DNA from: a virus
DNA: 64,000 nucleotides
Virus record (IMG/VR): IMGVR_UViG_3300031576_000010
Location: 35,909-99,908 of that record
Reading direction: 5' to 3' (one strand)
How positions within the stretch are numbered: the first letter of the stretch is position 1; each line of letters begins with the position of its first letter. Shown piece after piece: positions 1 to 64,000 of the stretch. Made by a program: the position numbers and the translations under genes. The notes under the pieces are model-generated. The model saw only the letters and a program-made list of their open reading frames with translations. It was not told the DNA's origin and made no database searches.

Positions 1-791
1 CCATACGGGATCGGGAAGTGGTTGTCGTCTCCGTCGTAGGGATTCGACCCGGCCCCGTTAGGCGCGATCGTACCGCCGCTACGACGGTACTCTAACGCGG
101 GCATGTCCACGAACAGCTCAGGTCCGCCGGGACCGACCGTATTCTTGTTGAACCAACCAACAGGTCCGCCGGTGGCGGCAAGGCTCGTACTCACGAGCGT
201 CGTGGCTGAGGCCGCTTCGACGTAGTAGACGGCCGGATCGGCGTCCACCGAGTTGAAACTGCCAGCAGCCAGCGGCTCAAAGACGATGGCGGTCGGGTTT
301 GCGCCGGTCCCGTTCGTTACGCAGAAGAACCAGAACGCGAACGGCGCCGCGTTGTCCGCTCCGATGTGGATCCTGTAGGACGCGGCTGCCGCGAACAGCG
401 TGGTGCCGACCGTGGTGGTGCCGAAGAGATTCTCGTCGTCGGTGGCGGTCGGCTTGTCGTCCGCGTCGCCGGCCGTCAGCGTGAACCCGTCCTCGGCCGA
501 CATCGTGATCCACCAGAACGCCTCGCCCGAGCTGCCGCGCTGGCAGCAGAACTCACGCCGCGGCACGGCTGAGGGCGGCTGCCGGATGCAGAACCAGGCG
601 CGCGAGTTGTTCATGCCGCCCGCCCCAGCGCCGGCAGTCGTGATCCCGTCGGACGCTGCGAAGAACGTGGTGCCGTCGCCTGACGATCGCACCACCCAGC
701 CGGCCGACTTCAGCAGTTCCTTGAGCAAGAAGACGGCCTCGGCGCCGCCGTTTGCACCACCCGCGTTGTTCACGTCAAATTGGTACGCCAT
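1..791 (-). CDS. Putative virion/tail-associated protein, 3'-truncated by the window edge (MAYQFDVNNAGGANGGAEAVFLLKELLKSAGW...)
   Basis: ATG at 791 just after the stop of 796..1719; frame read manually and open to position 1; not in the ORF track. Confidence 0.7.
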   Translation of the reverse strand, partial: MAYQFDVNNAGGANGGAEAVFLLKELLKSAGWVVRSSGDGTTFFAASDGITTAGAGAGGMNNSRAWFCIRQPPSAVPRREFCCQRGSSGEAFWWITMSAEDGFTLTAGDADDKPTATDDENLFGTTTVGTTLFAAAASYRIHIGADNAAPFAFWFFCVTNGTGANPTAIVFEPLAAGSFNSVDADPAVYYVEAASATTLVSTSLAATGGPVGWFNKNTVGPGGPELFVDMPALEYRRSGGTIAPNGAGSNPYDGDDNHFPIPY

Positions 792-795
792 TGTT

Positions 796-1719
796 TCACC
801 TCGTGAAGCCGGGCCGACCAGCCCGGAGGTTTCGGAGGACCGGGTCGTTCGTGATGGCGATTGAGACGGCACCACTCAATGGCGCCAGCACGGTGAAGCG
901 GGCGGCGTCATCGTAGGTGAACGCGTTGGTGAAGACGGGCAAGATGGCCGAGCATATCGCCATCTTGATCGCGACCGTCTCGACCCGAGCGCCTGGTGGC
1001 GTCGTGCCGAGAACCCGATCGCTCGTGATCGGATTGGCGTCTAGCATCGGCTCGGCGCCGAACACCACCATCGTGTGGACGAAGAAGTCGTCGAAGTCGG
1101 TGGCGATCGCGTAGGCGGCCGTGAGGTTTCCGACCGTGATGCGCGCGCTCGCGGCGGTCGTGGGAAACCCGCTGCGCCGCAACACCTCGGTCGTGCCGGC
1201 CAGCAGGTAGACGGTTGAACCGGCCCGGATGATTCGCAGGCTCCCGGACAGATCGGAAGTAGACAGGAAGGCCGACTCGATCGTCACGCCCGCCACCACT
1301 ACCGTGACCTCGTAGCGGTTGCCGAACGACCCACCCGTCTTGCGCGCGATCTGCGCGTAGTTGTTGGCGTCGATGAAGAGGCGGACGGCCGCCATCTCGA
1401 TCGGGCTGGCGGCCGGCAAGGCCGCCACATCGGTCTGGACGTCGAACTCGACCTCGATGTCGGTGTCGAGCAAGGTGGCGACCGAGTCGATGCGCGCGTA
1501 GCTGCCCGCTACCGCGCCTGTCGACAGATGGAGGCGACCGCCCGATTGTGTGGCGGCCGAGCCCGCCCCATTGGTCGAGGCGGTCCACTTGGCCGGGTTG
1601 ATCGAACCGGCCGCAAAGTCGTCGTCGCAAGCGATGTCGAGCAGGTTGTTGGGGCTCGCGATCTCGACAGACGTGCCGCCCGTCACTGGTCCGGCTGTCG
1701 GCGTGATGAAGTCGGTCAT
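796..1719 (-). CDS. Virion structural protein with IPT/TIG-like termini and an inserted beta-rich domain
   Basis: N-terminal ITPTAGPVTGGTSVEI and C-terminal TPPG...AFTY are typical IPT/TIG segments; lies downstream of baseplate J. Confidence 0.55.
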   Translation of the reverse strand: MTDFITPTAGPVTGGTSVEIASPNNLLDIACDDDFAAGSINPAKWTASTNGAGSAATQSGGRLHLSTGAVAGSYARIDSVATLLDTDIEVEFDVQTDVAALPAASPIEMAAVRLFIDANNYAQIARKTGGSFGNRYEVTVVVAGVTIESAFLSTSDLSGSLRIIRAGSTVYLLAGTTEVLRRSGFPTTAASARITVGNLTAAYAIATDFDDFFVHTMVVFGAEPMLDANPITSDRVLGTTPPGARVETVAIKMAICSAILPVFTNAFTYDDAARFTVLAPLSGAVSIAITNDPVLRNLRAGRPGFTR

Positions 1720-1720
1720 G

Positions 1721-1918
1721 CTACTTCTCGAACTCGATGCCGATTGTTCGGCGGTTCCCAGCGGTTTCGTGTGCGGTCCACGTGAACCGTGCCCCTTCCA
1801 CGATCAGACCCCGCTGGTCGGTTGGGACGTACTCGTACCACAGCACTGCCCGGTCGGTCGTTCCATCCTGTGTCGTGACGTCCGCGACGAAGACGCGCGC
1901 GAGGCATCGCACCACCAC
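1721..1918 (-). CDS. Small hypothetical protein (start uncertain)
   Basis: Most protein-like of three overlapping frames; its stop abuts the next start. Confidence 0.35.
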   Translation of the reverse strand: MVVRCLARVFVADVTTQDGTTDRAVLWYEYVPTDQRGLIVEGARFTWTAHETAGNRRTIGIEFEK

Positions 1919-2004
1919 ACCACGCAGTCGTCTGATGGGATCGGTAACTCCGTCCCCGCCGCATTGTCCTCACCCCTTCTTCTTTTTTGAAGATTTGCAT
2001 CCAC

Positions 2005-3426
2005 CTACACCACCGTGAGCGTCACGTTCGTGCTGGAGATCCTTCCGTACGATGCCTTGTCGATCGGGATGTCGGCGGGCGCGGCGCCCGACCCGATGAT
2101 CCGGAACACCGTGAACACCAGGTTGTCGACCCCCGCGATCTTCCGGACCTCCGCGTTCACGTCCGACTGCTCGTCGTCGTCACCAAGCCCCTGCCCGTTG
2201 ATGAACGCGACGATCGATGAGACGGCCGCCGCCACCCCGTTGACCGAGTTGGTGCCGGCCAGGAACGAGATGTTGCCGGCGATCTCGACGTCGATCTCGG
2301 TCCCCTCCTTGAACAGGAGGTCGCGACCGAACACGAACCGGTCCGGGTTGACGAACTCGTCCTGTAGGGTCTGGGGGAGCGTGTTGTAGTTGTAGGTCAC
2401 GTTGATGCTGGCGCCGATCGTGGGCGCCGCACCCCCCGCGATGAACACGACCGCGTCCTGCGCGCGGATCGAACCAGCGTTCGGACCCGTGTCCTTCAGC
2501 AAGACGTAGTCGACCCCCTGGATGAACGCGGGGCCGCCCGCGTCGACCGACGCGACCGACGAGACGGGTTGGCGGTCCAGCACAACCATCTGGCCGACCC
2601 CCAGGAAGGTGTGCGACTCGGTCGTCGACACGAGCGACTGGCCGATCAAGTACGCGTCCACCGCGCCCGCGTTGGTGGTGGCGCGCGTGAGGAGCGGGTC
2701 CTGCCCGAACACCATCCCGACCCCCTCGACCGATGTGAACAGGTCGTCGACGTCGCGGCTCAGGCCGAACGGGGTCGAAATGTCGGTGCCGGCGATCGCG
2801 ACGAACAGGCGCTCGGCGAACCGCTCGTTCGACTCGCGGTCCGCCCCGTTGATCGTCCGGACCCGGTTGGTCACCTGGTCGAAGCCGGGCAGGCTGGTCT
2901 GCATTTGGGTGATGCGACCTGGCCCCACGTTCCCCGCCTCCCCCACCGCAATCGCCTCGATCGCAACCTCCAGCTCGTAGAAGTTGGTCGCGGCATTGAA
3001 GTAGAGGGCGGCGGTGGCGGACGGGAGCGTTTGGGTCTCGGTCGTCCGAAACGTGATGGCGCGCCCGAGCGTCGCGTCCACGTTGGTGGCGAGCGGGAAG
3101 TTGATCGGGACGGTGAGGTCGGAGCCGGGCGCGATCCTCGCCTGGAAGATGACGGACCCGGCCGCCCGGGTGCCAGACGACCGGAGCAACTGCTCGTTGA
3201 ACGCGTACTCGTCCAGCTCCTGCTCGGTGAAATCGCCGACGTTCAGGAGCGACATGATCAGGCTGAGGCGCCGGATCCTGTCGTTCTGCGGCTCCATGGT
3301 GGTGGAGACGGGCGCGATCGTGTCGTGGATGGGGCCGACATCGACGTCCAGGCTGGGGTTCCGGTCGAGCACCGCCGTCTTGATCTGCTCCTCGAATTCA
3401 GCGGCCGTGATCTTTGCGATCGCCAT
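2005..3426 (-). CDS. Baseplate J-like wedge protein
   Basis: AIAVGEAGNVGPGRI and VTN...NGADRESNERFAER motifs; context. Confidence 0.9.
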   Translation of the reverse strand: MAIAKITAAEFEEQIKTAVLDRNPSLDVDVGPIHDTIAPVSTTMEPQNDRIRRLSLIMSLLNVGDFTEQELDEYAFNEQLLRSSGTRAAGSVIFQARIAPGSDLTVPINFPLATNVDATLGRAITFRTTETQTLPSATAALYFNAATNFYELEVAIEAIAVGEAGNVGPGRITQMQTSLPGFDQVTNRVRTINGADRESNERFAERLFVAIAGTDISTPFGLSRDVDDLFTSVEGVGMVFGQDPLLTRATTNAGAVDAYLIGQSLVSTTESHTFLGVGQMVVLDRQPVSSVASVDAGGPAFIQGVDYVLLKDTGPNAGSIRAQDAVVFIAGGAAPTIGASINVTYNYNTLPQTLQDEFVNPDRFVFGRDLLFKEGTEIDVEIAGNISFLAGTNSVNGVAAAVSSIVAFINGQGLGDDDEQSDVNAEVRKIAGVDNLVFTVFRIIGSGAAPADIPIDKASYGRISSTNVTLTVV

Positions 3427-3429
3427 TCC

Positions 3430-3855
3430 CTACTCTCCAGTGACCGGCGAGATGGAACCGCCGCGCGCGATCTCCTCGCCCGCCTTCGTCGTGATGGCGG
3501 CCCGGAAGATGACGGTGGTGGGGTCGGAGTCGTCGATGCGCGCCTGGTTGAACGCGAGCCTCGCGACCGTCTCGTTCTTCGCGAGGACGGCGCGAATGCG
3601 ACGCTGGATACCGATCCAGCGGTCTACCGCGGCCGAAATCCGCTCCATCACGGAGAACGCGACCATCTCGGGCGAGTCGGGCACCGATCCAACCAGGCTG
3701 ACGATCGACGCGCCGAACCCGTTCGCTTGCGTCTCGATCGACAGCAGCTCGCTGAAGTCCTGCCGGGTCTTCGCTAACCCGGAGATCGTCAGGGGGCGAC
3801 CGGTCGCATCATCGACCACCCAGTCGCCGTTCTTGATGAAGAGTGAAAGGGCCAT
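3430..3855 (-). CDS. Baseplate wedge/sheath initiator (gp25-like)
   Basis: 141 aa; NGDWVVD...GRPLTISG..K..QD...FGAS pattern; directly upstream of baseplate J. Confidence 0.7.
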   Translation of the reverse strand: MALSLFIKNGDWVVDDATGRPLTISGLAKTRQDFSELLSIETQANGFGASIVSLVGSVPDSPEMVAFSVMERISAAVDRWIGIQRRIRAVLAKNETVARLAFNQARIDDSDPTTVIFRAAITTKAGEEIARGGSISPVTGE

Positions 3856-3864
3856 TCGTTCGCC

Positions 3865-4338
3865 TCACGCGGCTGGGGTGACCAGCTCCACGATGATGAT
3901 CTCGATGAGGGCGCAGACGTCGTCCAGCAGGGTTGTCAGGCTGTTGAGCCGGTCGATCTCCGTGTTGATGTCGTCGATGATGCCGGTGTATTCGCGGGCC
4001 CGGTAGAGCAGGTTGTCGAGCGTGGCCTTGAGCGACTCGATGATCTCCTGGGGGGCCGACAGGAAATCGCCGAACTGCGCGCACGTGTTCACCAGCCTGG
4101 CGACACCGGTCGGGTAGAACGAGAGGCCCTCGGTGATTGGTGCGAGCGCGCTCTCGTAGAGCGTCTGGACCGTCTCCAGCTTGATGGTTTGGAGCTGGAC
4201 CTGGGTCCGGTTGACCAGCAATTTGGTCACGCGGAAGTCGGCAACCGCTTTCTGGGCGGTCGCGGCATCACAGACGGCCCGGAGGGTCGCGACCGACAGG
4301 GTCCGCAAGATGGTGGCGACGCAGGGTTCCAGGGCCAT
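3865..4338 (-). CDS. Hypothetical helical baseplate-region protein
   Basis: AGGAG RBS and putative late promoter upstream. Confidence 0.7.
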   Translation of the reverse strand: MALEPCVATILRTLSVATLRAVCDAATAQKAVADFRVTKLLVNRTQVQLQTIKLETVQTLYESALAPITEGLSFYPTGVARLVNTCAQFGDFLSAPQEIIESLKATLDNLLYRAREYTGIIDDINTEIDRLNSLTTLLDDVCALIEIIIVELVTPAA

Positions 4339-4346
4339 CGGGCTCC

Positions 4347-4380
4347 TACGATACCGCCCAACCGAGCGGAACTTTAGAAG
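4347..4380 (-). promoter_or_regulatory. Putative late promoter (CTTCTAAAGTTCCG-N13-TATCGT)
   Basis: One of four copies with identical spacing, each upstream of a structural gene. Confidence 0.7.
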
Positions 4381-4386
4381 TCCAGG

Positions 4387-4854
4387 TCACAGGAGGGTCG
4401 CGACCGTTGGGCCCGGGAACGTGACCGTAACCGTGAGGGTCCAGGCGTGGATCGCGGCCGCCACGTTGGCCGCCACCTCCGCGGATGTCGCGGCCGCCAC
4501 GCCCGTCGCAAACACGGCGGCCAGCAGGCTGGAGAGGCCGGGGGGCGCGAGCGTCACGACCCCCGCGCCGAACAGGACCGGCGGCACCATCCAGAACGCC
4601 TGGAACGCCAGCTCCATGGCGGACAGGGTAGTGGTACCCAGAGACGCCACCCCTCCTGCGAATGCGGCGGCCAGCGCGCCAGCCAGCACCCCCTCCTCCA
4701 GGCCGGTGAACGCGGGAATGACCCCGTTGGCCGTCGCGACCGCCGCGTAATCGGCGTACCCGCTTGCCCACGAGGCTGCCGCGTCGGCCATGTCGCTGGA
4801 GCCCGCGAACACGCCCAGCAGCCCAGACGTCAACGTGGTGGGGTCGAGGGGCAC
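4387..4854 (-). CDS. Ala-rich protein following the spike (possible spike-tip/baseplate protein)
   Basis: Tightly packed after the spike gene. Confidence 0.6.
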   Translation of the reverse strand: MPLDPTTLTSGLLGVFAGSSDMADAAASWASGYADYAAVATANGVIPAFTGLEEGVLAGALAAAFAGGVASLGTTTLSAMELAFQAFWMVPPVLFGAGVVTLAPPGLSSLLAAVFATGVAAATSAEVAANVAAAIHAWTLTVTVTFPGPTVATLL

Positions 4855-4855
4855 G

Positions 4856-6007
4856 CTAGGGGGTCCCGGGCGACGCGAGCTTCTGGGTGAACGACACGTC
4901 CGACAGGATCGCGTTGGACGTCAGGTACGTGGCCTTGAGGGCCGACAGGGTCGCGAGGGTCGCGGGGTTGAACGAGGCCGGCCCCATGGCGGTCGCGATG
5001 ACCGCGCTGTTGAGCGCATCCATGAGGGCCTGTAGGAACTGGTTGAGCTGGACGCCCAACGGCACGTTCTCGATGGCGCCAGGACCCCCCAGCTTGATGG
5101 TGGTGGAAGGCTGGAGCACGAAATCGCGGAACTGCGCGAGGAACGGGCTCGACAGCCCCGTCAGCTTGACGCCCAGCACGGTCGCGAGGGCCGACAGGGT
5201 GGCCTCCACGTTGCCGAGCGCGTCCACCTCCAGCTCGAACGCGACGGTCGCGCCAGCCGCATCGTAGACGCGTACGTGGGCGCGGAGCGGCCCCCCTCCC
5301 GATCCAACCGTTGGGGCGAACGGGGTCATGTCGTCCACCACATCCCCGAACTTCGCGTCCACCACCGGGAGGGCGACGGGTCCGGCGTCGTGGGCCAGGT
5401 AGGTGCGGTGCTCTCGCAACGCCCCGCCCGACAGAGCCGACTCTTCCGTGTCGGTCGGGAGGAGTTGGCGGCGCACCTCCCCGAACCGCACCTCCGACCC
5501 GAACGCCGTGACCTTGTGGAGCGAGCCGTCCAGGATGCTTTCGAGCCGGTCACGCGACAGCGTGAGGGCGACAGGTCCGCCGGCAAGCCGTAGGGTGCCA
5601 TCCGCCCCGCCCCAGATGGTCGCGCGGCCGGCCGACCGCAGCTCGTACTCGCCCGGCTTCAGCTCCCGGATGAGGAACTGGTCGGCCGCGTCCTCGTCGG
5701 CGAGCTGGCCGTAGTTGATCGCCTCGAAGTTGACGATGTGCATCGCGCCATCCATCCCCTGGACGAGCGTGACGGTGTCGCCAACCTGCGGCATGAACCG
5801 GAACCAGCTCGACCGGCCCAGCGCGAACGAGAACTGGATCATCGGCAGCTTGACGTCGTCACGGACGCTGCCGCCCTGACGGATCCGAACCTTCAGGATA
5901 CCGTTCCGCGCGTCGACCGCCGTGATGACGCCGTCGACAGCATCGCCCGGGATCTCATCACGAGACCCGTGGAAGGGATCCTCGTCACCAGGGATCGGTT
6001 CCCTCAT
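4856..6007 (-). CDS. Baseplate central spike (gpV/Gp138-like)
   Basis: N-terminal OB-fold GVITAVD...MPQVGDTV; beta-rich middle; TIKLG...VPLG..L C-terminus. Confidence 0.75.
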   Translation of the reverse strand: MREPIPGDEDPFHGSRDEIPGDAVDGVITAVDARNGILKVRIRQGGSVRDDVKLPMIQFSFALGRSSWFRFMPQVGDTVTLVQGMDGAMHIVNFEAINYGQLADEDAADQFLIRELKPGEYELRSAGRATIWGGADGTLRLAGGPVALTLSRDRLESILDGSLHKVTAFGSEVRFGEVRRQLLPTDTEESALSGGALREHRTYLAHDAGPVALPVVDAKFGDVVDDMTPFAPTVGSGGGPLRAHVRVYDAAGATVAFELEVDALGNVEATLSALATVLGVKLTGLSSPFLAQFRDFVLQPSTTIKLGGPGAIENVPLGVQLNQFLQALMDALNSAVIATAMGPASFNPATLATLSALKATYLTSNAILSDVSFTQKLASPGTP

Positions 6008-8556
6008 ATCGTGACATCTCCTTCCTCGATCTCGCGCAAGTCTAGATCCTCGATCGGCACCATGACGGCGCCCTGCTGGATGGTCGCCTCCCTGGTGTGC
6101 CGCTCTTCTTCATTCAGATCCGGTGTTGTGGTGTCGGGCTGGGCGCCGAACAACACCCGGTAATTAAGTGGACGGCTCGAATGTCCGGAAAGCGGCGTGT
6201 ATATCATCTTCGACGTTTTCGAGTTGCTGTCGAACGACATCATGCCGGTCCAGCCGCGGAGATACCGGAGCCCGACGGACGTCCGCCACCCTCCATTCCA
6301 CGCGAGCGAATGGGATACGTCCGCGGACGTCCCAATGTGGTTCCGCAGCTTCCACAGATATGGACGGTTCAGCCCGCAGGCAAACCGAGGAACGATCGGC
6401 AGCCCAACCGAATGGGCATCCGCGTTGACCCGGTTGAGCATGATGTTGGCATAGATGCGAGCCGCCTCTTCGGTGCGGATCCGTCCCTTCGCGTTGCCCC
6501 GCTCCTGTCTGGTCCCGTAGACCGGGAAGAGGGCGGGCAGTTTGACAACGACGTCCGACAGGTTCGCCATGATCTCGTTGCTCGTCTGGGTGTGGCGCGA
6601 TGGGGCCACCGGAACTGCCGCGATCGTCCTGACGGCCGCGTCCGAGAAGGTCGACGACGTGGCAAACTGGTCGTCCAGTTCGACGATGTAGTTGCGCTCG
6701 AACACGCCGAAGTCGTCTGGATCGAAGTCGTACAACGGGAACTCGACGATCAGGTCCCCCTTCGGGGTCGCGTAGAATACGAACTCGATGCGGGCGAGTG
6801 CTTCGTAGAGGAGCTGTAGGAAGTTCTGCGATTCCGACTTCATGTTGTACGACTGGACCAGCTCCAACCCGACCACGTCGTTGCCGATCGACTCGGCGCC
6901 GGACGGCAGCAGCATGAACACGCGGCCTCCGTCGACCGGGAAGTTGACCGGGTCCTCGCCGATCAACGTGATGAGATCCTCGGTGGTCGCTTCCGAGACG
7001 CTCTTGCCCAACCGCTCGCCAGTCCTGAGCCGGTAGTCAGCCTCGTCGGTGTCCTTGTTGATCAATGTGTGGATGTCGCTAAGCTGCACGGGCCACGAAG
7101 TGATCCCCTCCCACTGTTGTAGCGAGACCGGCACGAGACCGTCGGGCAGCGTGTCGCCCCCGTTGATCGACAAGCCGAACACATGGGCACCGACGTACGG
7201 AGACTCCAGTGCGAGCCGGGCATCGCTGACCCGGTTCTGTGCAACCTGCATGACCGATCGATTCTGTTGTCCCGAAACAACCGTGTCTTGGCCGGTCGCC
7301 TCGGCGGGTGGGACTTGAATGGTCGCACGAAGCGTCTGGATCTCCTCCTCGACCCTCGCGCGCAACTCCACCCGGTCCGTATCCTTGGCCGGCTTGAACG
7401 ACCCGATCCCCGAGATACCGAACCGACGCTGGACCCGATCGCCAAACCGGTTGACGAAATCGATGGCGAACGCTTCCTTTTGCAGCTCGCCGAGACGGGT
7501 GCGATCCTCACCGCGTCGCTTGATGTAGCTGTCGAGGTCGCGGCGTTGCGCGTCCGTCAAGGTCTCGCGGATCTCCTCGATCGAGGAGGTCGGTGAATAC
7601 CTGGTCGTGTCGATCTGCCCGATGAAACCAGCCTCGATGGCACGCTTCTGCGCGTCCGCCTCGGTGATGTTGGGCGGGGCGATCAAGAGGGTCTCGAAGA
7701 TGGGTTCCCGCTGGGTCCCGAATACGATGAAGTCGATGATCTCCGTAAGCGTCTTGTTGGCAAGCGGGTTGGAGAACGCGCTGTACTGCGCCTGGTCCGC
7801 CAACGTCCTGGTGTTGGAGTCGATGAGACCGGGGTTCGAGTAGACGCGGGCGTACCGGAACAGCTTGGTTGGGTCCTCGGACGAGATGTTCAGGACCTTC
7901 TGGTTGTTGACCGAGCAGTCGTCGGTGATGTCGGTCAGGAGACCCGAAAATCCGTAGTACCAGATGGTCGGGTTGAACGGGTCCCGGAGGAAGATGCGGA
8001 GCGGGTCGTTCGGGTGGAAGATGGGCACGCCGTCTGCGTATGGGTAGCGCGACCGCCTGATTCGCCCGATCGTGTTGCCCTTCGCATCGATGTTGTCGAC
8101 CGTGATCTTCGTGTGGGCTTGCTTGAGGAAGAAGATTTTGCTCTTGACCGACGCGGAATTGGACAGCCGGTAATCCGCCGTGGTCGTGTCGCTCGCCGCG
8201 TACTGGTCGGACCGCTGACACGCCAGGTCTGCCACCTCCTCGCCGATTTGCGTGACGCCGATGTCCCGACTCCTGACCTGCACGCGCTTCGGGTCGATGC
8301 CGGTCAGGAAGAACATGTCCTCGGTGGTCAGGAGGTACTTGTCCCTCTCGTTGATCAGGGTGATCGAACAGGTGTTCGGCTGGTTGCCGACGTGGTTCTT
8401 GATGTTGACGGCGGTGACGTCGTTGGTGACGTCGAAGCCGTATAGAAAAACACGGTAGGCCGGGAACGCATGCCGCACCTTCGGGAGAGGCCCCGTCGGA
8501 GGCGAAGAACCGAACATGAACGTGAGGGCACGGTCGACCGCTCGATTGTCAGCCAT
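6004..8556 (-). CDS. Baseplate hub protein (gp27/GpD-like)
   Basis: YRVFLYGFDVT N-terminus; FYATPKGDLIV; C-terminal V.HS...W.T.V.L.Y.R; position. Confidence 0.7.
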   Translation of the reverse strand: MADNRAVDRALTFMFGSSPPTGPLPKVRHAFPAYRVFLYGFDVTNDVTAVNIKNHVGNQPNTCSITLINERDKYLLTTEDMFFLTGIDPKRVQVRSRDIGVTQIGEEVADLACQRSDQYAASDTTTADYRLSNSASVKSKIFFLKQAHTKITVDNIDAKGNTIGRIRRSRYPYADGVPIFHPNDPLRIFLRDPFNPTIWYYGFSGLLTDITDDCSVNNQKVLNISSEDPTKLFRYARVYSNPGLIDSNTRTLADQAQYSAFSNPLANKTLTEIIDFIVFGTQREPIFETLLIAPPNITEADAQKRAIEAGFIGQIDTTRYSPTSSIEEIRETLTDAQRRDLDSYIKRRGEDRTRLGELQKEAFAIDFVNRFGDRVQRRFGISGIGSFKPAKDTDRVELRARVEEEIQTLRATIQVPPAEATGQDTVVSGQQNRSVMQVAQNRVSDARLALESPYVGAHVFGLSINGGDTLPDGLVPVSLQQWEGITSWPVQLSDIHTLINKDTDEADYRLRTGERLGKSVSEATTEDLITLIGEDPVNFPVDGGRVFMLLPSGAESIGNDVVGLELVQSYNMKSESQNFLQLLYEALARIEFVFYATPKGDLIVEFPLYDFDPDDFGVFERNYIVELDDQFATSSTFSDAAVRTIAAVPVAPSRHTQTSNEIMANLSDVVVKLPALFPVYGTRQERGNAKGRIRTEEAARIYANIMLNRVNADAHSVGLPIVPRFACGLNRPYLWKLRNHIGTSADVSHSLAWNGGWRTSVGLRYLRGWTGMMSFDSNSKTSKMIYTPLSGHSSRPLNYRVLFGAQPDTTTPDLNEEERHTREATIQQGAVMVPIEDLDLREIEEGDVTI

Positions 8557-8557
8557 A

Positions 8558-9274
8558 TCACTCGCCTCCCACGACCTCTGGGCTCGAAAAGACAGAGTCG
8601 GCCAGGTCGAGGGCGCCCTGAACTCGCTGGAGCGATGACTCGCTGAAGATGTAGTCGGACACGAAACGAACGAGGTCGTCGAGCGGCGGGTCAGTCGACT
8701 GCACGGTGAACTGGACGCTCCACTGCCGCTGGAACGGTTCCTGCGCCGACTCGCTGAACTGGAGCACGTTCATGAAGAACCCGCGAAACTTGACCTGCTT
8801 GGGAAACAGGGCGGACGCGTACGTCATCGTGACCATGTTGGGGACGCCCGCCTCCAGGTCGACGATCGGGTCGAGCGTGAGCTTGTAGAACCGGAGCCAC
8901 GCGAGAAGATGGTCCTTCGCGCCAGTCCGATCGAACGTCAGGTCGGCGCCCAGGATGCGACCGATCTGCCGCTGGAACGCGCGCGGGTCGATGTTGCCGG
9001 TCGTCCCAGATAGCGAGAGGGTCAGGATGTCGTTGTTCTGGCCCCTCGCGTTCGAGAAGTGGAAGTAGATCGTTCCCCCAACAACATCCTGCTTCTGGAT
9101 CCTCTTGGTCTGGGCGAACTGGACCTGCTGCGGGTTGATGAGCATGCAGAGGGGTGCGACGCCGTTGCGCGCGTTCATGTCGGACTGCCAGATGATCGGC
9201 ACCCGCGTGGTGTTGTCCGGCCCGGCCGTCAGCGTGCTTCGCAGAATCGACCCGATGTCTGCCAGGAGTGCCAT
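8558..9274 (-). CDS. Tail tube initiator-like protein
   Basis: MLINPQQV...LSLSGTTG...F.GFF...F.ESA..PF..W...F pattern; between tape measure and hub. Confidence 0.7.
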   Translation of the reverse strand: MALLADIGSILRSTLTAGPDNTTRVPIIWQSDMNARNGVAPLCMLINPQQVQFAQTKRIQKQDVVGGTIYFHFSNARGQNNDILTLSLSGTTGNIDPRAFQRQIGRILGADLTFDRTGAKDHLLAWLRFYKLTLDPIVDLEAGVPNMVTMTYASALFPKQVKFRGFFMNVLQFSESAQEPFQRQWSVQFTVQSTDPPLDDLVRFVSDYIFSESSLQRVQGALDLADSVFSSPEVVGGE

Positions 9275-11350
9275 CTATTGTTGCTTCCTTCCGGATCGAA
9301 CCGCTTTGTGTCTGGTCGCGCTGATCGATAGCGCCTGCGTGCCGATCACACCCGTGACGCTTCCGCTCCGTTGAGCCGGTTGAGTAGCGGCACCCGCGGG
9401 GTCATAGCCGGGCTCGATGGTACCGCCTCGCCGAGGCCCGCCCCCCCGCAGACCAGCCGCCTTTCGAGCGCCCGCCACATCCCCGCGGATCAACTTGTTG
9501 ATCCCGGCGACATCCGTTGGGTCGCCCGCCCCCAGGCCAAAACCGGCCGGTTGGTCGAGCCTACGACCCGTCGCGATGTCCTCGATCTGGCCGGCCGCCG
9601 GGGGATCCTCTTCGCCGATCCCCTCCAGCGCCTTCTTGAGCGGCTGGAGCCCCTCCACGCTGCCCAGGAGATTCTCGCCAGCTCCACCGATGTCCTTCAA
9701 GCCCGCCCACGCCCTGCCGAGTGCGTCGGGAAATATCTTGGCCGTCTCCTTCATCGCCTCGCTGTAGGCCGCCGCCGTCTTGTCCTCGCCCTTGAGTACC
9801 GCGATGGTGTAGCGGACCCCGAGGACCAGCTCGGCCAACCCGGCCATCACGATGTCGAACAGAGCGGTCCCGACCTTGCGGACGCCTTCGAGCGATTGCC
9901 GCATGAACTTTTGGAACTCCTCGGTCTTCTGCGCTTCCGTCTTGAATGCGCCGGCCAGCGCCTTCTTCTCCTCCTTGGAGAGTTGTTCGACCGTCAAGCC
10001 ACCCGCCAGTTTGTCGCCGATGTCCATGATGGCCTTCGCGCCCTTGAACCCCATCCGCCCTTCTAGCCACGCGCGAGCGGACTGCGGGTCGCCCCGCGAC
10101 ATTTCCAGCGCCATGCTGCGCAACTCCGTGATGCTGCCGGCCAGCACTTGCGGGTCAGGTCCACCCTCACGGGTGAGCTGGTTGAGCAAGTGGGACCGCG
10201 CCTCCAGCCCTTTGCCCATCCCGAGCCGCTCGGCCAGCATGACCTGCTCGCCCATCCCGAAGGAACCAAGACCCCCAAGGATCTGCTGGGTCGCTTGCAA
10301 CGCCTCGGCACCAGCGAAGTGCTTCTTGACACCAATCGCCTCGTACTGAGCGGTAAGCTGTTGGGTGAGGCCGATCACCTCCTTGGTGTTGATGCCCATG
10401 TGGCGGACACCACCGGTCGCTTGCGCGATCGCGTTCGTGAACGTGGCGAGTCCAACGCCCGACTTCGCGCCAGCGAAATTCAGCTCGACGACCGCCTCGG
10501 CCGCTTCCTTGGTGGAATAGCCGTACTTCGTCATGAACTCGCCCGCTTGCCTGGCGGCCGTTCCGCCAGCCAGCTCGAAGTGACGTTCGAGCCCAAGCGT
10601 GAGCCCGTAGAGCGTCTGCATCTGGGTGCCGTACGCCTTCGTGACCCTAGAGCCCGCCTCGCCCGCCGAGATGCCGGCGTCGCCGTACGCCTTCGCGACC
10701 GCCTCCAGCTCTCCGCGCGTCGCGCCAAACTGGATCTCCAACTCCTTCGCGACACCCGCCAGCTTGCCGGCCGCCATGCGATCGGCCTTCTCGGCCTTCG
10801 CGCTGTACGTCCTGGTCGACTCCTCGAAAATCTGGACGAACCGGTTGGCCTCCGCCTCGTACTTCTGGGTCTCCGCAACCCCCCAGAGCATGAGGCCCAG
10901 GATGCCCCCCACCCCCATGGCACCTGGGGTCAGCATGGAGAACAGGTTGCCCGAGACCTTCCGGATGTCCTCCGCGATAGCGTCGGGCGTGATGCGGATC
11001 TTGCTGACCGCGCCCGACAGCATCCCCCGGATCTTCCGGAGCCACTTGGACCGTTGGCCCTTCTGGCCCTTGCCCTTGTCGACGTCGGTCGACTTCTGGT
11101 GGACCTCCTGCCAGTCCTTGACGATGTCGTCGATCTCACGACGGCACCGTTCGGTGTACTGGCGGATGTCCTGGATGGGGCCGAGCCCTACCTCGGCGAG
11201 CAGGCGGTCGACCTCGATCTTCTGATCGGCGCCGGTCCCCAGCGACTCGGCCGCCTGGACCATCCGCTGTTGCGCTTGCGCGTACTCGGTGACCGCCTCT
11301 TCGGTGCCCGAGATTTTGACCTTGGCTTCAAGCAGCTCGGACATCGTCAT
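9275..11350 (-). CDS. Tape-measure-like protein B
   Basis: Helical, Ala/Gly/Lys-rich; colinear paralog of 11347..14250. Confidence 0.7.
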   Translation of the reverse strand: MTMSELLEAKVKISGTEEAVTEYAQAQQRMVQAAESLGTGADQKIEVDRLLAEVGLGPIQDIRQYTERCRREIDDIVKDWQEVHQKSTDVDKGKGQKGQRSKWLRKIRGMLSGAVSKIRITPDAIAEDIRKVSGNLFSMLTPGAMGVGGILGLMLWGVAETQKYEAEANRFVQIFEESTRTYSAKAEKADRMAAGKLAGVAKELEIQFGATRGELEAVAKAYGDAGISAGEAGSRVTKAYGTQMQTLYGLTLGLERHFELAGGTAARQAGEFMTKYGYSTKEAAEAVVELNFAGAKSGVGLATFTNAIAQATGGVRHMGINTKEVIGLTQQLTAQYEAIGVKKHFAGAEALQATQQILGGLGSFGMGEQVMLAERLGMGKGLEARSHLLNQLTREGGPDPQVLAGSITELRSMALEMSRGDPQSARAWLEGRMGFKGAKAIMDIGDKLAGGLTVEQLSKEEKKALAGAFKTEAQKTEEFQKFMRQSLEGVRKVGTALFDIVMAGLAELVLGVRYTIAVLKGEDKTAAAYSEAMKETAKIFPDALGRAWAGLKDIGGAGENLLGSVEGLQPLKKALEGIGEEDPPAAGQIEDIATGRRLDQPAGFGLGAGDPTDVAGINKLIRGDVAGARKAAGLRGGGPRRGGTIEPGYDPAGAATQPAQRSGSVTGVIGTQALSISATRHKAVRSGRKQQ

Positions 11351-14250
11351 CCTCTCTTACGGAGAGCAGCGATATACGGGTAGGGATCGATCGCACCGAC
11401 CCTCCGCTCCCTCGGATCCGAGGACTTTTTGACGCCCGGATCGACGATCCTGTAGTGAAGATGCGGCGCCCCCTTGTGGAAGGGGGCGCCCGGGGTCGAT
11501 GGAGGGCTAAACGACTGCTCCATCAGCTCCCCAACCGGATCGCCCGCCTCTATCTTTTCTCCCCTCTTGATCAGCAACGGGTGTTTCAGGTGGGCGAGGT
11601 AGTGGTCCAGTCCGGTGACTGGGTCGTGGATGGTGGTGCTCGCCTGACCTTTGTGTGAAGGTCGCGCCACTTTCACGATCCCGGTAACGGGCGAGAACAC
11701 TGGAGTGCCGCCCGCCGCCCCGATGTCGGACGCGGCGTGGAACGCGCCGATGCTGCCGACCGCCTTCGCGAACGCGTGACCGAACGAACCCGGTAGGAGC
11801 GCGCCTTTGCCGCGCAGGGGGTCCGCTTGGACGACCTTGTCGCCGTGGGGTCCACTGTAGACACCAGAGACATCATCCTCCGCATGGCTGTGGTCGTGCC
11901 CTTCCTCGGCGGCTGAATCGGCGTGGGCGGCGTGTGCGGTAGGGGGCGCCACACTGGTGAGGGCACCGCGCGACTTCTCGGCGCCCGCCCTCACCGCCAC
12001 TCGACGCATCTTGTCGCTCTCGATCGTCACGAAATGGATGGTGACGGGGAGGTTCTCGCCGCGGACCGTCCCGAATTCGACGCCGGTGATCGCGATGTCG
12101 CCCGCGCCAAGATCGGTGCCAGCGAACGTGCTCTGCACCCCGGGCGCCGACTCCGCCGCCTCCGACAGGATGTCCTGGACCGCCTCGAAGTCCCCTCCCC
12201 GCTGCGCCGCGGAGAGAGCGAGCTGTTGCTCGACCCCGAGGGTAGCGGTAGCGCCCACCCCCGCCATTCCCCCTTGTTGTCGCGACACCCCACGGATCAT
12301 CTCACCGCTGGTCCTCATCGCTGCGGTGATCGCCTCCTTGGACCCGGCGCTGAACGTCAGCGCGGCCATCCGCTTGACTGCCTCGGGTGTCGTGACCGCC
12401 CCCATGAACGCATCCATCCCGGCGGACGACGGTAGCAAATCCTTCCCGTGTTTTCCCAGATCGGTGAACCCTTTACCGATGTCCTTGAGGATCTTCTCGT
12501 TGGCCGTCTCCGCCTCCCAGAACGTGTCTTCCAACCGGCCCATCTGCCTCTTCTCCGACTCGGTCAAGTTGGAGAAGCCGGGGATCGCCGAGAGCTTGTC
12601 CTTGAGGGCGAGGGGGATGTAGCGGAACCCGATGACCAGCTCGGCGAGCCCGACGGCGATCAAGTTGAACAGGCCGAGTCCGATGACCGCGATGTCGCGC
12701 GAGATGTCCTTGAAGGACGTCTCGAAGTCGGTGTGGGTGGCGCGCTCCTTCTTGAACGCCTCGTTGAACGCCTTCTCGGCGTCGACCCGCTCCTTCTTGG
12801 TCGCGTTGGTGTTGTGGAGCGTATCGACCGCCTGGATCATGATGAGGGCGGATTGTGGACCGAGCTGCGGCATCACCCGTTCGAGCGCGACGCCGATCTC
12901 CTCGCGGGACAACTTCCGGCCCCCACGGAACAGGTCGACAGTCGCGCGCGCCATCTTAAGCGCGACGCCCGGCCCCTTACTCGGGTCCATGTAGGCGTCG
13001 CGGAGCGCGTAGTAGGCGCCCAGGTCTGTCCCGAGCCCCATCTTATCGGCGACCGCCATCTGCATCCCCTTCGACATGCCCGCAAGCCCGGCGGCGATCT
13101 GGCCGGTCGCCATCACGGCGGTCGTGGCGGCGAAATGGGGCTCCAGCCCCTTCTCCTCCAGCATCTTCTGGAGCCCGTACACCATGTTGAGGCCGTCCTG
13201 CACGGTCGCGCCGTACTGGCGCATCTGGCCGGTCGCCGACATCACATCGCTCATGAAGTTCTGGATCCCGATGCCCGAGTCGCGGCCGGCCAGCGCGAAC
13301 GTCCCGACCAGCTCGGTCGCCTCCCTGGCGGTAATGTTGTACTGCTGCATCAATTGACCCGCCGTCCTGGCGGCCGTGCCCTCCGGTAGTCGGAGCGTTT
13401 GATCGATCGCGGCGGTCGCGATCGCAACGCTCGCGCGAGCGCCATCTACCCGGATGGACGTCTTGGCCGTCGCCTCCTCGATCGTGACACCAGCGTCCGT
13501 GAGCGAGCGGGTGACCGCCATCGCCTCCCCTTTGGACATCCTGAACGTGTCGACCAGGTTGGCGAACTGGCTGCCCAGCGTTGCCATGTGCTGCTTGGCA
13601 ACCGCGTAGCCTTTCGCATCACCTGTCGCGATCGTCTTCTCCCAGAGCTGGGAGTACCGCTCGCCCTCCGCCCGGAGCTTGTCTTCGTAGGAGAGGCCGT
13701 AGAGCAAGAGGCCGACAACGCCCCCCACCCCCATGGTCGTGATGGTGGAGCCGACCATTCGACCGGCGGCCCCGAGCGCCTGGATCGACTGTTTGCCGAC
13801 GTTGAAGAAGTCGCCCACCTTCTTGGCGATCGAACCCCGCTTCTTCGCGCCGGTCCTGGCGCCCTCCTCGTCCTCTTCGTCGTCTTCTCCGCCCCCATCA
13901 TCCTCTCCATCCTCTTCGAGGACGGCGGCCCGGAGCGTGTCGATCGCCGTGACCAACTGCTTGTACTCGGTGAAAACGCGGGCGAACGCCTGCGATTGCA
14001 CCTCCGACTCCTCGCCCGTCTTCTTCGCGATCCCAGCCGCCTCAGAAAACTCGGCGGCCGCCTCTCTCGCCTCCTCGCCCAACCGTTTGGCCGCCGCGAT
14101 CTCCGCGTCCGACACGACCGCCTTGTTCCGCTTGATCTCCTCGATCAGCTCCTTGTACTTGTCGACAACGTCGCCGAGACCGACGTGCTGAACGATGAGG
14201 TCGAGGTCGGCGCCGCCCCCTCCAACCGATCCTGTTTCGGGGGGCGGCAT
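11347..14250 (-). CDS. Tape-measure-like protein A with C-terminal M23 peptidase
   Basis: Follows the chaperones; M23 motifs HAASDIG, YLAHL, PHLHY, IDP. Confidence 0.8.
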   Translation of the reverse strand: MPPPETGSVGGGGADLDLIVQHVGLGDVVDKYKELIEEIKRNKAVVSDAEIAAAKRLGEEAREAAAEFSEAAGIAKKTGEESEVQSQAFARVFTEYKQLVTAIDTLRAAVLEEDGEDDGGGEDDEEDEEGARTGAKKRGSIAKKVGDFFNVGKQSIQALGAAGRMVGSTITTMGVGGVVGLLLYGLSYEDKLRAEGERYSQLWEKTIATGDAKGYAVAKQHMATLGSQFANLVDTFRMSKGEAMAVTRSLTDAGVTIEEATAKTSIRVDGARASVAIATAAIDQTLRLPEGTAARTAGQLMQQYNITAREATELVGTFALAGRDSGIGIQNFMSDVMSATGQMRQYGATVQDGLNMVYGLQKMLEEKGLEPHFAATTAVMATGQIAAGLAGMSKGMQMAVADKMGLGTDLGAYYALRDAYMDPSKGPGVALKMARATVDLFRGGRKLSREEIGVALERVMPQLGPQSALIMIQAVDTLHNTNATKKERVDAEKAFNEAFKKERATHTDFETSFKDISRDIAVIGLGLFNLIAVGLAELVIGFRYIPLALKDKLSAIPGFSNLTESEKRQMGRLEDTFWEAETANEKILKDIGKGFTDLGKHGKDLLPSSAGMDAFMGAVTTPEAVKRMAALTFSAGSKEAITAAMRTSGEMIRGVSRQQGGMAGVGATATLGVEQQLALSAAQRGGDFEAVQDILSEAAESAPGVQSTFAGTDLGAGDIAITGVEFGTVRGENLPVTIHFVTIESDKMRRVAVRAGAEKSRGALTSVAPPTAHAAHADSAAEEGHDHSHAEDDVSGVYSGPHGDKVVQADPLRGKGALLPGSFGHAFAKAVGSIGAFHAASDIGAAGGTPVFSPVTGIVKVARPSHKGQASTTIHDPVTGLDHYLAHLKHPLLIKRGEKIEAGDPVGELMEQSFSPPSTPGAPFHKGAPHLHYRIVDPGVKKSSDPRERRVGAIDPYPYIAALRKRG

Positions 14251-14256
14251 GACGGT

Positions 14257-14751
14257 TTAGTCGTCGAGCACGAAGCTGCTGCGACGCGCGCGGGCGCGCT
14301 GGCCTGGAACGTCCTGCTCGGGAGGAGCTGGGGGATGAACGCCGTCGACCACATGAACGCCCGCGACCGCCAGTACCTGGCGGCGCTCCACCTCGCTCAT
14401 CCGCGAAATATCGATCGGCCTGTCGAGGATCTCCATGCCCGTGTCAGTCGACAGCGGCCCAGGCGGAACATCGTCGACCTCCTCGATGACCGGGGCCTCG
14501 ACCTCATCTTTGCCAAGCGCGTCGATCGACTTGGCCAGGTAGTCGAGGAACGCGGGCCTCGCGATAGCGGGAAGGATCGGCTGAACCTCCGCGAACGTCT
14601 CGGGCATCCGGATCTTGCCGGTCACAGGGTCGTGGATGGGGATGAGGTGGGCGCCCAGCACACGACCAAACGACGCCTGTAGGAGGTCGGCGTGTTGCTT
14701 CTCGTGCCGCTGGATACCGGTGTACAAAAACGCCCACCTCGTCGGGTTCAT
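14257..14751 (-). CDS. Tail assembly chaperone, downstream (T-like) part, probably expressed by -1 frameshift
   Basis: This frame stays open upstream to the CCTAAAA site at 14883-14889. Confidence 0.65.
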   Translation of the reverse strand: MNPTRWAFLYTGIQRHEKQHADLLQASFGRVLGAHLIPIHDPVTGKIRMPETFAEVQPILPAIARPAFLDYLAKSIDALGKDEVEAPVIEEVDDVPPGPLSTDTGMEILDRPIDISRMSEVERRQVLAVAGVHVVDGVHPPAPPEQDVPGQRARARRSSFVLDD

Positions 14752-15353
14752 GTCGCGAAGCTGCTGCCATGGATCGCCGGCATTTCCTCCAGCCCCGTTT
14801 CCTCCTCCCCCGCCGAAGAGAGACCATCCTCGACAGATGACGTACTGCTGGATGTCGAGGAGTCGGTCTCCCTCGATGATGCTTTTAGGCGGGTGATCAC
14901 CTCCGCGCGCCGCTCCTCCAGCTTGCCGTAGAACTGGAAAAACTCGGTGATGATGGCGTCGTCGAACTGTTGCAGGTACTCGTAGAACCGCTCGCGGAAG
15001 TAGCTCTTCATCTCGTCAGGATCATTCCGGATGAGGCCGAGAAGCTGCTCGTCCTGCGGGAGGGGGAACAGCGCGGAGATGGGGGTTTCGTTGACGTGGC
15101 TGGTGGCGGCCGCGACCGTCGCGCTCTTGCGCGACGACAGAAGCGCCATGTTGGACGCCATCGAGACGTACTGGTCGCGCCAGAGCGCCTCCCCATCCGA
15201 CAGGGTGTGGAGGCGGAACCGCCGATCCGCGAACTCGAACGTGTCCTCGATACGACCCTTGAGCAGGTCGGCCTTGAGGTCGAGCAAGATGGGCGACAAG
15301 GGTGGAGGTGCGGGGGGCGCGCTAGGCGCCTTCTTCTTCTTACTTTCGGCCAT
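14748..15353 (-). CDS. Tail assembly chaperone (G-like)
   Basis: Between tube and tape measure; GGAGG RBS before MAESKKK. Confidence 0.75.
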   Translation of the reverse strand: MAESKKKKAPSAPPAPPPLSPILLDLKADLLKGRIEDTFEFADRRFRLHTLSDGEALWRDQYVSMASNMALLSSRKSATVAAATSHVNETPISALFPLPQDEQLLGLIRNDPDEMKSYFRERFYEYLQQFDDAIITEFFQFYGKLEERRAEVITRLKASSRETDSSTSSSTSSVEDGLSSAGEEETGLEEMPAIHGSSFAT

Positions 15354-15371
15354 TGGTGGCCCTCCTGTTCG

Positions 15372-15392
15372 CCCTCCGGGACAGCCGGAGGG
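15372..15392. other. 8-bp stem hairpin between tube and chaperone genes
   Basis: CCCTCCGG-GACAG-CCGGAGGG; no U-tract. Confidence 0.4.
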
Positions 15393-15440
15393 GTATGGGG
15401 TGGATGGGGCGGCATGGTAGCGCCGACCCACCCGCCCGAG

Positions 15441-15893
15441 CTACTGCAACCGGACCTTCCGGACGTACACGAGGGTGCCCTGCGTCTGGACCAGGCGATC
15501 GCCACCGGCCGTGTAGGTCCGGCCCAGGCTGCTGAACCAGCAGCCGATGTAGCTGCGCCCCTCGGTCGAGTTGTTGGGGAACCGCCAGGTCTCCCGCACC
15601 TCGAACGGGTTGGCCTGGTCGCCCAGCATCTCGAAGTCGGGCGTGCCGAACGCCTGCTCCATCCTGCAGGTGAACAGGTCGTACCGACCGACCGAGATGG
15701 AAAGGCCGCCCACGTTGCCCGGCACCGTCTCGATCGGCTCGCCGGACGTCGCCTGGTTGATCTCGTACACGTGCGAGACCTGCCGGGTCATGTTGACGCC
15801 CCAGCTCTGGATCGAGCCGACCGTGAGGCCGGACGCCCGGATCGTCATCGCGTGGGACGTCCGATGGACTGTGTTGGGAGGGTTGACAGGCAT
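15441..15893 (-). CDS. Tail tube protein
   Basis: 150 aa directly after the sheath; VGSIQSW...YEI...E.VPGN...YIGCWF. Confidence 0.85.
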   Translation of the reverse strand: MPVNPPNTVHRTSHAMTIRASGLTVGSIQSWGVNMTRQVSHVYEINQATSGEPIETVPGNVGGLSISVGRYDLFTCRMEQAFGTPDFEMLGDQANPFEVRETWRFPNNSTEGRSYIGCWFSSLGRTYTAGGDRLVQTQGTLVYVRKVRLQ

Positions 15894-15904
15894 GTTTCGT
15901 CTCC

Positions 15905-18700
15905 TTACGCCGTCGCGGCGCTCTCACCCACGCTGAAGAACGGCGAGTCCACCGAGAACTCACCGAAGATCCTCTTGGCCGGGTACCGAAGGTTGAAGAA
16001 GAACTTGAAGTCGAACCTGGTCGGATCCGTGCTCGACTGGAACACCTGGATGTCGGACGCGAGGTTGATGTCCCTCGACCTGCCGTTCTCGTCGCGGAAC
16101 GGACCGATCGCCCCCGACGCGATCAGGGAAGAGAGTGTGACGGCCACGACCGTCTTGATGTCGAAGATGAAGTCGGTCAGGTCTTCCGGCACGATGCCGA
16201 TCAGGTTGGAGTCGACCGCCTGCGAGACGGTCCGGACCGCGTTGTCCTTCTGGGCGCCCGCCGAAATCTCGGCGAACGAGATGAGACCACCGCCTCCCGG
16301 TTCCGTGGTGATGGGGTCGAGCATGAGGAGGCGGCCGGCATCGTTCGTGACGACCAGGACGCCCGCGGGCGCGAGCAAGTGGCGCTCGGCATCCAGGTAC
16401 GTCTGGAACGTGTCGAGGTCGAACCCGGTGATCGTCTTGCGCAACAGTGAGGTCGCGACCGACACGAAGCTGGTGTGACGGGCCGCCACCGCGACCGCCA
16501 GGTAGGTGGAGTTCAGCTCGACGACCGGCTGTGATCCGTCCGGCAGCGTCAGGGTCTTGTCGATGTTGGGCGGGGCGCACAGGATGAACCGGCCGCGCCC
16601 GGGGCTGTCGGCCGCCACCTGGAAGGTCCGCTTGGCCGCGTAGATGAACGTGTGGGCCGTGTCGATGTCGCCGATGTCCGTGTCCCTGAGCATCCCGAAC
16701 CAGCCCCGCCGGAACTTCTTCTCGGTGATGGACGACTTGTTCGTCACGTGGTTCACGAGGGTCGACTGGATCGAGAGCAACTGGGTCGCCGAGAGGGTCT
16801 GGGGCAGGGGCGTCACGATCGCCACTTCCGTGATGGCGAAGTTGTCGAGCCCGTTGTTGATCGCGTTCTGGAAGTCGGCGACCGAGTAGACGTCGTCGTC
16901 GTTCGAGTCCTCGACCTGCACGACGAAGATGCTGGGCGCGTCGTTCTCGAACGCGATCTGCCCCGCAACCGCGAGCGCGTTGTCGGTCGCGGAATCGCCC
17001 ACCTGACCGAACACCTGGTCCTGGTTGAACACGCGGAGCGGCACGTTGTAGTCGGTGGAGGGGCGGACGTAATCGTACGAGACGAAGTAGACCGACCCGG
17101 TCTCCGGCCGGGTGCCCGTCCCCTCGATCGTGAAGGGGAGCTGGGCGGTCGTGAGGCCCAGCACGTTGAGATGCGCGCTGGCCGTCTGGGCCTGCTGGAT
17201 CCGGACCTTGGAGGTCTCGCCCTGGGTGGACGACAGGAGGCGGAGCCGGTCGGTCCCGTCGTTCTGCGCGACCGTCGAGAACGCGGATCCGTACTGGCTG
17301 TGGTCCGTAAGGCGCGCGTTGATGTCGACGATGATGGCGGCGATCGTGATGGCGGCGCCGACGTCCAGCCGACACTCGACCGACCCGTCGCCGAGCTGCC
17401 GGAGCGGCACCTGCGTGTCGTCCAGCTCGAAGATGGTGGTGTGGGCGTCGGACACGCCCTGGTCGAGGATCTGGACCGAGCTGCCCGCCCCGGTCGTCGG
17501 GCTGGTGAGCCGGACGCGCGTGACACCCACGACCGACGCGACCGTCCCGTAGGTTGCGCCGTAGCTGGCGGACGCCAGGAGCGCCGCATTGATCTCCCCG
17601 ACGATCGTGGCGGCCGTGACGGCCGCGCCGATCGTCAAGGTGATGTCGATGTTGCCGCGACCGTCGATGTTGAGCCGGAGGATGTTGTTGCCCGCCAGCG
17701 TGCTGTACGGACCGGCCAGCAGGGTGGTCCACTCGGCCGCGATGGCGCCGTCGACCAGGTCGTCGATCGCGATCTCCAGGACGGACGCGGTCAAGGTCGA
17801 GACGGTCGTGATGACCGGGGTGCCGACCAGCTCGGCGGCCTGATCGATCGACCAGTCGATCACGTCGCCCGCCACGATGAACGGGAACGCAGACAGACCG
17901 AAGATGGCGGCCGCCGAATTGGTCACGCCCGAGTTGATGCGGATCTGCGAGACGGGCCCCTGGGTCGGGCTGGTGAGCCGGACCTGGTCGTTGTTGTACA
18001 CCTCCGCGACCGACCCGTAGGCCGCCCCGTAGGTGCCGCTGGCGATCAGCGCCGTGTTGATGTCGGACACGACCTCCGCGGCGGTCGTGAGGGCCGGGCT
18101 CGCGCCCGCCGTCGTGATGATGATCTGGGCCCTGCCGTCGATCTGGAGGTAGAGCAGGTTGTTGACCGACAGATCGAACGTGTCGTTGATGTGCGAGTTG
18201 ACCCGCGCGCGATCGTCGAGCTGGTAGTCGATGTTCTCGTCGAACGTGGTGACGCCAGCGAACGAGCCGACCCGAACGGCCAACCTGACATCGTCGTTCG
18301 CGAGGTCGTCCCGGTCGGTCGCGATCGCCACGTAGTCGATCGTGTAGGTCGCGCCCGCCACGTACCCGTTGTCGCTGATGCGCACGACCGTCGCGCTGTC
18401 GAACGACCAGAGCGCGACGTTCAGCGGGACCCCGTTGACGAACAGGGTCGAGTCGTTCTGGAGCCCGGTGGATGTGTTGGCGAGCGTGGCGGTGTGGGCG
18501 CCGGGTGTCGCCGACACCGTCAGCGCCTCCCCGTTGATGCCTCCCCGCCTGACCGCCTCGTTGGTCGCGCGCTTGAGCTTGTCGCCAGGCCCGACGAGCG
18601 CGAGCGTCTGGGGGACCGACGCGATCGACAGGGCGTTGGGGACGACGACCTCTTGGATGAGGACGCCTGGATCCGTGTAGGTGGTGACTTGAACGGCCAT
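15905..18700 (-). CDS. Tail sheath protein with three inserted repeat domains
   Basis: YTDPGVLIQE N-terminus; C-terminal DPTRFDFKFFFNLRYPAKRI; upstream of the tube. Confidence 0.9.
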   Translation of the reverse strand: MAVQVTTYTDPGVLIQEVVVPNALSIASVPQTLALVGPGDKLKRATNEAVRRGGINGEALTVSATPGAHTATLANTSTGLQNDSTLFVNGVPLNVALWSFDSATVVRISDNGYVAGATYTIDYVAIATDRDDLANDDVRLAVRVGSFAGVTTFDENIDYQLDDRARVNSHINDTFDLSVNNLLYLQIDGRAQIIITTAGASPALTTAAEVVSDINTALIASGTYGAAYGSVAEVYNNDQVRLTSPTQGPVSQIRINSGVTNSAAAIFGLSAFPFIVAGDVIDWSIDQAAELVGTPVITTVSTLTASVLEIAIDDLVDGAIAAEWTTLLAGPYSTLAGNNILRLNIDGRGNIDITLTIGAAVTAATIVGEINAALLASASYGATYGTVASVVGVTRVRLTSPTTGAGSSVQILDQGVSDAHTTIFELDDTQVPLRQLGDGSVECRLDVGAAITIAAIIVDINARLTDHSQYGSAFSTVAQNDGTDRLRLLSSTQGETSKVRIQQAQTASAHLNVLGLTTAQLPFTIEGTGTRPETGSVYFVSYDYVRPSTDYNVPLRVFNQDQVFGQVGDSATDNALAVAGQIAFENDAPSIFVVQVEDSNDDDVYSVADFQNAINNGLDNFAITEVAIVTPLPQTLSATQLLSIQSTLVNHVTNKSSITEKKFRRGWFGMLRDTDIGDIDTAHTFIYAAKRTFQVAADSPGRGRFILCAPPNIDKTLTLPDGSQPVVELNSTYLAVAVAARHTSFVSVATSLLRKTITGFDLDTFQTYLDAERHLLAPAGVLVVTNDAGRLLMLDPITTEPGGGGLISFAEISAGAQKDNAVRTVSQAVDSNLIGIVPEDLTDFIFDIKTVVAVTLSSLIASGAIGPFRDENGRSRDINLASDIQVFQSSTDPTRFDFKFFFNLRYPAKRIFGEFSVDSPFFSVGESAATA

Positions 18701-18789
18701 CTTTCAATCCTCGGAGATGCAGCGGTTGAAGCCCGCGCCAGGCGGACTCATCGTGGGCTCATCCTGGACACCCAGTAGTCGACAACCCA

Positions 18790-20550
18790 TCAGCTCGGCT
18801 CCGGAATCTCTTCGCGGTTGAGCGTGATGGAATCGGTGTAGGTCGTCGTGATTGTGATCGAGTCGGATTCGGGCGTGGTGGTCGGTAGGTCGAGCGGGTC
18901 GACCACGACCGTGATGGTGGAGCCGGCCCCACCAGTCAACACGAACGTGCCGCCCGCCGCCACGTTCACGATCGCGCCCGCCACATCGCCGAACGGCGCC
19001 CACGTCATGTTGCGAGCGAGCCCGACGATCGCGTACGCGAGCGTCCCGACGCCCGCCGGAGCGGTCGCGCCGACCGAATCGATCCGCACGCCCGTGATGT
19101 TGACCGGCTGGCTCGCCCGGTTGACCGGCAGGCCGGCCGCCTGGACCGACACCGCGATGGAGGACCCATCCCCGCCCGGCAGCGTGAACACGCCCCCCGC
19201 CCCCACCGCTACCGCGGCGCCGGGTACAAGAGCACCGGGCGCCTGCCACTGGAGTGTCAGGGCCGCACCCGCCACGTACGTGAGGGTCCCGACTCCCGAC
19301 AGGGTCGCGCCATCCAGCGCAACGATCTTGACGCCCAGGATGTTGAGCGGCTGGGTGTTGGCCTTGTAGGTGTGGTCGCGGAGCTGGTAGTTGGGCGGGA
19401 TCAGGTTGGCCGGGATGGTCCGGTCGACGTAGTCGTAGATGGTGATCGGGACGTTGAACCGGTTGACGTAGACCTTCCCTTCCTTCTCGCCGTCGGGCAG
19501 CGGGATGTCGGCCTCGCCGGCCAACGACCAGTCCGACAGGATGACCTGGAAGTACCGCTCGGTCGCGCCGCCCGCCACCGGCTCGGCGTAGACGTGCTCG
19601 CCGTAGAACGTGAAGTCCCGGTCGGACATGTAGAGCGACAGGAAGTAGATGAGGAGATCGGTCAGCTCGGTGCGCTCGTTGTCCGAGTCGGCCCCCACGT
19701 CGATGCCGATCGTGAAGCTGGCGCCAGTCCCATACCGGTTGGCGGGCCGGCGGGCCGGGTTGTCCGAGTCGTCCGCCTGCCCGACCGTGAACCCCAAGGC
19801 TGTCAAGAGAGTGGCGGTCCCGCCCGTCACCTCGATCCGGTTGGGTGTCTCGTGGTCGGACGACCGGTAGTTCCGCGGGTTGGTGGCGGCGGGCAGAGCG
19901 ATCGGCTTGGTCGCGCGGACCGGCCCACCCGCCACCAGCTCCAAGAACGTGGAGCCGCCGGTCGTGACCGCGCGCGCCCGCGCATACAGCGCCTGCACGT
20001 TGATGATGTCGGCGAGCTGCTGGGCCGTTACGGCCGCGGGTGTGGGGAACGGGAACGACGGCAGCACCATCGTGCTGGTCCGGTAGTTCACACCGTCCGG
20101 CTTGGTCCTGAACGCCAGAGTCGGGGGCGTCGTGATGTTCAGGATGGCGGATAGGTTGTAGGGCTGCGGGTTGGTCGCGCGGACTCGCGGTGGGTACTGC
20201 ACGTGATCGACGAACGCGCCCGTCAGCCCGATGGGCTTGCGCGCCCCACCCGCCTTTGTGACCGAGATGAGGGGCAACTTCTTGAGGATGTCGGGGTACT
20301 CGCGGATGAGGGTGACGAGGTTCTCGAACGGGTCGGTCGACTGCTGGGAGATCCCGTACTTCCCGATCGTCAGGATCTCGGCGAACCGGGCCGCCGCAAC
20401 GGTCGGCTGCGCGAAGAACTGGCGCAGCTCCTCGACGAACGAGTCCTTCGCGGTTTCGACCAGTTGACTGAACCGGAAGTTGTCGCGCGTGTCGACCGCA
20501 AGGGTCGGGACGTTGCGCTTGATCGCGAGGTCGTCGGACGTGAAAGCCAC
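18790..20550 (-). CDS. Tail completion/terminator-like structural protein with two C-terminal beta repeats
   Basis: EYP...KLPLISV motif; directly upstream of the sheath. Confidence 0.6.
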   Translation of the reverse strand: MAFTSDDLAIKRNVPTLAVDTRDNFRFSQLVETAKDSFVEELRQFFAQPTVAAARFAEILTIGKYGISQQSTDPFENLVTLIREYPDILKKLPLISVTKAGGARKPIGLTGAFVDHVQYPPRVRATNPQPYNLSAILNITTPPTLAFRTKPDGVNYRTSTMVLPSFPFPTPAAVTAQQLADIINVQALYARARAVTTGGSTFLELVAGGPVRATKPIALPAATNPRNYRSSDHETPNRIEVTGGTATLLTALGFTVGQADDSDNPARRPANRYGTGASFTIGIDVGADSDNERTELTDLLIYFLSLYMSDRDFTFYGEHVYAEPVAGGATERYFQVILSDWSLAGEADIPLPDGEKEGKVYVNRFNVPITIYDYVDRTIPANLIPPNYQLRDHTYKANTQPLNILGVKIVALDGATLSGVGTLTYVAGAALTLQWQAPGALVPGAAVAVGAGGVFTLPGGDGSSIAVSVQAAGLPVNRASQPVNITGVRIDSVGATAPAGVGTLAYAIVGLARNMTWAPFGDVAGAIVNVAAGGTFVLTGGAGSTITVVVDPLDLPTTTPESDSITITTTYTDSITLNREEIPEPS

Positions 20551-20564
20551 GGGCCTGTGCGGAC

Positions 20565-20597
20565 AGGCTACCGCGAGATCGCACGGAATTTTAGAAG
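20565..20597 (-). promoter_or_regulatory. Putative late promoter (CTTCTAAAATTCCG-N13-TAGCCT)
   Basis: Conserved four-copy motif. Confidence 0.75.
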
Positions 20598-20609
20598 GGC
20601 GGACCCAGC

Positions 20610-20638
20610 TTGCACATGCGTCAAGATTCAGCTAAACT
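20610..20638 (+). promoter_or_regulatory. Sigma70-like promoter of the plus-strand endonuclease (TTGCAC-N17-TAAACT)
   Basis: Canonical 17-nt spacing; 9 nt before GTG at 20648. Confidence 0.55.
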
Positions 20639-20647
20639 GACGTAACA

Positions 20648-21568
20648 GTGAGATTAGACCAGGCCGAAGCACGCAAGCTGCATGAGCAAGGGTTGAATGG
20701 TGCCGAGATCGCCAAACGACTCGGGGTGTGGCGCCAGACCGTCACCCACTATTTTCGCTCGATCGGGATCCGGGGCCACCAGTACGGTTTCGTCAAGACG
20801 CTCACGGATCGTCAACGCGCCATGCTGTATGGGACGGTGCTTGGGGACGGGCACCTCAGCCGCCGACAAGAGTCGTACCTTGCCATGAAGCACGGATGGG
20901 TGCAACGCGCATACCTCACCTGGAAGGTCGAGGAACTTGCGCCGCTGTTCAAGACCACTAAGTTGCATGAAGGGACAACGACGATCCGACACAAGACCTA
21001 TCGGTTCGCCCAGATACATTCACGAGTACATCCACTACTGGGAGATGCACGCCGGCTGTTCTACACGGATGGCGGCAAGAAGACGGTAACGCACGACGTG
21101 CTCGACGCCCTCGACAAGCTCGGGCCGTTGCTTTCGCTCGCACTGGCCGTCTGGTACATGGACGACGGGTCGCTGTACGACGATGGTCGCTACGCGCAGA
21201 TCACGCTTGGTGGAATGAGCCAGCCAGCATATCGACGGACTGCCGAGTGGTTTTGTCAACGAGGGTTCGCGGGCGCGATTGGCAAGCACACAACCAAGAA
21301 CAGCGTGGTGTTCCGAATGCACGCTCAAGGATCGCGCAGGTTTGCCAAGACCATCATCCCGCACATCTACCCGAGCATGAGGTACAAGATCCCATCCTCG
21401 TTGGAAGACCCACCAATACGATCTGTCTCGACTACTTGTTCCGCATGTGGATCGTTGATTACGCGTCCGAAGTCGCACGCGAGATCCTACAGCCTGTTCT
21501 GCTCACGTGAGTGTTACCACGAAGCGCGACGCGCTCGGCTCAAGTCGTTAGCCCGAGAACACGGATGA
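20648..21568 (+). mobile_element. Free-standing LAGLIDADG homing endonuclease with N-terminal HTH and C-terminal Zn finger
   Basis: LYGTVLGDGHL and LAVWYMDDGS motifs; CSAC...FCSREC; antisense to the late operon. Confidence 0.9.
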
Positions 21569-22088
21569 GAAGGCCCTCGTAGTCCGTGCGGAGTTTAGTC
21601 TGCACGTACTCCTCCATCCCCTTCTCAAGGAAGTGGGTGGGCTCAGATCCTGGATGCCACCACGGTGGACCACCAGGGTTACGAAGCATGTGCTTCGCGG
21701 TGGCAACTCGGAACGTCTTCTCGCCATCGATTATCAGCGGGATCGTCACCGCCTTGGTGCCGTCCCGCAGATACCAGGCGTTGTGTGCGTTGAGAAGGTA
21801 CTGCATCTTGTGAGGACGCACGCCTACGGACCTCCAGTAGGCGTAGGGCTTGGTGTTTCCGATGTAGCCCATCGCCTTGGCGACGTCGTACCGGCTGAAC
21901 CACGACTGGTCGAGTCCGCCACCCGACGGGTTCTTCCACAGGCGCGACGCGTACGCCCGGATGGTCGCGAGCGCCCCCTCAGTGATCTCGCGGATGGCGT
22001 ACATCTTGTAGACCTCCCAGAAGCGCGGGTCCGCCATACGGGCGAGGAAGTTGTGGTCGGCGACCACCTGGAACGTGATGGCGGGCAC
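21540..22088 (-). CDS. Neck/tail-completion protein (HK97 gp10/Ne1-like)
   Basis: WWHPGSEPTHFLEKG motif; GTG at 22088 preferred over 22160. Confidence 0.6.
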   Translation of the reverse strand: MPAITFQVVADHNFLARMADPRFWEVYKMYAIREITEGALATIRAYASRLWKNPSGGGLDQSWFSRYDVAKAMGYIGNTKPYAYWRSVGVRPHKMQYLLNAHNAWYLRDGTKAVTIPLIIDGEKTFRVATAKHMLRNPGGPPWWHPGSEPTHFLEKGMEEYVQTKLRTDYEGLLIRVLGLTT

Positions 22089-22090
22089 CC

Positions 22091-22354
22091 CTAGCACCTC
22101 CGCCGCGCGTACTCGTGGCGGGGCGACAGCGCGACCGATCGGAGCGCTTCTGGTGTGCAAAGACGGAGGGGGATCGAGAAGGACGGGAGCAGTCCCTTCG
22201 TGACCTTGATGTTCTTCAGCTCGAACGCTTGGCCCAACGAGGCGACGTGGTTGTAGCCGTAGTACAGCGGCTGACGACCAGCTCCGCAGCAGTTGCAGGT
22301 CTGGTGGTTCCAGCAGAGCGTCGTGGTGCTGCTGTAGCTGGTGTCGGGCGCCAT
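22091..22354 (-). CDS. Small Cys-rich hypothetical protein
   Basis: Start overlaps the upstream stop and fills the gap. Confidence 0.45.
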   Translation of the reverse strand: MAPDTSYSSTTTLCWNHQTCNCCGAGRQPLYYGYNHVASLGQAFELKNIKVTKGLLPSFSIPLRLCTPEALRSVALSPRHEYARRRC

Positions 22355-24906
22355 CAGAATACCTGGCCGATCATCTCGTCACGCTGGGGTCGCCGGCAAC
22401 TGAACCCCTGCGAGATGAAGATGCCCTTCGGGTCATGATAGTCGAACGCGGTCAGGTCGTACCGGACCCCCACATGCGTGCCCTCGCGGAACTCGATGAA
22501 CGCCTTCTGCTGGATCAGGTTGACCTCGGGGGGCACGACGACGTCTGGATCCTGAGCGACCAGGTCGTCGAAGTGGCGGAGTGGCACGGTCCACCAACGA
22601 TGGTTCCCGTCCGAATCCACCACCCCCATGCCGCCCCGCTCCCTCGTCTTGGTCGGCAACCCCTTGAGCACCCGGATGAACGGCTCGTCGAGCCGTGGGT
22701 ACCGGATCCGCGCGATCTCGAAGAACGGGCTCTTGTCGGTCACGAGCGCACGCGTGAGGGTCACGCGCAACTGGATCGTCCCTCCCGCCGCCACCGACAG
22801 GCTCGGGAGGGTCGCGATCGACACGTACGGGCCCGCGTTGATCGACACCTCGACCAGCACGGACGTGCCGGCTGGTTGTCGGATGTAGCTGTCGACCCGG
22901 AACTGGAACGGGTTGACCGACGCGACGACGCCGGGCGCCCCGATCGTGAAGACGGGTGATGTGATGGTTGCGGTCAGCAGGCCGGTCGCGATCTGGAGGC
23001 GGTACGGCTGGAACTCGGTGAACAGCGAGGTGCCCACGAGCGTGACGGCCGGGTCGATCGACGCGACGTGCAACTCGTGGTACCCGAACTTCGTGTAGCC
23101 CGGCACGATGCCGGTCCCGTAGCAGTTGTGAACCGTGACACCGTTCGCGACGAACTGATGGTCCTCCTCCACGGTCAAGTCGTACACAGGTTCGAGGACA
23201 TCGTTTCGCTCGACGGACCGGACAAACGGAACCTTCCGCTGCACGACGGGCTCGGGTCCACGTCTTGCCGCCCTGGTGCTCTCCGCTTGGTCAATGCACG
23301 CCGCTAGCTTGGCACTCTTGCGCGCGTTGAAGAACCCGACTCGCGTTTGGAACGCTTGCACGTGGGCAAGGGCCGAAATATCCAGTGCGTACAGTCTCCG
23401 ATAGCCGCGCTCCGAACGCCACGTTGCCTTGTACTCGTGGATTGTTGACCGGATTCCGAGCCCCATCAGGAGTAGCTGCACGTCCTGCAAAAGCGGATAG
23501 GAGACGGATGCCAGCGAGAGACTCACCCGGCCGCCGGCCCCACCAACGCTGCCGTCCGTGGAGAACAACCCGGAAAGGAAGCCGCGCACACACTCCACGG
23601 ACGCTCCAAAGATATGCGCAGGCGCGCGACGGGCAGCGGGGTCCGCGCGCTTGTCCAGCCCCAATGCTCCCAGGAAGTCGGCCAGCCCCTTAATCCGCCA
23701 GGAGACCGTCGCCATTGGCGCCGGCTCCGAGAGGACGAGGTTACTCTGCCGGTCCCACTTACGCTCGATCACCTCCGTCTGCGTCCCACACCAGCCGTGT
23801 ACAACCTCTTGTAGGTGGTCGAGGTCCGCGCGGTCCACGATGGAGGAGCAGACCGTCACGATCGGGTACTTGCCCTTTCCCACCGAACCGTCCCCGAGAA
23901 CGTAGCCCAGGAGAAGTCCAACATCGAATCCATCGCTATCTGGGAACTTGTAGTCCAGACTCTTGTCCGGACGAGCGGTCAGATCAGAAACGGCCGCGAT
24001 AGGGACGGGCAGCGGCGAGACTGATTCCCCCTCTGGGGGGGCGAAGTCGAGTCTGTCGCCCTCCTCCAGGTCGCCCACCTCCAGCCAGCCGCGTTCCGCC
24101 ATACGAATGAAGTGATCTGGAGTCGCACGAATGGAGAGCCCCCAGTTCGTCGTGACCGTCATGGTCTCGCGGATACCGGTCTGAAACGCCGTTGCCCTCC
24201 GCCATGCCTTACCGGACCAGACCTCGAACGGTTCACCCACCAAGTCCTCGACAGCGACCAATCCTCGGCCGCGCACGAACACGCGGGTGTCTCCAGAAAC
24301 GCACGATCGACACTTGCCGTCCGGCTGTTTGCTTGTTTGCTTGTAGCAGGAGCACAGCGGGTAGACCGCGTTCGTGACGGTCGTCTGATCGACCTGCGGG
24401 TTGAAGTTGGGGGTGTGGAGCAGCGACCTGGAGAACGTGATCGAGTTGCTGTAGGGACCGCCTGACGACGGCAGGAACGCGCTGTCGATCGAGACGGTCA
24501 GGTAGCTGCCGCTCGACTCCAGCTTGAAGATGCCGCCCGCCCGCACGTCGACCGTCGGGGCGGCGGTCCCGCCGGGCGGCGTCCACACGATCGTCCTGGC
24601 GGCTCCCGCGACCGTCAGGACCAGGGTGCCGGCGCCCGTGGGTGTCCGGTGGGAGAACGCGGCGATCGCGACGCCGGGGATCGGGGTGGCCTCCAGGATG
24701 GCGGACTGGGGGATCTCGTGCCACAGATCGGCCGCCAACCCGACGCCCAACACCTTGTCGATGTGGGCCTTCAGCATCTTGAAGATCGACTGGTCACCTC
24801 GAATGCGCGCGTCTACTCCCGTACCGGAGTATCGACCAAGATAACCAACGGCCAGATGCTTACCTTGCACCCGAACAAACCCACCCCGCCCAACACCAGT
24901 GGTCAT
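22354..24906 (-). CDS. Head-closure/neck-type virion protein interrupted by an intein
   Basis: Spliced extein restores CSC..KQPDGKCRS/CYGTG..GY, a Zn-binding motif of myovirus neck proteins. Confidence 0.75.
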   Translation of the reverse strand: MTTGVGRGGFVRVQGKHLAVGYLGRYSGTGVDARIRGDQSIFKMLKAHIDKVLGVGLAADLWHEIPQSAILEATPIPGVAIAAFSHRTPTGAGTLVLTVAGAARTIVWTPPGGTAAPTVDVRAGGIFKLESSGSYLTVSIDSAFLPSSGGPYSNSITFSRSLLHTPNFNPQVDQTTVTNAVYPLCSCYKQTSKQPDGKCRSCVSGDTRVFVRGRGLVAVEDLVGEPFEVWSGKAWRRATAFQTGIRETMTVTTNWGLSIRATPDHFIRMAERGWLEVGDLEEGDRLDFAPPEGESVSPLPVPIAAVSDLTARPDKSLDYKFPDSDGFDVGLLLGYVLGDGSVGKGKYPIVTVCSSIVDRADLDHLQEVVHGWCGTQTEVIERKWDRQSNLVLSEPAPMATVSWRIKGLADFLGALGLDKRADPAARRAPAHIFGASVECVRGFLSGLFSTDGSVGGAGGRVSLSLASVSYPLLQDVQLLLMGLGIRSTIHEYKATWRSERGYRRLYALDISALAHVQAFQTRVGFFNARKSAKLAACIDQAESTRAARRGPEPVVQRKVPFVRSVERNDVLEPVYDLTVEEDHQFVANGVTVHNCYGTGIVPGYTKFGYHELHVASIDPAVTLVGTSLFTEFQPYRLQIATGLLTATITSPVFTIGAPGVVASVNPFQFRVDSYIRQPAGTSVLVEVSINAGPYVSIATLPSLSVAAGGTIQLRVTLTRALVTDKSPFFEIARIRYPRLDEPFIRVLKGLPTKTRERGGMGVVDSDGNHRWWTVPLRHFDDLVAQDPDVVVPPEVNLIQQKAFIEFREGTHVGVRYDLTAFDYHDPKGIFISQGFSCRRPQRDEMIGQVF
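23125..24303 (-). mobile_element. Intein with LAGLIDADG endonuclease (393 aa)
   Basis: Starts CVSGDT; block B ATPDH; LLGYVLGDGS and FLSGLFSTDGS; ends VYDLTVEEDHQFVANGVTVHN followed by Cys. Confidence 0.95.
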
Positions 24907-25652
24907 GCTGTTCGCTCTTGGTTGATCGGAAGACCGCGGTCGCGCCGGTACGCGATGTACTCGTCGTCCGTTCGCTTACCCTTGCTCTGATTGCATCGAG
25001 CACACGCAACAACGATGTTGCTTGGGTAGTTCGTTGGGCCCAGGTCCTTCCTGGCTAGTGGAATCTTGTGATCGATGTGCGGTCTGGTTACCTCTGCGCC
25101 GCAGTAGTAGCAGAGGTGTTGCTGCGCCAACAGTTTCGCAACGACGTCCTTGCTGGTCCATCTGCCCGGTATCGCTCGCTTGGCCGACCGATACCTGTGC
25201 GTGATGCCCCTCCGCTTCATCGGGTTCTTCAGGTCGTATCGCCGCTTAATCTGCCTGATGAGATCGGGGTGCTCGTCGGCATACTGTCGGTTCCTCGCCG
25301 CAGCTCTGGCGCGGTTGTGCTGATACCATGCCTTCGAGATAGCCTTGACTTTGACGGGGTGCTCCGCGGCCCATCGCTTTGCTGCGGCGCAAGCACAAGA
25401 TCGACACCGCGTCACGAGCCCCGAACAATCACGCTTGTTCCGATGGAAAAACTTGATCGTCGCCGGACGAACGGCACCACACGCTGAGCATGTTCGCTTC
25501 CCCGCGTTCACCGGCTGGAATACCTTCTGCTTGGCAGCATCGTTTCTGCACTGCTTGCAAACCGAAGTGAGACCGAGCGTGCCCATCAAGTTTCGATGAA
25601 AAAATCTGAGCGACGCGGGCTTGCGTTCGCCACATTTCGAGCACGTTCTCAC
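24903..25652 (-). mobile_element. HNH homing endonuclease with N-terminal Zn-ribbon repeats
   Basis: CYYCG...HIDHKIPL...N..SNIVVACARCNQSKG. Confidence 0.9.
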
Positions 25653-26527
25653 GTGCTCAAGAACCCGCGAAAGAGGATCCCAGAGGGTGCGGCCGAAAGC
25701 AGTTGAAGCAGCCGGAACGACACACCAGCTTGGATGTGAATCGATCCCATCGTCGCGAAGTTGAGCTTGAACAACGGCACCAACCGATCGAGCCGCTGTT
25801 GCAGGAACGATAGAAATGACTGGAGTGGTTGTTGATGGTTGATGCTAAAACTATACCCCTGGTCAGAGTAATTGACAAGATCCGTGTCGATCGAGAACAA
25901 CGTCTGGCTCTGGAGCGCCACCAACGTGGCGGTGTCGATGAGGAGCTGGCCGTGCGTCTTGAACGGGTAGTTCTCCAACAGGATGTTGGTGTTCGGCTGG
26001 TACAGGTTGATGACGTTGAGGCCGCCCTCCAGGTACATGAGGAGCTGGGCGTCCGAGTAGCCACCGAACAGGTTGGTCGCCTCCTCGACGATCTTGACCG
26101 CCTTGTCGATCTGGAGCCGGAAGCTCGGCAGGTAGGCCAGGACCCTCGGGTCCAGCACCTTAACGACTTGGAGGACGACGGCCGGCTCGGTCCCGACCCC
26201 ACCGATCGCCCGCCAGATGAAGAAGAGGTCGCGCACCAGGTTGGTCTCGGTTTGGGTCGGCACATTGACGGGTGCGAGCGGGTCGCCCCAGCCGATGTAG
26301 TAGTCGCCGGTCGTGCCGGCCGGCTTGATGATGCGGGTCGGGGGCGACGGCGGCGCGAAGAAGTCGTCCTCGTACAACACCGTCTTGCTCACGTCCATGA
26401 CGCGAAGGTGCAGGTAGGTGGCGTCGACCTTGTCGCCGTTCGCGTCGAACAACGTGATGTTGATGCGCTGGTCGAAGTTCTGGAGGATCAGCTCGACCGC
26501 GTTGGCGTTGAGGAAGGGGGCGGGCAC
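25649..26527 (-). CDS. Head-tail adaptor-like protein
   Basis: YSD.QL..YL...L..IN and NYSDQGYSFSI motifs; position; late promoter upstream. Confidence 0.65.
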   Translation of the reverse strand: MPAPFLNANAVELILQNFDQRINITLFDANGDKVDATYLHLRVMDVSKTVLYEDDFFAPPSPPTRIIKPAGTTGDYYIGWGDPLAPVNVPTQTETNLVRDLFFIWRAIGGVGTEPAVVLQVVKVLDPRVLAYLPSFRLQIDKAVKIVEEATNLFGGYSDAQLLMYLEGGLNVINLYQPNTNILLENYPFKTHGQLLIDTATLVALQSQTLFSIDTDLVNYSDQGYSFSINHQQPLQSFLSFLQQRLDRLVPLFKLNFATMGSIHIQAGVSFRLLQLLSAAPSGILFRGFLST

Positions 26528-26533
26528 GAACCC

Positions 26534-26566
26534 AGCCTAGCGCCACAACGTACGGAATTTTAGAAG
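26534..26566 (-). promoter_or_regulatory. Putative late promoter (CTTCTAAAATTCCG-N13-TAGGCT), leaderless
   Basis: Conserved motif; -10 is 6 nt from the GTG start. Confidence 0.75.
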
Positions 26567-26567
26567 T

Positions 26568-26765
26568 CTAGTCGCCAGTGTCGCCCGGCTTGATCCGGGA
26601 GGGTGTCGTACCTGGTCGAAGGGCGGGCCCGCGCGTCCCCACGTTCGCCGGCTTGATGAGCGGGGCGGTTGTGCCGGGCCGCATGGCTGGCCCACGCGTC
26701 CCCACGTTCGCCGGCTTGATGAACAGGTCTGTGGTCGATCCAGGACGAATACGGCTACGCGTCAT
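26568..26765 (-). CDS. Small protein made of 21-aa tandem repeats
   Basis: IKPANVGTRGPA(M/L)RPGTT x2 plus partial copies; 28-bp direct repeat at 26632 and 26695. Confidence 0.55.
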   Translation of the reverse strand: MTRSRIRPGSTTDLFIKPANVGTRGPAMRPGTTAPLIKPANVGTRGPALRPGTTPSRIKPGDTGD

Positions 26766-27240
26766 CAGATCGTCCCTCGATCCCGTTCGATGACGACACA
26801 ATCACCATAGCCTGCTCGACCTCACCCTCCCGGATGTCTCCCGCGCGAGCGGACTTGAGACGCCTGACGGCACGACGGATCCGGTACGTCACCTCACCCG
26901 AGAGCTTCTCCTTGTCGGCCGCCTGCTGCACTACCGACAGGATGGTCCTGACCTCCTCGACCGTGAACTTCAGCTTCACGAGAGCTGGATCCGCGATCCT
27001 CTCATTCACCTCCTTTGCCCACTCACCCACCTCTTCCTTGCCGTAATTAGCAGGCGTGACAAAGGATTCGCACGTGCCATCACCCTCGATCGCCTCGATG
27101 GCATCGCTGTTGCGGTCTGTCGCATCGTCCTTCGGATTGTGAGCCGCGAGGAGGGTTCGCAGGTGAAACCGTTCCTCGAATGTCATCGCGATGAACCATA
27201 CCTGACTCGCCCGCTCCCGCTTCATTTTCGATTCTCCCAT
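26755..27240 (-). CDS. Hypothetical protein
   Basis: GAGG RBS; packed ORF. Confidence 0.7.
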   Translation of the reverse strand: MGESKMKRERASQVWFIAMTFEERFHLRTLLAAHNPKDDATDRNSDAIEAIEGDGTCESFVTPANYGKEEVGEWAKEVNERIADPALVKLKFTVEEVRTILSVVQQAADKEKLSGEVTYRIRRAVRRLKSARAGDIREGEVEQAMVIVSSSNGIEGRSDDA

Positions 27241-27262
27241 CGTTGGCCTCTTGGGGATCGCC

Positions 27263-27541
27263 CTACCGTGTCTTCGTCGTAGGCGTCAACTCTTGTGCGA
27301 TAGCGGCCAGCTCCTCCTTGGTCAGCTCTTCGCTGGGGGTGAGGGTCTGAAGTGCCCAATCAAGCTTGTGCTGGAGCGCCTCTGCCTTGACCTTGCTGTC
27401 GCGTAGCTTCTCGTTGGCATCAGCGTACATACTGGTGACGGCGGTCGGCTCATCATCGTCGGGTACCGTCTTCTTCCGTTTAACGCGCGCGTGGATCGCG
27501 TAGGAGCCACCTTTCTCCTTCCCATCCTTCCCATCCTTCAT
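27263..27541 (-). CDS. Hypothetical protein
   Basis: ATGA overlap with the upstream gene. Confidence 0.6.
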   Translation of the reverse strand: MKDGKDGKEKGGSYAIHARVKRKKTVPDDDEPTAVTSMYADANEKLRDSKVKAEALQHKLDWALQTLTPSEELTKEELAAIAQELTPTTKTR

Positions 27542-27798
27542 CGCCGCCCTCTCGATTCTAGGACCGCATCAACGACAGCCGATAGCTTCGCGACCATCGT
27601 GTCGAAGTCGTGCTTGACCTCAAGAACCCGATCGGTCACCGCTTTCGCCTCCTCTACCCGTTTGTCCTGTAGCACGTCCTTCTCACGCTGCAGAGAACGA
27701 TTCTGCTTCCACTGGAGCCAGTTGAACGCAGCGAGCGCGATGGCGGCGATCGATTGTAGTCCGCCGACCCTGAGGACTTCTGTCAGGAACTCCCACAC
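27538..27798 (-). CDS. Small single-TM protein with coiled coil (holin/BhlA-like)
   Basis: N-terminal hydrophobic helix followed by a charged coil. Confidence 0.5.
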   Translation of the reverse strand: MWEFLTEVLRVGGLQSIAAIALAAFNWLQWKQNRSLQREKDVLQDKRVEEAKAVTDRVLEVKHDFDTMVAKLSAVVDAVLESRGRR

Positions 27799-27808
27799 AA
27801 AACCACCG

Positions 27809-28069
27809 TCAGAAGCCCTCGACCTGCTTCACAAGCGCGACCAGGGCCGCAGCCGCGCCGTCGAGAATAGCCTGGTCATCGGGATCGAGAGACCCAGGCG
27901 GTAGGTCGACCGAGCGGGTCGCGTAGACACTCCCATCGGACACCCGCTTCAGGATGTAGGAGAGCGTCAAGATGACGCCAGTACCGTCCTCGGTCGGTCG
28001 CACGTACACGGCGGTGAAGTCTGCGATCGTCGGCTCGACGATCTCCTCGGTGATCATCTTCGTGGCCAT
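27809..28069 (-). CDS. Putative tail fibre chaperone/hypothetical protein
   Basis: GGAGG RBS; directly after the fibre gene. Confidence 0.55.
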   Translation of the reverse strand: MATKMITEEIVEPTIADFTAVYVRPTEDGTGVILTLSYILKRVSDGSVYATRSVDLPPGSLDPDDQAILDGAAAALVALVKQVEGF

Positions 28070-28078
28070 GATACCTCC

Positions 28079-29764
28079 CTACGATGAGAACGCCGCGAGG
28101 CGCCAGCGTGTCGAGGTCGAGTCGTAGTAGAGCCAGACCGAGCTGCCGGGCCCGACCGTCCGCGCGACTCCGCCGGGCAGCGTGAAGCGGTTGGCCGCTG
28201 CCGAACCGGCGTCCTCGTTGTTCAGCGTGAACGTGTTGGCAGTCGAAATGTTCAGGAGCAGGATCAGGCGTCCGTCCGTCGGGGCGGGCGGGACCATGCC
28301 GGTGACGACAGCAGCAGCTCCGGTATCCTGACGAACGACCGCTGCCGTCGTGAGCCCGGCCGGGTTGTAGTCGTTGTTGGTGGACGCCGCCACGAGGGCG
28401 GCCGGGGTGATGTCGTTCGCGAAGTTGATCCCGTCGTTCGCGAAGAGCGTCCCGTCGAATTGCGCGCGGCCTGCCTGTACCCAGAGCGCCAGCGCCGTCG
28501 TGATGGTCGCGTTCGTCCCGGCGACCGGAGCACCCAAGATCGCGAACGTCGCCGCAGTGGTGATCGTGCTAGCCGCAACGAACCCGTAGGTCGGCTGCCC
28601 GACCCTGTACGCCCTCTGCGTCGCGAGCGCGCCGGTCGCGAACTGGACGGTGCGCGTGAGGTTCCAGAAGACGTCGCTCGCCTCGACGCCGGCCGCGAGC
28701 GTCGTGTGCGCTGCGGCGTTCGCGGTCCACATCACCGGGCTGCCGGCCACCGCGACCGTCTGGCTCAGCGTGTGAGCCGAGACGCCCAGCGAGAGCTTGG
28801 TCACGCCACCCGTCACGAGCCCGAGCGTGTCGGCCGCGGGGCCGAACATGCCGGTGTTCGTATCAGTGTTGAAGGCGTAGCCGGGTGTACCAACCGCACC
28901 GACTGCAGCGAAGACTTGCGTCGACCCGCTGAGGTTGCACGAGGCAGCAGAGATGATGCACCGGTTCGCGCCGCCGGTTGTGATGTTGAGGGTGTTGACC
29001 CCGCCGGACAGGATCCCCGTGTCGGGGTCACCGGAGAACGAGTAGGTCGGGGCTCCGACCGCTCCTGCCGGTCCAAGAACGACGAGAGTCGAGGTGAGCG
29101 ACGCGGTAGACAGCGACAGGCGCGAGACGCCGCCTGTCGCCCAGCCGATCGTGTTCGCGGCCGACTCGAACATCCCCGTGTCGACGTCGCCGCCGAACGT
29201 GTAGCTCGGGAGCGCGGCCGTCCCCAGTGGAGCCACGAATGGCAAGATCGAGAAAATGCCCGCCGCCACCGAGATCGACATGGTGAAGACGCCGCCGATG
29301 GAAAATCCGAGGAAGTTCGCACCGACGTTGAACATCCCGGTGTCTGGATCGCCCGAGAACGAGTAGGACGGCAGCAGGGCCGTCCCTGCCGGACCCAGCA
29401 GTGGCACCGACCACGTGTGCGCGCCCGTCCAGGTCGGCGAGAAAGTCTGGTCCACCGCCATCGAATCGACCGCGACCGTGATACCCGTCCCGGCTCCGAC
29501 GTCGAACGTCCTGTCGGCCGACAGGTCCCCGCCGCCCGTCAAGCCAGCGCCAGCCGTCAGCGTCCGGGTCGGAGGAACGCCGCCCCCGCCCCCCGCGATC
29601 GTGATGATCGTACGGCTCGGATCGGCCGGGTCGGCCGTTGCGGCTACGCCCGCACCAACAAAGTTCAGGGCCGACTGGGTCGTACGGACAAGCACGCCCT
29701 CGTCGTAGACATCGAGCGCGGACGATCCTGCTGATCTCGCACCAGTAAGTCGTAGACCCGGCAC
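28079..29764 (-). CDS. Tail fibre protein
   Basis: RTLTAGAGLTGGGDLSADRT motif; four P.Y.F..D.DTG(M/I)F shaft repeats; Ala/Gly/Thr-rich. Confidence 0.8.
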   Translation of the reverse strand: MPGLRLTGARSAGSSALDVYDEGVLVRTTQSALNFVGAGVAATADPADPSRTIITIAGGGGGVPPTRTLTAGAGLTGGGDLSADRTFDVGAGTGITVAVDSMAVDQTFSPTWTGAHTWSVPLLGPAGTALLPSYSFSGDPDTGMFNVGANFLGFSIGGVFTMSISVAAGIFSILPFVAPLGTAALPSYTFGGDVDTGMFESAANTIGWATGGVSRLSLSTASLTSTLVVLGPAGAVGAPTYSFSGDPDTGILSGGVNTLNITTGGANRCIISAASCNLSGSTQVFAAVGAVGTPGYAFNTDTNTGMFGPAADTLGLVTGGVTKLSLGVSAHTLSQTVAVAGSPVMWTANAAAHTTLAAGVEASDVFWNLTRTVQFATGALATQRAYRVGQPTYGFVAASTITTAATFAILGAPVAGTNATITTALALWVQAGRAQFDGTLFANDGINFANDITPAALVAASTNNDYNPAGLTTAAVVRQDTGAAAVVTGMVPPAPTDGRLILLLNISTANTFTLNNEDAGSAAANRFTLPGGVARTVGPGSSVWLYYDSTSTRWRLAAFSS

Positions 29765-30142
29765 CTACGCCTCCTCACCCCAAATCTGGATCGGGCCACC
29801 ACCCGTGATGTTGCGGAGCCGGAAGAAAATGATGGCGTCGTCGATGTCGTCTTGGATGAACAGGCGCGCGTGCGGAACGATCGGCAGCGTGCCGGCCAAC
29901 GCCCACGTGTTGTCGACCGTGTTGAGCACCCAGACCTCGATGTCGGCCGTGTTGGCCGCGGGCGTCGTAAACACGAGCTTAGCGTGATACCCGCGCGTCC
30001 AGATCGGACGGTTGATGTTCTCACGATAGCTCGCGAGCCTGAGCAGTTCGGTAGCGGGCGGAGCCGACACGTTGGGATCGGCGTCGTCGACTACTCCCAC
30101 CTTCGTCCTGACGAGTCGAAGCTGGAAGCCTTCACCAGCCAT
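29765..30142 (-). CDS. Hypothetical beta-rich virion protein
   Basis: Packed ORF with GAGG RBS. Confidence 0.6.
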   Translation of the reverse strand: MAGEGFQLRLVRTKVGVVDDADPNVSAPPATELLRLASYRENINRPIWTRGYHAKLVFTTPAANTADIEVWVLNTVDNTWALAGTLPIVPHARLFIQDDIDDAIIFFRLRNITGGGPIQIWGEEA

Positions 30143-30145
30143 CCG

Positions 30146-30577
30146 TCACCTCGTTTCCAACACGTTGACCGCCCCGTAGACCAGCACGCCCGTCGCAACA
30201 GCTCCGAGCAAGAACCCGATTACGAAGTCGTTCCGTTCCCAGAAGCCCGGTTTGGCCGTTTCCTGCGCGCTCGTCCGCGCCTTCGCGAGCTGGTCGGCCG
30301 TTTCGTGTAGGAGCCGATCGCGCACTCCCAACCGACCGGCCAGCTCATCGTTGGCGAGCTGGAGGTGCGCGTACGCCAGAAACCGCTGCTCCGCCACGAG
30401 AAGGCCGTCGTATGGGGCGGGCTGACCAGCCTCCAGCGGGACGACATTGGGTTCGGGCTGGGCCGCATCCGCGGTAACGGGCAGTTGGGCGGTGGGGACG
30501 GGATCGTCCCCGTACGCATCCCCATATGGCCACGCCAACAAGATGGCGATGGCCGCAATGCTTGCCAGCCGGATCAA
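30146..30577 (-). CDS. Membrane protein with signal peptide, coiled coil and C-terminal TM (spanin-like candidate)
   Basis: Hydrophobic N- and C-termini; GQPAPYDGLLV; TTG start overlaps the upstream TGA. Confidence 0.5.
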   Translation of the reverse strand: MIRLASIAAIAILLAWPYGDAYGDDPVPTAQLPVTADAAQPEPNVVPLEAGQPAPYDGLLVAEQRFLAYAHLQLANDELAGRLGVRDRLLHETADQLAKARTSAQETAKPGFWERNDFVIGFLLGAVATGVLVYGAVNVLETR

Positions 30578-31095
30578 CGCGACCTCGCGGGTGGGTGAGC
30601 CTTCGCCCAAGCGGCCAGCGCGGCCAACCTAGCCTTCCTGTCCGGCATGGCGGCCGCCTTGTCCAACTCGGCCTTGAGCGATTCGACGTGCTCCTTGACC
30701 TTGTCGTCACCAGCCGATAGCGCATGCTCGACCGCCGCCGATGCGGCCCGGCGCTCCCGCCCCGCCGCCGTCGCGGTTGAGACGACTTCGTGGGCTCCAA
30801 TGCCCGCGAACGCGGCCCCCACTCCTCCCAACCCCGCCATCAGGATGGTGGCCCATGGCTTGTGCATCGCGAGAGCGCCGAGCGCGCCCGCCAGAAACCC
30901 AAGCGCCGAAGCGACGAGGGGCCGGAGCCACTTGTGGTGGGCCGACAACTTCTCCAGTAGCTTCTGGCCCACCAGCGTCTTCGAGAAGTCCATCAACAGC
31001 TTGATGACGGCCGCGAGGGTAGCGATCGCACCCCACGCCTTCGCGTTGGTTGCGATGCCGATACCACTGTTGATGATGTCGAGCATGCTTTCCAT
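30574..31095 (-). CDS. Multi-TM membrane protein (holin-like)
   Basis: About three hydrophobic segments; AAGGAG RBS before MESML. Confidence 0.55.
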   Translation of the reverse strand: MESMLDIINSGIGIATNAKAWGAIATLAAVIKLLMDFSKTLVGQKLLEKLSAHHKWLRPLVASALGFLAGALGALAMHKPWATILMAGLGGVGAAFAGIGAHEVVSTATAAGRERRAASAAVEHALSAGDDKVKEHVESLKAELDKAAAMPDRKARLAALAAWAKAHPPARSR

Positions 31096-31106
31096 CAGAT
31101 AGCTCC

Positions 31107-31826
31107 TTAGCCCTGGTCGATCGTCATGCTGACGAACTCGATCGTGATACCGAGCTGGTTGACAGCATCCAAGTTGGTGACGCGGACGACGATCGGGAAG
31201 CCTTTGACGCCCCACCGGTTCTCGAACTTCCGCTGCGGATTGGAGGAAGGTTCGTTGGGAGGCCAGATCCGGACGGTGTCGCCAGGATCGAACAAGAGAA
31301 ACTCCTCGTCGGTCAGGTGGGCGGCGGCCGCCCCCTGTGACGTCGGACCAAAGAACACCTCGCTCGTGAAATTACGAGCCTGCGGCACCGCGACCACCAA
31401 CGTGAACGTGACGGCATCGGTCTGGTTGGTCGCGGGGATGAGCGCGAGGTTGACGTTCACCTGAAGGGACGATCCATCTCCACCCGGGAGCATGAGGAAG
31501 AAGGAGCCGCTCGTCCCCCCTGAAAGGGGAACGTCCGGCCCCGGCTCCAACGCGCCAGGCGCCTGCCACCGGAGTCGCCGCGGATTCGCGAAGAACGCGA
31601 GCGTCCCGGGCGCCGCACCCGTCACCGTATCCTGTGACGAGCTGACGATCGTCACACCCGTCACGTTGACGAGCGCGGACGGGGTCCGATCACCATTCGT
31701 CCGGGCGGTGAACGGACGGCCGTAGACCGTCAGCTCGCGGAACGCCCGGTCTTCCATCGGCATGACGATGTCCTTGGCCGAGGAGGGCGGCACAAGCGCT
31801 GGAATCGCATACCAATTGAATCGCAT
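31107..31826 (-). CDS. Virion structural protein carrying the shared WQAPG beta domain
   Basis: Domain shared with 18790..20550 and 22354..24906. Confidence 0.65.
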   Translation of the reverse strand: MRFNWYAIPALVPPSSAKDIVMPMEDRAFRELTVYGRPFTARTNGDRTPSALVNVTGVTIVSSSQDTVTGAAPGTLAFFANPRRLRWQAPGALEPGPDVPLSGGTSGSFFLMLPGGDGSSLQVNVNLALIPATNQTDAVTFTLVVAVPQARNFTSEVFFGPTSQGAAAAHLTDEEFLLFDPGDTVRIWPPNEPSSNPQRKFENRWGVKGFPIVVRVTNLDAVNQLGITIEFVSMTIDQG

Positions 31827-31844
31827 CGTACCCGCCTCCTTCGA

Positions 31845-33086
31845 CTACTCGACCATCGCCTGGCGACGGATGAAGTCGTCACCGTCATCCTGAGCGACCG
31901 GCGCTTCCTCGGGGCCCGGGACCTCCTGCAACTTCTGGATCTCGGTGGTGGCCCACCGCTTGACGCTCGGCCAGTACGACTTGGCCCGCACGTGCTCCAG
32001 CTCGTCCTCGCTCAGACGACCGAGCGACTGGAGGTCCATGAGGATCTGGCTGGCGGGCCTGATGTTGTTGCTGTCGAACGCGACCCCATCGCCGGACGAC
32101 CGCTTCTGCTCGTCTTGGATGTCCTGCTGGACGTTGTACATGAGGATGCGGACGCGGTCACGGATGACGTCCTCCTCGTTGACGAAGAGGTTTGCCTCGA
32201 CTCGCTGGCGCTCGCCGTACCGAGTGGCACCAGCAGGGCCGGAGCCCGACTCGACGACCCGGTGGATCGGTTGAGGGGCGGGACCCGACTCCACCGTCTC
32301 ACGAAACGCCCGACGCGCCTCCTCGGACCGGCGCAGCGCCTCGTCGGCCGTGATGTGCATCGCCTTGGCGCGCTGGTCGAAGTAGGCGCGGTACTCGTCC
32401 TCCTCCATGATGCGGAGGTACCGCTGACCCGTCTGCTTGTCGCGCGCGTTGAATGCCTTGCGGACATCCACGCTCGACTTGAGATCCTGGAACGACACCA
32501 TCGCGGTCAGGTTGATGGGGTCGGGGGACGCGGGGATCGAGACGGACGTGGAGGCGCCGCCCGGCAACACGAACTGGATGACGAAGTTGCTGGGGTGCAT
32601 GTTCTGCACGTAGATGTCGCGCTCTTCCCGCCAGAACTCCGTCCAGTTGAGGATGTCGCCGTTCTTGTCGAGGTACTGCTTGCCGTTCATCACTTGAGGT
32701 CTCCTTTCGACCTGTTCGCGACCGATCCGGACCAACCGGACGGTCGGTGGCTCATACGTGACAAGGCGGACACGTCCCTCACGGAGGAACGAGGTCGCCT
32801 TTGCTGCAACGAAGACGGTCGTGAACACACCATCCTTGTCGAGGACGCGGACGGGTTCATCGACTCGTCGGAAGTAGTAGCGGTCGTGTGGCGGCGCCCC
32901 CGCGCTCCCCGGCTTGAGCCGGATGGTGCAGAGGGGCGAGTGGGCGAACACACGAGCCTCATGATCGCGCAGGAGGATTCGGGCGCGCCCGTTCGACACG
33001 TAGTAGAGGAAGAGGCGGTCGGGTCCGATGACGGCAACGAGGGGGCGCCCGTTGCCGTTGCTTCCTCGTTCGCCGTTCGACCCCAC
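31845..33086 (-). CDS. Protein with two tandem RRXRR/PLMP-like N-terminal domains and an unknown C-terminal region
   Basis: VAVIGPD..GRARILLRDHEARV..PLCTIRL and VRVLDKDG..AKATSFLREGRVRLV..PPTVRL. Confidence 0.7.
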   Translation of the reverse strand: MGSNGERGSNGNGRPLVAVIGPDRLFLYYVSNGRARILLRDHEARVFAHSPLCTIRLKPGSAGAPPHDRYYFRRVDEPVRVLDKDGVFTTVFVAAKATSFLREGRVRLVTYEPPTVRLVRIGREQVERRPQVMNGKQYLDKNGDILNWTEFWREERDIYVQNMHPSNFVIQFVLPGGASTSVSIPASPDPINLTAMVSFQDLKSSVDVRKAFNARDKQTGQRYLRIMEEDEYRAYFDQRAKAMHITADEALRRSEEARRAFRETVESGPAPQPIHRVVESGSGPAGATRYGERQRVEANLFVNEEDVIRDRVRILMYNVQQDIQDEQKRSSGDGVAFDSNNIRPASQILMDLQSLGRLSEDELEHVRAKSYWPSVKRWATTEIQKLQEVPGPEEAPVAQDDGDDFIRRQAMVE

Positions 33087-33088
33087 AC

Positions 33089-34600
33089 CTACGCGCTCCC
33101 CAGCTTGTAGACCATGCAGGCCGGAACGAATGGACGGATCAAAGAGAAGAAGCGATCATGCGACCGGCTCGACAGCCGGAGCGTGAAACCAACGCCCTGT
33201 CGATTTTTTGTCAGCTTGAGCCCGAACCGTTCGGCCAGGAAGCCGGCGAGTACATCGATCGACTCGATGTCGAACGAGTTGGTCGCGAACGAAATGCTTC
33301 CGTTCGACACGTTGCGCCAGCCATCATCCAGGTACAAGAGCGCCAACCCGAGTGCGTCGAGTGGCTCTAGCGTTTCAGTAGTGAGAACGCGCTTCTGGCC
33401 GTCACGGTAGACCGCGTCGTGCAGCATGGAGAAGTGCGGGTGTGAGATCGTCCAGGTCCTGTAGAATGGCTTGGCCGGCTTCTTGGCGTGGCGGTACGGA
33501 CCGTTGATCTCTGCCTGAACCAGCGGGCCCAGAAGCGCCATCTTGATCTTTAGATACTCGACCTGTGACTCGCAGTGGCCGAGCGTCAAGTGGGCGTGCC
33601 GTTCCAAACTCCAACGGCCCGCAAGCCCCGAGTCGCCCAACACCATCCCGAGGATCGCACCATGTAGCCGTTCCGGGACCTCTGTGGTCCTCCACGTCGG
33701 AATGCCAGCGGCCTCCTGACTTTCGAGCACGGCGGTCGGGGCATGCGCATCGAGCTTCATCCGATGCTCCGCGATAGCCGGATTATCCGATCGCCAGTGC
33801 GCCTGCATGTGGTCGCGGCGCTTCTGGCGGAAATCCGCGTCGTAACCGTGCGCTTCAGTGGCCTGCCGTTTCGAGAGACCACTCTGGAGCGGGGCCCCTG
33901 GGAACCGAGCCGCATACACTTCGAGGGTCATGTCGTGCTGGACGAGGTGCGTGCTGGAGATGTGAAAGAAATGGCGGCCACAGACCTGACAGGCCACCGT
34001 TGCGGTCTCGGGCAGCTCGACCAGCTTGGCTTCGCGGAGTAGCGCGCCCGCCGCATAGGCGGTCTTCGACGAGATCCGAACCGCCATCTTCATGCACTCG
34101 CGGCACTGCCGATGGAGCTTGCCGTTGCCACGCCTGTAGAAATGTTCGTCGGTTGCCGAAAACGTCTGCCGGCATGTCGAACAGGTGATCTCGGTCGACT
34201 CAGCCTTGTGGGCTCGCGGGGCTGCGATGCGGATGGCGGCTGCACGCGACTGCGGCGTTGCAGCAAGCGGCTCGCCCGCATGCCTGGCCCTAGCGCGCTC
34301 GCTCCAGCACACGCGACAGCGAGGCTGTAGCCGCCCTTCCTTGCGACGGTAGAAGTGGGTTTCGTCGGCCGGCTTGGTCCCACCGCAGATTTTGCAGGTC
34401 TTGACCCCACCGAGCAGCTCGAATTCACGGGCCGCAACTACGGCGGGGTCGACGACGACCCGTACTGCACGGTCGGCCGCCTCCGCCACCTGCTTGCACA
34501 GCTTGCACGTCGACAGGAGGCCCGCGGGGCTCGCGGCGTGCTTCGTGAAGAACTCGGTGGTCAGGGGTTTAGGCTGACCACACCTGCGACAGATACGCAT
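33089..34600 (-). mobile_element. Free-standing LAGLIDADG homing endonuclease with multiple Zn-ribbon repeats
   Basis: ILGMVLGDSGL and LALLYLDDGW; repeated CxxC..K...F ribbons; ATG at 34600. Confidence 0.9.
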
Positions 34601-34606
34601 ACCGCA

Positions 34607-34635
34607 AGAATAAGTGATCGAGACTGAGCTGTCAA
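34607..34635 (-). promoter_or_regulatory. Sigma70-like leaderless promoter of the endonuclease (TTGACA-N17-TATTCT)
   Basis: Canonical hexamers; ATG 6 nt after the -10. Confidence 0.7.
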
Positions 34636-34643
34636 GCAGTAGA

Positions 34644-34701
34644 GCACTCGGCACACGCCAGCCGTCACCTGGAGCGTGAGAGCTAACGTGTGCCGAAATG
34701 C
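34644..34701 (-). other. Long imperfect hairpin 3' of the major capsid gene
   Basis: TCGGCACACG...CGTGTGCCGA perfect 10-bp core with extensions; no U-tract. Confidence 0.55.
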
Positions 34702-34718
34702 CAATCATCATCAGTGCG

Positions 34719-35924
34719 CTACGGCTTCGCGCCCTTCGCGACCGCACGAGCGTTCGGGATCCCAAAGCCGATAATCTCACAGAACGCCCATCCCTTGACG
34801 GTTTCCTGTGTGACAAATCGGTTGTACGGTTCCGAGAACAGCTCGACCCGCACACCCATCTCTCCGAGGTACTCGGAGCCCGTGACCGCGTAGAAGGTTC
34901 CCGCGGGCACGACTTCCTCGACGCCGGTACCAGCCGTCGTGATGATCTGGGCGTTCAGGTAGTTGCCGATGTACCCGGCCAGGATCAGCTCCCTCTCGGT
35001 CACCGGATCCACGGTCGTCGACATCGTCTTGATGACGTCGGAGAGTTCCGCACGGTTGATGAGGAACTTCTCGACGATCAGACGATGGCGCTCGACCTGG
35101 AACCGGACGTCCTCGAAGGCGCCGGTGCCCAACGTCGTGTACGTCGTGGCCGTGTTGACGGCCGTGGAGGCGCGGTCCAGGAGCAGACGCCCTCGCTTGT
35201 CCTCGTTCAGCTCGATCTCCTGACGCGCGGTGTCCTGCGCGCGATCGAGAACGTCGTAGTTCATCTGGTAGATGTCGAAGATGTCGACCGAGGTGAACGC
35301 GACGATCTTGGTCTCGTCCGGCTGGATGTACCGACCATGGAGGCGTGCCTCGATGCCCTGTCCATCCTGACCGACGACGAAAGCGACCGAACGAACGTCC
35401 TTCGCGATCCTGAACAGCTCGCCCTGCGCGAGCGGACGCACACGGTACACCTTGCGCGCCCATCCCTCGTAGTCGACGATGTCCTTGATCGGAAGGAGCA
35501 GTTCCTGGCCGACGAGCGCGAAGCCCTCGCCGGTCGGGTCCTGCATCGCCTGGGCCACGATGTTCATCTTGGCCTGGCGTTCCTGGAGAGACTCGCGCGC
35601 CGCCGCCGTCCTGATGAGCGACTGCGACGCGCCCGGGCCCACGTTCTGGAGCAGGTGGGCGATCTGCCGAAGGACATCTCCGTTGTCGTAGGCAGACATC
35701 TGCCCCGACTTGTCGAACATGCGGTCCTTCGATTCCGCACGGCCCGACCCCGGACCGACCTTGCGGCCGGCCTGGCGGAGGGGGTTGAGCTGTCCGGACT
35801 CGTCCCACACACGTTCCTCCGCCCTTGACTGCGGTGTGTGTCGGACGCTCCCGAGCGGCAAGCCCCTCGAAGCGGTCTTGGGTGTTCCGGACTGGGAGGT
35901 CCGGAACGGATTTACTCGTTCCAT
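34719..35924 (-). CDS. Major capsid protein (HK97-fold)
   Basis: PIKDIVDYEGWARK, YDVLDRAQD.ARQEI...ED, C-terminal GFGIPNARAVA; follows protease and decoration genes. Confidence 0.85.
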   Translation of the reverse strand: MERVNPFRTSQSGTPKTASRGLPLGSVRHTPQSRAEERVWDESGQLNPLRQAGRKVGPGSGRAESKDRMFDKSGQMSAYDNGDVLRQIAHLLQNVGPGASQSLIRTAAARESLQERQAKMNIVAQAMQDPTGEGFALVGQELLLPIKDIVDYEGWARKVYRVRPLAQGELFRIAKDVRSVAFVVGQDGQGIEARLHGRYIQPDETKIVAFTSVDIFDIYQMNYDVLDRAQDTARQEIELNEDKRGRLLLDRASTAVNTATTYTTLGTGAFEDVRFQVERHRLIVEKFLINRAELSDVIKTMSTTVDPVTERELILAGYIGNYLNAQIITTAGTGVEEVVPAGTFYAVTGSEYLGEMGVRVELFSEPYNRFVTQETVKGWAFCEIIGFGIPNARAVAKGAKP

Positions 35925-35943
35925 CTTGTTCCTCCGTTGTCCG

Positions 35944-36723
35944 TCACGTCACCAGGTTGCCTGTTGCGATCCAGCCCAGGAAGGGGTCGGACGCGCGTGG
36001 CGCCTGGATCACTCGACCCAGGATGTCGCCACCGCCCGCGTTCGTCACCTGCCCGGCCGTCACTCCCGTCCCCACGCTGGCCCTGATGACGTCGCCAGGT
36101 GTGTACGTGAGTGTCGCGTCGAACTCGCTCGTGAACAGGGTCGACTGTCCCTGGATGATCGCGATGCGACCGCCCTGGACCGTCACGTCGTCGTTCTGGT
36201 TCCAGAAGTTGCGCCCCTGGAAGTCCAGGTCGGCGTTCGTGACCGCCGACTGGTACGTGATGAAGACGGTCTGACCCTGGACCACCGTGCCCGGAAGCGG
36301 GTTGTTCCACGTGATGGTCCCGTTCGCATTGACCACGTAGTTGGCGCCACCTTCTGCGATGTTGGTGCCGCCGCCGTTCGCAGCCGTGCGAATGTGGGTC
36401 GTGCCGATGACGGCCGCGCGCCTGAGCGCGACGGTACCGCCAGCCGCGGGAACGACGGTGGCTTCGTCCACGATGATGGTGTTGCCAGCACCCGTGTCCT
36501 TCGTCCACTTCGCGATCCCGAAGACCACGACACCCGGACCGTTCGCGCCGACGGTTGCGTCACCGCGGACGATCTGGCTCGCCGTGTTCATCTTGACGAC
36601 CTGTCCCTGCCGGAAGGTCGCGTTCGGATCCGCCTCGAACGGGCCGGGTTCCGATGCGATCTTGCAGCGTGTCAGATGTAGCCCTGCCGGGAAAATCTGA
36701 CTGATGAAAGCCTCGATTGCCAT
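35944..36723 (-). CDS. Capsid decoration/cement protein
   Basis: Between scaffold and capsid genes; T.EFD...YTPG and G.V.QAP...DPFLG. Confidence 0.7.
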   Translation of the reverse strand: MAIEAFISQIFPAGLHLTRCKIASEPGPFEADPNATFRQGQVVKMNTASQIVRGDATVGANGPGVVVFGIAKWTKDTGAGNTIIVDEATVVPAAGGTVALRRAAVIGTTHIRTAANGGGTNIAEGGANYVVNANGTITWNNPLPGTVVQGQTVFITYQSAVTNADLDFQGRNFWNQNDDVTVQGGRIAIIQGQSTLFTSEFDATLTYTPGDVIRASVGTGVTAGQVTNAGGGDILGRVIQAPRASDPFLGWIATGNLVT

Positions 36724-36753
36724 TTCTACCTCACCTCCTCTCCTGGCTCAGAT

Positions 36754-39162
36754 TTAGGAGTTGGACGACCGCTTCCCGAGATGCCCCAGATCCCGGGCTG
36801 CCTCGCGCACACGCACGAAGCCTGGTCGTCCGACACTTGCGCGGATCGCCATCCGCTTGTCTTCCCTGTCCTCGACGGTCCGTTCGGACGTCCGGAGGAC
36901 CGGGTTGCCCTCGATCGCGCGGCTCTCGATCTCCACCGATCTGGCGGACCGGCCCCGCTCGCTCGGCCCCGTCGAAACGACCTGGGTGGCGAGTGCGTGG
37001 CGGAGGTCCTGCTCGGAATCGGTGATGACACGATCGTCGAGCGTGTAGAGCGTCTTGGCGCGCGCGATGAGGCTGGCGACGTGGGCGGGCATGCCTTCCT
37101 GCATGCCCCGCTCGACCAGCATGGCGGTCAGGTCGGTCTCGCAGCCCGGCCATGACTCGTTCGCGTTGATGTCGAACGGCTTGAGCAGTGCGTCGGCCAT
37201 CGCGGCCTTGAGCGCGCTCTCCTCACGGTTGAGCCGCTGACGCTCGCTCGCGAGCCGCAGGCACCGCTCGAAACGGCCCATCATGTCCTTGGCCTTCTTC
37301 TCGGCCAGCCGCTCGACCCGCCCTTCGAGCGCCGCCATCTTCTGCTCGAACGCCTTCTGCTGAGCGGCGATCTTCCGCTGGAAGAACGTCTGGATCTTGG
37401 CGACCCGCTCCTCGTGGTCGTGGGCTTCGTCGTCGAGGATGGCGTCGCCGATGCCACGCTCCTCGTGCTCTTCCTTCATGTTGGATTCGGGGTCGGACGT
37501 GGACGACAGCGAATCGGCCGAGACGTCTTCGACGTCCTCCGCGTTGGTGACGCGATCGTCGATCGCGGAGCCAGGTCCACCACCCAGATCCACTTCCTTG
37601 TCGGAGTCGGCGTCGGCGGCCGTGTCGGTCGCGGGCTTGGCGCGCGCGTCCTCCAAGGTGTCGTCGGGGTTGTCGAGTGCGGGCGCCTGCCCGTCGATCT
37701 CGTCGGCCAGGTTGTCGTCGTGGTGTTCCAGCACCTGCGATCGCTTGGGGAACGGGATCCCACTGAACCGCCGCATCGTCTGGTCGAGCCCGTAGTGCGC
37801 GATGTTGCCCAGCAACACGTCGCAGAACTGGACCGCCTGCTTGCGGTTCGCCAGCCGTCCGGGCGGCCGGACCGCGAAGATGCCGGCGCCGGACCGCTCG
37901 TCGAACACCCGGAAGTTGCCCGCGCGCGTCGCCTCGACACGGACGTGCATGTACTTGCGGGCGTACCGACGCGACAGCCGGCGGGCCGCCACGCTCATGA
38001 TGCCGATCTCCGCGTCCGACATGGGCGCGGCGTCTTCCAGCTCCTTCTTGTCCTTGTACCGTTCCAGCGGATCTCCTCCGGCCGCCAGCAACTCGTCGTC
38101 CTCGGCGATCGGCATGTCCCCCTCGCCCGCGAACGGCATCATGCTGTCGTCGTCCTGCTGGGCGACGACGGGCGGGGCCGCGGCGGGTGGAGCGGGCGGA
38201 ATCCCCTGCGCCATGATGAGGTCATCGTCCGGGTCCTTGGGAGGCTGGCTCGGCTGAGCCGCCTTGGGAGGCGGGACGGTGACCGGAGCGGGGGGCTGCT
38301 GGGCCGTACGGGTCGTCATGGTCGTTTCCTTCATGTGGGCGAGTTCTTGCTCCAGCTTGACCAGCCGGCTCTTGAGCACGAGCAACTCGGACTCGGCACC
38401 AAGCCGCTCGGTCTCGGCGATCTTGGCTTGCAGGGCGAGGACCTCTTGGGTGAGGGCTTTGGGGTCAGCAGGCTGGTCGACCGCCGACAACTCCTCGTAG
38501 CAGACGCCCCCGCACCGCTCGTACGCGAGCTTGCCGTCGAACTCCTTCATCTTGTGGTTGGCGATGTGGCGGCAGAACTGGTACCGGTTGGTCGCGCGGT
38601 TGTCACAGACCGAGCAGATCGTGTACTCGGCCACGCACCCCATCGAGAACGCGTCAATCGCGCCCGTCCGGATCCCGTCCGCGTAGACCGGGTCCTTCGA
38701 CGCGTCGACCGCGATGAGGCACTCGACGTACTGGTCGTCCGGGTTGGTCCGGTTGAACGTCGAATCGACCACGAACCCGCGGGCCGTCCGGGGGTTGTCG
38801 GCCCTGTGGTTGATGTGGTTGGGCTTGTAGTCGAACGTCTTGTAGACGTGGCGGGCAAGCCGGTGGTCGAACCGGAGCAGCTCTTCGATGGGGAACGCGT
38901 CACCGTTCTCGTTGGGGGAGGGGCGGTCGGGTGACAGCTCGGCCGTCACGGCCCGCGCGACCACGAAGCAGTAGTCGGCCGGATTTTTCGAGATGTCGTA
39001 CACATCGGCCACGAGCATGAGGGCCGACTGGAAGTCGATGGCGGACGGAAAACCGCCGCTGTACGCACTTGGCGCACTCGACTCACCCGATTGGGCACGA
39101 TGGCGAAGCTGGCCGTCGTCCAGGGAACCGACGATCACCGCACGAGCGGACTTGCGGAACAT
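36754..39162 (-). CDS. Prohead protease fused to scaffold
   Basis: NENGDAF..EEL, YKTF, FSMGC..CSVC, ELSAVDQPADP; acidic coiled C-terminal half; ATG at 39162. Confidence 0.8.
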   Translation of the reverse strand: MFRKSARAVIVGSLDDGQLRHRAQSGESSAPSAYSGGFPSAIDFQSALMLVADVYDISKNPADYCFVVARAVTAELSPDRPSPNENGDAFPIEELLRFDHRLARHVYKTFDYKPNHINHRADNPRTARGFVVDSTFNRTNPDDQYVECLIAVDASKDPVYADGIRTGAIDAFSMGCVAEYTICSVCDNRATNRYQFCRHIANHKMKEFDGKLAYERCGGVCYEELSAVDQPADPKALTQEVLALQAKIAETERLGAESELLVLKSRLVKLEQELAHMKETTMTTRTAQQPPAPVTVPPPKAAQPSQPPKDPDDDLIMAQGIPPAPPAAAPPVVAQQDDDSMMPFAGEGDMPIAEDDELLAAGGDPLERYKDKKELEDAAPMSDAEIGIMSVAARRLSRRYARKYMHVRVEATRAGNFRVFDERSGAGIFAVRPPGRLANRKQAVQFCDVLLGNIAHYGLDQTMRRFSGIPFPKRSQVLEHHDDNLADEIDGQAPALDNPDDTLEDARAKPATDTAADADSDKEVDLGGGPGSAIDDRVTNAEDVEDVSADSLSSTSDPESNMKEEHEERGIGDAILDDEAHDHEERVAKIQTFFQRKIAAQQKAFEQKMAALEGRVERLAEKKAKDMMGRFERCLRLASERQRLNREESALKAAMADALLKPFDINANESWPGCETDLTAMLVERGMQEGMPAHVASLIARAKTLYTLDDRVITDSEQDLRHALATQVVSTGPSERGRSARSVEIESRAIEGNPVLRTSERTVEDREDKRMAIRASVGRPGFVRVREAARDLGHLGKRSSNS

Positions 39163-39173
39163 GTCGACACGGG

Positions 39174-39206
39174 AGGTTACCCCGTGAAGACGCGGAATTT
39201 TAGAAG
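39174..39206 (-). promoter_or_regulatory. Putative late promoter (CTTCTAAAATTCCG-N13-TAACCT)
   Basis: Conserved motif heading the head-gene operon. Confidence 0.75.
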
Positions 39207-39214
39207 TCGGTTTG

Positions 39215-39379
39215 CTACTTGCCGGACGGGCGATCGGCGGGCGGGGGAACCGGTGGTGCGGCCGCCCCTCTCGGCGGCGAAGCGGACGTGTGGGCGCAAC
39301 CGCCCACCACCCCACACACCGAGCACTTCTTGTCGAGCACCCCGATGATCGGGGCCTTCCCACTCTTCTTGAACGACAT
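39215..39379 (-). CDS. Small Cys/Pro-rich hypothetical protein (MSFKKSGK...)
   Basis: GGAGG RBS; read manually. Confidence 0.45.
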   Translation of the reverse strand: MSFKKSGKAPIIGVLDKKCSVCGVVGGCAHTSASPPRGAAAPPVPPPADRPSGK

Positions 39380-39390
39380 GGTCGGACCTC

Positions 39391-39759
39391 CTAGTTGGCG
39401 GTGGCCGAGAACATCTCGGCGGCCTTCTGGTCGGCGAGGTCATCGATCCTGATGGTCGATCCCGACTCCGACACGGCACGGACATCGTACGGCCTCTTGA
39501 TGCACCGGTCGAGCAGGTGGTCCAGGTAGACACGATCGAACCGGACAACCTTGCGCCGGACCGTCACGGTCACGCCCCGGACGTCGCGTGGCTCGTGGAC
39601 GATGAGGGGTCGATCGACCCACGTGTCAAACGCGCGTTGGAGGGGCCAATCGGCCGCCCGGCACTTGATGACAACCCGGCCCGTTTCAGTGTCGTGGACG
39701 ACGACCGCGACGTCCACGTCGGACTCGCGGTTCCGGATGATGGCGAACCGACGGGCCAT
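39391..39759 (-). CDS. Hypothetical protein
   Basis: TGATG coupling to the upstream ORF. Confidence 0.6.
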   Translation of the reverse strand: MARRFAIIRNRESDVDVAVVVHDTETGRVVIKCRAADWPLQRAFDTWVDRPLIVHEPRDVRGVTVTVRRKVVRFDRVYLDHLLDRCIKRPYDVRAVSESGSTIRIDDLADQKAAEMFSATAN

Positions 39760-39995
39760 CACAGCGACTCTGAAGACGACGATGGTGGATCCTGCATCAT
39801 GAGTGCGGTGCGCCCTGATGGTCGGCACGGCTCGCACTCACGCACGTCTGGCGCCCAGACACGGCAGCACCGCGGACAGACCCAACCGCCAGGCAGGACG
39901 ATGCTCGGGACCGGCGCATCAGCGGGCGTGATCGTGACGCTATGGCGCCAGCACTTCCCGCTCGTGATGGTCGCGCAGTCGCGGCAGAACTCCAT
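39759..39995 (-). CDS. Small Zn-binding hypothetical protein
   Basis: CRDC and GWVCPRC..VWAP...C.PC. Confidence 0.55.
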   Translation of the reverse strand: MEFCRDCATITSGKCWRHSVTITPADAPVPSIVLPGGWVCPRCCRVWAPDVRECEPCRPSGRTALMMQDPPSSSSESL

Positions 39996-40210
39996 CACAG
40001 CGACGATCCACCGTGGGCCGCCCGTCTCCACTGCACCGCCATCGAGCCGGGCAGCGAGATGGTCTGGCGCTTGGCTCGCTCGCCGCACCCGTCGGTCGGG
40101 CACGCCACCTCGAACTCGGGCCCGTTGGCCGTCAACTCCCGGTGTTCCGATGACGATAGAAGGATCTCGTTCCGGTGTTGCGCGGGGCACTCGACGTCGA
40201 ACAGGGGCAT
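39995..40210 (-). CDS. FmdB-like Zn-ribbon protein
   Basis: MPLFDVEC...H...CP..GCG..AKR..S. Confidence 0.65.
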   Translation of the reverse strand: MPLFDVECPAQHRNEILLSSSEHRELTANGPEFEVACPTDGCGERAKRQTISLPGSMAVQWRRAAHGGSSL

Positions 40211-40258
40211 CGGCCCGATGCTAGCGATCCGCGCGACCGCGTGCAAGATCCACCCAAC

Positions 40259-40456
40259 ATGGCAGATCGCAAGCGGTCTCAGCAACGCGTCTACGATGTC
40301 GACGACCTCGTCACCCTGATGATCGGGGACATCGAGGTTGAACTGCGCCCCTACCACATCTCGGAGGAGCTGCGCGCGAAGCTGACCTACTGGATGGGGC
40401 GCGCGTGGGACTCGGGTTGGGCGGCGGTAGTGCTGAACGGTGACAAGAAGGTCTAG
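40259..40456 (+). CDS. Small hypothetical protein (divergent)
   Basis: Fills the gap between minus-strand genes; protein-like composition. Confidence 0.5.
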   Translation: MADRKRSQQRVYDVDDLVTLMIGDIEVELRPYHISEELRAKLTYWMGRAWDSGWAAVVLNGDKKV

Positions 40457-40674
40457 TCCGACTCGATCGTCGCGAGCACGTCCCCTTCCTCAGCTTGATC
40501 GCCCATCGCGCGCAACCACGTAACCGTGCCGGAGCACGGGGCCGACACCACCGTCTCCATCTTCATCGCCTCGATCGAGATGATGTCGGACCCCTCGGTC
40601 ATGTGCTGGCCGACCGAGCAGCAGTGCTGGAACACGACGCACCCGTACGGAGCGGTGACGTTGACGATCGCCAT
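40453..40674 (-). CDS. Stand-alone biotinyl/lipoyl attachment domain protein
   Basis: IEAMKME..V.APCSGTV biotinylation motif and GD....GDVLATI. Confidence 0.85.
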   Translation of the reverse strand: MAIVNVTAPYGCVVFQHCCSVGQHMTEGSDIISIEAMKMETVVSAPCSGTVTWLRAMGDQAEEGDVLATIESD

Positions 40675-40676
40675 CC

Positions 40677-41189
40677 CTAGAACACGGACCCACGCACGAA
40701 CACGCGGAGCTGCTCGATCGCCTTGTCGCCGATGTTGCGGACCGCCACCTGCAACGCGCTCCCGTAGATCGTGACGAGCTGCTTGTCTCCGATCGGCGCC
40801 TTGGTGACGACCAGTTCGTTGACCTGGCCCGGCTGGTACTTGGTCGACTGGGCGATGCCGTCGTAGTTGAGGCCGGCGAGATCCTCGTCGGTCGCGTCGC
40901 GCAGACCCTTGACGACCGGGAAGACGCCCCGGATCTCCTCGGGCAACCGATCGTCGGCTGTGACTGACGCCTTGCTCATCGGATTGATCATATCGATCCG
41001 GTTGCCAGCCGGTACGAGCACGACCTCTTCGTTGGAGAACGCGAACACGATCTCGATCGGCTGGTCCGAATAGGTGGTGCCGAAGTAGCGGGTGAAGTTG
41101 ACGGCCGACCCGAAGATCGAGACCGACTTGCCTGGTGCCAGCGGAGCGACGATCGTGTTGCGTGGATCGTCATCGCCGTACCGCAGCAC
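40677..41189 (-). CDS. Hypothetical protein
   Basis: Packed ORF, beta-rich. Confidence 0.6.
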   Translation of the reverse strand: MLRYGDDDPRNTIVAPLAPGKSVSIFGSAVNFTRYFGTTYSDQPIEIVFAFSNEEVVLVPAGNRIDMINPMSKASVTADDRLPEEIRGVFPVVKGLRDATDEDLAGLNYDGIAQSTKYQPGQVNELVVTKAPIGDKQLVTIYGSALQVAVRNIGDKAIEQLRVFVRGSVF

Positions 41190-41255
41190 CGAACCGAATA
41201 GGCCGGAGCCCTCGGGGAGCTTGGGGCAACGTCAGTAGTGCGTGAAGGACATGGG

Positions 41256-41999
41256 CTAACGACACCCTCCTTCACGCACTACCTGGTTTCTCCCTTCCGG
41301 CAGCTTGTACCGAAGGTTGGGGTGGATGTAGGGGCGGACCATGTCGAAGAGCACCTCCGATGGACCGACTCCGAACCGAAGCACAGCACAGTTGGTGCCG
41401 TGCAGTTTTTTCAATCTGCCTGGCATGCTGCGCGCCGCGAACCAGTCGCGAACGGCAGCGTACTGCGCCTCGTCCAATCCACCAAGCGCGAGGTTGGCAG
41501 AGCGGCGTGATTCGGGTGATCGTCGGTCGTGCGCGCTGATTGAGCCATCATCCATGTACCAGACAGCCAGGAGCAATCCGAGCTGTCTGGCTTGATCTAG
41601 CCGTGCGAGAACGTCGGAGCTGATCGCCTTTTTTCCGGTTCCGTAGAACAGCGTGTGGTACTCGGTGAGGATCGGATGTGACCTTGAGGCCGCACAGATC
41701 GAGCGAAAGCCATCACGCCGGAGGTAGTCGGCTTGTGCAGCGCAATGCGCTAGCGTGATCTGGGCGTTGCTCCGTTTGTTGAACCGCTTCAGGCAGCCAT
41801 CACCGAGAAGCGTCCCGAGAAGGATGGCTTGCTGTCTAGCAGTCAGGCTCTTGAGCCATTCGTAGCTCTTGCCGTGGATGCCGGCCAATCGCAGGTACCG
41901 ACAAATGGCCACGCGCGTCACGCCGATGCGCTCGGCGATCTGCTGGCCATTGAGCCCCTCGTCGTGAAGAGCAAGCACATGCGTCTGGCGATCGTTCAC
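41256..41999 (-). mobile_element. HTH-LAGLIDADG homing endonuclease, probably degenerate
   Basis: LLGTLLGDGCL and LAVWYMDDGS; paralog of 20648..21568 with an internal deletion. Confidence 0.85.
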
Positions 42000-42253
42000 G
42001 ACGTCACCAGCCCCGCCACTTTCGTGACGCCGAACTTGGTCCGGACCCAGAATCCTGTGAATTCCATGCGGGCGTCAAACGATGTGCCGGACGCGCAGTG
42101 GAACTCGGTCGTGCCGTTGAACGAGATCCAGAGCGTGTTCATCCCGACGTTCTGGATGTTCAACTCCTTGCCTTTCGGGCAAGGGATCCAGACGGGCGCG
42201 CGCGTCACCATCTTGGTGAAGCACTGTGGCGAGCCCGCAACCGTGACGGCCAT
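41996..42253 (-). CDS. Small beta-rich hypothetical protein
   Basis: IQNVG...LWISFNG; GTGA overlap. Confidence 0.55.
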   Translation of the reverse strand: MAVTVAGSPQCFTKMVTRAPVWIPCPKGKELNIQNVGMNTLWISFNGTTEFHCASGTSFDARMEFTGFWVRTKFGVTKVAGLVTS

Positions 42254-42294
42254 TCGTGTCTTCCTCTATCGGGCTTGGTTGCCGATGTCAACAG

Positions 42295-43083
42295 TTAGAT
42301 GTCGATCGTGCCGGCGATTCGTGGGTGCCCGTACTCCGCCGCCCCCACGGAGACGAGCAGGTTGGGCAGGATGGAGACGTCGACCTGGTCGTGCGTGTGG
42401 CCACACAGCACCCGAACCGCCACTCCTTCCCGCTCGATCGCGAAGTCGGTGAGGATGCGGCCGAGCGACGCGTTGCAGTAGAACGGGAGGGTTGCGGCGC
42501 TCGACCGCTCGCCACGGTACCGGCTGGCCTCCGGGAACGGGGGCACATGGGTCGCGACCAAGATGGTGGAGGCGGTCGAGCTGGCCAGCAAGCCGGCTAG
42601 ATGGTCGGCCCCGTCCTCCGCGAGCCCGCGGATGAGCCGGAGGCGACCCTCTCGGTGGAGGCCGGCCAGGTCGTCGATCTCCTCGAAGTCGCGGAGCTGG
42701 ACGGTACTGTTCACATCCCCGTGGCCCGCATCGTACCAACCATCATGCCCGATCAGGATCGCGCGACCGCCGAGGTCGATGGCGCCCGGGACGGCCGGCA
42801 ACCACTTGACCGTCCTGGACCGGGCGGTCAGGGCGCGCATCCGTCGCCGGACCGACCCGATCGACCCGCCGTAGTAGTCGTGGTTGCCCAGCACGAAGAA
42901 GACGGGACAGCTCACCTCCGACTCGATCCACTCGACCGTCGCATCTACGTCGCCGGCCGTCGAGATGTCGCCGGTCAGCAGGATGGCGTCGGGGCGGGCG
43001 TCCTGGAGGGCACGGAAGAACCGTTGGATGGCGGGAGGATCGGCCATGTCGAAGTGGGTGTCGGTCGCCCAGACGATCCGCAT
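42295..43083 (-). CDS. Calcineurin-like metallophosphoesterase
   Basis: TDTH, TGDI, GNHDYY, THVPP, GHTH motifs. Confidence 0.92.
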   Translation of the reverse strand: MRIVWATDTHFDMADPPAIQRFFRALQDARPDAILLTGDISTAGDVDATVEWIESEVSCPVFFVLGNHDYYGGSIGSVRRRMRALTARSRTVKWLPAVPGAIDLGGRAILIGHDGWYDAGHGDVNSTVQLRDFEEIDDLAGLHREGRLRLIRGLAEDGADHLAGLLASSTASTILVATHVPPFPEASRYRGERSSAATLPFYCNASLGRILTDFAIEREGVAVRVLCGHTHDQVDVSILPNLLVSVGAAEYGHPRIAGTIDI

Positions 43084-43114
43084 GCCTGGTGGTAGCACGA
43101 GCTGAACGGACTGG

Positions 43115-43354
43115 TCAGTAACCGGCGCCTTCGTCGCGGTCGGCGCACCGGTTGCACTGATATCCGAGCGCCACGTCCGCTGGCGTCAAGACGTTCTCGG
43201 CCCCGCACGACGGGCACGGCAGGTCGCGCGGGTTGTCGTCGGTAGCGGCCCGGAGGGCCGAGCGGCCCCCCGGTACAGCGAAGTCGATGTCGAAGTCGTC
43301 GTCCCGCTCGGACAGGTCGTCGTCCTCATCGTCGTCCTCGTAGTAGCCCATCAC
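43115..43354 (-). CDS. Small acidic Zn-finger protein
   Basis: CPSC...YQCNRC. Confidence 0.6.
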   Translation of the reverse strand: MMGYYEDDDEDDDLSERDDDFDIDFAVPGGRSALRAATDDNPRDLPCPSCGAENVLTPADVALGYQCNRCADRDEGAGY

Positions 43355-44064
43355 GCCGCCTCCTCATCCGCGCCCACCATCACCTCGACGTTGCTGGCGG
43401 CGGTCCAGTGGACCTGGCCGGCCGCGTCCTTGACGCCGACCCTCATGGGCGGCTCGGACTTCCAGCCGCCGCGGAACCGGGGCTTGGGTCCGAAATCCTT
43501 GCCCTCCCCGTACCAGACCACCGTCCCGACCGTCCCGACCGGGACCTTGCGGCCCTTCACGACCTTGACGGTCCGGCCCTTGCGCGGGACCTTCGCTTCC
43601 GCGGCCGCCTGCTCGGCGGCGTGGCGGGCGCGGGCGGCCGCACAGTACGACTCGTAGGCCGCCACGACCTCGGGGGTCGCATCGACGGAGGCGCCGTTCG
43701 GGTAGGTCCAGCCACGCGTGCTCGCGTACCCGACCCGCTCGGTCGCGCCCTTCTCGGGGCTCCACACGACCGCGTAGAAGTCGGAGTCGTCGCGCCCGTT
43801 GTACTCGCCGAGCGAGAGGACGAGGCCCTTGTGCGTCGTCTCCATGTAGAGCGGGCCGAACACCGAGCAGGTGCCGTGGCCGTCTTCCCAGCGCTCGAAG
43901 CACTCGGGCGACCGGGCACCCGAGACGTCGTACTTGCCGGCGTGCGGGCACTTCGAGTCGTGCTGAACGAGCCCTTCCTCGTGGCCGCGGTAGTCGCGCA
44001 CGACCTCCACGGTCTCGGGCGACTCTTCCCACCGCTCCTTCGACACCATCATGCGAACCGCCAT
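43351..44064 (-). CDS. Early hypothetical protein with SH3-like C-terminus
   Basis: KGRTVKVVKGRKVPVGTVGTV; promoter and GGAGG upstream. Confidence 0.7.
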   Translation of the reverse strand: MAVRMMVSKERWEESPETVEVVRDYRGHEEGLVQHDSKCPHAGKYDVSGARSPECFERWEDGHGTCSVFGPLYMETTHKGLVLSLGEYNGRDDSDFYAVVWSPEKGATERVGYASTRGWTYPNGASVDATPEVVAAYESYCAAARARHAAEQAAAEAKVPRKGRTVKVVKGRKVPVGTVGTVVWYGEGKDFGPKPRFRGGWKSEPPMRVGVKDAAGQVHWTAASNVEVMVGADEEAA

Positions 44065-44070
44065 CTCCGA

Positions 44071-44122
44071 CCTCCCTTCCAGCTTACAGATACAGCCTAG
44101 CACGGCGGCTTGCGTGTGTCAA
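44071..44122 (-). promoter_or_regulatory. Early sigma70 promoter plus leader cassette (TTGACA-N17-TAGGCT...GTAAGCTGGAAGGGAGG)
   Basis: 34 bp identical to 47314..47347. Confidence 0.85.
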
Positions 44123-44459
44123 TAGAAAAAAGCATCGCGCATCACTTACCAGGACACGGGTTCGCCGCTTCCCAGGTGGGCCACCCGCCCGCCACGTACC
44201 TGCTGCACCCGCACTGGGTACAGACGGGGGCCTGGTGGCCGGCCAGCACCGCCCACTTGTGCGTCGGGTCAGCCGGTCGAGGTTGAGCCGCTACCACGTT
44301 GGTTCCTGTATACCACCCGGATGGCAGCCTTGAGCCCGTCCCGCATGCCCGTCCAGTAGACCTTCCGCTGGGCGGACGTCGCCTTGCGCCCCATCGACTC
44401 CACGACGGCGATACGAGCTTTGAGCCGTTCGATCAGCCGTTCGACGCTCTCGTCCAGCT

Positions 44460-44711
44460 TCAGCTCACACCCTCCTGTCCATCAGGATCGGGCGCGACCA
44501 CTTCATCGAGTGCGACCCGCTCGGCTGCCGCGCGTGCGAGCGCCTCGTCCGACAGGAACACGCACGTCGACGCCAGCGTGACCTGGTAGCCGGGCTCTTG
44601 CGCTTCCTCGGCCCAGTAGCCGTACCCGTCCGTCAGGGTCACCTGGTCGCCCTGAAGGACACGCACGACCCCCTTGATCTGTGGGGCCGTCTTGGTGCTG
44701 CGTTCCGTCAT
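44460..44711 (-). CDS. Hypothetical protein
   Basis: ATGA coupling. Confidence 0.5.
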   Translation of the reverse strand: MTERSTKTAPQIKGVVRVLQGDQVTLTDGYGYWAEEAQEPGYQVTLASTCVFLSDEALARAAAERVALDEVVAPDPDGQEGVS

Positions 44712-44899
44712 GGTCCCACCTCGGCTTCGACCAGCTCGATCCAGATCAGCTCGGTCAGGTGGGCGGCGCGGTCCTGCGCGTACTTCGCCACCTTCTCGAC
44801 CGGGAGACCACCGAGCCCGACCTTCTCCCACGCGTACGGATACGCCAACATGTTCTGGATCATCTTGGCGAGATCCTGCTTGCCCATCAGCTTTGGCAC
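44708..44899 (-). CDS. Hypothetical protein
   Basis: AGGAAGG upstream of GTG. Confidence 0.5.
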   Translation of the reverse strand: MPKLMGKQDLAKMIQNMLAYPYAWEKVGLGGLPVEKVAKYAQDRAAHLTELIWIELVEAEVGP

Positions 44900-44926
44900 G
44901 ACACCCCTTCCTTTCAGTAGGCCGGG

Positions 44927-44957
44927 CCGGAGGGCGGCTGGTGGGGCCGCCCTCCGG
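44927..44957. terminator. Perfect 12-bp hairpin downstream of the DUF932-like gene
   Basis: CCGGAGGGCGGC-N7-GCCGCCCTCCGG; weak U-tract on the coding strand. Confidence 0.5.
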
Positions 44958-45000
44958 TTTCCTTGCACCCGCCACCGGCCCGGCGCCGGACTGCAAAGCC

Positions 45001-46329
45001 CTAGAAGTCCTCCCCCTTCGCCATGAACTGGAGGGGCCGCTTGCTGCCCAGCAGCCAGCCACCGGCCTGCTGGACCTGCTGGGTCGCCCACGCGCCCTTC
45101 AGGTCGGCCTCGTGGGCCGCCCGGGTGATCGCGTTGACAAGCCCCACCTTCGTGAACTCCGGCTCCTTGGTGAACGCGGCCATCAGGATGTCGATCGCGC
45201 CTTCCCGACGGAAGCCAGGCAGCGCCAACTTGCCGGCCGTCATGAGCCCGCGGAACACGCCCCGCACGACCTCCTCGCGGGCCGTGTCGGCGGGCACATC
45301 TCGCACGACGCCCGCGGCATCCAGCCGGGTGGCCCGCGCGCCCGCCCACGTCTCCGCGAAGTAGCGGACGCGGTCGACCGCCTCGGTCAGGGCGCCGAAC
45401 AGGAACTCGGCCACGTTGTTGCCGACGTGCCGCTTCTTGCCCAGCTTGACCTCCGCGTGATCCAGGATGATGAGGTTGAGGCACAGGTTGCGATCGAGAC
45501 CCGCGAACGGGTCGATCGACTGAGTGCCGTCATCCGCGCTTCGCAGCCCCGCGGCCGCCCGGAAGATTTCGCCCGCCGCACACGTCTCCGGCTGGATGTC
45601 GGAGTGCCAGCGCAGCACCATCTCGACTCGGTCGCCATCGTACTGCACCTCGCCGCGCGCGTCGCCGGGCGCGACCGACTGTTCCAGCATGATGCGAGCG
45701 AGCTGGTCGGTGTCGAGCGCGGTGTACCGTTCCGACACGATCGCGTACGCCTGACGGCCGTTGCCCTGCAACACCATGTTGTTGCGGTGCCGCACGACCG
45801 CGACCTTCTCGGCGTCGGTCTCGTTGATCCACGCGTTCACCTCGGCGGCCCGGCGGGCCGGCGGCACGGTCGCCAGGTAGATGGCGGCGGCGCCCGGTTC
45901 CGGACACGCGGTCCGCGCGAGGAGCTGGCGGAACGACGTCTCGGTCAGGGCGAGGCGAGCGCCCCCGCGTCCGATCGTTCCATCCGGGTCCATCGTGAGA
46001 TCCCGGATGCGCGCGTCGGTATCCTGGCGGCGTTCCAGCAGGACGCGATCGATCAGGCGGGCGAGCACGACCTTGGCGAGCGGCAACTTCTCGAACGCTT
46101 CACGGGACCGCCGGAAGTTTTCGGCGCCGATGTCGACCACCCGGGTACCGAGCGCGTAGACGGGCGGCTTGGGCGCGAAGCCGGCCGCCCTGGCGGCCGC
46201 CTCCTGGGCTTGGAGCCGCTCGACCGCCTCGGGGTCGATCTGGCCGCCGACGATCGCGACCGCGCGCTTCTGGATAGGATGGTTGGGGTCTTGAATCGCG
46301 AGGGACTGCTGCTGACTCTGATCCGACAT
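45001..46329 (-). CDS. DUF932-like protein
   Basis: AIVSERY..LD, S.DG..SI, R..CLN.I and V.AITRAAH pattern. Confidence 0.65.
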   Translation of the reverse strand: MSDQSQQQSLAIQDPNHPIQKRAVAIVGGQIDPEAVERLQAQEAAARAAGFAPKPPVYALGTRVVDIGAENFRRSREAFEKLPLAKVVLARLIDRVLLERRQDTDARIRDLTMDPDGTIGRGGARLALTETSFRQLLARTACPEPGAAAIYLATVPPARRAAEVNAWINETDAEKVAVVRHRNNMVLQGNGRQAYAIVSERYTALDTDQLARIMLEQSVAPGDARGEVQYDGDRVEMVLRWHSDIQPETCAAGEIFRAAAGLRSADDGTQSIDPFAGLDRNLCLNLIILDHAEVKLGKKRHVGNNVAEFLFGALTEAVDRVRYFAETWAGARATRLDAAGVVRDVPADTAREEVVRGVFRGLMTAGKLALPGFRREGAIDILMAAFTKEPEFTKVGLVNAITRAAHEADLKGAWATQQVQQAGGWLLGSKRPLQFMAKGEDF

Positions 46330-46394
46330 GACTTTCTCCTTTGGTCAACCGGCCCGGCCTCATCGGCCGCTCCAGGATTTCCGAGTTCACTTCA

Positions 46395-46423
46395 CACCTA
46401 ACGCACCAGATTGCACATGTCAA
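46395..46423 (-). promoter_or_regulatory. Sigma70-like promoter (TTGACA-N17-TAGGTG)
   Basis: Perfect -35; weaker -10. Confidence 0.55.
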
Positions 46424-46429
46424 GGAAAA

Positions 46430-46936
46430 CTACTCCAACTCGATCTTGCCTAGCAGCGAGTTGATGTTGCACTTCTTGCAGGCGTGGTACCCGGCCGACG
46501 GTTCCTTCCGATACACGACCGACCCGCCGCACCCCTTGTGGATGCCGACCACGCGGCCGACCTCGCGTTCGGCCATAGCCCGAAGCTCCTGCTCGATCGT
46601 TTCCTGCTCGTCTTCCACGAGCTTTGACCAGATACGGTCAAGTCGCCCCGCGAAGTCGATCTCCTCGGTGCGCGTGAGCCCCTTTGTGGCGCGATGCAGC
46701 TCCATCTCGTTCAGCAGCTCCAAGTACCGCCTGGCGGGCTCGCTCAGCATGATCACACCACCCACCTTGAATGCAACGATCGCGAGCCATCCTGCGGGAG
46801 AGCAGGAGTCGCAACGCGCATGCGCATGGTCAGATCGCGGGCAGTGCTCCGAGCAGTCCGCATTCGGCGCGGGCACGGCGTTCATCGCCGTTTCGCAAAT
46901 CATGCATTCCAGGTTGATCACTTGCAGACTACCCAT
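46430..46936 (-). CDS. Cys-rich hypothetical protein
   Basis: Several CxxC motifs; start uncertain. Confidence 0.5.
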   Translation of the reverse strand: MGSLQVINLECMICETAMNAVPAPNADCSEHCPRSDHAHARCDSCSPAGWLAIVAFKVGGVIMLSEPARRYLELLNEMELHRATKGLTRTEEIDFAGRLDRIWSKLVEDEQETIEQELRAMAEREVGRVVGIHKGCGGSVVYRKEPSAGYHACKKCNINSLLGKIELE

Positions 46937-47306
46937 GACCCGCCATCCCGAGGCACTTGGCCGCGTCGAGCGCACGGCACCCGCACAGGCACGCCCGCTT
47001 GGCCACGTCCTTCAGGAACTTGGGCGCCCGCGCGACCGTCCCATCCCCCTCGATCCGGAACGTCCCGGCCCGCACCGACCAGCCCGCCAGGTACGGCTCC
47101 TTGGCCAACTCGTCGACGGTCGGCTTCCGAACCGTCTTGAGGATCGAGCCGGTGATGGCGCCGTCGGCGTGCTCGGTGCGCGAGACCTCCCAGAAGAACT
47201 CGGCGCCTTTCATGGTGTACGTGTTCTGTGAACCGGTCTGCGCGACGCACGCGGCTGTCCAGACATCCATCACGCGACCAGCGTCCTGACGGCAACTCCA
47301 ACCCAT
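46929..47306 (-). CDS. Early hypothetical protein
   Basis: Directly behind a promoter cassette. Confidence 0.7.
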   Translation of the reverse strand: MGWSCRQDAGRVMDVWTAACVAQTGSQNTYTMKGAEFFWEVSRTEHADGAITGSILKTVRKPTVDELAKEPYLAGWSVRAGTFRIEGDGTVARAPKFLKDVAKRACLCGCRALDAAKCLGMAGHG

Positions 47307-47313
47307 CTTCCCG

Positions 47314-47365
47314 CCTCCCTTCCAGCTTACAGATACAGCCTAGCACGACGCCGGGCAGGTGTCAA
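47314..47365 (-). promoter_or_regulatory. Early sigma70 promoter plus leader cassette (copy 2)
   Basis: TTGACA-N17-TAGGCT; 34-bp direct repeat. Confidence 0.85.
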
Positions 47366-47421
47366 GCGTTTTTTATAGGCGGCGGGTTTGTCGTGTTTCT
47401 GTCGGGTTCCGGAGCCTGGTC

Positions 47422-47940
47422 TCAGAAGCGCGGCAACGCCCCCTGCACTGGAGGACGGTGCTTGATGGACCGCTGGACGGAGTCGCGAAGGTCGTCGCGC
47501 GCCCGCTTGACCTGGAGGGCGGGGGGCAGCTCTTCGATGGCGGGTAGGTTGGGGGGCGCGAGCGAGGGGGCGAGCGCGTAGTCGGGCGGGTGGCCCCCGC
47601 CGCCAGCCGCCACCTGGGACCGCCGTCGGTCCCGGACCTCGTCGAGGATGATGAGGCGGGTGACGGTGTCGCGCAGCCCCATGACGATCAGGTCGCTCGA
47701 ACCGAGCCGCCGCTCTACGACGTCGTGGGCCCGGTCGAACCGGTCGTCCACCTGGTCGAACCGGCGGCCCGTCTCACGGCGCATCTCCTTGACCGACCGC
47801 TCGACCTTGTCGACATCCCGGCCGACGCCATCCAGCCGGGACGAGAGCTTGCCGTACGACACACCCAACCCCGCGACAAGCGCGAGAAAGCCCCAGATTT
47901 CCTTCCCCTGCTTCGCAAGGTCGGCAAGGCGCTTCAGCAC
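47422..47940 (-). CDS. Single-TM coiled-coil protein
   Basis: IWGFLALVAGLGV helix; TATACT just upstream of GTG (leaderless). Confidence 0.6.
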   Translation of the reverse strand: MLKRLADLAKQGKEIWGFLALVAGLGVSYGKLSSRLDGVGRDVDKVERSVKEMRRETGRRFDQVDDRFDRAHDVVERRLGSSDLIVMGLRDTVTRLIILDEVRDRRRSQVAAGGGGHPPDYALAPSLAPPNLPAIEELPPALQVKRARDDLRDSVQRSIKHRPPVQGALPRF

Positions 47941-47975
47941 CCCGCCAGTATACCGGAGCGGCAGTCAGGCTGGAA

Positions 47976-48164
47976 CTATGCCGCCTTCGCGAAAGGCCCC
48001 GGCTGCCCCTCACCGCCGACGGTGAGGTGGCGGATGAGCGAATCCTGGGCGCGAAACAGGTCACCCTTGGTGATGGCCAGCTCGTCCTGCGTGCGCTTCA
48101 GCTCCGCACGCAGCCGAGCCAACTCCCGCTCGACGGCCTCGGTGTATCCTTCCATGCCATCCAT
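47976..48164 (-). CDS. Small coiled-coil protein
   Basis: TTGACG...TACGAT upstream. Confidence 0.5.
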   Translation of the reverse strand: MDGMEGYTEAVERELARLRAELKRTQDELAITKGDLFRAQDSLIRHLTVGGEGQPGPFAKAA

Positions 48165-48208
48165 CGTAACACCCTGCTTGCGATCGTCAAGTCAATGGCT
48201 TGCGGGCG

Positions 48209-49789
48209 TCAAGCCTTCCCGGCCAGATCGATCCGCTCGATCACCGCGGCCCAGTGGCCGTCGCCCTGCATGAACGCGGCGATCACATCCCACACGGTGT
48301 CGCTCCAGCCCCCGACGTTGAGGATGTCGGGCCGGTCCTTCACCTGGGTGGAGGCGGACGGCTGAAGGTCCAGGCAGACCAGGCGGGCGCGCGGGTTCCG
48401 CACGCGGAACTCAGCCCACGCCTTCATCGTGTTGGTCCCGCCGGCCCCGTAGTAGCCGGAGGGCGTGTCGAGCCACGACTGGTTGTCCGACACGATGACG
48501 ATGAGGTCGGCCAACGCCTTCTCGTCGTTGAGCAGCCGGAGGGGCGCCGAACAGTCGGTCGCGCCGGGCTGCTCGGCGGCGATCCGGGCCGCGTTCGTCA
48601 TGACGGTGTCGCGCGGGTTGATGTCGGTCCGGCGGATCCCCTCGGCGAACGGGATGACGCGAGCGTCCCGGTTGTTCCGCAGGACTGCGGCCGACACAAG
48701 CGCCGCGACGTCGACGCACTGGACCACTGAGGTGGCACCCTTCCGCTCGCCAGTGACGGGCGAACGCATCGAGCCCGAGACGTCCGGGCAGACCACCACC
48801 TTGCCGTCGAACACCGGCACGTTCGCGACCGCCACCTCCATGGCGTCCTGGAGGGCCTCCCGGATCTCGTGTGGCAGACCGGTCGACATCTTGAACGCGA
48901 CCATGAGCTGGTAGGGGAACGCGCGAGCCCGCCGGATCGCGTCGGCGTCACGGAGCCGTGCAGCCACCTGGCTGACCACCGCCTTGTCCTTGAAGCAGCC
49001 GTGCCGCTCGAACGTCTGGAGGTTCATCCGGACGGTCTGCCACGACGCCGACAGCGCGATCGCGGTCCACTGGGCGGTCGACAGCTCCGCGGCGGTCAGC
49101 ATGAGGAACGGGACGTCCGGGACGTCGCCGGCCGGATCCTTCTTCCACCGCTCGAACTGCTGGATGAGCGCGGGCAGGTGGCCGGCCTCGTGGGGCTTGC
49201 CGATCAGGTAGCCGTAGAACGCCTTGTGCGCGTCGCTCGCGGGCCGCGGGTGGACCAGCTTGACGACGTCGGCGAGCGACGGATCGTTCCCGACGGACGC
49301 ACGGAACAGGTCGGTCGCCTGGCGGCCGTTGAGCCAGGTGGTCACCAGCGTCTTGGGCAGGGTCCCCAGGCTCTTGCGGCCCAACTGTCCGGACCGCAGC
49401 ATCTGGACGAAGTTGCGGACCATCCGGCCGTTGTCGATCACCCGGGGGAACACCCGCTTGAGGACGTCGCGGGCCTCCTGGGTGCCGCGCGCCGCGAGCA
49501 TGGCGCACAGGAGGGCGGGCATGTCCTTCATGAACCCGCGCTCGCGCGCGTAGACCGCCGCCTTCCCGACGAACACGGGGTCGACCTCGCGGGCCAACCG
49601 GATCGCGAGCGCGAGCTGGTCGTCGGCCTGCACGTAGAACGTGCTCGACAGGCAACCGGTCACCGCGAGCTGCGCGAGCGCGTCGCGCGCGGACCGCAGG
49701 TACGCGACGCCTCCCGCCTGGTTGATGGTGTCGGTTGCGGGTGGGGTCTGGCCCGGCGGGGCCGACCGGAACAACTGCTTGCTCGCCAT
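48209..49789 (-). CDS. rsr: Ro60/Rsr (TROVE plus vWA) RNA-binding protein
   Basis: NQAGGVAY, LAQLAVTGCL..TFY, MKDMPALL, GNDPSLAD, FPYQL, MIDAS DVSGSM, TDCS, SDNQSW; ATG at 49789 with GGAGG. Confidence 0.93.
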   Translation of the reverse strand: MASKQLFRSAPPGQTPPATDTINQAGGVAYLRSARDALAQLAVTGCLSSTFYVQADDQLALAIRLAREVDPVFVGKAAVYARERGFMKDMPALLCAMLAARGTQEARDVLKRVFPRVIDNGRMVRNFVQMLRSGQLGRKSLGTLPKTLVTTWLNGRQATDLFRASVGNDPSLADVVKLVHPRPASDAHKAFYGYLIGKPHEAGHLPALIQQFERWKKDPAGDVPDVPFLMLTAAELSTAQWTAIALSASWQTVRMNLQTFERHGCFKDKAVVSQVAARLRDADAIRRARAFPYQLMVAFKMSTGLPHEIREALQDAMEVAVANVPVFDGKVVVCPDVSGSMRSPVTGERKGATSVVQCVDVAALVSAAVLRNNRDARVIPFAEGIRRTDINPRDTVMTNAARIAAEQPGATDCSAPLRLLNDEKALADLIVIVSDNQSWLDTPSGYYGAGGTNTMKAWAEFRVRNPRARLVCLDLQPSASTQVKDRPDILNVGGWSDTVWDVIAAFMQGDGHWAAVIERIDLAGKA

Positions 49790-49823
49790 GCTGCACCTCC
49801 CCGTGGGAGTCACGTTAGTTAGT

Positions 49824-49881
49824 GCGTCGACCAGGATCGGTGAGACTTCATCATTGCTGTAGTCCCACCAGCATTCGACGC
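49824..49881 (-). ncRNA. Y-RNA-like (Yrl-type Ro-binding) hairpin, 58 nt
   Basis: GCGUCGA/UCGACGC terminal stem with GUCGAAUG 5' motif, internal loop, GGUGGGACU/AGUCUCACC stem; between promoter and Ro60 start. Confidence 0.7.
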
Positions 49882-49889
49882 GAAGTACA

Positions 49890-49918
49890 CCCGTACACCC
49901 GCGCGTTGCACGTGTCAA
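49890..49918 (-). promoter_or_regulatory. Sigma70-like promoter for the Y-like RNA and Ro60 (TTGACA-N17-TACGGG)
   Basis: Perfect -35; predicted +1 near the 5' end of the hairpin. Confidence 0.6.
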
Positions 49919-49936
49919 CCGAAATCGAGGTGATGG

Positions 49937-50299
49937 CTACGCAAACCCGAGTGCTCGCTCGACCGACCAGCCACGACGTAATCGTGCTCGAATCGTTGTT
50001 GGTTGAACGCCAGCAATACCAGCCCACTCGACGAGAGGGAAGGTCTTGCCGTGGTGCGTGAGCCTGACCGTGTTCCTACGGTTCCGAGCTTGGTCGCGAC
50101 GAGTTGCCCACCTGACATTCCCAGGCACGTAGCCGCGGGAGTTGTCGATACGCTCGATCGTGAGACCAACCGAAGGTCTCGGGCCAACATGCGCGTAAAA
50201 ACGAGCAAACCCGTTCGGTCCGCGCCACTCCGCTGCAACAGTCACCCCACGACCACCGTAGTCTTTGTAGCTACGGTCACGCGGCACACCGCAACGCCG
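49937..50299 (-). pseudogene. N-terminally truncated HNH homing endonuclease (YGGRG type)
   Basis: RRC..P...YKDYGGRGV.V, TIERIDN..GY.PGNVRWAT...QARNRR; upstream part replaced by the RNA-gene fragments. Confidence 0.75.
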
Positions 50300-50314
50300 C
50301 TGAGCTATCCCGGA
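50300..50314 (-). pseudogene. tRNA 5' fragment (TCCGGGATAGCTCAG)
   Basis: 7-nt acceptor strand plus TAGCTCAG D-arm start, 1 nt after the tmRNA CCA; no remainder seen. Confidence 0.45.
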
Positions 50315-50315
50315 A

Positions 50316-50400
50316 TGGTGGAGCCGGGGGTATCGAAACCCCGTCCGTGCATCCCTCGCGAGAAGCGTCTACGTGCGTGTCCGGGATCCGCCCGGCCGGT
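50316..50400 (-). ncRNA. ssrA: tmRNA (ssrA) 3'-terminal fragment
   Basis: ...GCACGTAGA...GGACGGGGTTTCGATACCCCCGGCTCCACCA matches the tmRNA 3' signature; no 5' end found. Confidence 0.75.
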
Positions 50401-50402
50401 TA

Positions 50403-50588
50403 CTACCAGGCGCACACGTCCGGCTCGACATCCAGCAAGTGGCGGAACCGATGGCACGCGTACACCGCGCCCAGCTCGCTCGCTTCCTTGTCGAGCAGGT
50501 CGCGGAACTCGTCTGGTGACCAAAACCGCAACGGCGCGTCCCGACGGTACGGGCACGATCGGCACGGCTCCTTGGTCCCGAGCTTCAC
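50403..50588 (-). CDS. Small Cys-rich protein (PCxxCPYRRD family)
   Basis: EPCRSCPYRRD...ACH...CAW. Confidence 0.55.
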   Translation of the reverse strand: MKLGTKEPCRSCPYRRDAPLRFWSPDEFRDLLDKEASELGAVYACHRFRHLLDVEPDVCAW

Positions 50589-50812
50589 GTCGCCACTTCC
50601 GGCTCGGAGAGGAGCCCGCGGTGCTTCTCGTGCATGTGACGCACGATGCGGCCGCGCGCCCTGTTGTACTTCGGGAGCCCTGAACGGTCACCGAGCCGGC
50701 GGAGCGCCTGGACGTCCACATCGAACGAGCAATGGCAACAGAGGATCCTGGTGATGTCGCCATCGCGTCGACCGTTGAGCCGCCGGACGGTGTAGTGACC
50801 GGTGGTGTCCAT
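50585..50812 (-). CDS. Small Zn-binding protein
   Basis: CCHC...H...H. Confidence 0.55.
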   Translation of the reverse strand: MDTTGHYTVRRLNGRRDGDITRILCCHCSFDVDVQALRRLGDRSGLPKYNRARGRIVRHMHEKHRGLLSEPEVAT

Positions 50813-50813
50813 C

Positions 50814-51053
50814 TCAGACCCTCTTCCGATCGAGGTACTCGGCCACCGCCTTGTCGCGCTCGCGCGTGTCGCCTGGCGCGGGCGAGCCCCACGTGCCGCT
50901 CTTGCAGCACTCGCGGCAGAGACCAAGCGCCGACATCTTCCGAAGCTCGGCGTCGGTGCCGTGCCGTTCGATCGGCTTGGCGCATGCGTCGCAGACGGTC
51001 ATCGCCCTACATCTCCACGCCGCGCGGTCCCTTGTCCTCGTACATGTCGTCAT
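50814..51053 (-). CDS. Small Zn-finger protein
   Basis: CDAC, CREC; behind promoter cassette 3. Confidence 0.55.
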   Translation of the reverse strand: MTTCTRTRDRAAWRCRAMTVCDACAKPIERHGTDAELRKMSALGLCRECCKSGTWGSPAPGDTRERDKAVAEYLDRKRV

Positions 51054-51060
51054 CGATCCG

Positions 51061-51120
51061 CCTCCCTTCCAGCCTTCCAGCTTACAAGACGACCGTAGCA
51101 CACCGGACTGCACGTGTCAA
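51061..51120 (-). promoter_or_regulatory. Early sigma70 promoter plus leader cassette (copy 3, diverged)
   Basis: TTGACA-N17-TACGGT; GTAAGCTGGAAGG with an 8-bp duplication, then GGAGG. Confidence 0.8.
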
Positions 51121-51127
51121 TCGTTTT

Positions 51128-51340
51128 CTAGTCCCATCCGCGAGGATCACCCCAGTCGAGCACGACGGCCATCCGGCTCATGTGCTCCCACTGGCACTTG
51201 GCCCGCAACCGTTCCTCCGGCCCACCACCCGCCCGCGCGACCTCCTGCTGAACCAGGTGAGCCCAGCGGCGCGCCTCGGGGGTTGCGCGACCGTCAGGCT
51301 CGAACAGGACAGACGGCCGCTCAGTTGCCAGCTTCTCCAT
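51128..51340 (-). CDS. Hypothetical protein
   Basis: Packed ORF. Confidence 0.55.
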   Translation of the reverse strand: MEKLATERPSVLFEPDGRATPEARRWAHLVQQEVARAGGGPEERLRAKCQWEHMSRMAVVLDWGDPRGWD

Positions 51341-51349
51341 CGTCGCCCC

Positions 51350-51868
51350 CTACTGCACCGTCGGGCCCGGCTCGGCCGACTCGGCCATCAGGTCGTCGTA
51401 CCGGAATTTCTTCCCGAGCGACTGGTCGATCGAGACGACGGCCCTCGGGTCGGGGTCGTAGCCACGGTAGACCCCCTGGTACAGGTAGATGTAGCGGAAC
51501 ACCTTGACGCGCCGCTCGACGAACGCGATGCCAAGATCGGTGATGCGCCAGAACCCAGACGAGTTGCCATCATCCTGCTGGTCGCCCCGCGGCTCCACCA
51601 GCCCCCAGTACCGGAGCTTCGCGTAGTCGCCGCCACGCGCGTCCGTCCTCGACTGGATGTGGATCCACCCGCCCCCGTTGGTCGCGTGGTACGTGCGGAT
51701 CAGCAGCACCGCCATCGTCGAGCCGATCGACCGCTTGTATCGCTGGGCCAGCCCGTCGCAACACGGGCACACCACCTGTTTGCCGGCGTTGACCTGCCAG
51801 AAGAACCGGTCGCGCACACCGCCGAAGGGATCGGTCACCTCCACCTTGATCCGAACCGGTCCATTCAT
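51350..51868 (-). CDS. Putative Zn-ribbon plus winged-helix DNA-binding protein
   Basis: CPCC; DYAKLRYWGLVE...WRITDLG..F. Confidence 0.6.
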   Translation of the reverse strand: MNGPVRIKVEVTDPFGGVRDRFFWQVNAGKQVVCPCCDGLAQRYKRSIGSTMAVLLIRTYHATNGGGWIHIQSRTDARGGDYAKLRYWGLVEPRGDQQDDGNSSGFWRITDLGIAFVERRVKVFRYIYLYQGVYRGYDPDPRAVVSIDQSLGKKFRYDDLMAESAEPGPTVQ

Positions 51869-52089
51869 TCGGGCGATACCTTCCTTTCCGGCTTGATCTT
51901 GACCCACACGGTCGCGCTGTACTCCACGTCATCGATCTCCAGGGCGGCGCCGCACTTCCGGCAATCGAAATCGTCGAACCCGGGCTTCAGACATCCGTCC
52001 GTCGTGATGTCCTGGATCGAGACGTCCGCGCCACACGCGGGGCACGGCACAGTGGTCTCGTCGCCGCACGTTCGCTCGTCAGCCATCAC
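51865..52089 (-). CDS. Zn-ribbon protein
   Basis: CPACG...CRKCG. Confidence 0.6.
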   Translation of the reverse strand: MMADERTCGDETTVPCPACGADVSIQDITTDGCLKPGFDDFDCRKCGAALEIDDVEYSATVWVKIKPERKVSPE

Positions 52090-52357
52090 GCTTCATCTTG
52101 AGCGCCGCCTCGATCCTGGCGACGAACTGTATGGACGCCCCAACCAACTCTTTGGCCACCTCGATGCCGCGATGGTGATGGATCCAGCCGGTCGGATCGA
52201 TCAGCGGGCCGATGCCGTGCGCATGTTCGAGGAACTGGGCTAGCCGCTTGAGCGGCAGGATGGCGAGCACGCGCGCCTGGTTGACGATCATGTCGGTCAC
52301 GTCCCTGGACGTGTCCCACGTGATCGCTGGCTCATCCTTCTCTTCCTGCTGTTCCAT
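52079..52357 (-). CDS. Hypothetical protein
   Basis: GAGGAG RBS. Confidence 0.55.
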   Translation of the reverse strand: MEQQEEKDEPAITWDTSRDVTDMIVNQARVLAILPLKRLAQFLEHAHGIGPLIDPTGWIHHHRGIEVAKELVGASIQFVARIEAALKMKRDG

Positions 52358-52517
52358 CAAACGCTCCTCTCGACCGCCCGACGAAGCGCGCCCGCCTGAT
52401 CGCGCAGCTCCGACATCTTGTCCGGGTCCACCCCCACCTTGACCGCGATGGCGAACAGGACATCGAGCACCAAAAAACGGAAGACCCATCGAGCTTCGTC
52501 CGTCCTGGCGCCCATTA

Positions 52518-52859
52518 TCAGCTCAGAATTTCACGTAGCAGGCCAGCCACCATCTGCCGTTGCTTTCTGGGGGTCATCATGAGGTAGAAGCAGAGCCTCG
52601 CTAGAACGACGGCTGTTGTCGCAGGCAGGCTCGCCAACTTGGCGATGTCAGTGATGTTGACGCGCAACAACCCCAACCGATTGGACACGGATGCGCAGCT
52701 ATCTGCCCGCGTAGCATGATAGGTGCTGTCCCCATGAGTCCAACGGATCCTACCACCTGAGCAGGGTTTGCCGGGTTCCGCCTTGCACGTCTGGCACTGA
52801 AGCATTGATGGGCTGAGAGAGTCACCTAGCGACTTGATTACGTCGTCGATTTCGATCAA
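52518..52859 (-). CDS. Hypothetical Zn-finger protein
   Basis: CQTCKAEPGKPC...H..R; TTG after GGAGG. Confidence 0.55.
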   Translation of the reverse strand: MIEIDDVIKSLGDSLSPSMLQCQTCKAEPGKPCSGGRIRWTHGDSTYHATRADSCASVSNRLGLLRVNITDIAKLASLPATTAVVLARLCFYLMMTPRKQRQMVAGLLREILS

Positions 52860-52869
52860 CTTTGGCCTC

Positions 52870-55308
52870 CTACACCGCTGTGCTCGCCCGCTTGACCCCC
52901 GTGACCTCGTCGGCGAATTCGCGGACGAACTCGGCGATCTCCTCCTGGTAGCCGAGATCGCGGCTCTGGGCGAACGCGTTGTCCACCGCCTTGACGATGT
53001 CGGCGCGCGCGATCCCCTTGGACGTCTTGTCTGTGATGTCGCGGAGGAGCGCGATGGATGTGGCGCGATCGACGATGCCGGCGACCATCGCGCCATTCAC
53101 CACCTCGCCGAGCGTGAAGTTCGAGAACTTCCGGCCGCGCCGCTCGATCGCGTACAGCACGCGACCCGGAGCGAACAGCTCGCTGACGCCCGTACGAACC
53201 AACACGTCCATCTCGGATGCGATCGGCTTGTCGCGCAAGACCAACCGGAAGATGTCGGCGGCCGCCTCGCGGGTCGGGCGCGTCACCTTGACCTTTCGAT
53301 CGATTCGTCCATCCCGCACGACCGCCGGGTCGAGGATGTCGGGCCGGTTGGTCGCGAGCAGCACGACGGCACCCGAGTCTTCCAACCCATCCATCTCGGC
53401 CAAGAACATCGGGACGATCGTCCGCTCGATGTGCGTGGTGATGTCGTTGCCCCGCTTGCACAGGATCGATTCGGCCTCGTCGATGAAGATGACAGCCGGG
53501 AAGCCCGCGTTCTTGTAGTGCTCGCGGGACCGCTCGAACATCTGGCGGATCGTCTCTTCCGAGTTGCCGACGAACCGGTTGAGGATTTCGGGGCCCTTCA
53601 CGTAGATGAACCCGCCGGTCGCCTTGTCGCCGTGGATCCGGGCCAGCGCGGTGGCGGTCGCCTTCCCTAGGAGGGTTTTCCCGCAATTGTGAGCTACAAT
53701 ACCATTCGCGACGAAGTTGCTAGCCTCGTCGACCGTAATGTCGAAGACCTCGGCCTCGCCATCCGGCTCTACCGACACAACACTAACCTCCTTAGCCAGG
53801 AAGATTGGAAGCTGCCGGTGTCGTTGATGACGACGAGCGTGTTCCGATTTGGTCAAGATGACGAGGTTGTCAGGTGTGTTGTTGGTCGGGTCCTCATCCT
53901 CATGATGAACATCCATGACTGGATCGAGAAAAACGTGGTCCACGGAGAAGACGCCACAGCGAATTACTTCGAGCCATGCGTCCAACGACAGGCCGTTCAG
54001 CCGCCCCTCCACGACGAGCCGGTGTTCAGCCAACTGGTATCCGCCGTCGTTTTTTCGAGCATGCGGATGCTTTGCAAGACCAACACCGCTCAACGTCCAA
54101 TACCCACCAGACAGATACCTCCCACCTGCCATTGGTGCCGCCTCACCGTTGACCAGCACGTGCGATCCTGCAACCAGCTCGTCCGCTCTTGTCCAAACGT
54201 CATTTGGTTGCGCGATCTTGTGGTCGGGCGTCACGCGCAGAACCTTACCGTCCGCGAGCGTGACGCGGACGACCGGTCTGGTCCCTCGTTCATACACGGC
54301 GACGACCTGCCGGAGCCTGAATTCCCCGTTGATGTAGCAGCGGATCATCGTCGGGATGGCGGGATCCCACCGCACCGCACGACCGCCAGGCCCTCCTGCT
54401 CGACGCCGCGTCTTCGCACATGGGTATCGCTGGCCGCAATCTACACAGCGGCCAGCGCCATCGTCCGCATGGCGCCAGGACACACGACGCTGCGAAGTCG
54501 AGAACACACCGCCCTGGGCGTTGAACCGGCGGACCAGTTCACGGAGCGGTAGCCGAAACCCCTTGCCCGCTCGATTGATCGTCACCTCCGCATCGCCATC
54601 AACGCACCCAGGAGGCCCGTACAGCAGCACCCCCTTGATCCGCTTCTTCCCATAGCGCGCGTACAAGTCGGCGTGGAGGTGGGGCAGCTCGATCGCCTCG
54701 ATCATCTGGGTCTTGGCGTCCTCCAGGCCACCGATGTCGTCCCACTTGACCCCAGTCGTCCCCTCGAACGTGTAGCGCGACTCCGGCTTGCCCAAGCTCT
54801 TGACCACCACCGACCTGGACGGGTCGAGCAAGACGCGGTGCCCCTCCTCCAGGCCGCTGACAGCCGGCGCGACCAACACGACCACCGGGATGCCGCCCGC
54901 CGCGTCGACCTCGACGCTCCCGTCCGGCCTGACCGTCCTGACGACGTGTACTTCGCCGGTCGGCACGTTCGGCACGACCGCGACAATCTGGTTGGAGTCG
55001 GGCTTGATCGCCACGATGGTGCCGACCCGGTAGTCGTCCTGGTTGTCCGGTAGGGCGAGGTCGAGGGTACGGCCGTCCGCCGCGACCGTGACGGTCGTGC
55101 GGTCGCGGTCGACCCGCAGGACAGTGGCGTGCTGATGGGGCGGGGCCTGGAGACGCTTGAGCGCCATGTCCATCTCGATGATGCGGGCGCGCGCCTGCTC
55201 CAGCCCCGCCTTCATCTCGGCTTCACGGGCCTCTAGCTCGCGGATCCGCTTCTCCGAGAAGACGATGCGGTCGTCTTCATGCTCCCGACCGTAGCGCCCG
55301 AAACTCAC
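52870..55308 (-). CDS. ARC/Mpa-like proteasomal AAA+ ATPase containing an intein
   Basis: Coiled coil plus OB-like N-terminus; GPPG/CGKT Walker A; KGPEILNRFVG; IFIDEAES; TIVP.FLAEMDGLE; ATNRPDILDPAVVRDGRID. Confidence 0.88.
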   Translation of the reverse strand: MSFGRYGREHEDDRIVFSEKRIRELEAREAEMKAGLEQARARIIEMDMALKRLQAPPHQHATVLRVDRDRTTVTVAADGRTLDLALPDNQDDYRVGTIVAIKPDSNQIVAVVPNVPTGEVHVVRTVRPDGSVEVDAAGGIPVVVLVAPAVSGLEEGHRVLLDPSRSVVVKSLGKPESRYTFEGTTGVKWDDIGGLEDAKTQMIEAIELPHLHADLYARYGKKRIKGVLLYGPPGCVDGDAEVTINRAGKGFRLPLRELVRRFNAQGGVFSTSQRRVSWRHADDGAGRCVDCGQRYPCAKTRRRAGGPGGRAVRWDPAIPTMIRCYINGEFRLRQVVAVYERGTRPVVRVTLADGKVLRVTPDHKIAQPNDVWTRADELVAGSHVLVNGEAAPMAGGRYLSGGYWTLSGVGLAKHPHARKNDGGYQLAEHRLVVEGRLNGLSLDAWLEVIRCGVFSVDHVFLDPVMDVHHEDEDPTNNTPDNLVILTKSEHARRHQRHRQLPIFLAKEVSVVSVEPDGEAEVFDITVDEASNFVANGIVAHNCGKTLLGKATATALARIHGDKATGGFIYVKGPEILNRFVGNSEETIRQMFERSREHYKNAGFPAVIFIDEAESILCKRGNDITTHIERTIVPMFLAEMDGLEDSGAVVLLATNRPDILDPAVVRDGRIDRKVKVTRPTREAAADIFRLVLRDKPIASEMDVLVRTGVSELFAPGRVLYAIERRGRKFSNFTLGEVVNGAMVAGIVDRATSIALLRDITDKTSKGIARADIVKAVDNAFAQSRDLGYQEEIAEFVREFADEVTGVKRASTAV
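53686..54606 (-). mobile_element. Intein with HNH endonuclease (307 aa) in the Walker A loop
   Basis: CVDGDA start; VTPDH; EHRLV...VHHEDEDPTNN..DNL...EH; VFDITV...NFVANGIVAHN followed by Cys. Confidence 0.95.
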
Positions 55309-55937
55309 CCGTCCGCCCGCTTGTTCCCGTGGCGTGGCGGGCGCGCCGCGTTCTTCTCACGCTTCCGCTCCATCTCGGCGAGCAGGTTGACCCCGCACGC
55401 GATCGAGGTCGAGGTCGTCTCCTTGATGACCAATTCGAGCGCGATCCTGACATCGTCCTTCCGGTCCTTCCGCCACGCCTCGACCGCGGCGGTCAGGTAG
55501 TCACGGATGGGACGTAGGACCCGTTCGATCGGCTCGAACGGGAAATTGGGAGCCGGCTGCCTGCCCTCCCGGAGCGTCCAATCGGCCCCCCAAAGTCCCC
55601 ACAGCATTCCGGTCACCCGGATCGCGATATCGGCCAGCTCCTCGCCGAGCGGGTCCTGTCCGGTCCCGATGACGGCCGCCTCCGCCTCCGTCACCTCCGT
55701 GTAGGTGAGGATCAGCTTCTTGGTGAAGTTGTCCCAGGTGGGCGGCTCGAACCCGTTCGCGTTGATGATCTCCAGGTTGAGCCGGCCCGACTCCTTGATG
55801 TCCATGCGATCCCTTTCCACAGCCGTGCCTACAGTCGTGATCACCTGCGGCATCAGGATCGACCCGAGGTGTCCCGACGCAACCATCTGGTCGAGTAGCT
55901 CGGGGTCGGTCGGCAACAGGTTGAACGTCGTCACCAC
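55305..55937 (-). CDS. MazG-like NTP pyrophosphohydrolase domain protein
   Basis: EVTEA.....EELADIAIR and L..EMERK..KN..RP.RHG.K. Confidence 0.65.
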   Translation of the reverse strand: MVTTFNLLPTDPELLDQMVASGHLGSILMPQVITTVGTAVERDRMDIKESGRLNLEIINANGFEPPTWDNFTKKLILTYTEVTEAEAAVIGTGQDPLGEELADIAIRVTGMLWGLWGADWTLREGRQPAPNFPFEPIERVLRPIRDYLTAAVEAWRKDRKDDVRIALELVIKETTSTSIACGVNLLAEMERKREKNAARPPRHGNKRADG

Positions 55938-56185
55938 AGATCCTCGGTGAACAGCATGTCCTTGGGCTCGGCGATCTGACCGGCCTCGAACGCCAGTCGG
56001 GCGGCCTGCTCGCGGGTCATGAAGCCGTCGTCCGTCAGGAACCCCTGGACCGCGCCGGCCGGAAGCCGCGCGCCCGTCTCCGCGAAGTACAGGGCGATCA
56101 CGTCGTGATGACGACGTGGCGGCGCGACCGTCCAGATGAACCCGTCGACCAGGATGGCGGCCCGCTTGACCACGGTCAGCTCCAT
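55931..56185 (-). CDS. Conserved small phage protein
   Basis: RRHHDVI...QGFLTDDG.F.TREQA...A..AGQ...LFTEDLW. Confidence 0.65.
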   Translation of the reverse strand: MELTVVKRAAILVDGFIWTVAPPRRHHDVIALYFAETGARLPAGAVQGFLTDDGFMTREQAARLAFEAGQIAEPKDMLFTEDLW

Positions 56186-56628
56186 ACCATGTGGAACCAC
56201 TCGACCCCAGACGCCTGCGCCAGCTCCTCCTGCGGGCCGCTGATCCGATATCTCCGGTCGAACACGACCCGCACGACCCCTTTGACGATCGCGTGTTGCA
56301 AGCACTTGATGCACGGTGAGAGCGTCGAGTAGAGCGTCTTGGGCCCGTCGAAGTCGCGGGCGAACAAGAGCGCGTTCATCTCGGCGTGGACGGTCCGGTG
56401 GCAGCCCGAGTCCTCCCCGATCTTCAAGCAGCCAACACCATCGTCGGTGCAATGCGGTTGACCGGGCAGCGACCCGCAGTAGCCAGCCCCCAAGATCCTG
56501 TGGGTCGCGTGCTCGACCAACACGGCTCCCACACCACCCAGCTCCAGCGCGCGCGTGCAGGTGGTCCGGCGGGCCACCTGACGGGCGATCTCGATGTTGA
56601 CCTCGTCCCAGCTCGGTCGTGCGGTCAT
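56176..56628 (-). CDS. dCMP deaminase
   Basis: RPSWDE, RTVHAEMNAL, TLSPCIKC. Confidence 0.9.
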   Translation of the reverse strand: MTARPSWDEVNIEIARQVARRTTCTRALELGGVGAVLVEHATHRILGAGYCGSLPGQPHCTDDGVGCLKIGEDSGCHRTVHAEMNALLFARDFDGPKTLYSTLSPCIKCLQHAIVKGVVRVVFDRRYRISGPQEELAQASGVEWFHMVWS

Positions 56629-57047
56629 TCCGACACCCCCGACGCCAGGCGAAACCGCTCAACCGCCCGATCGAACAGGGCGGCCAGATCGGCCCGCCCA
56701 TCCAGCATGACGTACTCGTTCGACTGTTCGACGAACTCCTCCCACCGGACCAGCAAGCAGGCGAGCATGGCGGCTTGCTTGCGCATGTCCTTCAGGTCCC
56801 AGAGCCACGGGGTCGCCAGCTCGCCGGCCATCCCGTGCTCGCCGTCACCATCGTCAACCTGGACGTCGAGGACGAGCCTGTAGAGCACGTCGCCTTGTTC
56901 GACTGGCGGCACGTTCGCGGGCGCGTCACCACGCGAGATAGGCTCGATCCACCTGGTCCGCATCTCGACGTGCGCGTCCAGCACCCACATGCCGACCCGG
57001 AGGTATTCGCCTGGTTCCAGGACGGCTTCTTCGATCCCTTGTGTCAC
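56625..57047 (-). CDS. Hypothetical protein
   Basis: GTGA coupling. Confidence 0.5.
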   Translation of the reverse strand: MTQGIEEAVLEPGEYLRVGMWVLDAHVEMRTRWIEPISRGDAPANVPPVEQGDVLYRLVLDVQVDDGDGEHGMAGELATPWLWDLKDMRKQAAMLACLLVRWEEFVEQSNEYVMLDGRADLAALFDRAVERFRLASGVSE

Positions 57048-58849
57048 GACACACCCAAGAAGAACGTTTCGCTCGCCCGGATGCCGTCTCGCCCGACCTC
57101 GACGAGACCGTTGGTTCGCAGGAGCGACAGGTAGTTGCCGAACGTGCCGCCCGACGGTTCGATCCCGACCCGCTTGCCGAGCTGGTCGCGGGTGCATGGG
57201 CTCGGGTAACTACCAAGCAGCGTGTCGAGCATGTCGCGCGCGCCCTTCGGCAACCGCGACTTCCACAGGGCCGGCAGGTCAATCTCCGGCAAGGTGGCGG
57301 GCGCGACCGCCTGGCCCTGCGGTGTGAGAACAACGCCCTCGTCCGTCCCGTCGATGTAGCCGCCGACCCGCAAGAGCGACAGGTAGTTGCCGAACGTGCC
57401 GCCCGCATGCGAGAGGCCCGCGAGCGTCCCGAGCTGCACGCGGGTGAGGGGGCGGGGGTGCAGGGTGGCGAGCGCGACCAGCATGGAGCGCGCCCCCTTC
57501 GGCAGCTTCGTGTCCCCGTTCGACCCCGCCTCCCGCTCGCTCATCCGGCGCTTCTCCGCCAGCTTGGCGGCGACATCTTCGGTGGGGGACCACTTGGTCG
57601 GGTCGCCCACCTGCTTGCCGTTGCCGTACTGCCGATCGAACGACCGGGTCATGTCGAGGTTGCGGGCGGGCGACTGCGGCTGGTCCTTGCGGAGCCGCTC
57701 GACCAAAAGCTCGATCTTCTTGGTCGTCGACTGGACGGCGGTCGACACTTCGCACGTACGCGCGAGGCTTGCCTGAAGTTGGTCGACCTGGTGGTCGAGC
57801 CGGCGGATCTCCACGAGCAACTCGGGCGGGACGTATGGGATACGTTCTGGGACCAGCGGCCTGGTGGGCGCCGTCTTCTTGGCCAGATCGCGCTCCAGCT
57901 CGGCGATCCGCTTGCGCAGGGCGGCGGGGTCGCGGGCGGCGGCCCGCTCGACCACCTGTTTCATCGCCATCCGGATCTCGTCCAGCTCGACGGGCGCAAG
58001 TGTCCTGGCGGACGCGGCCTTCTGGCCGACCGTTGGGGTGGCGGACGCGTCGAACGTCCGCTTCTTGGCGATCTGGAACTTGCCCAAGATCCTGAGCCAC
58101 TGGGGCGACCACACGCACGCGGTCCCAACCGGCAGCTTGGACAGCTCGGCGGTCGGGACCTGCACGCGACCTTGCGTGTCGACCCCCTTCTCATCGATCC
58201 ATCCCTCGATCGTCTTGCGTTCCTGCGGGCCGGACGTCTGCAACACGACCAGCACTTCCGCCTGGTTGAGCGCGTCCTTGTTGACCGCCTGGGGCCGCTG
58301 CGAGATCAGCGAGAAGCCGATCCCGTAGTTGCGGCCCAACTTACAAATGTCCTCCCAGGCGCCCAGCATCCGCTCCTCCCCCTTGAACGTCCGTTGCGGT
58401 ACGAACGTCTGGGCTTCTTCGAGGAACAGATGGATGGGGGAACGCGACCCCTTCTTCCGGTGGAACAATTGCTCGGCCAGCGCGGTCACGAATTCCTTGC
58501 GCTGACCCTTGCGGAACGACGAGACGTCCAGCACGACCGACGTGCCCTTGTCGACGATCAAGTCGGCGACCAATTGACCATCTTCCGGCTCCAGCGGGAC
58601 GTCCCCGTGCTCTCCACCGAACACCGGGATCGAAATGCCCGGGCCTTTGCCGTCCGCTGCAACGCGCAACCCCCACCAAACACCGACCGGATCGAGCACG
58701 ACCACCTGGGCGCCCACGTCCAGCATCGACTCGGCCAACCGGCCCGCCGCGAACGTCTTGCCGGAACCGGAGCGTCCGAGGAACGCGAACTTCTGGGTGA
58801 CGGCGTCGACCGGGAGGTCGAGCCCGGGCGCGAGCTTCAGGGTGGACAC
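57044..58849 (-). CDS. HerA/DUF87-like P-loop ATPase with two C-terminal winged-helix repeats
   Basis: GRSGSGKT, LFLEEAQ, GRNYGIG, SQRP; LPKGAR.ML..L and GGTFGNYLSLLR each twice. Confidence 0.85.
   Translation of the reverse strand: MSTLKLAPGLDLPVDAVTQKFAFLGRSGSGKTFAAGRLAESMLDVGAQVVVLDPVGVWWGLRVAADGKGPGISIPVFGGEHGDVPLEPEDGQLVADLIVDKGTSVVLDVSSFRKGQRKEFVTALAEQLFHRKKGSRSPIHLFLEEAQTFVPQRTFKGEERMLGAWEDICKLGRNYGIGFSLISQRPQAVNKDALNQAEVLVVLQTSGPQERKTIEGWIDEKGVDTQGRVQVPTAELSKLPVGTACVWSPQWLRILGKFQIAKKRTFDASATPTVGQKAASARTLAPVELDEIRMAMKQVVERAAARDPAALRKRIAELERDLAKKTAPTRPLVPERIPYVPPELLVEIRRLDHQVDQLQASLARTCEVSTAVQSTTKKIELLVERLRKDQPQSPARNLDMTRSFDRQYGNGKQVGDPTKWSPTEDVAAKLAEKRRMSEREAGSNGDTKLPKGARSMLVALATLHPRPLTRVQLGTLAGLSHAGGTFGNYLSLLRVGGYIDGTDEGVVLTPQGQAVAPATLPEIDLPALWKSRLPKGARDMLDTLLGSYPSPCTRDQLGKRVGIEPSGGTFGNYLSLLRTNGLVEVGRDGIRASETFFLGVS
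57122..57405. repeat. 32-bp intragenic direct repeat (57122-57153 and 57374-57405)
   Basis: GAGCGACAGGTAGTTGCCGAACGTGCCGCCCG x2. Confidence 0.8.
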
Positions 58850-58858
58850 GGTCGGCTA

Positions 58859-58887
58859 CATGTAGCGGTAGGACATGCAGGTGTCAA
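58859..58887 (-). promoter_or_regulatory. Sigma70-like promoter (TTGACA-N17-TACATG)
   Basis: Perfect -35 just upstream of the HerA-like start. Confidence 0.55.
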
Positions 58888-59303
58888 GAGAAAAGCTGAC
58901 GCGACCCTTTTGGGTATTCCACTTTGCTGCCGGTCGATTGAATCGCCCACACCTCGACGCCCGCGGCAATCGATCGCTCGACCATGTCGCGGGTGCCACG
59001 CGAGGTGTGCAGGTGGTCGTGGAACGCGACGATCAAGTCGGGCTTGCCCTCCGCAAGCATCTGATGGTTGCGTCGCGGACCCGCCGCCTTGCCCAGCTCG
59101 CCCCAGCGGGCCGGGTACTCCACGACCGTGATGGCCAACCGGTTGGCGACCTCACCGGCGATCCGGTCGGCCCCACGACAAGCCCCGTGGATCAGGCGGG
59201 TGATGCGCCGCTGGAAGTGGAGGGCCGACACGGTCGATTCGATCACGCCCCACGCGTCCCAATCGCGCGACCCACATGCCAGCACGACGATCCCGTCGGC
59301 CAT
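58884..59303 (-). CDS. SLOG-family (DUF2493/YspA-like) protein
   Basis: CGSRDW, IHGACRGAD, GKAAGPRRNHQML, SRGTRDM. Confidence 0.85.
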   Translation of the reverse strand: MADGIVVLACGSRDWDAWGVIESTVSALHFQRRITRLIHGACRGADRIAGEVANRLAITVVEYPARWGELGKAAGPRRNHQMLAEGKPDLIVAFHDHLHTSRGTRDMVERSIAAGVEVWAIQSTGSKVEYPKGSRQLFS

Positions 59304-59312
59304 CCAACCACT

Positions 59313-60167
59313 CTACCGTATGATCTGCGGGTACCGCTCGAACCAATCGGCCCACCGGCGGAACACCCGCCACTCGTCCGGGCTGATCTGCGGCCAGCTC
59401 CACACGATGAAGCCGGAGATCGCCTCCGACCCATCCACGAAGCTGGAGAGGAAGTCGTGCAGCTTGGCACCCGACTTCGTGCCGAACGCCGGCACGCTCG
59501 GGACGAGATGGGTCCAGCCAAGCGCCCGCCAGCTCGCGATGCCTTGATCGATCTGATCGGGAGAAACGTCGTAGAGTTGGGGCGACCCCCATCCGGCCGC
59601 CTCGAAGTTCTCGGACGCGACGAACTCGGCCCACGGGAAGTTCTTGTGGTAGTCGGCCATCCCGTAGCTTGTGACGCCGAGCCCGTGCTTGTCGGCCAAG
59701 GCTCCGAGCGACTTGTCCATCAAGGTTGCGACGGCAGCCTGCATGGCCGCCTTCGAGCCGGTCGGTGGTGGGGCGTCCGGGTCCGCTTCCTTTTGGCCGG
59801 CGCGTGTGCCCGACCCCTTCCACTTATAGCCCAGCTCCGGGTCGAGGATCCACCCGACCACATTGCCGGTCGTGGCCGCCTTCATCTTGTCGACGAACTC
59901 GTCTTCCCGGCCGGCCCACGGGTACCCCCATAGCCACGGGTTGATGCCGGCAGTGGCGAACGCGTCACCGTACCGCTTCACGTCTTCGACCGACGTGATC
60001 ATGGTGGTGCGGGGCTTGCCTTTCGAGACGTCCTGCTGGACCACGTAGAACGCGACGAACGAGACGCCCGCGTCTTTCGCCGTCTTGGCCGCCTGCTTGG
60101 GGGGTGGCATCGGACCGGTCGCCCGCAAGTAGATGCCGACTCCGGTTGGGTTCTGGTTGGCCATCAC
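59313..60167 (-). CDS. Putative TIM-barrel glycoside-hydrolase-like protein (possible lysin)
   Basis: AK.AGVSFV, WLWGYP, ILDPE, FPW..F, PQLY pattern. Confidence 0.45.
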   Translation of the reverse strand: MMANQNPTGVGIYLRATGPMPPPKQAAKTAKDAGVSFVAFYVVQQDVSKGKPRTTMITSVEDVKRYGDAFATAGINPWLWGYPWAGREDEFVDKMKAATTGNVVGWILDPELGYKWKGSGTRAGQKEADPDAPPPTGSKAAMQAAVATLMDKSLGALADKHGLGVTSYGMADYHKNFPWAEFVASENFEAAGWGSPQLYDVSPDQIDQGIASWRALGWTHLVPSVPAFGTKSGAKLHDFLSSFVDGSEAISGFIVWSWPQISPDEWRVFRRWADWFERYPQIIR

Positions 60168-60176
60168 GGATCCTTT

Positions 60177-60374
60177 TCAGGTAGGCGCCTTGATCGTCGT
60201 GTCGCCCAAGAACGTGTTGTTCCTGATGACAAGGTTATCGCCAACCACGATCGCGTTGGTGAATGTGACGTTCATGATGACCCCGATGCCAGAACGCTCG
60301 ATCGTTTCGATCGCGTCGGCGACATCCTGTGGGAGGGTCATTGGCCCGTGGGCCAGAGAATCGGCAACAATCAT
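60177..60374 (-). CDS. Small hypothetical protein
   Basis: ATGA coupling. Confidence 0.4.
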   Translation of the reverse strand: MIVADSLAHGPMTLPQDVADAIETIERSGIGVIMNVTFTNAIVVGDNLVIRNNTFLGDTTIKAPT

Positions 60375-60664
60375 GGCATCCCTCTCCGCACCGGCGCGGG
60401 TGAACCGACCGGCGGCTTGGCCTCGCGGGCGAGGCGGTCGTGCGGCGGGCAAAAATCCACGTCACGACCCGCCTGTTTGACCGCGCACCCACTACAGAGT
60501 GGCGCATCGCACGTGCCCGACGTCGTGTTGGTCAAGGGGTAGTCGCACAGCTTGGAGGACTGGCGGCCGCACCCTGGTGTCGCGCACGTCTTCGACCGCC
60601 GACCACGCGAGCACGCGATCGCGACCGTGTTGCCGTCCTTGTCCTTGATGAAGTTACAACCCAC
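60371..60664 (-). CDS. Cys-rich Zn-finger protein
   Basis: LCDYP...TCDAPLC..C...DFCP.H. Confidence 0.65.
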   Translation of the reverse strand: MGCNFIKDKDGNTVAIACSRGRRSKTCATPGCGRQSSKLCDYPLTNTTSGTCDAPLCSGCAVKQAGRDVDFCPPHDRLAREAKPPVGSPAPVRRGMP

Positions 60665-60668
60665 CGAC

Positions 60669-61043
60669 TCATCCTTTCATCGGGACGGCGAGGCCGACGG
60701 CGAGCAGTTCGGCGTTCAGGGTCGAGTCCGACTCATGCATCACGCAGAAAACGTATGCGAGATACCGGCCGTACTTGTCGTCGGGGTACGGCTTCTCCGA
60801 CTTGACCGCGACGACCCCGGGGCTGGCGGCCGCGTTCTGGTGCCGGGCGACCCACTGTTCGACGAACTGCTTGGCCTCGACCGCTTTGGCCCGGATGGCG
60901 GGATCGGGGTCGCGCATCTCGGGCGTGTTGATACCGGCGAGCCGGCATCGTTGCCGAACCGTGATGCGAAACCCGAGATCGATGTCGACGTCGATGGTAT
61001 CGCCATCCACCACGTTGATGATCCTCGCCTTGTACTCGTACAC
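60669..61043 (-). CDS. Staphylococcal-nuclease (thermonuclease)-like protein
   Basis: VVDGDT...RLAGINTPE...DKYGRYLA...LN..L...GLA. Confidence 0.88.
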   Translation of the reverse strand: MYEYKARIINVVDGDTIDVDIDLGFRITVRQRCRLAGINTPEMRDPDPAIRAKAVEAKQFVEQWVARHQNAAASPGVVAVKSEKPYPDDKYGRYLAYVFCVMHESDSTLNAELLAVGLAVPMKG

Positions 61044-61220
61044 GCCGGTCTCCTAGCTGTTCAGGTCGGTGTGCTGGTGGCACGTGTGCTCTTCGTGGCC
61101 GCACGATGGTCGCCCGAACGCCCGGTGGTAGCGAGACCGAACCCACATCCAGAACGTCCGGAGGAACGGGACGACCATCAGGATGGGCGAACAGCTCCTC
61201 ATGGCAGAAGTGGCAGCCCA

Positions 61221-61463
61221 TCAGTTCTTCACCTTCTCGACGGTCTGGTCGGGAACGCGCAAGTCGACCGCCCGGCACCTCGGGCACATCTGCTTGACCG
61301 TCACGGTCGAATCGATCGGGCCAGGTCCCTCGAACCGGACTACCCGCTCGCGCTTCCGGAGCGCCACCACCTTCAGCATGTCGATCGCGGCCCACGCGAT
61401 CCGTAGGGCGGCGAGCACCAGGAAGAAGGTGAGCCACGGGTTCTGTACGGCCCACTCGGCCAT
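61221..61463 (-). CDS. Small TM protein
   Basis: NPWLTFFLVLAAL helix. Confidence 0.5.
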   Translation of the reverse strand: MAEWAVQNPWLTFFLVLAALRIAWAAIDMLKVVALRKRERVVRFEGPGPIDSTVTVKQMCPRCRAVDLRVPDQTVEKVKN

Positions 61464-61655
61464 TCAGTTTCTCCCCGGGTTGATCGCGGGCGGACGACCG
61501 TGTGGCTCTTCCGCTTTCTCGGTGGGCTCGCTGCCCGAGCATCGCGCGCACAGGAGCATGGCTGGATCGTTCGCGTCGATCGGGTCGACCCAGAACGACC
61601 AACCGCACCGCTCACACTCGACCTCGACGGTCCCGCGTGGACGGAGGTCATCCAA
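61464..61655 (-). CDS. Small Zn-ribbon protein
   Basis: CERC, CARC. Confidence 0.5.
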   Translation of the reverse strand: MDDLRPRGTVEVECERCGWSFWVDPIDANDPAMLLCARCSGSEPTEKAEEPHGRPPAINPGRN

Positions 61656-61842
61656 GATAGCAGCCTCGGGCGTCGCCCTCTTCCTTGAGGGTTCGGCGGT
61701 ACAGCCGCGCCATGAACGCCTCCGCCTCGTCCCGGGCCATGCCGTGGCCAGTACCGTGGTCCACGAGAACCGCGGCGTACTTGACCGCAGCCGCGACCGC
61801 CGCCCATCGGGCCGCTTCCCGCTCCGTCTCCTCGCTCACCAC
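61648..61842 (-). CDS. Hypothetical protein
   Basis: Coupled small ORF. Confidence 0.45.
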   Translation of the reverse strand: MVSEETEREAARWAAVAAAVKYAAVLVDHGTGHGMARDEAEAFMARLYRRTLKEEGDARGCYLG

Positions 61843-62318
61843 GGCCCCACCTCTTCCTTGGGGTCGGGCGCGACCCCCTGGTCGTACGCGACATCATCGC
61901 GAAGGTCCGGCACCTCGCCCTGCTCGGGCTCGAAGATGTCGGAGCGGGCGATGCTCCAAGCACAGTCGGGACAACGGAAGAGCGCGTCCTTCGCCTTGCG
62001 CGTCACCATCACCATGACGATGTGGCACGCGGGGCACTCGAACCGGCCCGACTCCAGCTCCCGCTTGGTCGGGCGGTACTGGCGGCCTGGGGCCGTGTGG
62101 TAGAGGGCGACCCGATCGACCGCGACCTCGACATCGATATCGGCGCCGCCAAGCCACCGGACCAGCGCGGTCTTGCCGTCCTGGTCGAGCGCGGCGGTGA
62201 TGCGCCGGTAGTCCGGCTGCGTGATCGCAGGGGTGCCGGCCGCCCCTTTGTGGCACGCGGCCAACACGTTGAACTGGACGTCCCGGTACCGATCGACCTC
62301 TTGGTTGAGGTGGCGCAT
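61836..62318 (-). CDS. Zn-ribbon domain protein
   Basis: CPAC...CPDC. Confidence 0.6.
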   Translation of the reverse strand: MRHLNQEVDRYRDVQFNVLAACHKGAAGTPAITQPDYRRITAALDQDGKTALVRWLGGADIDVEVAVDRVALYHTAPGRQYRPTKRELESGRFECPACHIVMVMVTRKAKDALFRCPDCAWSIARSDIFEPEQGEVPDLRDDVAYDQGVAPDPKEEVGPW

Positions 62319-62327
62319 GGGCGAAGC

Positions 62328-62633
62328 CTACCGCACCTTCGCCGATTTGGCCTTGCGTTTTGCCGACCGTTTTGCCCGTTCGGCCTTCTGGCGGGCGGCG
62401 TGCTGGGCGGCCAGCACCGCCCAGCAGACCGGGAGGAACGGGACGCGATCGGCAGGCGCGGCCGTCTCGCCATCGACCACTCGGAGCACGTAGCCGTGCC
62501 GTTCCCATCCGACCAACCGCATGACGTGTACGTTGCCCTCGGCCATCTCGCGGGTCGGCCACATGGTCCGCTGGTAGACGTGGTCGCGACCATCCTGGCC
62601 CTTGTGCAGGGTCTCGACGAGCCACCGGTCCAT
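62328..62633 (-). CDS. Hypothetical protein
   Basis: TGATG coupling. Confidence 0.5.
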   Translation of the reverse strand: MDRWLVETLHKGQDGRDHVYQRTMWPTREMAEGNVHVMRLVGWERHGYVLRVVDGETAAPADRVPFLPVCWAVLAAQHAARQKAERAKRSAKRKAKSAKVR

Positions 62634-63619
62634 CAGAACACCAACTTGTCCGACTCGAACCCGGCCGCGTTCCTGTGGCCCCCACCACCGAACTGCTCGG
62701 CGATCTTGGCGACGTCCGGGCCTTCGCCGCGCGACCGGAGCGAGTAACGGTAGCGCCCATCCCCCGCCTGATACCATCCGACCGCCCAGTGGGGAGGCTC
62801 GCGGCAGAGCCGGTCGAGCGCCTCCGACATGTTCTCGGTGACGTTGATGACCGAAGACGTGTAGGAAACGAATGCCTCGGTCGGTTCGATCGGGTTGCCG
62901 TCGAAGTCCACAATGGCGATGCCGATCGAATGACGACCCCACGTCACGGTACGAGCCCGCCGGACCGCCCGCTCGATCTCCCGCTCCTGGGATTGGAGGA
63001 TCGCTTCACCGAGGCGGTAGTGCGCACCCCACGTCGCCTCGTCGCTCACAGGAACCCCTACGTACTTCAAGGTATCCCACACGGCGAAGTCGTGCGGTAG
63101 CGACCGTAGGTACGCGTTGACCTCTCGGCTCTTCGGCAGCTTCCATTGCCATAAGTCCCGGTCGGCCACGTAGTCGATGATCCATGGACGGGGGCCAGCA
63201 GGCACAGGAACGCCCCATCCAGGTCGGCCGTGGAAGTGATCCCAGGCAAGCTGAGCACCAGAAATGCCCTCCGCAATCTTGACGATCGCCTTGGGCCAGG
63301 CCCAGTGAGCTAGCCCTGACATTACACGTCTGCGTTCCCAGACCCCAGCACCCCAGGCGGCGGAGAACTGCTCGGCGGCACTCTTGTGATGATCCAGTAG
63401 TACGAGCTGGTTAGCCTCGTCGGCCATCTTGTCTATGAATTCTGGCAGGTAGCTGAAGTCCAGGATGTAGACGTCGCGGCCTTGCAGGTCGTCGGGAGGC
63501 GGATCGCCGTACGAGACCGCCCGGTACTCGGCCTCGTCGCCGAACTTGCGCCACGCCGACCACGCGGCCGCGAACCCATCCGGGCATCCGGCGTGATAGA
63601 GGACGAGCGGTTTCATCAT
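62633..63619 (-). CDS. DHH/DHHA1 phosphoesterase (NrnB oligoribonuclease-like)
   Basis: YH..CPDG, ILDFS, LDHHKS, DRDLW, SLRS, GGGGHRNAAGF. Confidence 0.9.
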   Translation of the reverse strand: MMKPLVLYHAGCPDGFAAAWSAWRKFGDEAEYRAVSYGDPPPDDLQGRDVYILDFSYLPEFIDKMADEANQLVLLDHHKSAAEQFSAAWGAGVWERRRVMSGLAHWAWPKAIVKIAEGISGAQLAWDHFHGRPGWGVPVPAGPRPWIIDYVADRDLWQWKLPKSREVNAYLRSLPHDFAVWDTLKYVGVPVSDEATWGAHYRLGEAILQSQEREIERAVRRARTVTWGRHSIGIAIVDFDGNPIEPTEAFVSYTSSVINVTENMSEALDRLCREPPHWAVGWYQAGDGRYRYSLRSRGEGPDVAKIAEQFGGGGHRNAAGFESDKLVF

Positions 63620-63987
63620 GAACCAAGCCGCGCGGAAGTTGGAAGTCCGAGAAGGACGCGAAGCCTGTGTTGCGCCTTGTCAGCGCCCCACCCACAGCAG
63701 TTCCCAGAGCAACCTTCATGCTCCAAGCACGCATCTGACAGCTCGCGGGCGGCGACTTCAATCCGCTCCATCACGGCCGAGGTCTTCTGGACCAGCTCTA
63801 CTTGCCTGGTCTCTCCCCTCACGTCACCATCCGGCAACCGATCCCACATGTCGCCCGCCAAATTGGCGAAGAACGCGACCGCCTCTTCCTTCGACTCGAA
63901 CATGCGAGTTGCCGCATCCGGACGGATCCAGCGGTCTTGCCCAACCCCTATGATCATCGGCTGGACAACCGCGTGTCCCATCGCCAC
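63616..63987 (-). CDS. Hypothetical protein (start may lie beyond the window)
   Basis: ATGA coupling to the DHH gene. Confidence 0.5.
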   Translation of the reverse strand: MAMGHAVVQPMIIGVGQDRWIRPDAATRMFESKEEAVAFFANLAGDMWDRLPDGDVRGETRQVELVQKTSAVMERIEVAARELSDACLEHEGCSGNCCGWGADKAQHRLRVLLGLPTSARLGS

Positions 63988-64000
63988 CGGCGTGGAAACC

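Follow-up and report, generated by a model that had tools for sequence, protein, structure and literature searches.

Two tandem PLMP-like units joined to an acidic core in a nuclease-free, post-capsid protein of uncultured phages

To our knowledge, the PLMP domain has until now been known only inside nucleases, the IscB-type ancestors of Cas9, and in IscB the PLMP tetrapeptide touches both RuvC and RNA. The domain of IscB binds the terminal omegaRNA hairpins in a mainly sequence-independent manner (PMC9640706), and that of IsrB contacts the Shine-Dalgarno hairpin within the IsrB mRNA itself as well as tandem terminal omegaRNA hairpins, in addition to interacting extensively with RuvC and TI (PMC9581776). 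A remote homology of PLMP to the N-terminal domain of IF3 has been published (PMC9581776), and solved PLMP domains can be found in entries 9K30, 9K2Z, 8DMB, 7UTN, 7XHT and 9LIQ.

The window analysed here, a 64-kb stretch (64,000 nucleotides) of phage DNA, contained a gene whose product shares with the PLMP domain of IscB, IsrB and IshB the same four-stranded sheet with one helix, the pattern V-V-D followed by the helix ARxLLxxGxA and by P-F/x-T/x-I-x-L, and the extreme N-terminal position, with 24-34% identity in structural alignments. In contrast to these nucleases, the phage protein has no RuvC, HNH, bridge helix or TAM-interacting domain after PLMP, and its gene has no omegaRNA and lies among phage structural genes. 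Moreover, its units have the PLMP tetrapeptide replaced and stand in tandem, an arrangement not described for PLMP in PMC9581776 or PMC9640706, and they are fused to an acidic core, the fusion probably being co-expressed with a PLMP-less form. We consider it very likely, at roughly nine chances in ten, that the gene encodes a late-operon phage protein and not an RNA-guided nuclease, in which two tandem basic PLMP copies, making up the N-terminal 130 residues, are followed by an acidic, phage-specific core of 280 residues of unknown fold. The gene and the parts of its product are as follows.

31845..33086, minus strand: target gene, long form, 413 aa from a GTG start, with two PLMP-like units and a core of ~280 aa
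32907..33044, minus strand: PLMP-like unit 1, aa 15-60 (Pfam RRXRR positions 1-44; structural alignment)
32859..32906, minus strand: conserved linker between the units, aa 61-76 (G..GAP...R..FR in the alignment consensus)
32724..32858, minus strand: PLMP-like unit 2, aa 77-121 (RRXRR positions 1-45)
32292..32690, minus strand: N-terminal alpha/beta subdomain of the core with a helical hairpin, aa 133-265 (pLDDT 91-97)
31917..32171, minus strand: C-terminal helical bundle of the core, aa 306-390 (predicted structure)
31848..31916, minus strand: acidic C-terminal tail, aa 391-413 (pI 4.05; conserved terminal peptide DDGD-FI-RQ-M in the alignment)

The peptides quoted in the earlier note on this DNA were present in the reading frame at 31845-33086 on the minus strand, and the span it had given, 32725-33041, covers exactly both units; its description of two consecutive units of ~45 aa also holds, the units being aa 15-60 and aa 77-121. 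GGGGAG lies 9 nt 5' of the GTG, and the closest relative (L002) shares the N-terminus and start of the gene. The N-terminal part has a computed pI of 10.8 versus 5.1 for the core, with the strongly basic charge present in both units. Across the family alignment, the first core subdomain (aa 133-265) contains the invariant motifs NW, RDIY and DPxNL, and every block of core residues 11-130 was modelled at pLDDT 91-97, with a predicted disordered stretch (aa 266-305) between the core subdomains.

Positions 1-44 of Pfam RRXRR (PF14239) matched the query protein at E 5e-4 and 20.3 bits, below the family cut-off of 25 bits, and a search within the record of this phage, where the units scored separately, gave E 0.004 for unit 1 and E 0.13 for unit 2. 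Three relatives at 43-48% identity (P0008, P0009 and P0011) scored 28-43 bits with the same profile, above the cut-off, with both units matched and unit 2 as the best RRXRR stretch (E 6e-11, 1.6e-9 and 2.2e-8). Positions 1-50 of the NCBIfam profile guided_IscB (NF040563) matched single-unit relatives at E 3.7e-9, and the matches end at position ~45-50 of the 174 in Pfam RRXRR or of the 314 in NCBIfam guided_IscB. A profile of 46 positions, made from 10 phage units and run against 177,635 PDB sequences, retrieved only IscB chains at E<=1e-4 (TbaIscB 1.6e-7, OgeuIscB 3.9e-5, weakest 4.4e-5), and a direct sequence search of the PDB with the full protein gave no match.

The AlphaFold model showed both units as strand-strand-helix-strand-strand at pLDDT 83-89 (about 85 for unit 2). 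Among 48,161 chains compared by VIA-align, ranks 1-3 were all N-termini of IscB or IsrB (Z 6.3-7.3), namely 9k30_A (Z 7.3, rmsd 2.3, 50 aa, 24% identity), 9k2z_A (Z 7.1) and 8dmb_P (Z 6.3, rmsd 2.2, 48 aa, 27% identity), with model residues 15-72 superposed on IscB/IsrB residues 1-54, and Foldseek gave a probability of 0.99 to 8dmb_P and 9liq_A. The two checks proposed beforehand, an RRXRR search and an AlphaFold model compared by Foldseek, thus both support the earlier reading that the units follow the pattern of the IscB/IsrB N-terminal domain, on which the Pfam, NCBIfam, PDB profile and fold matches agree. The reported loss of the PLMP tetrapeptide likewise applies to both units, the site in strand 2 being L-F-L-Y in unit 1, V-F-T-T in unit 2 and F-L-E-Y in single-unit relatives. 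The helix of unit 1 retains G-RAR-xLLR, and that of unit 2 has degenerated to KAT-xFLR with RAR gone.

It might be argued that this likeness is convergent and that the units are small alpha/beta domains of a generic, IF3-N-like or ubiquitin-like kind unrelated to IscB, for the units are short and miss the PLMP motif, the query's own Pfam score falls below the cut-off, and Foldseek lists di-ubiquitin as well as the IF3 N-terminal domain (1tif), whose small alpha/beta fold is similar (probability 0.94). However, the IF3_N Pfam profile gave no match at E <= 1 and the sequence pattern of the phage units is specifically that of PLMP, while relatives pass the Pfam cut-off, two independent curated profiles agree in matching with their first 45-50 positions, the phage-unit profile retrieves nothing but IscB from the PDB, and identity to IscB/IsrB in structural alignments is 24-34%, all of which makes convergence highly improbable.

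Beyond the units, the claim that neither RuvC nor HNH follows was upheld by profile searches, which found no nuclease family match, and by structure comparison of the core model, which found no RNase H-like or HNH match. In the Rfam scan of the 64-kb window no family reached its gathering score, and HEARO/omegaRNA was found neither at E <= 5 in 26000-40000 nor at E <= 1 in five related loci; the neighbours of the target gene are phage structural genes. Without RuvC, HNH and omegaRNA, the target protein is therefore not an OMEGA nuclease.

Most commonly, members of this family, which comprises about 200 clusters, have one PLMP unit and an acidic core of ~280 aa; in a large clade of uncultured phages, the family's gene is invariably located after that of the capsid protein. 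The single unit is the ancestral and common state, and the two-unit form is restricted to the subclade of the present window. Single units score alike against the unit-1 profile (27.8 bits) and the unit-2 profile (26.2 bits), which favours neither unit as the original one. Among 50,697 deposited phages, tblastn with three family members retrieved Rctr197k only. Rctr197k-like uncultured phages (e.g. Rctr197k_050, KX853510) share the core family and the post-capsid position, and their single-unit proteins share an internal Shine-Dalgarno sequence with ATG at the same domain boundary; they differ in having one unit, where the window's subclade has two, and many of them have a structured hairpin leader, whereas here a homing endonuclease is found instead. 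Many apparent PLMP-less relatives turned out to be gene calls from an internal start, and in L017 and L018 the unit lies in frame upstream.

The region 5' of the target gene contains the following features.

33089..34600, minus strand: free-standing LAGLIDADG homing endonuclease with zinc-ribbon repeats, 503 aa (Pfam LAGLIDADG_2, E 2.6e-24)
34607..34635, minus strand: sigma-70-like promoter, TTGACA, 17 nt, TATTCT (10/12 matches), part of the endonuclease cassette
34643..34702, minus strand: long GC-rich hairpin right after the capsid stop codon (predicted fold)
34719..35924, minus strand: major capsid protein gene, the conserved upstream neighbour (phrog_2522, E 1.2e-53)

The order of protease-scaffold, 259-aa gene, capsid gene and target gene is retained in L001-L007 and L017, and the synteny check that had been proposed showed the post-capsid position to be invariant across capsid proteins of 57-96% identity. 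With the LAGLIDADG gene discounted, the target gene comes directly after the capsid gene, as the earlier note had it, and the closest relatives, whose capsid protein is 96% identical, have no LAGLIDADG gene. The endonuclease starts at ATG 34600 and stops 2 nt before the target-gene GTG, and the promoter of its cassette is the sole promoter-like site in 31700-36000. The LAGLIDADG gene is an insertion and is absent from L002, L003 and L019-L021; the site that it occupies, between capsid gene and target gene, is a recurrent hot spot, where mobile genes are often found in relatives. A strong hairpin follows the capsid stop codon in every relative examined.

The insertion has removed or replaced a structured leader carried by relatives. 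In single-unit relatives, a leader of four hairpins lies directly 5' of the gene, with the last hairpin covering the Shine-Dalgarno sequence and compensatory changes in 14/30 predicted pairs, and in a second subclade two small hairpins are kept through compensatory changes (L006 vs L036). A covariance model built on the four-hairpin leader recovered no sequence beyond those it was trained on, neither the window nor the tandem subclade giving a match, and blastn searches of the window with the relatives' leaders returned chance words only. No recognisable common structure was found among leaders of the tandem subclade (L019, L022-L025). Since the insertion site is often occupied by mobile genes, a cis-acting leader cannot be indispensable.

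Within the target gene, a probable second start was located at the boundary between units and core.

32700..32706, minus strand: internal Shine-Dalgarno sequence AAGGAGA, with codons AGG AGA (Arg128-Arg129) inside the coding sequence
31845..32690, minus strand: nested short form from ATG at Met133, 281 aa, core only, pI 5.1

Of the gene's 47 Arg codons only 3 are AGR, and 2 of these make up the internal Shine-Dalgarno sequence; over 26 of the window's genes, 1.5% of Arg codons are AGA. A Shine-Dalgarno sequence with ATG or GTG was found at the unit/core boundary in 17/18 lineages, against 48 of the 234 in-frame ATG/GTG codons elsewhere in the same genes, and gene callers often place the start of relatives at the boundary ATG. 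Because this boundary signal is conserved and is built here from rare AGR codons, both forms are probably made, and two nested products are likely, a long one from GTG at 33086 and a core-only one from the internal Shine-Dalgarno sequence and ATG at Met133.

The core itself gave only generic helical matches in the PDB by Foldseek and VIA-align (Z <= 5.7), with no likeness to a terminase, connector, decoration protein, nuclease, small terminase or packaging factor, and the ESM Atlas gave no usable neighbours for it or for the relative P0011. The family of unknown function phrog_17686 was matched by 47/148 family members (best E 2.4e-11), and the window's own core had no PHROG match. In BFVD, fold matches at probability 1.00 led to core-only jumbo-phage proteins, homologous to the phage core by profile as well (PaBG gp154, E 4.7e-13; Motura gp042, 8.4e-4; the Sen-NF 210-aa protein, 3.2e-7), which differ from it in having no PLMP, with no unit found in frame or nearby, and in lying away from capsid genes. 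The PaBG gene is near a RuvC resolvase and adjoins a DNA primase gene, that of Sen-NF adjoins a primase gene, and gp042 of Motura is beside the large terminase gene. All three proteins are annotated as hypothetical. The genes 3' of the Motura capsid gene were considered as core relatives and rejected as not related.

These neighbourhoods, together with the constant position after the capsid gene and the N-terminal pI of 10.8, could suit a DNA-packaging or capsid accessory factor. The gene of lambda gpFI follows the capsid gene, and gpFI links capsid protein and terminase. In a gpFI-like role, the core would dock the capsid protein or the terminase-DNA complex, PLMP would bind DNA and help to deliver or anchor the genome, and the two forms would set the number of DNA-binding arms. 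A predicted complex of core and capsid protein lends weak support to the idea that the core may bind the capsid protein; it scored 0.57, versus 0.02 for the best of 3 controls, where the mark was reached by 58/80 solved complexes and 2/110 mismatched pairs and, at scores of 0.60 or under, by 7/80 solved complexes and both passing mismatches, a band in which passes are more often wrong than right. The runs agreed in at least 0% of contacts, with a partner pLDDT of at least 63. Against a packaging role, the core has no small-terminase or packaging-factor likeness in the PDB searches, and PLMP is known as an RNA or protein contact only, never a DNA contact (PMC9581776, PMC9640706). We regard this role as rather unlikely.

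The preferred reading is binding of RNA hairpins by the units, which is our best guess by analogy with the role of PLMP in IscB and IsrB and from the basic charge of the N-terminal part. It is tentatively proposed, at somewhat less than an even chance, that the long and short forms constitute a hairpin clamp. Each PLMP module would grip the base of an RNA hairpin as in IscB/IsrB, largely without reading sequence, which would allow the long form to tether structured late mRNA or occlude it, its core meanwhile acting in the capsid module. The outcome might be reduced translation of late messages, whether its own or neighbouring ones, or else an RNA brought to the capsid protein. The short form, not itself binding RNA, would be a competitor for the partner of the core, and duplication could let the protein of this subclade hold two adjacent hairpins. 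PLMP identity, charge, the two forms, the structured leaders of relatives, the capsid link and the predicted core-capsid complex are points for this reading. Counting against it, no partner RNA was found in the window by Rfam or by the leader covariance model, the PLMP tetrapeptide is lost and unit 2 is also without the helix RAR, the leader is replaced here, at a site often taken by mobile genes, and those of the tandem subclade have no shared structure, and distant core-only relatives adjoin DNA primase, RuvC resolvase or terminase genes, not capsid genes.

Since the IsrB PLMP packs on protein (RuvC and TI), a protein-binding role is equally compatible with the domain. The product could accordingly be pictured as a virion structural or decoration protein in which PLMP is a protein-protein adaptor clamping to a capsid or neck partner without nucleic acid, with the short form as the major and the long form as the minor species. 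Phage structural genes commonly have nested in-frame long and short forms, and such a role would also fit a gene within the late structural operon, the loss of the RNA-touching tetrapeptide, and the extensive contacts of the IsrB domain with RuvC and TI (PMC9581776). Nevertheless, both units remain strongly basic, the core-only relatives of PaBG, Sen-NF and Motura are in replication or terminase neighbourhoods, and fold searches of the PDB with the core matched no solved virion protein. The main text of the paper on PaBG does not name gp154, and the virion analysis of that phage reported only 14 abundant bands (PMC7412058). We consider such an adaptor quite unlikely.

Returning to RNA-hairpin binding, its broadest form would make PLMP an autonomous, portable RNA-hairpin clamp outside transposon nucleases, which with the nested PLMP-less form and the structured leaders would amount to a post-transcriptional switch, or a device that tethers RNA, of a kind not yet described for late genes, with the tandem form clamping two hairpins; the domain gained by IscB en route to Cas9 might even derive from this phage family or be its sister. 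We hold this to be unlikely as a whole. A nuclease-free, duplicated PLMP on a conserved phage protein nonetheless offers a clean system for the domain's role alone, that is, whether its partner is RNA or protein and how it is bound, and bears on the origin of IscB's domain. The nested two-form gene and the endonuclease hot spot should also help in annotating these uncultured phages, a large group whose contigs reach about 200 kb. The hot spot adjoins one of the clade's most conserved capsid genes.

The virus record that holds the window comprises 99,908 bp, is judged 57% complete and contains head, tail and baseplate genes, and almost every gene in the window lies on the minus strand. The two peptides quoted in the earlier note correspond to amino acids 15–60 and 77–121 of a single predicted protein, so the coordinates given there (32725–33041) are exact. 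This gene, hereafter the PLMP gene, and its same-strand upstream neighbours are as follows:

36754–39363 (-), protease-scaffold fusion, the first of four upstream neighbours
35944–36723 (-), 259-aa gene between the protease-scaffold fusion and the major capsid gene
34719–35924 (-), major capsid gene (phrog_2522, E 1.2e-53)
33089–34600 (-), LAGLIDADG homing-endonuclease gene between the major capsid gene and the PLMP gene
31845–33086 (-), PLMP gene, 413 aa

Four independent lines of evidence identify both N-terminal units as PLMP domains, the small domain that opens the OMEGA nucleases IscB, IsrB and IshB. Only the first 44 positions of Pfam RRXRR match the target protein (20.3 bits, under the cut-off; E 5e-4), and in a search of the phage's own record the units taken alone gave E 0.004 and 0.13. 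In relatives at 43–48% identity, RRXRR matches both units, unit 2 being the better match, with totals that pass the cut-off (E 6e-11 to 2e-8), and positions 1–50 of the curated NCBIfam model guided_IscB match relatives with a single unit (E 3.7e-9). A profile of 46 positions built from ten phage units was searched against 177,635 distinct PDB sequences, where IscB chains were the sole matches at E ≤ 1e-4 (TbaIscB 1.6e-7; OgeuIscB and others about 4e-5). AlphaFold models both units as strand-strand-helix-strand-strand (pLDDT 83–89). In a structural comparison against 48,161 chains, made independently of Foldseek, the top three ranks went to IscB/IsrB N-termini, namely 9k30_A (Z 7.3, rmsd 2.3 over 50 aa, 24% identity), 9k2z_A (Z 7.1) and 8dmb_P (Z 6.3, rmsd 2.2 over 48 aa, 27% identity), with two further IscB chains in the top eight; Foldseek was concordant, with probability 0.99 to 8dmb_P and 9liq_A. 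The unit alignments lack the P-L-M-P tetrapeptide in both units, as had been claimed from the sequence, and the helix motif is kept as RAR-LLR in unit 1 and reads KAT-FLR in unit 2. Set beside these profile and structural matches, convergence instead of homology as the source of the likeness seems highly improbable.

Profile matches to IscB-type models end at about position 50, a structure search of the PDB found no RNase H or HNH match to the model of the C-terminal core (about 280 aa), and Rfam gave no HEARO/omegaRNA match, so that the protein carries PLMP domains and is not an OMEGA nuclease. The absence of a nuclease asserted earlier thus holds, and an omegaRNA likeness is unsupported by Rfam for this genome. 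A literature search found no PLMP domain described outside IscB, IsrB and IshB.

The target protein has sixteen close relatives, and a full scan of 1.84 billion representatives returned 197 clusters at E ≤ 0.001. When unit and core profiles were run over the listed representatives, one unit plus core was the common form (about 87 proteins), only 11 proteins had two units, each at least 43% identical to the target, and about 67 had no detectable unit. Many of these apparent no-unit proteins are gene calls starting at an internal Met; in the loci L017 and L018, the unit lies in frame just 5' of the called start. PaBG gp154, Motura gp042 and a Sen-NF protein are true core-only relatives, though distant ones, with no PLMP unit in frame or nearby. 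None of them adjoins the capsid gene; they neighbour a DNA primase, with a RuvC resolvase close by, or follow the large terminase. In both PaBG (112347–114233) and Sen-NF (23407–25104), the PLMP-less core homologue is convergent with the DNA primase gene, and that of PaBG is two genes away from a RuvC-type Holliday-junction resolvase, a curious neighbour given that IscB joins PLMP to RuvC, although this may be coincidence. Single units are equally similar to unit 1 and unit 2; therefore the tandem form is a duplication specific to one subclade, in keeping with the duplicated module proposed in the earlier note.

In the clade whose capsid protein is 57–96% identical (more than 500 capsid homologues at E ≤ 1e-20; contigs up to about 200 kb), the target gene always comes immediately after the capsid gene, and the post-capsid position first noticed in this one genome is thus conserved. 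The capsid–target spacer of the closest relatives (L002, L003, L019–L021; capsid protein 96% identical) is 145 nt and lacks the endonuclease; in the window it has been replaced, except for a hairpin (34643–34702) right after the capsid stop codon, by a cassette that ends 2 nt upstream of the target's GTG and carries the region's only sigma-70-like promoter (34635–34607, minus strand). The -10 box of this promoter ends 6 nt before the endonuclease ATG, so that the mRNA may have little or no leader, and read-through could transcribe the PLMP gene at a time other than that of the late operon. Many relatives also have insertions at this intergenic site: L023, L025, L027 and L039 carry fragments of zinc-ribbon or LAGLIDADG type, L004 (grouped with L028) has an unrelated ORF of 193 aa, and L030, L032 and L033 show unexplained gaps of 1.5–2.3 kb. 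Insertions recur in this short spacer, which separates the PLMP gene from a very conserved major capsid gene and is an insertion hot spot. Three findings are new for this window, namely the duplication in tandem, a leader lost to a homing endonuclease and the hot spot itself. Mobile elements heavily colonise the structural module. Two further free-standing homing endonucleases, a LAGLIDADG_2 protein that begins with an HTH and is encoded on the opposite strand (20648–21568, plus; E 4e-19) and an HNH endonuclease (24903–25652, minus; E 9e-9), sit in low-GC3 gaps of the late region.

At the junction of the last PLMP unit with the core, an in-frame ATG (once GTG) follows a Shine-Dalgarno-like word in 17 of 18 lineages; for the other in-frame ATG/GTG codons of the same genes, the figure is 48 of 234. 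In the window, this word is AAGGAGA, 9 nt upstream of ATG133, and is encoded by AGG AGA, two of the gene's only three AGR codons (47 Arg codons); across 26 genes of the window, AGA accounts for 1.5% of the Arg codons. We read the boundary signal as pointing to selection for internal initiation, which would yield a core-only form of 32 kDa besides the long form of 47 kDa. The pI is 10.8 for the basic N-terminal part and 5.1 for the acidic core.

Structured leaders were found in single-unit relatives. One subclade has a four-hairpin leader with compensatory changes in 14 of 30 predicted pairs, the last hairpin covering the Shine-Dalgarno sequence, and another (L006 versus L036) maintains two small hairpins by compensatory changes. 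A covariance model of the four-hairpin leader found no copy in the window or the tandem subclade, whose leaders have no definable common structure; the hairpin leader thus holds in relatives, not in this genome. In OMEGA systems, PLMP touches the terminal tandem hairpins of omegaRNA, mostly via the backbone, including one that contains the Shine-Dalgarno sequence from the mRNA of the nuclease itself (PMC9581776, PMC9640706); according to a review, what PLMP does is not yet clear (PMC10734217). On this analogy, our main reading (probability about 0.35–0.4) is that the long form would clamp hairpins in late mRNAs, with its core engaging the capsid module, and that the short form would be without the RNA clamp.

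A DNA-binding, gpFI-like packaging or capsid accessory is a somewhat doubtful alternative. The core model, from 148 sequences, is confident (pLDDT 86.5, pTM 0.69). It opens with a small alpha/beta subdomain and a helical hairpin, passes through a disordered stretch into a helical bundle, and closes with an acidic tail whose terminal peptide is conserved; it had no clear match in the PDB and matched only uncharacterised jumbo phage proteins in BFVD. A predicted complex of core and capsid protein scored 0.57 versus 0.02 for the best of three controls. Of 80 solved complexes, 58 reach this mark, against 2 of 110 mismatched pairs, but passes at 0.60 or under comprise only 7 of the 80 solved complexes and both of the passing mismatches. 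Contact agreement between runs was at least 0% and partner pLDDT at least 63, and the prediction gives weak support, a hint only, to core–capsid binding. It is unlikely that the protein is purely a protein-binding adaptor on a structural protein. Elsewhere in the window, a 569-aa protein (48209–49918, minus) has a match to phrog_850, annotated 'RNA-binding protein', at E 3.6e-38. The first sequence reading took it for a Ro60/TROVE protein and, if that is right, it would be a second RNA-binding candidate of this phage.

The window also contains promoter-like repeats. Four copies of a motif (4347–4380, 20564–20597, 26533–26566 and 39173–39206; minus-strand reading CTTCTAAAATTCCG) each precede a short GC stem and lie immediately ahead of the start of a late gene. 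They resemble a late promoter, with TAAAAT as the -10-like box and a 5' stem-loop. Judged by the copy at 39173–39206, the protease-scaffold gene would start near 39150 rather than 39363. A 57-nt element (44066–44122, 47309–47365 and 51064–51120), reading on the minus strand TTGACAC, a spacer, a -10-like box and then GGAGG, looks like a repeated sigma-70-type early or middle promoter with a shared leader. In the 227-nt intergenic region 26528–26754, two near-identical 28-nt repeats (minus strand TCATCAAGCCGGCGAACGTGGGGACGCG) and a degenerate third copy lie just upstream of the late-promoter-like motif, perhaps serving as an operator or forming a structured RNA.
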